A stretch of 32,000 nucleotides of DNA from an uncultured Clostridia bacterium (GTDB taxonomy: Bacteria; Bacillota; Clostridia; Oscillospirales; Oscillospiraceae): positions 63,303 to 95,302 of the forward strand of contig CANSAE010000007.1 in assembly GCA_947644595.1 (NCBI GenBank), given 5' to 3'. Position numbers and translations under genes: made by a program. Shown here one piece after another: positions 1 through 32,000 of this stretch. Below the pieces are notes generated by a model that saw only the letters and a list, made by a program, of their open reading frames with translations, made no database searches and had not been told where the DNA came from. Within the stretch, counting starts at the first letter, position 1; every line of letters begins with the position of its first letter.

Positions 1-544
1 GCGTGATGACGCCGGCCATGTCCTTGATGCAGAGCGTCTGGCAGCCCATGGCGGTCATTTCCTTGCACAGCTCCACGTACTTTTCCAGGGTATGCACGGG
101 GCTTGTGGTGTAGGAAATGGCGCCGGAGGCCAGCGCGCCGTTTTTCACGGTGGTCTCCACAGCCAGCTTGATGTTGCGCATATCGTTGAGCGCGTCGAAA
201 ATGCGGATAATGTCAATGCCGTTGGCAATGCTGCGCTCCACGAACTTGATGACCACGTCATCGGGGTAGTGCTTGTAACCCAGTAGATTCTGACCGCGCA
301 GAAGCATTTGCAGCTTGGTGCTGGGCATTTCCCTGCGGATGGTCCGCAGGCGCTCCCAGGGATCCTCACTCAGATAGCGCAGGCAGGAATCAAAGGTCGC
401 GCCGCCCCAGCACTCCACGGAGTAGTACCCCGCCTTGTCCATGGTGGACAAAATGGGCTTCATGACCTCCATGGGCATCCGGGTGGCGATCAGAGACTGG
501 TTCGCGTCCCGCAGAACGGTCTCTGTGAATTGTACATTTGCCAT
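1..544 (-). CDS. N-terminal carboxyltransferase part of an oxaloacetate decarboxylase alpha / pyruvate carboxylase subunit B / transcarboxylase 5S-type protein. The gene start is in the window and the 3' end runs off the left edge.
   Basis: Absent from the ORF track because no stop lies in the window. Reverse complement from the ATG at 544-542 reads MANVQFTETVLRDANQSLIATRMPMEVMKPILSTMDKAGYYSVECWGGATFDSCLRYLSEDPWERLRTIRREMP... RDANQS and ECWGGATFD are hallmark motifs of this family. A GAGAGG SD lies about 8 nt upstream. Confidence 0.8.
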   Translation of the reverse strand, partial: MANVQFTETVLRDANQSLIATRMPMEVMKPILSTMDKAGYYSVECWGGATFDSCLRYLSEDPWERLRTIRREMPSTKLQMLLRGQNLLGYKHYPDDVVIKFVERSIANGIDIIRIFDALNDMRNIKLAVETTVKNGALASGAISYTTSPVHTLEKYVELCKEMTAMGCQTLCIKDMAGVIT

Positions 545-569
545 ACTTGTTTCCTCTCTCTTTCGGATT

Positions 570-2135
570 TTAGGCTTTCGGGCCTGCTGCGATGACTTCA
601 GGGGCCATCTTGGTGTACTGCTTGAAGTTATCGACGAAGGACGCCGCCAGCTTTTTGGCGGTCTCTAGATACTGATCCTTATCCTCCCAGGTGTTGGCGG
701 GAATCATCAGCTCATCGGGTACGCCGGGGCAGGTAGTGGGCACGGACACGCCGAAAATGGGGTCTGGCACGAATTCGCTCTTGAGCAGTTCACCTGTCAG
801 CGCGGCGGTGACCATGGCACGGGTGTAGCTGAGCTTCATGCGCTTGCCAGTGCCGTTCCAGCCGGTGTTGATGAGGTACACGCTGGCCCCGGCCTTCTGC
901 ACTTTCTCGGACAGCATCGCCGCGTACACGGACGGGTCTAGGGGCAGGAAGGGCGCGCCGAAGCAGGTAGAGAAAGTGGGCACCGGCTCTTTGATGCCAA
1001 TTTCCGTACCTGCCAGCTTGGAGGTGAAGCCGGACACGAAGTAGTACATGGCCTGGTTTAAATCCAGCTTGGAGATGGGAGGCAGAACGCCGTAAGCGTC
1101 GGCGGTCAGGAAGATGACCGTTTTTGGGACGCTGGGACTCATGCCGGACAGCTCCGCGTTGGGGATATACTCAATGGGGTAGCCTACACGGCTGTTCACC
1201 GCCAAGGAATCGTCGTCAAAGTCGAATTCCCGGGTCTCCGGGTCCATCACAACGTTCTCAACGAGGGAACCGAACTTGATGGCGTTGAAGATTTCCGGCT
1301 CGCTCTCAGCGGAGAGGTTGATGCACTTGGCGTAGCAGCCACCCTCGAAATTGAATACGGAATCGTCCGCCCAGCCGTGCTCGTCATCGCCGATGAGCAT
1401 CCGGTTGGGGTCGGCGGACAGCGTAGTTTTGCCGGTCCCGGACAAGCCGAAGAACACGGCGCTGTCACCGTCGTGCCCGATGTTGGCGGAGCAGTGCATA
1501 GGGAATACACCCTGCTTGGGCAGGATATAGTTCATGATGGAAAACACGGTCTTTTTGATTTCGCCTGCGTACTGGGTGCCGCAGATGATGGCGATATGCT
1601 TTTCATAGTCCAGCATAATGGCGGCTTCGGAATGGGTGCCGTCCCGCTCGGGGACGCATTTGAAGCCGGGAGCGGCGATGATGGTGTAGTCCTCGGCGAA
1701 GCTTGTGAGCTGAGCGGCATCCGGCCGGCGCAGGAGGTTTCGGATGAACAGGGCCTGACTGGCCAGCTCACATACAATACGGAAGGACTTGGTGTATTTC
1801 GGGTCCGCGCCTGCGAAGCCGTCAAACAGGAAAATTTCACGGTTTTGCAGATAGGCGACGACCTTTTCATACAGTGCGTCAAACGTCTCCTGGGTCACGG
1901 GCTTGTTGACCTTGCCCCAGGCGATATCGTCGTGCACGCCCTTGGAATCCACGATGAACTTATCGTTGGCAGAGCGGCCGGTATACTTGCCGGTCTTGAC
2001 CACCAGCGCGCCAGTGTTGCTCAGGGTGCCCTCGCCGCGCATGAGCGCATGCTCCGTGAGCTGAGCCGGGGTGAGGTTCCGGTAGACCACGGTGGGATTG
2101 ATGATGCCGAGTTTCTCAATGCCATAAGTTTCCAT
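570..2135 (-). CDS. pckA: Phosphoenolpyruvate carboxykinase (ATP)
   Basis: 521-aa ORF with the kinase-1a loop FFGLSGTGKTTLS, plus GDDEHGW and INTGWNG motifs typical of ATP-dependent PckA. An AGGAGG SD lies upstream (CATCAGGAGGTCATTATTATG on the coding strand). Confidence 0.95.
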   Translation of the reverse strand: METYGIEKLGIINPTVVYRNLTPAQLTEHALMRGEGTLSNTGALVVKTGKYTGRSANDKFIVDSKGVHDDIAWGKVNKPVTQETFDALYEKVVAYLQNREIFLFDGFAGADPKYTKSFRIVCELASQALFIRNLLRRPDAAQLTSFAEDYTIIAAPGFKCVPERDGTHSEAAIMLDYEKHIAIICGTQYAGEIKKTVFSIMNYILPKQGVFPMHCSANIGHDGDSAVFFGLSGTGKTTLSADPNRMLIGDDEHGWADDSVFNFEGGCYAKCINLSAESEPEIFNAIKFGSLVENVVMDPETREFDFDDDSLAVNSRVGYPIEYIPNAELSGMSPSVPKTVIFLTADAYGVLPPISKLDLNQAMYYFVSGFTSKLAGTEIGIKEPVPTFSTCFGAPFLPLDPSVYAAMLSEKVQKAGASVYLINTGWNGTGKRMKLSYTRAMVTAALTGELLKSEFVPDPIFGVSVPTTCPGVPDELMIPANTWEDKDQYLETAKKLAASFVDNFKQYTKMAPEVIAAGPKA

Positions 2136-2340
2136 AATAATGACCTCCTGATGGCTGAACAGAACTGTCGTTCTGCAAGTTTGGATTGATGGACTTTCAT
2201 ATCTGTCCGTAATTTATCTCATATATAATATATCACAAGGGAGAAAAAATATATAGTGCAAAATGACATAATTTGCCTTGCGGATTGAGACAAATTAAAG
2301 ATTCCACAAAGAATTGCCGGAAAATTCGACATTTCCCGCC

Positions 2341-2369
2341 TTTACGAATGGGAAAAAATGGAGTAAAAT
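2341..2369 (+). promoter_or_regulatory. SigA-type promoter candidate, TTTACG-17 nt-TAAAAT
   Basis: -35 TTTACG at 2341-2346, a 17-nt spacer, -10 TAAAAT at 2364-2369, about 30 nt upstream of the ATG at 2399. Confidence 0.4.
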
Positions 2370-2398
2370 AGAGCACAGACAAGACAGGAGGATATACC

Positions 2399-2572
2399 AT
2401 GAAAAAATTACCGACGATTTTTTTAGGCGTGGGCCTGATTTTGGCGACGATTCCGCGGGTGACGGTGGAAAAGACAGACGACCATTTTCTGCTCACCGTA
2501 GGCGGCGCTATGCCGGAACTCATCGTGCGGTGTAAGGAACGGAAAATAGAAAAGCATCCTGCTGTGAGATAA
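2399..2572 (+). CDS. Small hypothetical membrane or secreted protein (57 aa)
   Basis: Below the ORF-track cutoff. Product: MKKLPTIFLGVGLILATIPRVTVEKTDDHFLLTVGGAMPELIVRCKERKIEKHPAVR. AGGAGG SD at 2386-2391 (7-nt spacing), a promoter candidate upstream, and a terminator stem overlapping the stop codon. The N-terminus is hydrophobic. Confidence 0.45.
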   Translation: MKKLPTIFLGVGLILATIPRVTVEKTDDHFLLTVGGAMPELIVRCKERKIEKHPAVR

Positions 2573-2598
2573 GCTCGCAGCAGGATGCTTTTATTTGT
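2552..2598. terminator. Bidirectional intrinsic terminator between the small ORF (+) and asnA (-)
   Basis: Perfect 13-bp stem AAGCATCCTGCTG (2552-2564) / CAGCAGGATGCTT (2578-2590) with a 13-nt loop. It is followed by TTATTTG on + and by TTCTATTTTCC on the minus-strand reading. Confidence 0.65.
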
Positions 2599-2680
2599 TG
2601 ATGAACACCAGCCCCGTCAGGCACAATAGGTGTGTATCTACTATGGTAGGAGACCATAAATTTGCGTGGAAGTTGTCAAG

Positions 2681-3703
2681 TCACAGCAGCGTGATGCCCT
2701 TTTCCGTGAACGCGTTGTAAGTATCTTTGTCCCAGACGCTGGCCTGTACTTCGCCGATGTGGCAGTTGCCCAGCAGCAGCATGCACATCCGGCTTTGTCC
2801 GATACCGCCGCCCATGGTAAGGGGCAGCTCATCGTTGAGCACCATCTGATGAAACGGCAGTGCCCGTCGGTCGTCGCAGCCGGCAAGAGTCAGCTGACGG
2901 TCCATGGCCTCCGCGTCCACCCGGATGCCCATGGAGCTGAGCTCAAAGGCGCGGTCCAGCGTATCGTTCCAAAACAGAATGTCCCCGTTGAGCGACCAAT
3001 CATCATAGTCTGGGGCGCGCCCGTCGTGGGGCTTGCCGGACTTCAGCGCCCCGCCGATCTGCATCAGGAACACAGTCTTAGTGCCGGTGTCCCGCATGAA
3101 CTGGGTTTCCTTTTCCCCGGAGGTGAGGTTTTGCCCGGTATAGCGGTCTTCCAGCTCCTGAGCGGTGACGAACTTCACATGCCGGTCCAGCTTCGTGCGA
3201 ATTTGCGGGAATTCCAGCTGCAAAGATTCGTGCGTGTCGCAGATGGCGTACACGATGCGCTGAGCGGTATCCATCAAGGTCTCCAAGGTTCGCTCTTCCC
3301 GGGTGATGATTTTTTCCCAGTCCCACTGGTCCACATAGGCGGAGTGGAGGTTGTCAAAGGGGGATTCCTCCGGCCGGATGGCGTTCATGTCACAGTACAG
3401 CCCATTGCCCGGGTGGAAGTCATACCGCTTCAAGGCCAGCCGCTTCCACTTGGCCAGGGACTGTACGATCTCCACCTGTACCCCCAGTGCAGGGATGGAG
3501 AAGGATACGGGATGTTCTACACCGTTGAGATTGTCGTTCAGCCCCGACGCTGTGGTGACAAACAGCGGAGCGGACACCCGCTTCAGATTCAGCTGCCGCC
3601 GCAGATGCAGCTGAAAGTGAGATTTGATATATTCAATGGCACGCTGCAAATCGTAGTGCTCCAGCGGCGGCGTATAGCCTTGAGGGATATAGACAGTGTT
3701 CAT
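2681..3703 (-). CDS. asnA: Aspartate--ammonia ligase (asparagine synthetase A)
   Basis: Product from the internal Met (MNTVYIPQGYTPPLEHYDLQRAIEYIKSHF...) is colinear with AsnA. Matches include SLAKWKR, VDQWDWEK, RAPDYDDWSLNGDILFWN, FELSSMGIRVD and GGGIGQSRMCMLLL. The start at 3703 was chosen over the track start 3823 because of a GAGGTAAG SD and the promoter at 3733-3761. Confidence 0.9.
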   Translation of the reverse strand: MNTVYIPQGYTPPLEHYDLQRAIEYIKSHFQLHLRRQLNLKRVSAPLFVTTASGLNDNLNGVEHPVSFSIPALGVQVEIVQSLAKWKRLALKRYDFHPGNGLYCDMNAIRPEESPFDNLHSAYVDQWDWEKIITREERTLETLMDTAQRIVYAICDTHESLQLEFPQIRTKLDRHVKFVTAQELEDRYTGQNLTSGEKETQFMRDTGTKTVFLMQIGGALKSGKPHDGRAPDYDDWSLNGDILFWNDTLDRAFELSSMGIRVDAEAMDRQLTLAGCDDRRALPFHQMVLNDELPLTMGGGIGQSRMCMLLLGNCHIGEVQASVWDKDTYNAFTEKGITLL

Positions 3704-3732
3704 GTAACTTACCTCGTATGGATGATTCCAAC

Positions 3733-3761
3733 AGTATACGGCGTTTTGCCATAGAATGCAA
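3733..3761 (-). promoter_or_regulatory. asnA promoter candidate, TTGCAT-17 nt-TATACT
   Basis: On the minus strand: -35 TTGCAT (3761-3756), a 17-nt spacer, -10 TATACT (3738-3733). Confidence 0.5.
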
Positions 3762-3771
3762 CGCTTTTTTA

Positions 3772-3801
3772 TTGACATGGGACGCGGCTTTGTATTATGA
3801 T
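3772..3801 (+). promoter_or_regulatory. Promoter candidate for the SDR gene
   Basis: TTGACA at 3772-3777, then TATTAT (3793-3798, 15-nt spacer) or TATGAT (3796-3801, 18-nt spacer). Confidence 0.4.
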
Positions 3802-3840
3802 GATAAAAAGAAAAATTTAACAAGGGAAAGGAGAAACGCT

Positions 3841-4665
3841 ATGGGAAATTTGTTTGATTTGACGGGGAAAGTGGCCGTCATCACCGGGTCCAGCTCCGGA
3901 ATCGGCGCGGGCATCGCGGAGGTGTTCGCCGAACAGGGGGCGCATGTGATCATCTGCGGACGCACGCCCAAGCGGGCCAAAGGCGTTGTGGACGGCATCG
4001 TGGCCAAGGGTGGCAAGGCCAGCTTCCACGCGCTGGAGGCCAAGGACGAGGCGTCCATTAAAGCATTGATCGAGGACACTGCAAAAGAATTCGGCAGGAT
4101 CGACATCCTGGTGAACAACGCCGCCAACACCACCGGCCACGGCTTGACGGACGTGAAGGTGGCGGATGTGGACACAGAGGTATGGGACGACGTGATGATG
4201 AGCGACCTGCGCAGCGTGTTTCTGGCGTGCAAATACGTCATTCCCTACATGCAAAAGCAGGGAGGCGGTGCCATCGTGAATACCGGCAGTACCGGCGCCG
4301 CGGCAGGCAACCGCAGCCAAAGCGCTTATTCCGTGGCCAAGGGCGGCATTGAGATGCTCACCCGGAACGTGGCTTATCAGTACGGCAAGGATAATATCCG
4401 CTGCAACTGTATCCGCCCGGGCCTCATCATCCACGGGCGCAATGACCGTCTGGCGCCCCAATTCATGCGGGACATTTTCCTTAAGGAGATCGAAGTGAAC
4501 CGCTACGGCTGCCCCCGGGACATTGGGTATATGGCTCTGTTCCTGGCCAGTGACGAAGCGGCGTTTGTTACCTCCCAGATCATCGACGTGGACGGCGGCA
4601 TGTTCAGCCATGCTCCCCAGAATACACCCATGAACGAAGCGGAAGTGAATATGACGGCACAGTAG
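3841..4665 (+). CDS. Short-chain dehydrogenase/reductase (classical SDR; 3-oxoacyl-ACP reductase / glucose dehydrogenase-like)
   Basis: TGSSSGIGAG cofactor motif, NNAA, and catalytic YSVAKGG (YxxxK). The start at 3841 (MGNLFDLTGKVAVITG) has a GGAAAGGAG SD. The track start at 3718 would add a non-homologous extension. Confidence 0.85.
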   Translation: MGNLFDLTGKVAVITGSSSGIGAGIAEVFAEQGAHVIICGRTPKRAKGVVDGIVAKGGKASFHALEAKDEASIKALIEDTAKEFGRIDILVNNAANTTGHGLTDVKVADVDTEVWDDVMMSDLRSVFLACKYVIPYMQKQGGGAIVNTGSTGAAAGNRSQSAYSVAKGGIEMLTRNVAYQYGKDNIRCNCIRPGLIIHGRNDRLAPQFMRDIFLKEIEVNRYGCPRDIGYMALFLASDEAAFVTSQIIDVDGGMFSHAPQNTPMNEAEVNMTAQ

Positions 4666-4680
4666 AGTCAACGGGAAGAA

Positions 4681-4710
4681 GGAAGCATCTCTGGATGCTT
4701 CCTTTTTATT
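4681..4710 (+). terminator. Intrinsic terminator after the SDR gene
   Basis: GGAAGCATC-tctg-GATGCTTCC followed by TTTTTATT. Confidence 0.65.
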
Positions 4711-4768
4711 GGCCAGGTCTTGACAGATGTGATACAATATAAAATCAATACAACAAAGAAAGTAAGAC

Positions 4769-5632
4769 ATGACCATGAAAGAAATTTTTCTGGATGCGTT
4801 GAAAGACAGCGTCATCCTCATCCCGTTTCTGTTTTTGACCTATCTGCTGCTGGAAGCGCTGGAGGCCCACGTCAGCGAAAAAATGGCAAAGAGCGTCGGT
4901 ACCAGCCGGTGGTTCGACCCGATTTTGGGCGCGGTGTTGGGTGTCGTGCCGGAGTGCGGATTTTCCGCGGCGGCATCCAGCTTATTTTCTGGTGGCGCGC
5001 TGACTATCGGCACGCTGGTGGCGGTATTTCTGGCCACCAGTGACGAGATGTTGCCCATTTTTATTTCTGAAAATGCGCCTCTGCCCTTTATCATCAAGGT
5101 GCTGGCGGTGAAAGTCGGCTTCGCCGCCGCGGTGGGCCTGGTGTTGAATATCGTTTTTGCCAAGCGCAACCGGGCGGCCCGGCAGGCGGAGGAAGAGCGC
5201 ATCGAGGAGCTGTGCGAGAACAGCCACTGCGCCTGTACGGAGCACGAGGGCATCGTGAAGCCGGCGCTGATCCACACCGTGGAAATCGTGGCCTTTGTTC
5301 TGTCGGTGAACCTGATTTTGAACACCATCGTAGCCATCGGCGGCGGCGCGGTGCTGGAGAGCATGGCCATCGGCAACCCGTTTCTGGCCTGCGTGGTCAT
5401 GGGCCTGGTGGGCCTGGTGCCCAACTGTGCGGTGAGCGTGGCCATCACAGAGCTGTACCTGAGCGGCACGCTGTCCGCCGGGGCGATGCTCTCGGGGCTG
5501 CTGGCCGGCTCCGGTGTGGGGATGCTGGTGCTGTTCCGCACCAACCGGCACACAAAAGAGAATCTCACCATCCTGGGCGTCACCTATCTGGCCGGCATCC
5601 TAGGGGGATATATCGGAGGGTTTTTGTTCTGA
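4769..5632 (+). CDS. Polytopic membrane protein, probably of the family annotated as putative manganese / heavy-metal exporter (ArsP_2-like); family assignment is from memory
   Basis: 287 aa with many hydrophobic segments. The N-terminus IFLDALKDSVILIPFLFLTYLLLEALE and the PECGFSAAASSLFSGGALTIGTLVAVFLATSDE segment resemble that family. There is a central charged, Cys/His-containing loop (CENSHCACTEHEG). Confidence 0.6.
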   Translation: MTMKEIFLDALKDSVILIPFLFLTYLLLEALEAHVSEKMAKSVGTSRWFDPILGAVLGVVPECGFSAAASSLFSGGALTIGTLVAVFLATSDEMLPIFISENAPLPFIIKVLAVKVGFAAAVGLVLNIVFAKRNRAARQAEEERIEELCENSHCACTEHEGIVKPALIHTVEIVAFVLSVNLILNTIVAIGGGAVLESMAIGNPFLACVVMGLVGLVPNCAVSVAITELYLSGTLSAGAMLSGLLAGSGVGMLVLFRTNRHTKENLTILGVTYLAGILGGYIGGFLF

Positions 5633-6663
5633 TGATTTATTTTCAATGTGATTACGCCGAGGGCTGCCATCCCGCGGTGCTGCAAAAACTCATAGAGACC
5701 AACCTGGAGCAGTCCGAGGGCTACGGCATGGATGCCCACTGTGACCGCGCCCGGGCGCTGATCCGGGAAGCCTGCGGCACCCCAGAGGCGGACGTGCACT
5801 TCCTCGTGGGCGGCACCCAGACCAACACCACGGTCATCGCGTCCATTCTGCGCCCCCACCAGGGGGTCATTGCCGCGGATACGGGGCACATTGCCTGCCA
5901 CGAGACCGGCGCCATCGAGGCCGCGGGCCACAAGGTGCTCACTGTCCCCAATGAAAACGGTCTGCTCAGCGGCGACCAGATCCGGACCTATTGTCGGGGC
6001 CATTACGACGATGCGGCCTTTGAGCACATGCCCCAGCCGGGGATGGTGTATATTTCCTACCCCACGGAAAGCGGCACCCTGTACACGAAAGCGCAGTTGG
6101 AGGACATCTCTGCCGCCTGCCGGGAATGGGACCTGCCCCTGTTCATCGACGGCGCCCGCCTGGGCTACGGCCTGATGAGCCCCGCCTGCGACCTGACATT
6201 GGCGGAACTGGCCCGCCTGTGCGACGCATTTTACATCGGAGGCACCAAGTGCGGCGCGCTGTTCGGCGAAGCGGTGGTCATCACCAACCCGGCGCTGAAA
6301 AAAGACTTCCGCTACAGCATCAAGCAGCACGGCGGGATGCTGGCGAAGGGCCGCCTTTTGGGCGTGCAGTACGAGGCGCTGATGGAAAACAATCTGTACT
6401 TCACCATCTGCAAGCAGGCGGTGGACTACGCCCTGGAACTCCGGGACGCGTTCGCCCGCAAGGGCGTGCCCCTGTTCGGCACATCGCAGACCAACCAGCA
6501 GTTTGTCATCCTGACCGACGCTCAGCGCGCGCAGTTTGACGGTAAATTCGCCTACGAGGTCTGGTGCCCTGCGGAACACGGCGCCGTCGTCCGCTTTTGT
6601 ACCAGCTGGGCCACCACCCGGGAGAATGTGGACGCTTTGCTGTCGGCCATTGAAACTTTGTAA
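5632..6663 (+). CDS. PLP-dependent threonine aldolase / beta-eliminating lyase family protein
   Basis: MIYFQCDYAEGCHPAVLQKL..., GGTQTN, and YIGGTKCGA (PLP lysine). The ATG at 5632 overlaps the upstream stop (TGATG), with a GGAGGG SD. Track ORF 5212 is a spurious 5' extension through the membrane-protein gene. Confidence 0.8.
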   Translation: MIYFQCDYAEGCHPAVLQKLIETNLEQSEGYGMDAHCDRARALIREACGTPEADVHFLVGGTQTNTTVIASILRPHQGVIAADTGHIACHETGAIEAAGHKVLTVPNENGLLSGDQIRTYCRGHYDDAAFEHMPQPGMVYISYPTESGTLYTKAQLEDISAACREWDLPLFIDGARLGYGLMSPACDLTLAELARLCDAFYIGGTKCGALFGEAVVITNPALKKDFRYSIKQHGGMLAKGRLLGVQYEALMENNLYFTICKQAVDYALELRDAFARKGVPLFGTSQTNQQFVILTDAQRAQFDGKFAYEVWCPAEHGAVVRFCTSWATTRENVDALLSAIETL

Positions 6664-6671
6664 AAAACCTC

Positions 6672-6702
6672 TTGACTCTCACGTTCCGTCATAGCGTATG
6701 AT
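6672..6702 (+). promoter_or_regulatory. MerR-type promoter candidate with a 19-bp spacer
   Basis: TTGACT (6672-6677), a 19-nt spacer containing the dyad ACGttcCGT (6681-6689), then TATGAT (6697-6702), directly upstream of the MerR-family gene. Confidence 0.45.
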
Positions 6703-6727
6703 GTCCTTACACGGGAGGAGGGACGAC

Positions 6728-7447
6728 ATGACCGTTCAGGAAGTGAGCCGCATCGCGGGGGTGAGCGTACGCACCCTGCACTATTACGACCAAATCGGCC
6801 TGCTGCCCCCGTCGCGGGTGACGGAAGCCGGCTACCGGCTGTATGACGATACGGCCCTGGAGCGCTTGCAGCAGATTTTGCTCTTCCGGGAACTGGAATT
6901 TCCCCTGAAGGACATCAAGACCATTCTGGACAGCCCGAACTTCGACCGAGAAGAGGCGCTGTCCCGGCAAATCGAATTGCTGACGCTGAAAAAGGAACGT
7001 CTGGAACGGCTCATTGCCCATGCCCGTGAAATTCAAGAGACAGGAGCGAACACCATGGAATTTCAGGCATTTGACACGTCGAAGATTGCTGCCTACACCG
7101 CTGTGGCCAAGGCCCAATGGGGCGGCACGGCGGCTTATCAGGAGTACGAGGAAAAGACCGACGGACAACCGGAGGACGCGCAGACGCGGACCGCCGCGGG
7201 ATTGATGGACGTGTTCCGGGACTTCGGCCCCCTGCGCGGCCAATCGCCGGACAGCCCGGCAGTGCAGGCGCAGGTCAAGGTCCTGCGGGACTACCTGACC
7301 GCCTATTATTACACCTGTACGCCGGAAATTTTGGCGGGCCTCGGCAAACTGTACGCGGAAGGGGAATTCGCTGAGAACATTGACAAAGCCGGTGGCTCCG
7401 GCACCGCGGCGCTGGTCAGCGCGGCCATTGAGCACTATTGCAAATAA
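6728..7447 (+). CDS. MerR-family transcriptional regulator with a TipAS/Mta-like C-terminal effector domain
   Basis: N-terminus MTVQEVSRIAGVSVRTLHYYDQIGLL (MerR HTH), then a coiled-coil and a roughly 130-aa C-terminal domain. The start at 6728 has a GGGAGGAGGG SD. Confidence 0.85.
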   Translation: MTVQEVSRIAGVSVRTLHYYDQIGLLPPSRVTEAGYRLYDDTALERLQQILLFRELEFPLKDIKTILDSPNFDREEALSRQIELLTLKKERLERLIAHAREIQETGANTMEFQAFDTSKIAAYTAVAKAQWGGTAAYQEYEEKTDGQPEDAQTRTAAGLMDVFRDFGPLRGQSPDSPAVQAQVKVLRDYLTAYYYTCTPEILAGLGKLYAEGEFAENIDKAGGSGTAALVSAAIEHYCK

Positions 7448-7450
7448 AAA

Positions 7451-7480
7451 AAGACCTCACCGAAGGGTGAGGTCTTTTTC
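7451..7480 (+). terminator. Intrinsic terminator after the MerR gene
   Basis: AAGACCTCACC-gaag-GGTGAGGTCTT running into TTTTTC. Confidence 0.7.
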
Positions 7481-7492
7481 CCTGTCCGTACT

Positions 7493-7521
7493 TTGACAAA
7501 AAGGGAAAACAGGTGTATACT
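7493..7521 (+). promoter_or_regulatory. Near-consensus SigA promoter for degV, TTGACA-17 nt-TATACT
   Basis: TTGACA at 7493-7498, a 17-nt spacer, TATACT at 7516-7521, about 40 nt upstream of the start at 7563. Confidence 0.6.
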
Positions 7522-7562
7522 AAACATAGAAAACAGGCAGATTTTGGAGGTGCAATCCCATC

Positions 7563-8423
7563 ATGAGCATCAAAATATCCACCAATTCCACTGCCGATAT
7601 CCCCGCAGAACTCCAACGGGGACTAAACATCACCGTGCTGCCTCTGACCATCCTTACGGAGGACGGCAGATCCTATTGGGACGGCGTGGACCTGACGGCG
7701 CAGGCCTGCATTGAACTGCTGGAAAACAGCGTGAAACTGCCGGTCTCGGCGGCGGTCACGCCCAGTGAGTATCTGGAATTTTTCGAACGTGCCCTGGCAG
7801 AAGGCTGCACGGACCTGTTGCACATTTCACTGGGGTCAAAGGGCTCGGCCACCTTCCAGAACGCCGGGTTGGCGCGGACCATGTTTTACGACGAGCACCC
7901 AAACGCGCCTATGCACATTCATTTGTTCGATTCCCTTAATTACAGTGAGGCCTACGGCATGGCGGTGGTGGAAGCCGCCCGCATGGTCAAGCGGGGCGCG
8001 TCAGTCGCGGAGATCAGCGCTTATATTGAGGATTGGCTGGCCCATGCCCGCATCGTGCTGGTGCCCTTCAACCTACGCTATGCCCGGAAGTCCGGGCGGG
8101 TCCCCGCTGTGGCGGCCATGCTGGGGGACGCACTGGGCATCAAGCCCATCGTCGCCATTGAAGACGGCGTGTCCAAAATTCTGGCGAAGGTGCGGGGAGA
8201 GCGCAACGCGATCCGCAAGCTCATTGAGATCGTCAAGACCGAGCGCAGGCCCGGCACCCGCTATGTAACGGCCTACGGTATGCCCTCTCCCCGGTATGAT
8301 ACATTCAAGTCCGGCCTGGTGGAGGCTCTGGGAGAAGCACCGGAGTATGAGTACGAAGCAGGCTGCGTTATCATGACCCATGTAGGTCCGGATACCGTCG
8401 GCGTCGTATACTATCAGGCATAA
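7563..8423 (+). CDS. degV: DegV-family fatty-acid-binding protein
   Basis: 286 aa. The N-terminus ISTNSTADIPAEL...ITVLPLTI..EDGRSYWDG matches the DegV pattern (TDSTADLP...VPL), and length and architecture are typical. Confidence 0.85.
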   Translation: MSIKISTNSTADIPAELQRGLNITVLPLTILTEDGRSYWDGVDLTAQACIELLENSVKLPVSAAVTPSEYLEFFERALAEGCTDLLHISLGSKGSATFQNAGLARTMFYDEHPNAPMHIHLFDSLNYSEAYGMAVVEAARMVKRGASVAEISAYIEDWLAHARIVLVPFNLRYARKSGRVPAVAAMLGDALGIKPIVAIEDGVSKILAKVRGERNAIRKLIEIVKTERRPGTRYVTAYGMPSPRYDTFKSGLVEALGEAPEYEYEAGCVIMTHVGPDTVGVVYYQA

Positions 8424-8433
8424 TGCAAAAAAG

Positions 8434-8459
8434 AACGGCCTCCCTTCAGGGAGGCCGTT
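8434..8459. terminator. Bidirectional intrinsic terminator between degV (+) and the asparaginase gene (-)
   Basis: AACGGCCTCCC-ttca-GGGAGGCCGTT. An A-run upstream gives the U-tract for the minus-strand transcript, and GCTTTATT lies downstream on +. Confidence 0.7.
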
Positions 8460-8462
8460 GCT

Positions 8463-9518
8463 TTATTCACTCAATTCCCCCCGAAGGCTTCGGGACATCT
8501 GTTCTTTGATCTCCTCTTTCGGCAAGCCCAGACTGAACAGGTAATACAGCTTGGTCAGCGCTGCCTCCGTGGTCATGTCCCGGCCGTTCACCGCGCCGAT
8601 GTCGTGCAGCGCCTTGCTGGTGGCGTAGGCTCCCAGACTGACGGTGCCCTGCATGCACTGGGAGCACACGGTGACGATGGTGCCGCTGCGGTAGGCCTTT
8701 TCGATGATTGGCAGCAGGTTCCCGCCGTAGCTGGGGATATTCCCGGCACCGAAGGTCTCCAGCACCACGCCCTTGAGTTTATCGGTCATGATGGACTCGA
8801 ACAGCTCAAATTGGATGCCCGGGAACACCTTGATGACGCCGATGGGCACTTGTGCAAAAGGCTTGAAATGCAGCGGCCCGTCCTGTGCCGGATGGATGGC
8901 ATCGTCCCGGTACTGCAAATCGATGCCCGCATCCGCCAGATGGGGATAATTCGGGCTCTCGAAGGCCAGCAGGTGGTCCGAGGACTGCTTGGTGCTGCGG
9001 TTACCACGGAGGAGCACGCCGTTGAAGTACACGCACACCTCCCGGGCCCGGCCGGACCCGGCGATGAGCAGGGAATTGATGATGTTGTCCCGCCCGTCAC
9101 TGCGCAGCTCGCACAGAGGAATCTGGGACCCGGTGAAGATGACGGGCTTTCCCAGCCCCTCCAGCATAAACGACAGGGCGGAGGCGGAATAAGCCATGGT
9201 ATCCGTTCCGTGGAGGATGACGAAGCCATCATACAGGTCATAGAGATTGGCCACGGCCTGCCCGATTTTGTTCCATTCGTTTACCGCTATGTTGGAGGAA
9301 TCCAGCAGCGGCGAGAATTCCAGCAGGGACCATTCCGGCATGTCCGGATGGTGGAGGTCAGAGATGCTGTCCAAAGTCTGTTGGAGGGAGTTGGGGCTGG
9401 GCGCGTAGCCGTTTTCGCTGCGCTCCATACCGATGGTCCCGCCGGTGTAAATAATGGCGATTTTCCGGTTTTTGCACGGGTTTGTGCAGGGAAAATTTTT
9501 TTCGTTGTCCTGTTTCAT
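8463..9518 (-). CDS. ansA: L-asparaginase, type I (cytoplasmic)
   Basis: KIAIIYTGGTIGM (catalytic TGGTIG), HGTDTMAYSASAL (HGTDT), 351 aa. Confidence 0.9.
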   Translation of the reverse strand: MKQDNEKNFPCTNPCKNRKIAIIYTGGTIGMERSENGYAPSPNSLQQTLDSISDLHHPDMPEWSLLEFSPLLDSSNIAVNEWNKIGQAVANLYDLYDGFVILHGTDTMAYSASALSFMLEGLGKPVIFTGSQIPLCELRSDGRDNIINSLLIAGSGRAREVCVYFNGVLLRGNRSTKQSSDHLLAFESPNYPHLADAGIDLQYRDDAIHPAQDGPLHFKPFAQVPIGVIKVFPGIQFELFESIMTDKLKGVVLETFGAGNIPSYGGNLLPIIEKAYRSGTIVTVCSQCMQGTVSLGAYATSKALHDIGAVNGRDMTTEAALTKLYYLFSLGLPKEEIKEQMSRSLRGELSE

Positions 9519-9523
9519 GCAAA

Positions 9524-10186
9524 TTACCCCCCATTGCGCGGTATGAGTAGAGGGACGATCTCCGCCGGTGCATCCACCACGCAGGCCGCCCCGTGGGCTT
9601 CCAGGAAGGGCCGCCCCTTGAAGCCCCAGGAGACCAGGATCTCCCTCATGCCAGCGTTGCGGGCGGTTTCGATATCCACCTCGGAGTCCCCGATATACGC
9701 CGCCTGTTCTGCCTGGATGTGCAGGGCGTCCAGCACGGACCGCACACCGTCCGGCGCGGGCTTCCGGGGCACGCCATCGCGCTCGCCTACGGCCATGTCA
9801 AATTGCCCGGGGAAAAATCGTTTACACAGCAGCTTCACCGCAAAGTCCGACTTATTGGACACCACCGCCGTTTTGGTTCCCGCATCCCGCAGAGCGTCCA
9901 GCAGTTCCGGAATGCCGTCATAAGGCTGGGTCCGGTCGGCGATATGGACCCGGTAATAGTCGGTGAAGTCCCGGTAAAGGGTGTCCAGCGCGGCGGGGGA
10001 GATGCCCTCCGGGGCGGCGTATTCCAAGGTCCGGCGGATGCCGTTGCCCACGAAGCGGCGTACATCCGCCACCGGTCGTTCCGGGAACCCGGAGGCCCGC
10101 AAAGCGGCGTTCACGCCGGCGGCCAAATCTTCAATAGTATCCAGAATGGTGCCGTCCAAATCAAAGACAGCGAGTTTACATAACAT
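9524..10186 (-). CDS. HAD-IA hydrolase (phosphoglycolate phosphatase-like)
   Basis: Motif I AVFDLDGTILDT, VVSNK, and motif IV IGDSEVDIETARNAG. An AAGGAGAG SD is present, and the stop lies 6 nt from the ansA start. Confidence 0.85.
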   Translation of the reverse strand: MLCKLAVFDLDGTILDTIEDLAAGVNAALRASGFPERPVADVRRFVGNGIRRTLEYAAPEGISPAALDTLYRDFTDYYRVHIADRTQPYDGIPELLDALRDAGTKTAVVSNKSDFAVKLLCKRFFPGQFDMAVGERDGVPRKPAPDGVRSVLDALHIQAEQAAYIGDSEVDIETARNAGMREILVSWGFKGRPFLEAHGAACVVDAPAEIVPLLIPRNGG

Positions 10187-10197
10187 GGGAGCTCTCC

Positions 10198-11931
10198 TTA
10201 TACGGCCGGTTTCGGGCTGGGTGTTGGACTGGGTGTGGGAGAAGTAGAAGGAGTAGGGGGTGGAGGTGATGTTCTACCGCTCAGGTCCACCGCGCAGAGC
10301 GCTTCCACCGTGTAGGGGCCGGAGCTGAATTCCGCGTAGATGTAATACACCGCCGTTTGATTGGGACTGTAGTACATGACCCGCACGGTGAGTTCCTTGA
10401 ACTCATTGTAAACGCTGGTCAGGGGGGTGATATAATCATCGTCGTGCCCGGCACCGAAAAACCGGGTCCAGGTGTAGTTGGAGAAGTCCGCCGCGCTTTT
10501 CAGGGGGCTGACACTCTGATTGAGCCATCCCTCGTTCCGGGCCAGGTCCGCCAGAACATACAGGTCGCCGGTCATGCTCTGGTCCGCCTCGCAGGAGAAA
10601 AATAGGGTCTCGTTCTGATAGAAATTACCCAGGGAGAGCTCTTCCCGGCCCAGGGCGGTGTCCCGGTGGAAGGCGGCGGTAGTGGAGTATGACTTGCCGT
10701 CCCGCAAAACAGAGGCCTTGCCCACCGCAGCGGACAGCCGTCCGTCTGTGGTCTGGAAGCTGCCGTCGGCCAGCTTATACAGCCCCGCGGAGGCGGAGGT
10801 GCCCGCCAGCGCGGATACCTGGGCCCGGGTACCGTACCGCAGCCCCAGGTCCATGGGCTCCATTTCCTGAGGGATCCACACGGAAGCCTGCAGTGCGTTT
10901 TGGGATAGAGAGCCGAACACGCACACTGTGCAGCTCGCGTTGGTATAGGTCACATCCATTTTCTCCGTGACGCTTGCCGTGCCGGTATAATCCAGTCCCC
11001 AGCTGAACTGGGTGGCGGCACTGTTGACCTGGTTGAAGGTCTTGGTGAGCTTCAGGTTGTAATTTCCGTTGCACAGGGTGTTCACGTAGCTTTCCAGCAC
11101 GGCCTTATCATCGGCATCTCCTGTGAAATTATACACGTTATAGCTGCCGGAAATGGTCATGGCTTCCTCGGAAAGGGCGTCGCCGCAGTACATGGCCGGG
11201 TCCTGAATGGCGGTGCTGCCTTTGGAGACCTGCACCACGCTCTGGGGCCCCACGGCGATGGGCTTGGCTACCAAGGTGGCACCCTTAGGGGCGGGACTGC
11301 CGGCGGTGTCAGAGTGATAGCGCTGCAAAATCAGGGCGAGCTGTCCTCGGGTGGCGGTGCCTTTTGGGGAGAGCTGGTTGCCGTTGGTCCCGGTGATGAG
11401 CCCCTTTCCCACTGCCCAGCGCATGGCGTCCGCCGCATAGGCGCTGACGCCGGAGGCGTCCGTGAAGCCTGTCAGGCTCCCGGTGGTGGAGGTGGAGCGC
11501 CCCTGATGCTGGGTGTACTTGTACAAAATCACCGCCAGCTGCTCCCGGGTGACGGGGTTTTCCGGCAGGAAGCGGCCGTCCTCATATCCGCTGGCGATGC
11601 CGTTGGCGCTGGCCCAGGCCACGGCCGGGGCGTAATACTTGCTTTTATCCACATCGGAAAAGGCCGAGCCGGAGGCAGCGGGGCTGCCCTCCATCCGGTG
11701 GAGAATGGACACCAGCATCCCGCGGCTGGCGATGCCCTCCGGGGTGAAGGTCGTTTTTGTGGTGCCGCTCATCAGGCCGTTTTTCACCACATAGTCCACG
11801 GCTTCACAGTACCAATCCGAGCTCTTGACATCTGTAAACTGCGAGGCCGCCGCAGTCCCCGCGAACGGCAGCAGTGCCAGCAGTAGGGCCAGAGCCAGCA
11901 TTACGCCCAGCATCCGCTTTCCCATCTTCAT
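10198..11931 (-). CDS. Secreted S-layer-homology (SLH) domain protein with a C-terminal Pro/Thr/Ser-rich tail
   Basis: Signal peptide MKMGKRMLGVMLALALLLALLPFAGTAAA. Three SLH-like repeats (FTDV..DWYCEAVDYVVKNGLMSG; FSDV..YYAPAVAWASANGIASG; FTDA..YAADAMRWAVGKGLITG). The tail is PPPPTPSTSPTPSPTPSPKP. The start at 11931 (third Met of the track ORF) gives about 7-nt spacing from AGGAGGG. Confidence 0.85.
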   Translation of the reverse strand: MKMGKRMLGVMLALALLLALLPFAGTAAASQFTDVKSSDWYCEAVDYVVKNGLMSGTTKTTFTPEGIASRGMLVSILHRMEGSPAASGSAFSDVDKSKYYAPAVAWASANGIASGYEDGRFLPENPVTREQLAVILYKYTQHQGRSTSTTGSLTGFTDASGVSAYAADAMRWAVGKGLITGTNGNQLSPKGTATRGQLALILQRYHSDTAGSPAPKGATLVAKPIAVGPQSVVQVSKGSTAIQDPAMYCGDALSEEAMTISGSYNVYNFTGDADDKAVLESYVNTLCNGNYNLKLTKTFNQVNSAATQFSWGLDYTGTASVTEKMDVTYTNASCTVCVFGSLSQNALQASVWIPQEMEPMDLGLRYGTRAQVSALAGTSASAGLYKLADGSFQTTDGRLSAAVGKASVLRDGKSYSTTAAFHRDTALGREELSLGNFYQNETLFFSCEADQSMTGDLYVLADLARNEGWLNQSVSPLKSAADFSNYTWTRFFGAGHDDDYITPLTSVYNEFKELTVRVMYYSPNQTAVYYIYAEFSSGPYTVEALCAVDLSGRTSPPPPTPSTSPTPSPTPSPKPAV

Positions 11932-12040
11932 ATCCATGCCCTCCTGTCATATGACAGTATTTCATTTAACATACCACAAAATGGGACATATTTCAATAGA
12001 TACGCGCAAAAAACACCAGATATAGGCAGGCGGTATACTC

Positions 12041-12069
12041 TTGCGGGAGGGAGAGAATCGTGTTAAAAT
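12041..12069 (+). promoter_or_regulatory. Promoter candidate for the two-component operon, TTGCGG-17 nt-TAAAAT with an extended -10 TG
   Basis: TTGCGG at 12041-12046, a 17-nt spacer, TGtTAAAAT at 12061-12069. Confidence 0.5.
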
Positions 12070-12100
12070 GATGCAAAAATGATGGGTTCATGATGCAAAC
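12068..12100 (+). repeat. Three 11-bp phased direct repeats, ATGATGCAAAA / ATGATGGGTTC / ATGATGCAAAC
   Basis: Repeat starts at 12068, 12079 and 12090. The block shares the 17-mer AAAATGATGCAAAAATG with 15025-15041. Confidence 0.7.
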
Positions 12101-12123
12101 TGAGAAAAAAGGGAAGCAGAGGG

Positions 12124-12786
12124 ATGGATATGAATAAGATTCTCATCGCGGAAGACGAAGGGCCCATTGCCAATCTGGTGAAAACGGCGCTGTCAGACGC
12201 GGGCTATGAGTGCGTCTGGGCGGAGGATGGCAACGCGGCGGCGGACCTGCTGGAAAGCACGTCCTTTGATCTGGTGCTATTGGACATCATGCTGCCAGGG
12301 GCCGACGGATATGAGGTGCTGGACTACTGCAAAACGCTGGACGTGCCGGTGATTTTCCTCACCGCCAAGGGCAGCGTGGAGGACCGGGTAAAGGGCCTGC
12401 ACCTGGGCGCGGAGGACTACATTACAAAGCCCTTTGAGCTCATGGAACTGCTGGCCCGGGTGGAGACTGTCCTGCGTCGGTGTGGTAAGATCGGCCGGGT
12501 ACTGACTCTGCCGCCGGACATCGAGATTGACACGGCCTCCCGCAAGGTCACCCGGAACGGCGTACCCGTGGCGCTGACGGCAAAGGAATACGATTTGTTG
12601 CTGCTGTTCGTGCAAAATAAAAACATCGCTTTGTACCGGGACCGCATTTATGAGCGGGTGTGGGGCGAGGAGTACCTGGGCGACAGCCGTACGGTGGACC
12701 TGCACATCCAGCGGATGCGGAAAAAGCTGGGGCTGGAGGACCGGCTGGTGGCAGTGTATAAGATCGGCTACCGGCTGGAGGTGTGA
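12124..12786 (+). CDS. OmpR/PhoB-family response regulator
   Basis: Receiver domain (ILIAEDE...DLVLLDIMLPGADG...LTAK) plus a winged-helix C-terminus (LTAKEYDLLLLF...VDLHIQRMRKKL...YKIGYRLE). The start may be the second ATG at 12130. Confidence 0.9.
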   Translation: MDMNKILIAEDEGPIANLVKTALSDAGYECVWAEDGNAAADLLESTSFDLVLLDIMLPGADGYEVLDYCKTLDVPVIFLTAKGSVEDRVKGLHLGAEDYITKPFELMELLARVETVLRRCGKIGRVLTLPPDIEIDTASRKVTRNGVPVALTAKEYDLLLLFVQNKNIALYRDRIYERVWGEEYLGDSRTVDLHIQRMRKKLGLEDRLVAVYKIGYRLEV

Positions 12787-12789
12787 TCC

Positions 12790-14199
12790 ATGCGATTATT
12801 CTGGAAGCTGTTTTGCTCCATGGTGCTCATCACAGCGCTGGCCTGTTCCCTGGGGGGATATGTGCTCATCAACGCCCAGTTCCGCACGGGCTTTGACCGG
12901 GAGGTCACGGCGCTGTATGAAGAAAACGACCTGTTGCGCTATGCTCTGGCCCAGGAGGTCCACCGGGGCGCGCCTCTACAGGACCGGCGTGATCTGGCCG
13001 ACGTGATCCAGAACCTGTCCATCACCACCGGGACCCGTACGGTATCCCTACGGGTGTGCGACGGGAACGGCCTGACGGTGGGGGGGAGCGGTGTGCTGCC
13101 GATGGAATCGGCTCGGCTGATTTCCCAGCTCCCGGACGACGCCCGGGGCTGGGAACTGTGCACGGTGGGGGAGCGGGTGTACCTGCACGCCGCCAGCCCC
13201 ATGACCTTTGAGGAGCGCACCTTATATCTGGAAAACTGCCGGGAGGTCACGTTGCTGTTTGCCCAGCGGCAGGAGCAATATCAAGCGTTTTTCTATTTGA
13301 TGCTGGTGGTCACGGCGGCGGTGGGCATCTTATCCTTCGTTGTAGCGTCTGTCATTCTGCGGCCCCTGTACCAGCTCTCCTCCGCCACCAAGCGCATGGC
13401 GGCGGGGAAGCTGGACCGCCGGGTACCCGTGCGAGGCGACGACGAGATGGGCCGGCTGTCCGCGGACTTCAACGCCATGGCGGACCGGATGGAGACCCAG
13501 GTCTATGCCCTCACGGACGCGGCCCAGCGGCAGGAAGATTTCGTCAACAGCTTTGCCCACGAAATTAAAACGCCCCTCACCTCCATCATCGGCTATGCCG
13601 ACCTGCTGCGCTCCCGGGACATGACGGAAGAACAGCTACGGATGAATGCAAATTACATTTTCAGCGAGGGCCGGCGGATGGAGGCTCTGTCCCGGAAGCT
13701 CATGGACCTGATCGTGATAGAAAAGCAGGATTTTACCCGGCGCTCCATTCCCATGGACAAATTCCTGTACCGCATCGGCGGGGCCCTGCGCCCGGTGATG
13801 GAGGGGCAGGGGATCCAGTTTGCCGTCCGGGCCCAGAGAGCCAATATTTTCATTGAGCCGGACCTGATGGAGACAGTGTGCATGAATCTGCTGGACAATG
13901 CCCGGAAGGCCGTGGGACCTGACGGCGCCATTTTGCTGGAGGGTATCGTGACGGAGAATTGGTACTGCGTCCGGGTGACGGATAACGGCAAGGGCATTCC
14001 CTCGGAAGAGCTGGGACGCATCACGGAAGCGTTTTATATGGTGGATAAGTCCCGTGCCCGGGCCCAGGGCGGTGCGGGGCTTGGTCTTGCTGTCTGCAAA
14101 AAAATCGTAGATCTCCATAAAGGACGGATCGAGTTCCAAAGCGTGGAGGGCAAAGGGACCATGGCGATGGTATGGTTGCAAAAGGGGGTGGTGGAATGA
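12790..14199 (+). CDS. Sensor histidine kinase (two TM segments, HAMP, HisKA, HATPase_c)
   Basis: H-box SFAHEIKTPLTSI, N-box LLDNARKA, G-boxes DNGKGI and GGAGLGLAVCKKIV. It starts 4 nt after the regulator stop. Confidence 0.9.
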   Translation: MRLFWKLFCSMVLITALACSLGGYVLINAQFRTGFDREVTALYEENDLLRYALAQEVHRGAPLQDRRDLADVIQNLSITTGTRTVSLRVCDGNGLTVGGSGVLPMESARLISQLPDDARGWELCTVGERVYLHAASPMTFEERTLYLENCREVTLLFAQRQEQYQAFFYLMLVVTAAVGILSFVVASVILRPLYQLSSATKRMAAGKLDRRVPVRGDDEMGRLSADFNAMADRMETQVYALTDAAQRQEDFVNSFAHEIKTPLTSIIGYADLLRSRDMTEEQLRMNANYIFSEGRRMEALSRKLMDLIVIEKQDFTRRSIPMDKFLYRIGGALRPVMEGQGIQFAVRAQRANIFIEPDLMETVCMNLLDNARKAVGPDGAILLEGIVTENWYCVRVTDNGKGIPSEELGRITEAFYMVDKSRARAQGGAGLGLAVCKKIVDLHKGRIEFQSVEGKGTMAMVWLQKGVVE

Positions 14200-15020
14200 A
14201 ACGGCGTGTGCGTCTGCCAGGTCAATGGGTGCTGCCTATCGTAACGGCGGCCATTGTGCTGATGGCGATCATATTGCCGGAGCGCATCTCGTCCTGGGGA
14301 GACAGAACACTGTTTGCCGCAGCCCATGTGGAGGAATTTGACGGCACTCTGGGCATCGTAGGACCGGAACTCTCTCTGTCTCAGCGGATCCGGGTGCTGG
14401 CTGCACTGAACTTCGGGGAAACGACGGATGCATATATTCGCTATGAGGATAGCTTTACCAACGAAGAGTGGGCCGAGAATGACCGGCTGTATCTCTCCGT
14501 GGCGGAAACGCTGATGGAAAGCGGGATTCTGCCGCTGCCCAAGGGCCTTTCTCTGACAGATATGGTGTGCAATCACAGCACGCGGCTACTGCTGTGGGAT
14601 AGTGTTACCATGGAGCAGGTCTCCTTTTTGCAGATCTATTGCTATGAGGACTGCTACAACTGCGGTATGGACCTGACTATCGACGAGCAGAGCGGTCTGC
14701 CTGTATTGCTGGCGCTCTATCACCCGGAGATGGAAGCCCGGTTTCCCGGAGATGACGGCCGGGAATTGGTGGAACTGGGCACAGAATTTGTGGAATTGCT
14801 GGGTTTTACCGTGTCCACTGTGGAGTATGGCGCGGATAATGCATATCTTTCCATTGAAACAGAGGACGGCACCTTGGAATACCACATCTCCCAGAAATAT
14901 GATGTGCTGTGTATTGAGGCCATGCCGGACACGCCTGTGAGCCTGGAAAAGTACGACGCGGATTACGAGACCTCCGTATCTGTATCCATAAACGGTATGG
15001 AAGCGGTTTACATAAAATGA
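14196..15020 (+). CDS. Hypothetical membrane-anchored protein co-transcribed with the two-component system
   Basis: The ATG at 14196 overlaps the kinase stop (ATGA), and a GGGGGTGGTGG SD is present. The N-terminal TM is MKRRVRLPGQWVLPIVTAAIVLMAIILP. No family was recognised. Confidence 0.7.
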   Translation: MKRRVRLPGQWVLPIVTAAIVLMAIILPERISSWGDRTLFAAAHVEEFDGTLGIVGPELSLSQRIRVLAALNFGETTDAYIRYEDSFTNEEWAENDRLYLSVAETLMESGILPLPKGLSLTDMVCNHSTRLLLWDSVTMEQVSFLQIYCYEDCYNCGMDLTIDEQSGLPVLLALYHPEMEARFPGDDGRELVELGTEFVELLGFTVSTVEYGADNAYLSIETEDGTLEYHISQKYDVLCIEAMPDTPVSLEKYDADYETSVSVSINGMEAVYIK

Positions 15021-15060
15021 TGGCAAAATGATGCAAAAATGCGGCGTTTTTGATGGAAGT
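15017..15060 (+). repeat. Four 11-bp phased direct repeats, ATGATGGCAAA / ATGATGCAAAA / ATGCGGCGTTT / TTGATGGAAGT
   Basis: Repeat starts at 15017, 15028, 15039 and 15050, immediately upstream of the VanY-like gene. The same unit occurs at 12068-12100. Confidence 0.65.
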
Positions 15061-15104
15061 CCGGTGTAAATTGAAGCACAGATTCCGACAAAGGAGTGTT
15101 TCAA

Positions 15105-15968
15105 ATGAGCCGGTACAATACCTATTACGACTGCGAATATGAGGAATATTTGCCGCCCCGTCGCGAAAGCGTGCCGCGGCATCATTGGGGCCTGATTCCC
15201 TGGGCGCTGCTGTTGGGGGCCATCCTGTTTGGCTGCGGCTTTCTGTTTGGAACGGTTCGGGCGTCGTCCGCGCGGGAAACAGGGGATGACCCGGTGAAAA
15301 CATATACCATTCCGGTTTCTGACGTCCGGCCGGCTGCGGCCACACCGCTGCCGGTCATCCCCCAGGCGCCGAAAGTATCCGACGACGCGCCCCGGGTGGC
15401 CGATGAGGATTGGGCGCTGACCTTGGTGAATTGGGAAAATCCGATCCCGGCGGATTATACCATCCCGGAACTGGTGGAACTGCGGAACAACCAGTCCTTT
15501 GACCGCCGGGCGTATCCGGAGCTGCAGCGGATGATGGATGCCTGCCGGGCTGACGGCCTAGATCCGATGATTTGTTCCTCCTACCGGACGGAAGAATTTC
15601 AGGCGGAACTGTTTGAAAATAAGGCGGCCCAATATCTGGCCGAGGGCTACGGACGGGAAGAGGCGGAGACTTTGGCTGGCCAGTGGGTGGCCCGTCCCGG
15701 CACCAGCGAGCATCAGCTTGGCCTGGCGGTAGACATCGTGGACACCGGGTATCAGAGTCTGGACGAGGGCCAGGAGCAAACGGCGGTGCAGCAATGGCTC
15801 ATGGAGCATTGCTGGGAATACGGCTTTATTCTGCGCTATCCAACAGATAAGGTGGAGTTGACGGGCGTGAATTACGAGCCGTGGCATTACCGCTATGTGG
15901 GCAGCGCGGCGGAAGAGATTCGGGAACTGGGCGTGTGTCTGGAGGAATATCTGGCACAGGCTGGCTGA
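15105..15968 (+). CDS. VanY-like D-alanyl-D-alanine carboxypeptidase (peptidase M15B), membrane anchored
   Basis: SSYRTEEFQ, ARPGTSEHQLGLAVDIV (SxHxxGxAxD) and YEPWHYRYVG motifs, with an N-terminal TM WGLIPWALLLGAILFGCGFLFG. The ATG at 15105 has an AAGGAG SD at 15091-15096; the track start 15096 is a GTG inside the SD. Confidence 0.85.
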   Translation: MSRYNTYYDCEYEEYLPPRRESVPRHHWGLIPWALLLGAILFGCGFLFGTVRASSARETGDDPVKTYTIPVSDVRPAAATPLPVIPQAPKVSDDAPRVADEDWALTLVNWENPIPADYTIPELVELRNNQSFDRRAYPELQRMMDACRADGLDPMICSSYRTEEFQAELFENKAAQYLAEGYGREEAETLAGQWVARPGTSEHQLGLAVDIVDTGYQSLDEGQEQTAVQQWLMEHCWEYGFILRYPTDKVELTGVNYEPWHYRYVGSAAEEIRELGVCLEEYLAQAG

Positions 15969-16057
15969 AACCGGAAAATTTTTGCTTGACTTTGGGCGTG
16001 CAATCGTGTACAATAACATTCGCTCAATCAAATAGAATGTTTGGTCGAACAAGCTAT

Positions 16058-16150
16058 GGAGAAGTCGCGTAGCCTGGTCGAGCGCGCACGATTGGAAATC
16101 GTGTATACCCCAAAAGGGTATCGAGGGTTCGAATCCCTCCTTCTCCGCCA
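16058..16150 (+). tRNA. tRNA-Ser (anticodon GGA)
   Basis: Folded by hand. Acceptor GGAGAAG/CTTCTCC, anticodon stem CACGA/TCGTG with loop TTGGAAA (GGA at 16094-16096), long variable arm ATACCC-caaaa-GGGTAT, T-arm GAGGG-TTCGAAT-CCCTC, and an encoded CCA. Confidence 0.9.
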
Positions 16151-16162
16151 ATTGTAGGAAAA

Positions 16163-16195
16163 ACCCGTAATCGTTGTGATTGCGGGTTTTTCTTT
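16163..16195 (+). terminator. Intrinsic terminator after tRNA-Ser
   Basis: ACCCGTAATC-gttgt-GATTGCGGGT (one G-U pair) followed by TTTTTCTTT. Confidence 0.6.
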
Positions 16196-16339
16196 GTATC
16201 CGTTGTGGCACAAGGGCTGTCGGCCTTTTTTCATAGTTTCGTTTATTCGGATTTTGTATGCCGTTTTCATTGGCAATCCGATGTCTTAAGTGTACAAAAC
16301 GTCAATGAAAATGTCAATGAGTATTTTATATTGGCTTGT

Positions 16340-17485
16340 TCAAGCGGTCTCCTGCGCGTTTTTTCCAGATGTGGGCATACCGAAAAATGTATGCATTTCC
16401 TTCTGGCGGTTTTCGATGTCTTTTTGGTACAGGTGCGTATAGATTTCTCTGACTACTTTGGAATCTTCCCAGCCGCCCCATAGGCAGATGATCTCCTGCT
16501 CAATCTTCAGGTGGTAGCCCAGGGACGCAAAGCTGTGGCGCAGGCCGTGAACGCCTACGAGGGGCAGATCATGGCGTTTGCAGATGGAGTTGATTCGGAC
16601 GTAGATATTATTTGGAGTGCATGTGATGACCGGGCCTGTTTTGTTTGGTACGGCTTCCAGGGCGGTGACCAGTTCGGGGATCATGATGGGGATTTTGCGC
16701 CGGGATTTATAGGTTTTGTTCTGATTGCGCAGGACCATGTTGTTGTCTTTATCCGGTACCAATGCGCCTGACACGTTGATCTCCAGCTTTTCCAGGTCGA
16801 TGTCGTCCCAGGTGAGGGCGCACAGTTCGGAACGGCGCAGACTGTGGAGCGCCAGCAGGGCCGGGATCTCTACGGTGGTGCCGTGCACCGCCTGCACGAA
16901 TCTGGTGATCTCCTCATCGTCGAAAAACGGGCGGGATGCTTTTATCGGGGCGGGGAGATTGATGTCGGGGACCGGCAGCTTTGCGGCGTGCAGCGCCGCG
17001 GAGACTGCGGCCCAGCCGTTGCTGATGGTCTTGGGCGACAGGCCCAGGGCGGTCTCGTCCCGGATCATGGCTTGCCAGTCAATTTTACCCACGGGCTTAT
17101 CCATGTATCCCTGGAAGCGATTGCGGCGGATGATGTCATAGCCCCGGAGTGTGGCGGGGGAGAGAGCGCCTTCGTTTTTTTCTATGTAGTCGTCCAACAG
17201 GCTGCCGAGAGAGCGCGACGATGCGGAGGTTTTTTTCGCGTCCAGCAGGTTCGCCTTGACGGCACGGGCTTTTTCAATACAGGCCCGTTCCGTGTTTTCG
17301 GTGATGGGTATGCTTTTCCCACCCAGGCGCAGGCGGATGAACCAGGACCCGGACGGGAGCTGTTGCGCTTTGGGTATCTTCAGCTCCGCAGCTTTGCGCC
17401 GGGTCTTTACCAGCTTTGCGCCGCACCAGCAGCACCAAGCAGAGCCGTCCGGGACATCCGGGCGGCCGCAATGTTTGCAGTTCAT
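16340..17485 (-). CDS. int: Tyrosine site-specific integrase with an N-terminal zinc ribbon
   Basis: N-terminus CKHCGRPDV...CCWCGAKL. The catalytic region has LLALHSLRRSE (R), HGLRHSFASL (HxxR) and VVREIYTHLY (catalytic Y). An AAAGGAGAAAC SD is present. Confidence 0.9.
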   Translation of the reverse strand: MNCKHCGRPDVPDGSAWCCWCGAKLVKTRRKAAELKIPKAQQLPSGSWFIRLRLGGKSIPITENTERACIEKARAVKANLLDAKKTSASSRSLGSLLDDYIEKNEGALSPATLRGYDIIRRNRFQGYMDKPVGKIDWQAMIRDETALGLSPKTISNGWAAVSAALHAAKLPVPDINLPAPIKASRPFFDDEEITRFVQAVHGTTVEIPALLALHSLRRSELCALTWDDIDLEKLEINVSGALVPDKDNNMVLRNQNKTYKSRRKIPIMIPELVTALEAVPNKTGPVITCTPNNIYVRINSICKRHDLPLVGVHGLRHSFASLGYHLKIEQEIICLWGGWEDSKVVREIYTHLYQKDIENRQKEMHTFFGMPTSGKNAQETA

Positions 17486-17568
17486 GCGTTTCTCCTTTAC
17501 AAAGATGCGCCCGTCTGTTATAATAAATGGGCGCAGTAATCCCTTTTGACTTGGGTGATTTTGTGCTT

Positions 17569-17607
17569 GACCGTTCTGGGGGTAGGAGCCCGGGGCGGTC
17601 TTTTTTT
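17569..17607 (+). terminator. Orphan plus-strand intrinsic terminator between int and the repressor remnant
   Basis: A 12-bp stem GACCGTTCTGGG / CCCGGGGCGGTC (three G-U pairs, so valid only in the + RNA), loop GGTAGGAG, then seven T. No + strand gene lies upstream of it. Confidence 0.4.
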
Positions 17608-17611
17608 GTTT

Positions 17612-17755
17612 TCAGCGCCCGAGCCAGTCGGGCAGGGGCACACGCTCGCGCATGATCACCGTGCCGAAGCAACTGACTTCTCGGCTGCTGCCGTGGCGGA
17701 TGGTCACGTCGGCGTCGCTGCGAGAGGCAGATTTTAGGGGAAGGCATTGACAAAA
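17612..17755 (-). pseudogene. Remnant of the 3' end of a second LexA/CI-type S24 repressor gene (no start codon, about 47 codons)
   Basis: The open frame reads ..LPLKSASRSDADVTIRHGSSREVSCFGTVIMRERVPLPDWLGR*. The intact repressor C-terminus reads ..LFSLNRARADADQTIQYNSGRAVSCFGTVIMPQRIPLP*. At the DNA level, CATGATcACCGTGCCGAAGCAACTGAC at 17651-17677 matches 18658-18684. Confidence 0.75.
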
Positions 17756-17829
17756 ACTAAAAAATGATGTACTCTAAGTGTGGAGGAACGCCGCCAGATA
17801 ACGCGAGGGTGTTGAACCAGCATGAGAAA

Positions 17830-18597
17830 TCATGTGGCAGTCGCACTGGGGGTTCCTCTATTTTTTATGCCTTCACCACAAGGACGTTTATCTTTTAGTG
17901 AACCATTTGCTGGACGCATATTGTTTTGAAAATACTTTACACCGTAACTGTATAAGTTTCCTGCGTGTCGATAGTTTTTCTCCCAGAGTTTTATTGCAAA
18001 GCAAGGCACAATCATTCCGTAAGAGTTGATTTCATGACTATAAAACATAGAAGTGGCACACACGTCTGCCAATTGTAGCATATCCCAAGATTGTGCAGTT
18101 TTACATTCCACGCCAGTAAAGACGGGAGAGATTTGGTTAGTGCTATCAGGTATCAGTTTATCTTTGATGTAATTGATCAAGTCTTGATCTCGAGATGTAC
18201 CCCGGCTGGAAAGTATAATTTTTCCAATACGATTAGAATCTCTCATAAACCAAGATACTCGCTCGATTAGATATCTGCAAATGTAATTATAAGCAAGGCG
18301 GTCGCTTGGTATTCTTGAGGTATCAAATTGGTTTGTATCAAAAAGCACATGAACACAAGTGAAGTTACATTTTTCCAATTCCCGCACAATATAAGCACGG
18401 CGGTTAAAGTCTTTCACATTTCTAAAATGAATTGTATTGAGATTTAATGTGCTTTTTATAGTTCTCATGGTTGCACGAATATTAGCTTCCTGCGCTTGGT
18501 CAACAATAACGGCAGTGAGAACAAACCATTGGGTTCCTCTACTTGCACCGAGATCGCCAGCTTCATCGACATATACAGTTGAAAGTGTTTTATCCAT
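17830..18597 (-). CDS. DUF3800-family protein
   Basis: 255 aa. The N-terminal VYVDEAGDLG and C-terminal LQLADVCA match the DUF3800 pattern (DESG ... QxADxxa), recalled from memory. The gene is markedly AT-richer than its flanks. Confidence 0.7.
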   Translation of the reverse strand: MDKTLSTVYVDEAGDLGASRGTQWFVLTAVIVDQAQEANIRATMRTIKSTLNLNTIHFRNVKDFNRRAYIVRELEKCNFTCVHVLFDTNQFDTSRIPSDRLAYNYICRYLIERVSWFMRDSNRIGKIILSSRGTSRDQDLINYIKDKLIPDSTNQISPVFTGVECKTAQSWDMLQLADVCATSMFYSHEINSYGMIVPCFAIKLWEKNYRHAGNLYSYGVKYFQNNMRPANGSLKDKRPCGEGIKNRGTPSATAT

Positions 18598-18634
18598 ATA
18601 CCCGTCTCATTTCTTTAGTCAGTCCCGTATATTT

Positions 18635-19414
18635 TCACGGCAACGGTATGCGTTGGGGCATGATGACCGTGCCGAAGCAACTGACGGCTCGGCCGCTGTT
18701 ATACTGAATGGTTTGATCCGCATCTGCCCGTGCCCGGTTCAGGGAGAACAGGTACAGATTACCATACATATCCTTGCACACCTGCTTGCAGACAAATTCG
18801 CCGTCTACCAGGAGCGCGGCAACATCTCCGTCGAGGGGGTCTCCCTTGCGGCAGAGTTGGATCGAGCCGTTCGGGAGGTAGGGCTCCATACTGTCGCCGT
18901 TGATGCGGACGGCAAAGTCTGCCACTGTATCAATGGGGACTTCGTAGTCCTCCCAGGGATTGCCGAAGTCCGGATCGCCCCGGCCGGCGGCAAAGCTATT
19001 GCCCAGAAGGGGGATGATTTTTGTGACCGGAACCAAGTCCACGGCAAATTCTGTGTCCTGCCGGGGCAGTTGGCGCAAACGCTCTGCTTCACAGCGGGCA
19101 ATCTCTGTATCTGCCAAACCTCGTACGGCTTTTTGCCCCCAGTCATCCAGCCGGGTATCATAATCCTTTGCAAGCTGCGAGGCCTCGTCCGATAGGGACG
19201 GGGCTTTTTTTGTTTTAGGAGGAGTGTCATCCAAGTCATCCAAGGTGTGCCCAAAAAAATGAACGATTTGCCGCATGGTTTCTAATTTAGGATCTTTGGT
19301 GGAACCAGCAAACAGTTTTTCTAATGTTGGTTCAGGAATCCCGGAACGTAAGGAAATCTCTTTTGTAGTGAGACCGCTTTCCATTTTCATCCTTTTTAGG
19401 TTGTCAAGCCACAT
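18635..19414 (-). CDS. CI/LexA-like phage repressor (XRE HTH plus S24 peptidase)
   Basis: N-terminal HTH LTTKEISLRSGIPEPTLEKLFAG. The S24 domain has INGDSMEP (Ser nucleophile) and FVCKQV (Lys). The start at 19414 (MWLDNLKRMK...) has an AAGGGGAG SD; the track start 19441 lies inside the promoter region. Confidence 0.85.
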   Translation of the reverse strand: MWLDNLKRMKMESGLTTKEISLRSGIPEPTLEKLFAGSTKDPKLETMRQIVHFFGHTLDDLDDTPPKTKKAPSLSDEASQLAKDYDTRLDDWGQKAVRGLADTEIARCEAERLRQLPRQDTEFAVDLVPVTKIIPLLGNSFAAGRGDPDFGNPWEDYEVPIDTVADFAVRINGDSMEPYLPNGSIQLCRKGDPLDGDVAALLVDGEFVCKQVCKDMYGNLYLFSLNRARADADQTIQYNSGRAVSCFGTVIMPQRIPLP

Positions 19415-19427
19415 ACTTGTCTCCCCT

Positions 19428-19560
19428 TTCCACCATAGCATACCACATCAGCATGGAGAAATCAAGAAAAAATTTTCCATTGGTGGTGGAAAAATGCTTG
19501 ACTTCCACCGCAAAAGGTGGTAATATAGCATCAGAAACCACCGAGAATGGTGGAAAGAAA
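19428..19560. promoter_or_regulatory. Divergent immunity switch: leftward repressor promoter, rightward early promoter and TTCCACC/GGTGGAA operators
   Basis: Rightward promoter: TTGACT (19498-19503), 17 nt, TAATAT (19521-19526). Leftward promoter: TTGATT (19465-19460), 17 nt, TATGCT (19442-19437). Inverted repeats: TTCCACC-gcaaaa-GGTGGTA (19503-19522, inside the rightward spacer) and AACCACC-gagaat-GGTGGAA (19536-19555). Extra half-sites lie at 19428-19434 and 19485-19491. Confidence 0.6.
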
Positions 19561-19571
19561 GGAGAGAAGAT

Positions 19572-19691
19572 ATGAGCAAGAAAAAGAAAAACGGCAACGA
19601 AGATACTACCGTCAAGTACATAATCCTCGTTACCGCAATTCTGGAACTCGTTGATACCTTGATGGAAATCATCAAGAAACTCATCGAGTAG
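19572..19691 (+). CDS. Small hypothetical protein (39 aa), first ORF of the rightward transcript
   Basis: MSKKKKNGNEDTTVKYIILVTAILELVDTLMEIIKKLIE. A GGAGAG SD lies at 19561-19566. The ORF is below the track cutoff. Confidence 0.4.
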   Translation: MSKKKKNGNEDTTVKYIILVTAILELVDTLMEIIKKLIE

Positions 19692-19768
19692 CGGGAGGGG
19701 CGGAAGCCCCTTTCGTAGATAGGATACTCGTTTTTCTGCTCATTGTCAATAGATTATAGGAGGTGCGT

Positions 19769-19849
19769 ATGGAAGTTTTTGAATGGGTGCTGCGGATCGC
19801 AGAGTTGCTTTTTTATACCGCAGTGATTGTTTATGTGGTGAGGAGGTGA
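19769..19849 (+). CDS. Small hydrophobic peptide (26 aa), translationally coupled to the next gene
   Basis: MEVFEWVLRIAELLFYTAVIVYVVRR. An AGGAGGTG SD lies at 19758-19765, and the stop overlaps the next ATG (TGATG at 19847-19851). Confidence 0.35.
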   Translation: MEVFEWVLRIAELLFYTAVIVYVVRR

Positions 19850-20073
19850 TGTCATTGCAGGTGGTGTACCCGACGCTGGTTTCAGAAATGGCCAAAAATA
19901 AGGTGACAAAAACAACGATTGCAAAAGCTGTTGGGATTTCAACTCGTTCACTTTATTCAAAATTGAATGGGAAGACTGACTTTACATTGTCAGAAGCAGA
20001 TAAAATTCATTCTATTTTTTTCCCATATGTATCAAAGGACGAATTATTTGCGACAGATGCAGAGGGTGTATAA
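19849..20073 (+). CDS. Small Cro/XRE-like HTH protein (74 aa), paralog 1
   Basis: MSLQVVYPTLVSEMAKNKVTKTTIAKAVGISTRSLYSKLNGKTDFTLSEADKI..., with a GAGGAGG SD. It is about 40% identical by eye to the product of 20700-20924. Confidence 0.7.
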   Translation: MSLQVVYPTLVSEMAKNKVTKTTIAKAVGISTRSLYSKLNGKTDFTLSEADKIHSIFFPYVSKDELFATDAEGV

Positions 20074-20110
20074 AACCCGCCTGTTATACAGGCGGGGAAG
20101 GAGGTGAAGA

Positions 20111-20251
20111 ATGTCAAGAATTCGAGAATGGATTGATCGCCTATTTGAGCGAGAGCCTAATATATTACTCAAAGCGGCGGTCATCATCAACGCAGTAACC
20201 CTAATATGCCAAATATCACTGTTGCTACTAATGTTAGTACACCGATTGTAA
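20111..20251 (+). CDS. Small membrane peptide (46 aa)
   Basis: MSRIREWIDRLFEREPNILLKAAVIINAVTLICQISLLLLMLVHRL. A consensus AGGAGG SD lies at 20099-20104 with 6-nt spacing. The 3' 65 nt overlap the convergent gene 20187-20537. Confidence 0.45.
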   Translation: MSRIREWIDRLFEREPNILLKAAVIINAVTLICQISLLLLMLVHRL

Positions 20252-20537
20252 AAGATACCATTTGCCAAGTGCGATTCTCTTGAATTCTAAGTTCATATTC
20301 CTGTTCGTCTTTACGCATAAGGCTTTCCTGCTTATCTAAGAATTCTTGGAATAATAATCCTTCGTTTGTTATGACATATTCATCGCCAGTCTTTGTTAAG
20401 GCGTATGGAGCTATGAAATCAAGGGAAATAAGATGTTCAGCGTCTACGGGATGCAATTTTATAACTGCGCCACTTGATGTGCTTTTCAAGATGGACCTAT
20501 CTCGTTGAGACAGAAAAATGGTACTGTAATCCGTCAT
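20187..20537 (-). CDS. Hypothetical C-terminally membrane-anchored protein (116 aa), reverse-strand cassette
   Basis: AAAGGAG SD, its own near-consensus promoter (20559-20587), AT-rich composition, and C-terminal TM WQMVSFTIGVLTLVATVIFGILGLL. No family was recognised. Confidence 0.7.
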   Translation of the reverse strand: MTDYSTIFLSQRDRSILKSTSSGAVIKLHPVDAEHLISLDFIAPYALTKTGDEYVITNEGLLFQEFLDKQESLMRKDEQEYELRIQENRTWQMVSFTIGVLTLVATVIFGILGLLR

Positions 20538-20558
20538 TTTAATGCTCCTTTCTATTAT

Positions 20559-20587
20559 ATTTTACCATGTGAGCAAGGGAAGGTCAA
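20559..20587 (-). promoter_or_regulatory. Near-consensus promoter for the 116-aa gene, TTGACC-17 nt-TGgTAAAAT
   Basis: On the minus strand: TTGACC (20587-20582), a 17-nt spacer ending in TGg, and TAAAAT (20564-20559). Confidence 0.6.
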
Positions 20588-20699
20588 ATAAAGAATAGGG
20601 GTGAGATTTTGGAGAAACCAATCATGGCGGACGGTATCCGAAGGTTCGTTACGGAGCGAGGCTTAACGGATAATTTTCATGAGATACGGAGGTGGTACG

Positions 20700-20924
20700 G
20701 TGGTTTATTATCCAACTCTTGCTGGAGAAATCGCAAAACGGGGAATCAAGAAGAAAACCATTGCGGAGTGCCTGGGTGTGTGCGATAAGTCCCTGAATAA
20801 TAAGTTATCGGGACGGGTCCCGTTTACATGGCCAGAAGTAAAACTGATTTGCCGAACATTTTTCCCGGATATGAGTCCGGAAGAATTGTTTGCGGCCAGC
20901 ACGGAACAGGAAACTGGTGTTTGA
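20700..20924 (+). CDS. Small Cro/XRE-like HTH protein (74 aa if GTG start), paralog 2
   Basis: (M)VYYPTLAGEIAKRGIKKKTIAECLGVCDKSLNNKLSGRVPFTWPEVKLI... The GTG at 20700 lies 7 nt after GGAGG and gives the same length as paralog 1. An alternative ATG is at 20679. Confidence 0.65.
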   Translation: MVYYPTLAGEIAKRGIKKKTIAECLGVCDKSLNNKLSGRVPFTWPEVKLICRTFFPDMSPEELFAASTEQETGV

Positions 20925-20938
20925 AAGGGGTGTAAAGC

Positions 20939-21106
20939 ATGCAAAACAATCAGACGATTGAGATTAAGGCTCATATCGATACGAGCGAAATCAGTGAGGC
21001 AACAGCAAAACTTGAGCAGTTAATCGAATTGTTGGAAAAAGCCAATTCGCTGATTTGCGAATTGGCTAATAATGAAATCAAGCTTTCAGTTGAACTCAAG
21101 CCGTAA
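20939..21106 (+). CDS. Small hypothetical helical protein (55 aa)
   Basis: MQNNQTIEIKAHIDTSEISEATAKLEQLIELLEKANSLICELANNEIKLSVELKP. An AAAGGGG SD is present. The last 21 nt overlap the convergent gene 21086-21301. Confidence 0.35.
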   Translation: MQNNQTIEIKAHIDTSEISEATAKLEQLIELLEKANSLICELANNEIKLSVELKP

Positions 21107-21301
21107 ATTTATCTCTTCCCGGCAATGTGGGCAGATGCTGTGACCGGGCTTAACTTTAATTTGAGATGAGCAGTGTGGACAAGTAATTTCGTATCTCTCA
21201 TTAAGCAAAGCATTTTGTGTTTGCCCTATGATGGAAGATTCCAAGTCTCTGGTGAATCGCCGCATGTCTGACTTATTGCTGAGATTGTACTTTTTTGCCA
21301 T
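21086..21301 (-). CDS. Small zinc-ribbon protein (71 aa), reverse-strand cassette
   Basis: MAKKYNLSNKSDMRRFTRDLESSIIGQTQNALLNERYEITCPHCSSQIKVKPGHSICPHCREEINLRLEFN, with two CPHC pairs. An AAGGATGG SD and the consensus promoter at 21357-21385 are present. The longer track ORF (to 21559) would run through that promoter. Confidence 0.6.
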   Translation of the reverse strand: MAKKYNLSNKSDMRRFTRDLESSIIGQTQNALLNERYEITCPHCSSQIKVKPGHSICPHCREEINLRLEFN

Positions 21302-21356
21302 TAGATAACCATCCTTGTAAAAAGATAAGTGGGGTGCAAGACCACTTTCGGGTATT

Positions 21357-21385
21357 ATTATACGATAATCGGCAATGAAAATCAA
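21357..21385 (-). promoter_or_regulatory. Consensus SigA promoter, TTGATT-17 nt-TATAAT
   Basis: On the minus strand: TTGATT (21385-21380), a 17-nt spacer, TATAAT (21362-21357), about 55 nt upstream of the ATG at 21301. Confidence 0.6.
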
Positions 21386-21590
21386 TAGATAATGTGGCTT
21401 GGATATAAAAAACATACCATATCTTGTGTTTTTTGGAATCCGTCTCACATCGTCGGAGACTGTGTGGAATTGCGGGAATCCGTCTGCAAAAAGACGTGAA
21501 AAAATTTTTGTGGCGGTGGAACAAGTAGCATGAAAAACTGGCCTCTCTTGCCAGAACAAGAAAGGCCAGAATGGCAGATGTTCGCCGAAT

Positions 21591-21809
21591 TTACGGAGTG
21601 CAGACCGTCCATTGCTGGGCGGCAGGGCGATTGTTCACCTCGGAATCAAATGTATCGGAAATTGCGGTATGTGCCTGTCCTACGGCATTGACAAATTCGT
21701 TGATGGCATTTTCAACGATCTTTTCATTATCCTGTACGCAGTTTTCGCAAGCGGAAGAAGATACAGTGTTGTTTGCCGTGATATTATTTCTCATTCTTTC
21801 TAATCGCAT
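21591..21809 (-). CDS. Hypothetical protein (72 aa)
   Basis: ORF with protein-like composition (MRLERMRNNITANNTVSSSACENCVQDNEKIVENAINEFVNAV...). The SD is weak (GGAG about 11 nt upstream) and no clear promoter was found. Confidence 0.3.
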   Translation of the reverse strand: MRLERMRNNITANNTVSSSACENCVQDNEKIVENAINEFVNAVGQAHTAISDTFDSEVNNRPAAQQWTVCTP

Positions 21810-22051
21810 CCAAACTGTTGCTCCATTGGTAATGGGGATAGGTCATTTCTGCCTATCTCTCACAGTCGCCTGTGAGTTCAGACTGTGCCTTCATCCCGGA
21901 GGGATGCTCCGTGTCCAGTCGTTACACCTTCCCTGTATTCGGGCTTGGCTCGGCGTTTTCTGCTGAGGATAGGCTACCATATTTTGCCAGATTCGGCAAG
22001 GAAGAATCTACATGGCGCACAAAAGGGAAAATATGAAGGGGGGTGAACGGA

Positions 22052-22315
22052 ATGGAACAGAGCTTTGAGCTGCACCTGAAAATCGTGGAGGGCGGGGAGA
22101 ATACCCAAGTGGATACACGGCTGGAGGGTACGGGGGACGTGCGGCCGGATACGTTGATCAATGTACTATCGGAGCTGGTGCCGGTGGTGCTGCGGGAGAA
22201 TCGGGAAGCTATTGTGAAGCTGTGCTGGAATCTGGCGCTGGGGCTGCGGCCCCAAAAGAGCAAGCAGGAAGGCATTTCCATCGACCTGCCGGACATCAGG
22301 CCGGAGGAAGAATAA
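22052..22315 (+). CDS. Hypothetical phage protein (87 aa)
   Basis: ATG at 22052 with a GAAGGGGGG SD. It is followed by the hairpin GCCCTGTTCGG...CCGAACAGGGC (22321-22352). Confidence 0.55.
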   Translation: MEQSFELHLKIVEGGENTQVDTRLEGTGDVRPDTLINVLSELVPVVLRENREAIVKLCWNLALGLRPQKSKQEGISIDLPDIRPEEE

Positions 22316-22417
22316 GAAACGCCCTGTTCGGCGGGGAAACACCGAACAGGGCATAGGGGTGTAAAAGTTAACCACAATTACACCTCCATTATAGCAAAAA
22401 GAATGGAGGATTGCAAG

Positions 22418-22621
22418 ATGAAAAATAAAGTGATGAATATTCGTACGCTACGGCAGCGGGCGGGGTTGAGCGTACCGGCGTTGGCCGCGGAGACCGGGGT
22501 GTATCCGGGGATGGTCAATAACTGGGAGCATGAGGTCTATTTGCCGACGGCGCGGCAGCTCCCGGTGTTGGCTATGGCGTTGGGCTGCTCCATCGATGCG
22601 CTGTACTGCGGGGAGGGCTGA
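22418..22621 (+). CDS. XRE-family HTH protein (candidate Cro / early regulator)
   Basis: MKNKVMNIRTLRQRAGLSVPALAAETGVYPGMVNNWEHEVYLPTARQLPVLAMALGCSIDALY, with a GGAGGA SD 6 nt upstream. Confidence 0.75.
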   Translation: MKNKVMNIRTLRQRAGLSVPALAAETGVYPGMVNNWEHEVYLPTARQLPVLAMALGCSIDALYCGEG

Positions 22622-22624
22622 ACG

Positions 22625-22921
22625 GTGCCGAGAACAAAATTTACTGATCATGTGGCCCGGCAGCTGGAAGTGGACCGGCAAGCCAGGCGGGACCGGATCC
22701 GCGAGAAAATACAGGGCGCTTACCGGGAACAGGGGAAGCCGATTGAGGCGATCTCTAAAGCGCTGGGGCTGTCCCGGTCTGTGACCTACACCCGGTTAAG
22801 CCAGCCGGGGGACAAGTGGGAACTGCGGGAACTCATTGTGACCGCCGGCTGTTTACATATCCCGATGGACGAGCTGACGCCGTTTATGACGTCGCAGTAC
22901 TACGGAGGGGCAGGGCGATGA
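22625..22921 (+). CDS. Hypothetical phage protein, possible HTH
   Basis: GTG start 7 nt after GGGAGGG. It contains IEAISKALGLSRSVTYTRL. Its stop overlaps the next start. Confidence 0.55.
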   Translation: MPRTKFTDHVARQLEVDRQARRDRIREKIQGAYREQGKPIEAISKALGLSRSVTYTRLSQPGDKWELRELIVTAGCLHIPMDELTPFMTSQYYGGAGR

Positions 22922-23367
22922 GAAGGGACGAGCGCATCGAGGCGGTACAGGTGGAGTTCCCACGATTCAGCGGGCGCTTGTATACTGCCTGCCGCAGAAC
23001 GCCGGAAACGGGCGTGACCCTGTGCGCCCGGGCAAGAGAGCTGGCCGGCTTGAAGAAACCGGAGAAGCGGACAAAGGGGATCCACTGGTCCATTCGTGTG
23101 AACGAGGAACAGGACGCGCTGCTCAAGCGCCGGATGGACAAGCTGCACTACACCAGCAAGCAGGCTTACATAGAATCGCTGTTGGTAAAGGAAGCGGAAA
23201 AGCAACTCCGGGAGGAGCAAAAGGCGAAGGACACGGCATATGTGAGGGAGCAAGACCCGTTTTACCGGGAAAAGCTGTTGAAGGCCGCTGCGAAAAGGAA
23301 CGGAGTGTCGAAGCAGGAAATTGAGGAGTACATCAAAACCGGGAGGAAAGGTCATGGGCAAAAATGA
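22918..23367 (+). CDS. Hypothetical phage protein, possibly ribbon-helix-helix followed by a charged coiled-coil
   Basis: ATGA overlap with the upstream stop. The segment WSIRVNEEQDALLKRRMDKLHYTSKQAYIESLL looks like an RHH/MobC-type motif; this is a weak call. Confidence 0.55.
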   Translation: MRRDERIEAVQVEFPRFSGRLYTACRRTPETGVTLCARARELAGLKKPEKRTKGIHWSIRVNEEQDALLKRRMDKLHYTSKQAYIESLLVKEAEKQLREEQKAKDTAYVREQDPFYREKLLKAAAKRNGVSKQEIEEYIKTGRKGHGQK

Positions 23368-24055
23368 TAAGCCGGCCGCTGTCAGGAAAGCGGCGTATTA
23401 CGCGGCGGGGTGCTTTGCGTTGGGGGCTGTTGTGATGGTGCTGGCAGTGGCGCATGGGTTCCGGGTGAAGTCTGCGCTGCCAGACATTACACCGCCGGAA
23501 ATCACGGTTACATCATTGGAAATGCCAGGCTCCTGGGAAGAAGCCGGGAGTGTTGGCGGGGGTTCGGTCAGGCGGGCGGGCTTGCAATGTGAACGCGAAA
23601 GCGCGAAGAAGTCCCCTGGGGGACCCGCCCCGATGAAGCCGCTCCAGGCGGAAGCGCTGATTTTTTATACCACGCCGGAAATCATCGAACCGGTGATTTT
23701 GCCGGAAGAGGTCACGGAGCCGGAGGTCAACGTAATTGAGAACTGCGTGATTACATATTACTGCGCGGAGCGGTATGCCCATATCTGCGGGACCGGGGAC
23801 GGCATTACGGCCACCGGGGATGAGGCAGTACCAGGCGTGACCTGTGCGGTGGACCCATCTGTGATCCCTTATGGGAGCACGGTCATGATCGACTACGGAG
23901 ACGGAGTTTTACAGGAATACACCGCCCAGGATACAGGCGTGTGGGTGACGGAGGCTCATGTTGACGTGTGTGTAGCCAGTCATCAGGAAGCGTTGGAAAT
24001 GGGAAAGGTGACTGCGACAGTGTATTGGACGGCACCCGGGGAGGCGAGCATATGA
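23354..24055 (+). CDS. Membrane-anchored 3D-domain protein (MltA/RlpA-like double-psi beta-barrel)
   Basis: TM AAYYAAGCFALGAVVMVLAVA. The C-terminus ITATGDEAVPGVTCAVDPSVIPYGSTVMIDYGDGVLQEYTAQDTGVWVTEAHVDVCV matches the 3D-domain pattern. A GGGAGGAAAGG SD is present. Confidence 0.75.
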   Translation: MGKNDKPAAVRKAAYYAAGCFALGAVVMVLAVAHGFRVKSALPDITPPEITVTSLEMPGSWEEAGSVGGGSVRRAGLQCERESAKKSPGGPAPMKPLQAEALIFYTTPEIIEPVILPEEVTEPEVNVIENCVITYYCAERYAHICGTGDGITATGDEAVPGVTCAVDPSVIPYGSTVMIDYGDGVLQEYTAQDTGVWVTEAHVDVCVASHQEALEMGKVTATVYWTAPGEASI

Positions 24056-24321
24056 CAGAAGCGAAAATTGGACGGTGCGGATTTAATGAGAATGTGTTAT
24101 GCACAAAAACCAAGTGTCACGAATGCGGTTGGCATCCGAAGGTCGCGGAAATGCGGAAGCAGGAGATCCAATGCTCAGATCACGATACAGCGGTCCGGCG
24201 GAAGTTCAAACGGTTGTTGTGTGAGAATTTCAATCATCAAGAATTGGAATATCTGGATAATGAGATCGAGGGGATTTCATTGATGGATCTGGACCTTTAT
24301 CAGAAATGGAGGAACCTTTGA
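24052..24321 (+). CDS. Cys-rich hypothetical phage protein (89 aa)
   Basis: ATGA overlap with the upstream stop. Sequence MTEAKIGRCGFNENVLCTKTKCHECGWHP... Confidence 0.55.
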   Translation: MTEAKIGRCGFNENVLCTKTKCHECGWHPKVAEMRKQEIQCSDHDTAVRRKFKRLLCENFNHQELEYLDNEIEGISLMDLDLYQKWRNL

Positions 24322-25247
24322 TTCGAGAAATTAAGTACACGGGACATGAAGAATGGCTGGAATTGAGAAAGCATCTGGGCATCGGAGGAAGTGAAGCCGG
24401 GGCCGTGATGGGGCTGGATGCGTACAAATCTCCGTATGCATTATGGGCAGAGAAAACTGGGCGGATTTCAGGCTTTGATGGGAATATCACGACTAAGGTC
24501 GGAAGCTGTCTGGAAGAACTGGTAGCACAGATGTTCACGGAACAGACTGGGAAAAAGGTGCGGCGGAAGAATGCGATTCTGGTAAATGACGACTTCCCAT
24601 TTGCTTTTGCGGATGTAGACAGGCTGGTGGTAGGAGAAAATTCCTTGCTTGAGATCAAGACCACCAACAGCTTTCCGGTTATGCGGAACGTTCGGAACGG
24701 TGAGTTCCCGGACCGTTGGTGGTGTCAGATATGTCATTATATGGCTGTGACCGGTTGTGAGAAGGCATATCTGGCTGCGCTGGTGAATTGCCGGGAGTTT
24801 TATGTATTTGAACTGGCCCAGGATGAGGAAGAAATCGCAGCGCTGATGGACAGCGAGCGGCTGTTCTGGGAACTGGTGCAGTCAGACACACCGCCGGGAA
24901 TGGACGGCAGCCTGGCGACCGCAGAAGCGATCGGCGCAGTTTATTCCGGCGGCGGAGATGCGGTTGAACTGTTTGGGCGGGAAGCGCTGCTGCGGGAATA
25001 CGACGAACTGAAAGCGCGGCAACAGGAATTGGACGGACAGGTCAGGGCCATTGAAAATATGCTGAAGCAGGATATGGGAGATGCGGAACGGGCTTTGTGC
25101 GGGGCTTGGACTGTGTCTTGGAGGCCGCAGGAACGCCGCACGTTTGATACGAAAGAATTTACAAGACAATACCCGGAAATCGACATAGAGCCGTTTTATA
25201 AAATAAGCGGCAGCCGTCCGTTCCGGGTGACGAGAAAGGATGTATAA
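24306..25247 (+). CDS. YqaJ-type viral recombinase exonuclease (lambda Exo-like PD-(D/E)XK)
   Basis: HEEWLELRKHLGIGGSEAGAVMGLDAYKSPYALWAEKTG and DRLVVGENSLLEIKT motifs. It sits immediately upstream of recT. Confidence 0.85.
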   Translation: MEEPLIREIKYTGHEEWLELRKHLGIGGSEAGAVMGLDAYKSPYALWAEKTGRISGFDGNITTKVGSCLEELVAQMFTEQTGKKVRRKNAILVNDDFPFAFADVDRLVVGENSLLEIKTTNSFPVMRNVRNGEFPDRWWCQICHYMAVTGCEKAYLAALVNCREFYVFELAQDEEEIAALMDSERLFWELVQSDTPPGMDGSLATAEAIGAVYSGGGDAVELFGREALLREYDELKARQQELDGQVRAIENMLKQDMGDAERALCGAWTVSWRPQERRTFDTKEFTRQYPEIDIEPFYKISGSRPFRVTRKDV

Positions 25248-25249
25248 AT

Positions 25250-26077
25250 ATGGCAGGAGCAATTGTAAAAGCGGCGGAGCAACGCATGGAGAGCACCGGA
25301 AAGAAATCTGTGCAGCAGTATATCAAGCAGATGCAGGGGGAGATCGCAAAGGCGCTGCCGTCAGTGATGACGCCGGAGCGGTTTACGCGGATCACACTGT
25401 CCGCTCTGTCCTCCAACCCCAAATTGCAGGAATGCAGTCCGCAAAGCTTTTTGGGCGCAATGATGACGGCGGCACAATTGGGCGTGGAGCCAAATACGCC
25501 ACTGGGACAGGCTTACCTGATCCCATTTCGGAATCACGGACGGATGGAATGCCAGTTCCAGCTTGGGTATAAAGGTATGATTGATTTGGCATACCGTTCC
25601 GGTGAAGTCAGCGTGATCCAGGCGCAGGTTGTTTATGAGAACGACGGCTTTACCTATTCGTTTGGCTTGGAGCCGGAGTTGAAGCATACGCCTGCCAAAA
25701 CAGACCGTGGGGATCCGGTATATGTTTATGCTCTATTCAAAACAAAGGACGGAGGATTTGGCTATGATGTCATGTCTATGGTCGATGTACGGCACCATGC
25801 GCAGAAGTACAGCAAAAGCTATGGAAATGGGCCGTGGCAGACGAACTTTGAAGAGATGGCCAAAAAGACCGTGCTGAAGAAGGTGCTGAAATATGCGCCG
25901 TTGAAGTCTGATTTTGTTCGGCAGCTTGCGGCGGATGAAACTGTTAAGACAGAGCTCAGCGAAGATATGTATGATGTTCCCGGCAACTATATTGAAGTGG
26001 ATTTTGAGGTAGACCAAGACACGGGTGAAGTCATGGGGGAAGCCTACACGGCGGAAAGCGAGAGGACAGATGCTTAA
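25250..26077 (+). CDS. recT: RecT-family single-strand annealing recombinase
   Basis: FTRITLSALSSNPKLQECSPQSFLGAMMTAAQLGVEPNTPLGQAYLIPF and QLGYKGMIDLAYRSG are typical RecT segments. Confidence 0.9.
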   Translation: MAGAIVKAAEQRMESTGKKSVQQYIKQMQGEIAKALPSVMTPERFTRITLSALSSNPKLQECSPQSFLGAMMTAAQLGVEPNTPLGQAYLIPFRNHGRMECQFQLGYKGMIDLAYRSGEVSVIQAQVVYENDGFTYSFGLEPELKHTPAKTDRGDPVYVYALFKTKDGGFGYDVMSMVDVRHHAQKYSKSYGNGPWQTNFEEMAKKTVLKKVLKYAPLKSDFVRQLAADETVKTELSEDMYDVPGNYIEVDFEVDQDTGEVMGEAYTAESERTDA

Positions 26078-26480
26078 TCATATTACCATTATGGGACGGC
26101 TCACACGCGACCCTGAACTGCGGTATACCCAGTCCCAGACCCCAGTGACGTCTTTCACTCTGGCGGTAGACCGGGATTTCGTAGGCCGCGACAGCGGCGA
26201 GCGTCAGACCGACTTTATCGACGTGGTTGCATGGCGTCAAACAGGCGAGTTTGTCTCCAAGTATTTCACGAAAGGCAGCATGGCCGTAGTTTCCGGCCGC
26301 CTGCAGATCCGTGACTGGACGGACCGGGACGGCAACAAGCGCAGAAGTGCCGAGGTCTTGGCAGAAGATGTTTACTTTGGCGAGAGCAAGCCACGATCGG
26401 ACAGTGTCGGGATGAAAAAAGACAACGGAGTCAGTACTTTTTCTGCATATGATGATATAGATGAAGATCTTCCGTTTTGA
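26070..26480 (+). CDS. ssb: Single-stranded DNA-binding protein
   Basis: MLNHITIMGRLTRDPELRYTQSQTPVTSFTLAV (OB fold) and an acidic tail DDIDEDLPF. The start at 26070 has a GAGAGGA SD and overlaps the recT end. Confidence 0.9.
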   Translation: MLNHITIMGRLTRDPELRYTQSQTPVTSFTLAVDRDFVGRDSGERQTDFIDVVAWRQTGEFVSKYFTKGSMAVVSGRLQIRDWTDRDGNKRRSAEVLAEDVYFGESKPRSDSVGMKKDNGVSTFSAYDDIDEDLPF

Positions 26481-26490
26481 GGTGATATAA

Positions 26491-27147
26491 ATGGTACCGT
26501 GGATACAAGTATTTTCTAATATGGTGAATCACCCAAAAACATATAAGCTTGCAGACCTGCTGGGAATCAAATCCCGGCAGGTCAAACCCAATGTGATCGC
26601 CGGAGGACTGATGGTAAGCTTATGGACGTGGGCAGCGCAGAATGCTACGGACGGCGATTTGTCCGGCGTAACAGCACAATGTATTGCTGATGCTGCCGGT
26701 TGGGTAGGGAGCGCAGCAGCATACCGGAATTCATTGGTAACATCCGGATATGCAGATGAAGTGGAGGGTGGCCTGTATCTACATGATTGGCTTGAACATG
26801 CCGCGCTTTTGATGGATGCGGAAACAAACAAAAAAGAGAAAAACAGAGAACGGGCAAAGCGTTACCGTGACAGAAAAAAATCGCCGCAGGAGCGTGACGA
26901 AAGCGTGACACGTCACGGTGATGGGCGTGACGAAATGACGGCCCGTCACGCACCTACCCAACCTAACCTAACCATACCTAACCAAGAAGATATATCTATT
27001 CTATCCTGTTCTATACAGGAAAGAAAAGAAAAGCTAAAAGAAACGAAAGAAGCCGGCAGGGATGCTGAAAGCTGGGAGGGCAAAAAGGCGCAGGCTTACG
27101 GTGTGCTGGACAAGCTGTATCCCGGCAGGGGGTATGGCGATGTTTAA
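26491..27147 (+). CDS. Hypothetical phage protein, possibly a replication/replisome-organizer-like protein with a basic low-complexity C-terminus
   Basis: Position after ssb. The N-terminal domain has LYLHDWLEHAALL, reminiscent of phage replication organizers (memory only). The coding sequence contains an iteron/AT-rich block. Confidence 0.4.
   Translation: MVPWIQVFSNMVNHPKTYKLADLLGIKSRQVKPNVIAGGLMVSLWTWAAQNATDGDLSGVTAQCIADAAGWVGSAAAYRNSLVTSGYADEVEGGLYLHDWLEHAALLMDAETNKKEKNRERAKRYRDRKKSPQERDESVTRHGDGRDEMTARHAPTQPNLTIPNQEDISILSCSIQERKEKLKETKEAGRDAESWEGKKAQAYGVLDKLYPGRGYGDV
26866..27055. repeat. Iteron-like repeat cluster plus AT-rich tract (candidate phage replication origin inside the gene)
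   Basis: CGTGAC at 26866, 26893, 26904 and 26926, and GTCACG at 26912 and 26945. The 11-mer GCGTGACGAAA occurs at 26892 and 26925. About seven tandem ACCTA-like pentamers lie at 26952-26985, followed by a purine/AT-rich tract at 26986-27050. Confidence 0.5.
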
Positions 27148-27526
27148 GCTGGTGATCCCCGGACGGCTGCCGGGGCTGAATGAATACATTGCGGCGGAAC
27201 GGACAAGCCGTTACAAGGCCGCCGCTATGAAGCGGGAGTGTGAGGCCCTTGTGCTGCCGGCGGCAAGGAGGTCCTTGCGGAAATGGCGGCAGACAGACAA
27301 GCCTGTTATCATGCGCTACACATGGTACGAGAAGGACCGGCGGCGGGATATGGACAATATTTCGTCCTACGGCAGGAAGGTCATTCAGGATGCACTGGTG
27401 AAGGGCGGGTATCTCCGGGGGGACGGATGGGAATGTATCGCGGGCTTTGCCGACGGGTTTGCCGTGGATCGGAAGAACCCACGGGTTGAAGTTGAGATTG
27501 TCGAGGTGGAGACATGCGGCAGTTAG
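27140..27526 (+). CDS. rusA: RusA-family Holliday junction resolvase
   Basis: LPGLNEYIAAERTSRYKAAAMKRE and RRRDMDNISSYGRKVIQDALVKGGYLRGD (DxDN...K...DAL) match RusA. The start at 27140 is 7 nt after GGGGG. Confidence 0.8.
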   Translation: MFKLVIPGRLPGLNEYIAAERTSRYKAAAMKRECEALVLPAARRSLRKWRQTDKPVIMRYTWYEKDRRRDMDNISSYGRKVIQDALVKGGYLRGDGWECIAGFADGFAVDRKNPRVEVEIVEVETCGS

Positions 27527-28812
27527 GAGATATCACCCGGATATCGGGGTACACCGCGCCGGTGGTGGATGCGGTGATCGGAGGCAGCCCGTGTCAAGGG
27601 CTGTCACAAGCTGGTAAGCGTAGAGGGCTGGCCGATGAGCGGAGCGGACTGTTCATGGAGCAGATTCGCGTTATCAAGGAAATGAGGGAAGCAGATGCAA
27701 GAACTGGACGGACAGGTCGGTTTATTAGACCTCGGTTTATGGTCTTTGAAAACGTCCCCGGAGCCTTCAGCAGCGGAGATCCGAAAGGCGAGGACTTCCG
27801 CATCGTCCTCGAAGAAACGATCAGGATCGCGGAGCCGGACGCTCCCGGCATTCCACTACCTACAAAAGGAAAGTGGCCTCTGGCTGACTGCTGGTATGGA
27901 GACGGATGGTCTATCGCCTACCGAGTTCTCGACGCACAGTTTTGGGGAGTGCCCCAGCGTCGCCGTCGAATCACGCTTGTCGCAGATTTTGGAGGACACG
28001 CCGCACCCGAAATACTATTTGTCCGAAAAGGCGCGTGCGGGGATGCTGCGGCGGGCGGAACGGCGGGGGAAGAAGCTGCCGGAGGAACTGAAATCGGCGT
28101 TGAAACAGCAGGCGGGTATCGCTGCGCAGGACTGAAACACAAAGCCGGCGCAAAGGCTGGAAGTATTGGATTTGCGCCGGAGATTGCGCCGACATTATCC
28201 GCGGAACAGCAATCGGCGGTGTATGACGCAAGAGGGAACGGCGATGGGGAAACCGTCTGCACGCTGGCCGGCGATCACGCAAACAGAGTGACGGACTACA
28301 CGGCTATTGTGATGGCGACCGGGCAGGCCGGGGCGGAAATCATGCGGGATGTGTCGCCCACACTTAATTGCGACCATGAACAGCCTATCGTTGCCCATGC
28401 TCTCCGTGGGAGCGGGAAAGACCCGCACCGGGAGGATGCGGTTACATACCCGGTGACACATGGTCGTGTCAGACGGCTCACGCCGCTGGAGTGCGAGCGG
28501 CTGCAAGGCTACCCGGACGGGTGGACGGACATTGGGCCGTGGGTGGACAGCAAGGGGAAACTCCACAAAGAGAGCAGCGACAGCGCGCGGTACAAGGCGC
28601 TGGGGAACTCCATTGCGCTGCCGCCCTGGGCGTGGGTGCTGAAACGCCTTTGCGCCTGCTATGAGCGGCCGGCTACGATGGCGAGCCTGTTTGACGGTAT
28701 CGGCGGGTTCCCGCTGTTGTGGGAACGGCTGAACGGACCGGGGAGCTGCCTGTGGGCGAGCGAGATCGAGGAGTTTCCGATGGCAGTGACGAAAGTGAGA
28801 TTTGGGACGTAA
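27514..28812 (+). CDS. DNA (cytosine-5)-methyltransferase with circularly permuted motif order
   Basis: Motif IV GGSPCQGLS (Cys27), VI FENVPGA, VIII WGVPQRRRRI, IX RRLTPLECERLQGYPDGW, X YKALGNSIALP. Motif I SLFDGIGGF and motif II WASEIEEF follow at the C-terminus. A GAGGTGGAG SD is present, and the start overlaps the rusA end. Confidence 0.85.
   Translation: MRQLGDITRISGYTAPVVDAVIGGSPCQGLSQAGKRRGLADERSGLFMEQIRVIKEMREADARTGRTGRFIRPRFMVFENVPGAFSSGDPKGEDFRIVLEETIRIAEPDAPGIPLPTKGKWPLADCWYGDGWSIAYRVLDAQFWGVPQRRRRITLVADFGGHAAPEILFVRKGACGDAAAGGTAGEEAAGGTEIGVETAGGYRCAGLKHKAGAKAGSIGFAPEIAPTLSAEQQSAVYDARGNGDGETVCTLAGDHANRVTDYTAIVMATGQAGAEIMRDVSPTLNCDHEQPIVAHALRGSGKDPHREDAVTYPVTHGRVRRLTPLECERLQGYPDGWTDIGPWVDSKGKLHKESSDSARYKALGNSIALPPWAWVLKRLCACYERPATMASLFDGIGGFPLLWERLNGPGSCLWASEIEEFPMAVTKVRFGT
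27695..28135 (+). CDS. Candidate overlapping ORF (146 codons) in the +1 frame inside the methyltransferase gene; unproven
   Basis: The ATG at 27695 is preceded by GAGGGA with 5-nt spacing. The product ends ..FGECPSVAVESRLSQILEDTPHPKYYLSEKARAGMLRRAERRGKKLPEELKSALKQQAGIAAQD. Main-frame third-position GC falls across exactly this interval (hand count; see findings). Confidence 0.3.
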   Translation: MQELDGQVGLLDLGLWSLKTSPEPSAAEIRKARTSASSSKKRSGSRSRTLPAFHYLQKESGLWLTAGMETDGLSPTEFSTHSFGECPSVAVESRLSQILEDTPHPKYYLSEKARAGMLRRAERRGKKLPEELKSALKQQAGIAAQD

Positions 28813-28815
28813 GAT

Positions 28816-29601
28816 ATGGAACACATACTTAGCCTGTCCTATGGCAAGGACAGTTTGGCGTGCCTGGGGGCGATTGAGCTGATGGGCTGGCCGCTGGATC
28901 GAATCGTCCATGCGGAGGTATGGGCGACGGATACGATTCCAGCGGACCTGCCGCCGATGGTGGAGTTTAAGGCCCGGGCGGATGAGATTATCAAGGCCCG
29001 GTGGGGCATCACTGTGGAGCATGTAAGGGGACCATATACGTTTGAGCAGGGGTTCTATCTACTACGGGGACGGACAGGCATAAAGTCAAAATTTGCTGGA
29101 CGTATTTATGGATGGCCAATGCAGCGGGGACAATGGTGCTTGCAGCAACTAAAATTGCCGGCGATTGCAAAGTGCGCCAGAAAGAATGATAACCAGTACA
29201 TAGGCATTGCCAAAGATGAACCGAAACGTTTCAAAGCGCTGTCGGAAACCAAGTGTAGCCCGCTGGTAGAAGCCGGATGGACGGAAGCCATGTGCCGCGA
29301 GTGGTGCGAAAAGAATGACCTGTTATCTCCGATCTACACCACTTCTGCCAGGGGGGGATGTTGGTTTTGCCACAATCAGAGCGTTGATCAGCTCCGGCTT
29401 TTGCGCCGGAACTACCAGGAGTATTGGGCGCTTATGCTCAAATGGGACAAGGATAGCCCGGTGACGTTCCACCCGGACGGTCATACCGTACACGACTTTG
29501 ACAGACGCTTTGCGCTGGAGGACGAGGGTCTGATCTACCCGGACGAGTATTTTCGCTGGGAGATGCTGGAGAGTGAAATGCTCAATTACAGACTGTTTTA
29601 G
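28816..29601 (+). CDS. PAPS-reductase / PP-loop ATP-pyrophosphatase family protein (phage type)
   Basis: N-terminal PP-loop LSLSYGKDSLA (SGGKDS-like) and a C-terminal Cys cluster GGCWFCHNQ. It starts 4 nt after the methylase stop. Confidence 0.7.
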   Translation: MEHILSLSYGKDSLACLGAIELMGWPLDRIVHAEVWATDTIPADLPPMVEFKARADEIIKARWGITVEHVRGPYTFEQGFYLLRGRTGIKSKFAGRIYGWPMQRGQWCLQQLKLPAIAKCARKNDNQYIGIAKDEPKRFKALSETKCSPLVEAGWTEAMCREWCEKNDLLSPIYTTSARGGCWFCHNQSVDQLRLLRRNYQEYWALMLKWDKDSPVTFHPDGHTVHDFDRRFALEDEGLIYPDEYFRWEMLESEMLNYRLF

Positions 29602-29611
29602 GAGATTAACG

Positions 29612-29962
29612 ATGAAGCGATTGACAATCAGAACGCCGAAGGGCGCGGCGTTGAAAATGAATGATACATACCAAAGTGAGGCGGAAGCAAAGGACGATCT
29701 GATGCGTAAATACCGAATCGCGATTGAACGCCTTGCCGACTATGAGGACATGGGGCTGACCCCGGAGGAAGTGGCAGAACTGGTAAAGCGTACAACACGG
29801 GTAAAGCCGTATGCGGAAAGTGACGCTGACCGACTGTGCGGGCATTGTTATTCCTACATTGATTGGGATGCGCTTAATGGCCGCGTTGAAGATGCACCAA
29901 AATATTGCAAATCGTGTGGAAAACCCATCGACTGGAGCGATAAGAAAGGCGGTGCGGAATGA
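29612..29962 (+). CDS. Hypothetical phage protein with a C-terminal zinc ribbon
   Basis: AGGAG SD. Sequence MKRLTIRTPKGAALKM... with CGHC...CKSCG. Confidence 0.6.
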   Translation: MKRLTIRTPKGAALKMNDTYQSEAEAKDDLMRKYRIAIERLADYEDMGLTPEEVAELVKRTTRVKPYAESDADRLCGHCYSYIDWDALNGRVEDAPKYCKSCGKPIDWSDKKGGAE

Positions 29963-30162
29963 GTAGCGTGATGAATCCGAATCCAAAGCCCATGACCAAT
30001 GGCGACCGCATCCGGGCGATGATCGATGAGGAACTGGCGGAAATCATCATGTGTCCAAAAGAGCATATTACATACCTGGGTGTCTTTGCTTGTAGGAAAA
30101 GTGAAACCGGTTGCACCGCATGCTGTCTGGAATGGCTCAAACAGCCTGCGGAGGTGGAGTGA
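29959..30162 (+). CDS. Small hypothetical phage protein (67 aa)
   Basis: ATGA overlap with the upstream gene. Sequence TNGDRIRAMIDEELAEIIMCP...CTACCLEWLKQP. Confidence 0.55.
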   Translation: MSSVMNPNPKPMTNGDRIRAMIDEELAEIIMCPKEHITYLGVFACRKSETGCTACCLEWLKQPAEVE

Positions 30163-30425
30163 TGGCGGGCGAAACCAGATGTGAGTGGTGCAAATACTAT
30201 GCAAAATTTGAAACTCCATACCATTACGAGCACAGAGAATATCCTGATGGCATCACCGTATACGGCTGCTGCGGGAAGGATGAGGGACGGTCATTCTCGT
30301 TATACCCTGTGTATCTCCCTGACGGCGGAGTGTGCAAGGATTATAAAAGGAAAAGCGGCATCAAGGCGGAAACTATGCCGCAAGAGGGGCAGATCAGCAT
30401 GGAGGAGGCGATGAAAGATGCGTGA
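30162..30425 (+). CDS. Small Cys-rich hypothetical phage protein (87 aa)
   Basis: The ATG at 30162 overlaps the upstream TGA, with a GGAGGTGGAG SD. Sequence MAGETRCEWCKYYAKFE... Confidence 0.55.
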   Translation: MAGETRCEWCKYYAKFETPYHYEHREYPDGITVYGCCGKDEGRSFSLYPVYLPDGGVCKDYKRKSGIKAETMPQEGQISMEEAMKDA

Positions 30426-30858
30426 AATTTTGTTCCGTGGAAAACGGAAGGATAACGGAGAGTGGGTGTATGGAGACCTTATTCATAACGGTGTAGACGA
30501 AAATAATGGTCTCGTTGAATACAAGGATGGAGACGAATTTATCTGCATGGTTGATATACAGGACAAATTGTGTATTATACGGAAAGTTAAAGCTGATACA
30601 GTCGGTCAGTACGTAAATTTTATTGACAAGAATGGTGTAAAGGTATTCGAGGGCGATATTGTAAAAATTATGTGTGGCGGAATGGAATACATTGCGCAGA
30701 TTGTATGGGATAATTTCGAGCACGCGTTTATAGCAAGAAATAAATCTGGTGTTTATGGATCATCTTTTGAATACTTAAGAAAAAGCCATCTTGTTAAAGT
30801 CATCGGCAACGTCTACGACAACCCGCATTTGATGGAGGTGCAAGATGGAGAAAATTAA
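30418..30858 (+). CDS. YopX-family phage protein
   Basis: MREILFRGKRKDNGEWVYGDL... and VIGNVYDNPHLME are typical of YopX. Confidence 0.8.
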   Translation: MREILFRGKRKDNGEWVYGDLIHNGVDENNGLVEYKDGDEFICMVDIQDKLCIIRKVKADTVGQYVNFIDKNGVKVFEGDIVKIMCGGMEYIAQIVWDNFEHAFIARNKSGVYGSSFEYLRKSHLVKVIGNVYDNPHLMEVQDGEN

Positions 30859-31021
30859 ACCTTGCCCGTTTTGTGGTGGAAAAGGACAGATTTTCAATAG
30901 CGTTTTAAATATTAAGCATGTTGAATGCTTAATATGTGGAGCGTCCAGAAAAATACCAGCGACACAAGAGAAGTATGCAATTATGCATTGGAATCGTAGG
31001 GAAACTGATAATAAAAGGTGA
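30845..31021 (+). CDS. Lar-family (restriction alleviation-like) zinc-ribbon protein (58 aa)
   Basis: MEKIKPCPFCGGKGQIF...VECLICGASRKIPATQEKYAIMHWNRRE. The pattern PCPFCGG...C..CG...A...WNRR matches the Lar family. The ORF is below the track cutoff. Confidence 0.6.
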   Translation: MEKIKPCPFCGGKGQIFNSVLNIKHVECLICGASRKIPATQEKYAIMHWNRRETDNKR

Positions 31022-31050
31022 TTTAAACCTTTATATTGAGAGGTGATAGC

Positions 31051-31248
31051 GTGGAAGAGTTCCCAGAACGTCTAAGGCGGTTGAGGGAGAGAAGAGGAAT
31101 GAGCAGAAAGAAGCTTTCAGAATGTTTTGGATTGTCTAAAAATATGATAGCAAGGTATGAACGAGGAGAAAGAATTCCCGATTTGTATACTGCCCGTGAA
31201 CTTGCGGAATTCTTCGATATTACGCTTGATGATCTTGCAAAAAAATAA
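31051..31248 (+). CDS. XRE-family HTH protein
   Basis: (M)EEFPERLRRLRERRGMSRKKLSECFGLSKNMIARYERGERIPDLYTARELAEFFDITLDDL. A GTG start at 31051 follows GAGAGGTGA; the alternative TTG at 31036 is the track start. Confidence 0.7.
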   Translation: MEEFPERLRRLRERRGMSRKKLSECFGLSKNMIARYERGERIPDLYTARELAEFFDITLDDLAKK

Positions 31249-31254
31249 TTTATC

Positions 31255-31280
31255 AGTGCCCCCAAATGGGGGCACTTTAC
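31255..31280 (+). terminator. Intrinsic terminator
   Basis: AGTGCCCCC-aaat-GGGGGCACT followed by TTTACTATT. Confidence 0.6.
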
Positions 31281-31391
31281 TATTATGGTGCTTTATAATA
31301 TACATGAGGTCATTGTTTCTTCTCTCTAAACCTCCATATACTCTTTTCTCCATGACGGCTGGTGTGGGAGACCGCATCAGCTGTCAAATAT

Positions 31392-31465
31392 GGTCCGTTA
31401 GCTCGAAGGCCGAGCAACCGGCTCATAACCGGCGGGGCAAGGTTCGATTCCTTGACGGATCACCA
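31392..31465 (+). tRNA. Phage-encoded tRNA with CAT anticodon (Met, or Ile2 if lysidine-modified)
   Basis: Folded by hand. Acceptor GGTCCGT/ACGGATC (one G-U), D-arm GCTC-gaaggcc-GAGC, anticodon arm ACCGG-CTCATAA-CCGGC (A27-C43 mismatch), 4-nt variable region, T-arm CAAGG-TTCGATT-CCTTG, and an encoded CCA. Length 74 nt. Confidence 0.7.
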
Positions 31466-31482
31466 GAAATGAGGTTACTAGA

Positions 31483-31638
31483 ATGAGATGGCTTTTTAAT
31501 TATTTGCGGCAATGTTTTTGCAATCATGAATTTGAATTACTTGCAAGAGTTCGTGTACATGATGATTGGGGCGGGGATAGTGACCGTTGGGTACATCGAT
31601 GCAAAAAGTGTGGATATATAAAGAAAGTCGAATTTTAA
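31483..31638 (+). CDS. Small zinc-binding phage protein (51 aa)
   Basis: MRWLFNYLRQCFCNHEFELLARVRVHDDWGGDSDRWVHRCKKCGYIKKVEF, with a GAGG SD 8 nt upstream. The C..H...C..CG pattern is common in small prophage proteins. Confidence 0.5.
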   Translation: MRWLFNYLRQCFCNHEFELLARVRVHDDWGGDSDRWVHRCKKCGYIKKVEF

Positions 31639-31740
31639 TATGATTCAAACGTTTTGATGGATTAGCATTGGTTGCATCGGCATAGTAAACGCTGATGAGG
31701 TGGGCATGGGGCAATATATTATGTTTGAGTGGTGGTGTTA

Positions 31741-32000
31741 GTGGCCGTTGATTGGATGAGGATAAAAACAGAATATATCAACGGTTCAATAAGCCTTAGA
31801 AAGTTGGCAAAGAAAAGTGGAGTATCGTATAGTCAACTCGCCAAAATTGCTGCAGCTGAAAAATGGAACGATCAAAAAGAATCACAGCGAATCAATATAG
31901 AATCAAAAACGAATCAAAAAGCAGCTGAAAAAATTTCTGATATCGAATCGGAAGTGATTGCGATAAAATCTCGCTTAAAGTTGAGTATATACCAACAGAT
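31741..32000 (+). CDS. Terminase small subunit-like HTH protein; N-terminal part only, runs off the right edge
   Basis: VAVDWMRIKTEYINGSISLRKLAKKSGVSYSQLAKIAAAEKWNDQKE... resembles the HTH N-terminus of small terminase / YjcR-like proteins. The start is uncertain (GTG 31741 or ATG 31756). Confidence 0.55.
   Translation, partial: MAVDWMRIKTEYINGSISLRKLAKKSGVSYSQLAKIAAAEKWNDQKESQRINIESKTNQKAAEKISDIESEVIAIKSRLKLSIYQQ

Follow-up and report, generated by a model that had tools for sequence, protein, structure and literature searches.

Does a cytosine-C5 DNA methyltransferase gene in which the AdoMet-binding motifs come last specify a genuine enzyme, or does its unusual order result from faulty assembly or decay, and what else is encoded in the same DNA? 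These questions are raised by one gene in the window, namely the whole stretch of 32,000 nucleotides from an uncultured Clostridia bacterium that was analysed here. The original prediction described this gene as a circularly permuted C5 methyltransferase of 432 residues, and the reading frame and every motif that it named are found at the positions given there. The locus is an early (replication/recombination) operon of an integrated Oscillospiraceae-type prophage, with genes for RecE, RecT, SSB, a replication initiator and RusA as neighbours of the methyltransferase gene. Our main reading is that a genuine, conserved permuted enzyme and a real coding frame nested within its gene exist together at this locus, to which we assign a probability of roughly 0.8. 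The methyltransferase gene and its parts are the following:

27514-28812, + strand: C5 DNA methyltransferase gene, circularly permuted, 432 aa, ATG start, TAA stop, order III-IV-VI-VIII-TRD-IX-X-I-II
27523-27543, + strand: motif III LGDITRI, the new N-terminus, matching M.HhaI GDITQV from residue 59 onward
27574-27606, + strand: motif IV VIGGSPCQGLS, with catalytic Cys27 encoded by TGT 27592-27594
27745-27765, + strand: motif VI FENVPGA
27943-27972, + strand: motif VIII WGVPQRRRRI
28024-28131, + strand: G/A/E-rich low-complexity linker, methyltransferase residues 171-206, poorly conserved in amino acid sequence (0.2-0.4)
28132-28470, + strand: variable target-recognition region, with modules ..APTLSAEQQ.. 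and ..SPTLNCDHEQP..
28471-28524, + strand: motif IX RRLTPLECERLQGYPDGW
28591-28623, + strand: motif X YKALGNSIALP
28660-28683, + strand: junction between old C-terminus and old N-terminus, YERPAT-M389-A, with the Met389 ATG at 28678-28680
28684-28710, + strand: motif I SLFDGIGGF, AdoMet-binding, now C-terminal
28753-28776, + strand: motif II WASEIEEF, AdoMet-binding, now C-terminal

All catalytic and cofactor motifs are intact within a single open frame, whose ATG follows a GGAG at a distance of 5 nt and whose first 13 nt are shared with the 3' end of the RusA-like gene upstream. The chain starts with MRQLGDIT and ends with ..WASEIEEFPMAVTKVRFGT, motifs I and II being residues 391-421. Upstream, a TGA at 27493-27495 shuts the frame at a distance of six codons from the start, so that no motif I is hidden there, as had been stated at the outset. 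By homology, the protein is a C5 methyltransferase of permuted topology. It scores 116.3 bits against PF00145 (Pfam cut-off 22), split into four stretches, and 121.6 bits against the dcm profile TIGR00675 (NCBIfam cut-off 100.65). The C-terminal 44 aa alone match PF00145 profile positions 4-33 and the N-terminus positions 47-127, with no colinear alignment, exactly the pattern that the proposal of a permutation had anticipated. Similarly, a phmmer alignment with M.HhaI is non-colinear, pairing query residues 390-431 with HhaI 15-54 and residues 5-58 with HhaI 59-112. The order III-IV-VI-VIII-TRD-IX-X-I-II is thus a rotation of the canonical linear order I to X, as originally proposed, but it does not begin with motif IV, since the N-terminal LGDITRI is motif III and the break therefore falls between II and III.

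The position of the break was confirmed by rejoining the ends, that is, by placing the C-terminal 52 aa before the N-terminal 110 aa and aligning the product with canonical-order phage enzymes. The rejoined ends are colinear with the phage Saumur enzyme (46% identity over 157 aa, E = 3e-39), the junction being gap-free, and with P1 Dmt (34% over 135 aa, E = 1.7e-20), as well as with the enzymes of Vibrio phage 24 and mycobacteriophage Omega (gp127). These alignments are far above chance. The N-terminus is hence the point at which a canonical enzyme would continue, as the original prediction held, and the junction neither drops nor duplicates residues relative to canonical enzymes. An AlphaFold (AF2) model built on a 43-sequence alignment has a mean pLDDT of 52 and is confident for residues 1-170 only; this III-VIII part superposes on M.HhaI, M.HaeIII and M.MpeI (probability 1.0, about 155 columns, 3.0 A), while the TRD and IX-X-I-II have pLDDT values of 22-54 (32-54 for IX-X-I-II), so that the strands of I-II cannot be superposed for fold closure.

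Permutation of C5 enzymes is less rare than first assumed. M.BssHII had been named as the sole reported case, whereas 27 natural permuted C5 enzymes were counted in REBASE, none of them of the so-called Type B (PMC5944983), to which the plant DRM enzymes have to be added. In the Type H class the N-terminus lies in the variable region and IX-X precede I-VIII (PMC5944983). Its members M.BssHII, M.Alw26I, M2.Eco31I, M.Esp3I and M2.BsaI have X before I in the chain, as the window enzyme does, but the latter starts at motif III and carries IX-X after VIII and the TRD, and its breakpoint differs from that of M.BssHII (II|III here, variable region there), in line with what had been claimed. Moreover, the Type H break keeps both structural domains contiguous, whereas the break seen here falls inside the AdoMet-binding subdomain, parting beta2 from beta3. 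Plant DRM enzymes follow the order VI-X and then I-V. Window residues 322-413 are colinear across the X-to-I junction of the permuted enzymes DRM2 and NtDRM (PDB 4onj, 7l4h), but this junction is all that is shared, as motifs III-V stand before VI in the window enzyme, and the DRM proteins are eukaryotic, with another breakpoint and context. The topology found is instead that of Type B: the chain break is located where canonical enzymes read ..HFPD|MKQLGDIT, and motif X is linked to motif I through YERPATMA. In the only systematic study of permutation in C5 methyltransferases, enzymes of this layout have been engineered from CG-specific mycoplasma/spiroplasma methyltransferases (cp62M.MpeI and cp58M.SssI, 2018), the II|III permutant being the most active and cp62M.MpeI, with the same topology as the window enzyme, being fully active, yet no natural example was present in REBASE and the authors speculated that the topology is selected against (PMC5944983). 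The window enzyme resembles these constructs in that its N-terminus lies between II and III and the motif X helix, the old C-terminus, is joined directly to motif I, and the split pair Mpe[62-279] plus Mpe[280-61] mirrors natural two-ORF relatives (III-VIII plus TRD-IX-X-I-II). Unlike the laboratory constructs, it belongs to a large natural prophage family, its TRD is unrelated to theirs, and another gene is nested within its own. In the literature that was searched, neither natural Type B enzymes nor the nested gene had been described before.

Could the order have been created during assembly, by a chimera at about 27500 or about 28670? No supporting evidence for this was found. The exact 432-aa protein, with the same neighbours, occurs on 21 contigs of separate ENA and Logan assemblies, and both junctions, for which a misassembly check had been advised, recur there and in hundreds of diverged loci, so that this explanation is effectively refuted. 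The permuted order is shared by 120/120 best database matches and by 112 of the 144 classified loci; thus the same breakpoint is present in homologous prophages, and the homologs are far from being all canonical, whereas uniformly canonical homologs would have told against the proposal. Relatives are encoded in 464 IMG/VR stretches and 70 genome loci, and the cultured genera that carry them include Gemmiger, Faecalibacterium, Bittarella, Flintibacter and Ruminiclostridium. In a neighbour-joining tree, 87 non-identical permuted cores form one clade, of Clostridia prophages, and 10 canonical cores fall outside it. A layout that had so far been known from engineered enzymes alone is thus found in nature, is widespread in gut prophages and appears to have a single origin.

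A related concern is that the gene might be an inactive remnant, a decaying prophage pseudogene whose order arose by accident when a deletion merged two methyltransferase genes that lay in tandem or next to each other. Decay does occur in the family: frame disruptions affect roughly a quarter of related loci, in the isolated phage FP_Toutatis the gene is frameshifted and has been annotated as two CDSs, and in one relative of at least 90% identity (P0389) motifs I-II were deleted via microhomology and the gene was fused to its neighbour. Because about a quarter of loci are frame-disrupted and P0389 lacks motifs I-II, the family is prone to inactivation. Against the view that the window copy itself is such a remnant stand its uninterrupted frame and intact motifs, the lack of any missing or doubled residue at the junction, and the fact that an engineered enzyme of the same topology matches wild-type activity. 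In addition, relatives with as little as about 45% identity keep the arrangement, and all parts evolve as coding sequence does, including the one with motifs I-II (synonymous-difference fraction 0.55, amino acid identity 0.70), and GGSPCQ (Cys27), FENVPGA, QRRRR and the other catalytic and cofactor motifs are invariant in 43 full-length relatives. We thus regard a remnant as improbable, and the window methyltransferase is intact and, judged by its sequence, probably active. Some relatives contain a 4-nt insertion after the Cys codon, unlike the window copy, in which motif IV is in frame. Programmed +1 frameshifting at this insertion was considered and rejected, given that no convincing slippery site was found and the inserted bases vary (TAGC, CAGC, TAGT, TTGC).

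As for its origin, the permutation appears to have arisen once, from canonical-order phage enzymes similar to Dmt. Homologous cores with 30-46% identity are present in the C5 domain of P1 Dmt, Vibrio phage 24/CP-T1, Omega gp127/gp128, Clostridium phage Saumur and Streptococcus phage Javan261, all of which have motifs I-II at the N-terminus, P1 adding a Dam domain and Omega being split after VIII. The counterpart of window Met1 in canonical enzymes is an internal Met (..HFPD-M-KQLGDIT), which would have become the new start codon, while Met389 is probably the relic of the ancestral one. This last idea, put forward in the original prediction, gained support, as Met389 is at least 90% conserved and aligns just before the canonical N-terminal LTLGSLFDG. 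The most simple route would be a tandem duplication after which the outer part on either side was lost, so that six linker residues and the relic start Met now connect motif X with I-II. The earlier proposal of duplication and truncation is consistent with these data, but its intermediates did not come to light: none with motif I at both ends was present among 387 proteins and 165 loci. The fold would close as in engineered Type B permutants, which is feasible given how near the two chain ends are to each other in C5 enzymes.

The second part of the question concerns the other reading frames of this gene. Within it, in the +1 frame, lies an ORF here called f2, with these features:

27676-27690, + strand: Shine-Dalgarno-like AAGGA / GAGGGA before the f2 ATG, inside the conserved methyltransferase codons IKEMRE
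27695-28135, + strand: nested gene f2, 146 aa, ATG to TGA, +1 frame, wholly within the methyltransferase gene
27713-27733, + strand: f2 residues 7-13, QVGLLDL, at the position of QxSLF in most relatives, a degenerate variant here
27938-28132, + strand: f2 C-terminal domain (SFGECPSVAVESRLSQILEDTPHPKYYLSEKARAGMLRRAERRGKKLPEELKSAL..), predicted helical with high confidence

The conserved +1-frame gene at 27695-28135 had been overlooked in the original prediction. It covers methyltransferase residues 61-207, from before motif VI to about 50 codons beyond motif VIII. Across 124 non-identical loci, the number of +1-frame stops per 30-nt bin runs 173, 79, 80, 29, 7, 192, 3, 0, 0, 1, nine zeros, 19, 64, 37 and onward, so that the f2 interval holds 4 stop codons against hundreds expected, while the +2 frame over the same loci has 8-94 stops per bin. 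Codon resampling gives an expectation of about 2.9 +1-frame stops per locus, a control that is partly circular, the spans having been chosen as ORFs, and that supplies the null expectation, the fixed-coordinate count being the main evidence. The fraction of synonymous differences is 0.33 within the overlap and 0.18 for residues 161-206, compared with 0.55-0.60 outside. The f2 ATG, Shine-Dalgarno sequence and stop are conserved, the median length is 145 aa, and the f2 family comprises 4536 cluster representatives.

Conservation in the +1 frame might also be a nucleotide-level by-product of RNA structure or of the codon bias of a conserved core. The first two thirds of f2 do lie over the most conserved methyltransferase motifs, which explains part of the conservation. 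Nevertheless, stop depletion is confined to one frame and one interval and holds in genomes of 40% GC, and suppression of synonymous change is strongest where the methyltransferase protein is least conserved. What had been described simply as a long variable region does vary, but its start is the low-complexity segment of residues 171-206, whose DNA (28024-28131) is constrained mainly by the f2 frame. Furthermore, the C-terminal domain of f2 is 50-60% identical between phages whose methyltransferases are about 30-37% identical, and the start, Shine-Dalgarno sequence and stop noted above are kept as well. A by-product is therefore disfavoured and in our view highly improbable. Coding constraint acts on both frames, and f2 is inferred to be translated as a protein.

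The canonical-order phage enzymes named above also carry a nested +1 ORF over VI-VIII with a C-terminal domain as in f2. Specifically, the same nested ORF is found in P1 dmt (NC_005856, 66710-67198), Vibrio phage 24 and Omega gp127, as well as in Streptococcus and Terrisporobacter phages of 40-42% GC, and f2 is older than the permutation. It is well supported as a long same-strand overlapping gene in phages of three bacterial phyla. A precedent for such nesting is M.EcoHK31I, whose beta polypeptide is read from a different frame within the alpha gene, contributes motif IX and is needed for activity (PMC2836561). In both loci a C5 methyltransferase gene harbours an entire further ORF in another frame, but motif IX of the window enzyme lies in the main frame and f2 is without methyltransferase motifs.

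How f2 is expressed admits another explanation, in which it is not separately initiated and ribosomal or transcriptional frameshifting, or DNA slippage at G-tracts, produces isoforms (III-IV-f2, or III-VIII plus f2-TRD-IX-X-I-II). Hard-coded III-IV-f2 fusions in three relatives (P0243, P0372 and P0184), a III-VI-f2C form in FP_Toutatis, f2-TRD-IX-X-I-II in many clusters and several switches of state at G8-G11 tracts would fit this idea. On the other hand, in 116 non-identical ORFs the f2 ATG directly follows stop codons and has a Shine-Dalgarno sequence 6-13 nt upstream, 15 further loci having no f2 ATG within the range searched. Moreover, the QxSLF motif lies 5-10 residues past this ATG, as for a true N-terminus, the longest homopolymer in the window gene is no more than 5 nt, and stable two-ORF relatives exist without a homopolymer at the junction. 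Expression of f2 by frameshifting is thus rather unlikely, and separate initiation is preferred. The two-ORF relatives themselves, which consist of III-VIII plus f2-TRD-IX-X-I-II, were also considered as rare frameshift errors, a possibility rejected in view of the many distinct f2-TRD-IX-X-I clusters and their homopolymer-free junctions.

Separately initiated f2 consists of an N-terminal QxSLF-type motif, about 70 residues predicted to be disordered, and a small helical domain, this C-terminal domain being what is retained even in the P1, Vibrio, Streptococcus and mycobacteriophage enzymes. No match to f2 was obtained in profile searches of Pfam, PHROG, NCBIfam or PDB, none to PF00145 even at E <= 10, and none among PDB folds with Foldseek (best E = 6.4). 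Because f2 has no matches in these sequence and fold databases, its function is read from architecture alone. Two further ideas were rejected: BLAST against 120 homologs did not reveal the f2 peptide as an in-frame part of their methyltransferases, the only in-frame connection being that with the TRD module in two-ORF relatives, and sequence searches gave no support for a resemblance of its LS.ILE..KY.LS segment to what follows motif VIII in canonical type II enzymes. Since f2 is fused in frame to TRD-IX-X(-I-II) in many relatives, its putative role is that of a methyltransferase partner or subunit, so that the same DNA, read in the +1 frame, would supply the enzyme with a 146-aa companion.

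Alternatively, f2 could be a genuine protein with no part in methylation, nested to save space; it might regulate the operon, or serve in host takeover by binding and inhibiting DnaN. Its lack of similarity to methyltransferase parts and the occurrence of short clamp-binding motifs in many unrelated proteins are compatible with such a role. Yet f2 is tied to this methyltransferase clade in phages of Firmicutes, Actinobacteria and Proteobacteria, always in the +1 frame over motif VIII, and its repeated in-frame fusion to the TRD-IX-X module would be sensible for an enzyme part. Consequently, we consider an unrelated role unlikely, and the reading as a methyltransferase partner is retained.

The N-terminal motif suggests what this partner might do. 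The consensus for binding to the beta-clamp is QL[S/D]LF or QxxLF (PMC12309361). Qxx[LMI]F occurs within the first 25 aa of 75/116 f2 ORFs, compared with 4/1911 background windows, the commonest variants being QVSLF (24) and QLSLF (19), in a region predicted to be disordered. The window version, QVGLLDL, does not conform to QxxLF, and no obvious clamp motif is seen in f2 of P1 and Vibrio phage. Putatively, then, the motif tethers the methyltransferase to the DnaN sliding clamp, and it may bring the enzyme there so that fresh phage DNA is methylated at the fork, a tentative proposal that we place somewhat short of an even chance. The joint reading of all these elements is that an ancient phage clade, from P1 Dmt to the prophages of gut Clostridia, has a two-product locus in which f2 is an adaptor or subunit that docks on DnaN via QxSLF and couples 5mC to the fork, the window enzyme being the first natural Type B permutant; as a whole, this is advanced as a possibility that we rate as less likely than not.

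Eukaryotic DNMT1 is tethered to PCNA through a PIP box. If QxSLF binds DnaN, f2 would likewise provide a short clamp peptide that recruits a cytosine methyltransferase to replication forks, although the proteins and the clamps are unrelated and the phage motif is on a nested product or at the N-terminus of a TRD subunit. Should the two-product reading be true, the locus would represent a bacterial-virus counterpart of DNMT1-PCNA, and binding to DnaN would explain how orphan phage methyltransferases keep pace with replication and evade restriction. The natural Type B family in turn alters the conclusion that this topology is absent from nature, and its sequences can be used for the engineering of split and permuted methyltransferases. 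f2 is without annotation even in phage P1 and without a name in any library, and gene callers annotate such loci wrongly, as fragments or hypothetical proteins, so that methyltransferase counts in viromes are distorted.

The methyltransferase ORF stands as originally predicted, with 432 codons closed by a TAA stop and its frame shut upstream by TGA 27493-27495, six codons ahead of the ATG. All the motifs named in that prediction were located again, with their order refined: LGDITRI at the N-terminus is motif III, and the C5 methyltransferase motifs (I-X) and the target-recognition region (TRD) run III-IV-VI-VIII-TRD-IX-X-I-II.

Features of the window
16340-17485, minus strand, integrase at the start of the prophage
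After the integrase, DUF3800 protein of the prophage
18635-19441, minus strand, CI-like S24 repressor of the prophage
27514-28812, plus strand, permuted C5 DNA methyltransferase (MTase)
27695-28135, plus strand, nested gene f2, an ORF of 146 codons in the +1 frame of the MTase gene (ORF list)
28816-29601, PAPS-reductase-like gene (phrog_424), starting 4 nt past the MTase stop

Aligned to PF00145, as the original prediction had proposed, MTase scores 116.3 bits in four separate stretches (Pfam search). Piecewise scanning places its N-terminal 159 aa at profile positions 47-127, residues 303-389 at positions 270-313 and the last 44 aa at positions 4-33, and phmmer pairs residues 390-431 with M.HhaI 15-54 and residues 5-58 with M.HhaI 59-112. 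The cleanest test of the permutation is a composite query in which the C-terminal 52 aa were fused ahead of the N-terminal 110 aa. Against the Clostridium phage Saumur enzyme, which has the canonical order, this composite is colinear (46% identity over 157 aa, E = 3e-39) and gapless at the junction (..KVRFGT joined to MRQLGDIT.. opposite ..ARHFPD-MKQLGDIT..). The composite likewise aligns to P1 Dmt (34% identity, E = 1.7e-20) and to the enzymes of Vibrio phage 24 and mycobacteriophage Omega (gp127). The structural comparison suggested earlier holds in part: the predicted model matches M.HhaI, M.HaeIII and M.MpeI up to residue 170 and is unreliable past it.

An assembly artefact or a one-off rearrangement was rejected, since 21 contigs, assembled independently in ENA and Logan, encode the identical protein with the same neighbours, and a search for the same breakpoint found motif I near the C-terminus in 120 of the 120 best matches from a 5.8-billion-protein database. 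Relatives are encoded on 464 IMG/VR stretches, the best 80 being nearly all colinear with the whole query, and in 70 species-representative genomes, mostly of Oscillospiraceae, Lachnospiraceae and other Clostridia, including the cultured Gemmiger gallinarum, Faecalibacterium tardum, Bittarella massiliensis, Flintibacter muris and Ruminiclostridium papyrosolvens. The results show an intact permuted C5 methyltransferase gene, kept as a family.

A rearranged remnant was also considered. Across 43 full-length relatives the motifs are all invariant or almost so, and at the codon level the I-II tail evolves in as protein-like a manner as the rest of the gene. Single copies of the family are often disabled, though not that of the window, because about a quarter of the relatives show frame changes and one near-identical relative is devoid of I-II. 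The latter, P0389 (640 aa, 6 Logan contigs), shares at least 90% identity with MTase and carries a 171-nt in-frame deletion corresponding to window 28684-28854, apparently between short TGGCG/GCCTG repeats, which removes motifs I-II together with 14 codons from the start of the following gene and fuses III..X to the PAPS-reductase-like protein.

In a simple neighbour-joining distance tree of the IV-VIII core, rooted at its midpoint, 87 non-identical permuted genes form one clade with 10 canonical-order genes outside it, a pattern that fits a single origin of the permutation. The duplication-then-truncation model proposed originally is compatible with the relic Met389 (at least 90% conserved) and with the new start being an ancestral internal Met, while no intermediate with I-II at both ends was found among the relatives searched.

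Natural permuted C5 enzymes comprise M.BssHII, M.Alw26I, M2.Eco31I, M.Esp3I, M2.BsaI and 22 further ones from REBASE (Slaska-Kiss et al., PLoS One 2018, PMC5944983). Of ten engineered topologies, Class B, in which the chain opens between motifs II and III, gave by far the highest activity, cp62M.MpeI being comparable to wild type (PMC5944983). The topology of MTase is exactly that of these Class B permutants, and no natural Type B enzyme is reported in the later literature searched, its novelty being relative to that literature. The likeness to plant DRM enzymes is limited to the X-to-I junction. By analogy with the engineered permutants, MTase would be expected to fold and methylate as Type B enzymes do.

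The MTase locus carries a second conserved coding frame. In about 150 related loci the f2 ORF is open and its product 40-72% identical, against 45-82% for the overlapping MTase segment (tblastn). Counted at fixed coordinates in 30-nt bins over 124 non-identical loci, +1-frame stops number 173, 79, 80, 29, 7 and 192 per bin up to nt 180, then 3, 0, 0, 1 and nine zeros from nt 180 to 570, and 19, 64, 37, 42 and so on beyond; +2-frame stops number 8-94 in each bin. About 2.9 +1 stops per locus are expected in the f2 span when synonymous codons are resampled with the MTase protein fixed. Moreover, when 90 non-identical genes are aligned by codon, the fraction of same-amino-acid pairs that differ in codon is 0.57-0.60 before the overlap and 0.53-0.57 past it, and 0.42, 0.38 and 0.18 in its successive thirds, with many columns at 0.00. 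Suppression is strongest at MTase residues 161-206, a G/A/E-rich linker and the least conserved part of the MTase protein; opposite lies f2 ..LSQILED.PHPKY.LSAKAC.GILRRAERRGK.LP..L..AL... The f2 ATG is conserved immediately 3' of stop codons, preceded at 6-13 nt by an SD-like AAGGAG/GAGG within the conserved IKEMRE codons, and the median product is 145 aa among relatives. IKEMRE (MTase residues 54-59, window 27676-27690) is the most conserved short MTase peptide besides the catalytic motifs and coincides with the f2 ribosome-binding site; a requirement at the nucleotide level may partly account for its conservation. For the f2 frame as a whole, nucleotide-level constraint was also considered as a rival to coding.

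Gene callers produced 1171 f2 homologues of about 140-160 aa, and a profile run exhaustively against 1.84 billion cluster representatives gave 4536 matches at E <= 1e-3. None is named beyond 'hypothetical protein', and the window's own copy was never called. The C-terminal domain occurs in 129 phage records (tblastn). Canonical-order genes, namely coliphage P1 dmt, Vibrio phage 24, mycobacteriophage Omega gp127, Streptococcus phage Javan261 and Terrisporobacter phage TPDSL_ph1, likewise hold a 133-163-codon +1 ORF from just ahead of motif VI to about 50 codons past VIII. In the Javan261 and TPDSL_ph1 genes (40-42% GC), +1 stops occur gene-wide save in the f2 interval. Between phages the f2 C-domain is 50-60% identical and the methyltransferases about 30-37%. 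On these comparisons, f2 predates the permutation. The ORF in P1 (NC_005856), an experimentally tractable site for testing f2, is unannotated, has 163 codons (L161:1459-1950 = 66710-67201, inside dmt 66412-68676) and reads ..MWSLQMQ...NTSEWHNDADACLLSQVLEQTSIPQRYFLSSKACAGILRRGEKRRKSLPPLLQMAL...

An AlphaFold model of f2, built from 61 aligned sequences, has about 90 residues predicted as disordered ahead of a confidently predicted helical mini-domain (93-146, pLDDT 85-91), and Pfam, PHROGs, NCBIfam, a PDB profile search and Foldseek returned no family or structure match. The family N-terminus carries a conserved Q-x-S-L-F, equal to the bacterial sliding-clamp-binding consensus (QL[S/D]LF or QxxLF; QLSLF in Firmicutes PolC; PMC12309361). 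Of 116 non-identical f2 ORFs, 75 have Qxx[LMI]F in their first 25 residues (QVSLF 24, QLSLF 19), and 180 of 267 called proteins have it in their first 40 (median position 8), whereas the background is 4/1911 windows; many of the remaining f2 sequences have QxxLxL-like variants. Omega has QLDLF and the window a degenerate QVGLLDL, and nothing obviously clamp-like was seen in P1 and Vibrio f2. The motif is selected in the nested frame, given the poor conservation of the MTase residues at these codons and the low level of synonymous change.

A clamp-binding factor unrelated to methylation was among the rivals. The main argument for f2 as a probable part of the enzyme is that it is in frame with the TRD module in split relatives. 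The commonest state among relatives is that of the window, one long MTase ORF with the nested ORF. In split relatives the MTase frame stops 37-110 codons past motif VIII and the f2 frame runs into TRD-IX-X-I-II (425-552 aa), an f2-TRD-IX-X-I architecture found in at least 30 of the best 147 cluster representatives; canonical-order relatives have f2-TRD-IX-X, and wherever the f2 C-domain and motif VIII can both be placed, the former lies in the +1 frame of the latter. The TRD-to-II module can thus sit on either frame. Mpe[62-279]+Mpe[280-61], a complementing split pair (PMC5944983), is the engineered counterpart of the split relatives, and the closest precedent for f2 is M.EcoHK31I, whose beta chain is encoded within the alpha gene in another frame (PMC2836561) but, unlike f2, carries motif IX. 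The 146-aa product would be translated from its own start and act with the methyltransferase, and its N-terminal peptide may bind DnaN and bring methylation to replicating phage DNA, which fits the place of MTase in the replication module.

Frameshift isoforms are a further rival. Some state switches lie at G8-G11 tracts encoding GGGK of the first TRD module (L073, L109, L119, L125 and L142, about 175-200 nt past motif VIII), others without a homopolymer; such runs could reflect sequencing errors or act as contingency tracts prone to slippage, and the window gene has no homopolymer run >5. Motifs III-IV run in frame into the f2 product in P0243, P0372, P0184 (205-217 aa) and P0358 (333 aa), as do III-VI in FP_Toutatis gp14 (L159:1489-2106); they may be frameshift mutants, or forms in which a possible trans-frame isoform has become hard-coded.

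In published phage genomes the locus is annotated either as a pair of neighbouring 'DNA methyltransferase' CDSs or as one truncated CDS. Omega (NC_004688, L163) gp127/gp128 is split past motif VIII, with the nested ORF also there; FP_Toutatis, annotated gp14/gp15, switches between motifs VI and VIII at a GGG run, and canonical-order Saumur (L160) has a frameshift at a GGGG run. In eighteen relatives, exactly 4 additional bases separate the catalytic Cys codon of motif IV from its Gln codon (L001 (3079-3095), L002-L004, L009, L011-L013, L018-L020, L022, L090-L093, L104, L153; TAGC in 10, CAGC in 4, TAGT in 2, TTGC in 2), so that the rest of the gene is in a different frame from its first 27 codons (GTG start, VEHLGDITKLNGYELPAVDVVIGGSPC). 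Both parts are open and the upstream codons coding-like (differences by codon position 176/124/679), and recoding, a Cys-less product or recent decay could be involved; the window reads TGT CAA in frame at 27592-27597.

The window spans a host/prophage junction, with host genes at 1-16300 and the prophage at 16340-32000; the host chromosome (1 to about 16000) encodes PEPCK (570-2135), AsnA, asparaginase, an SLH protein and a histidine kinase. MTase lies in a plus-strand early operon, 3' of RecE-like, RecT, SSB, replication-initiator and RusA genes. The PAPS-reductase-like gene is its 3' neighbour in the window, and a PAPS_reduct-family gene lies directly upstream of the methyltransferase in L001, which suggests a recurrent pairing. 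A 275-codon antisense ORF (28195-29022, minus strand) covers the MTase 3' half together with the beginning of the following gene; MTase itself is 60% GC, and such antisense ORFs are common in the window.
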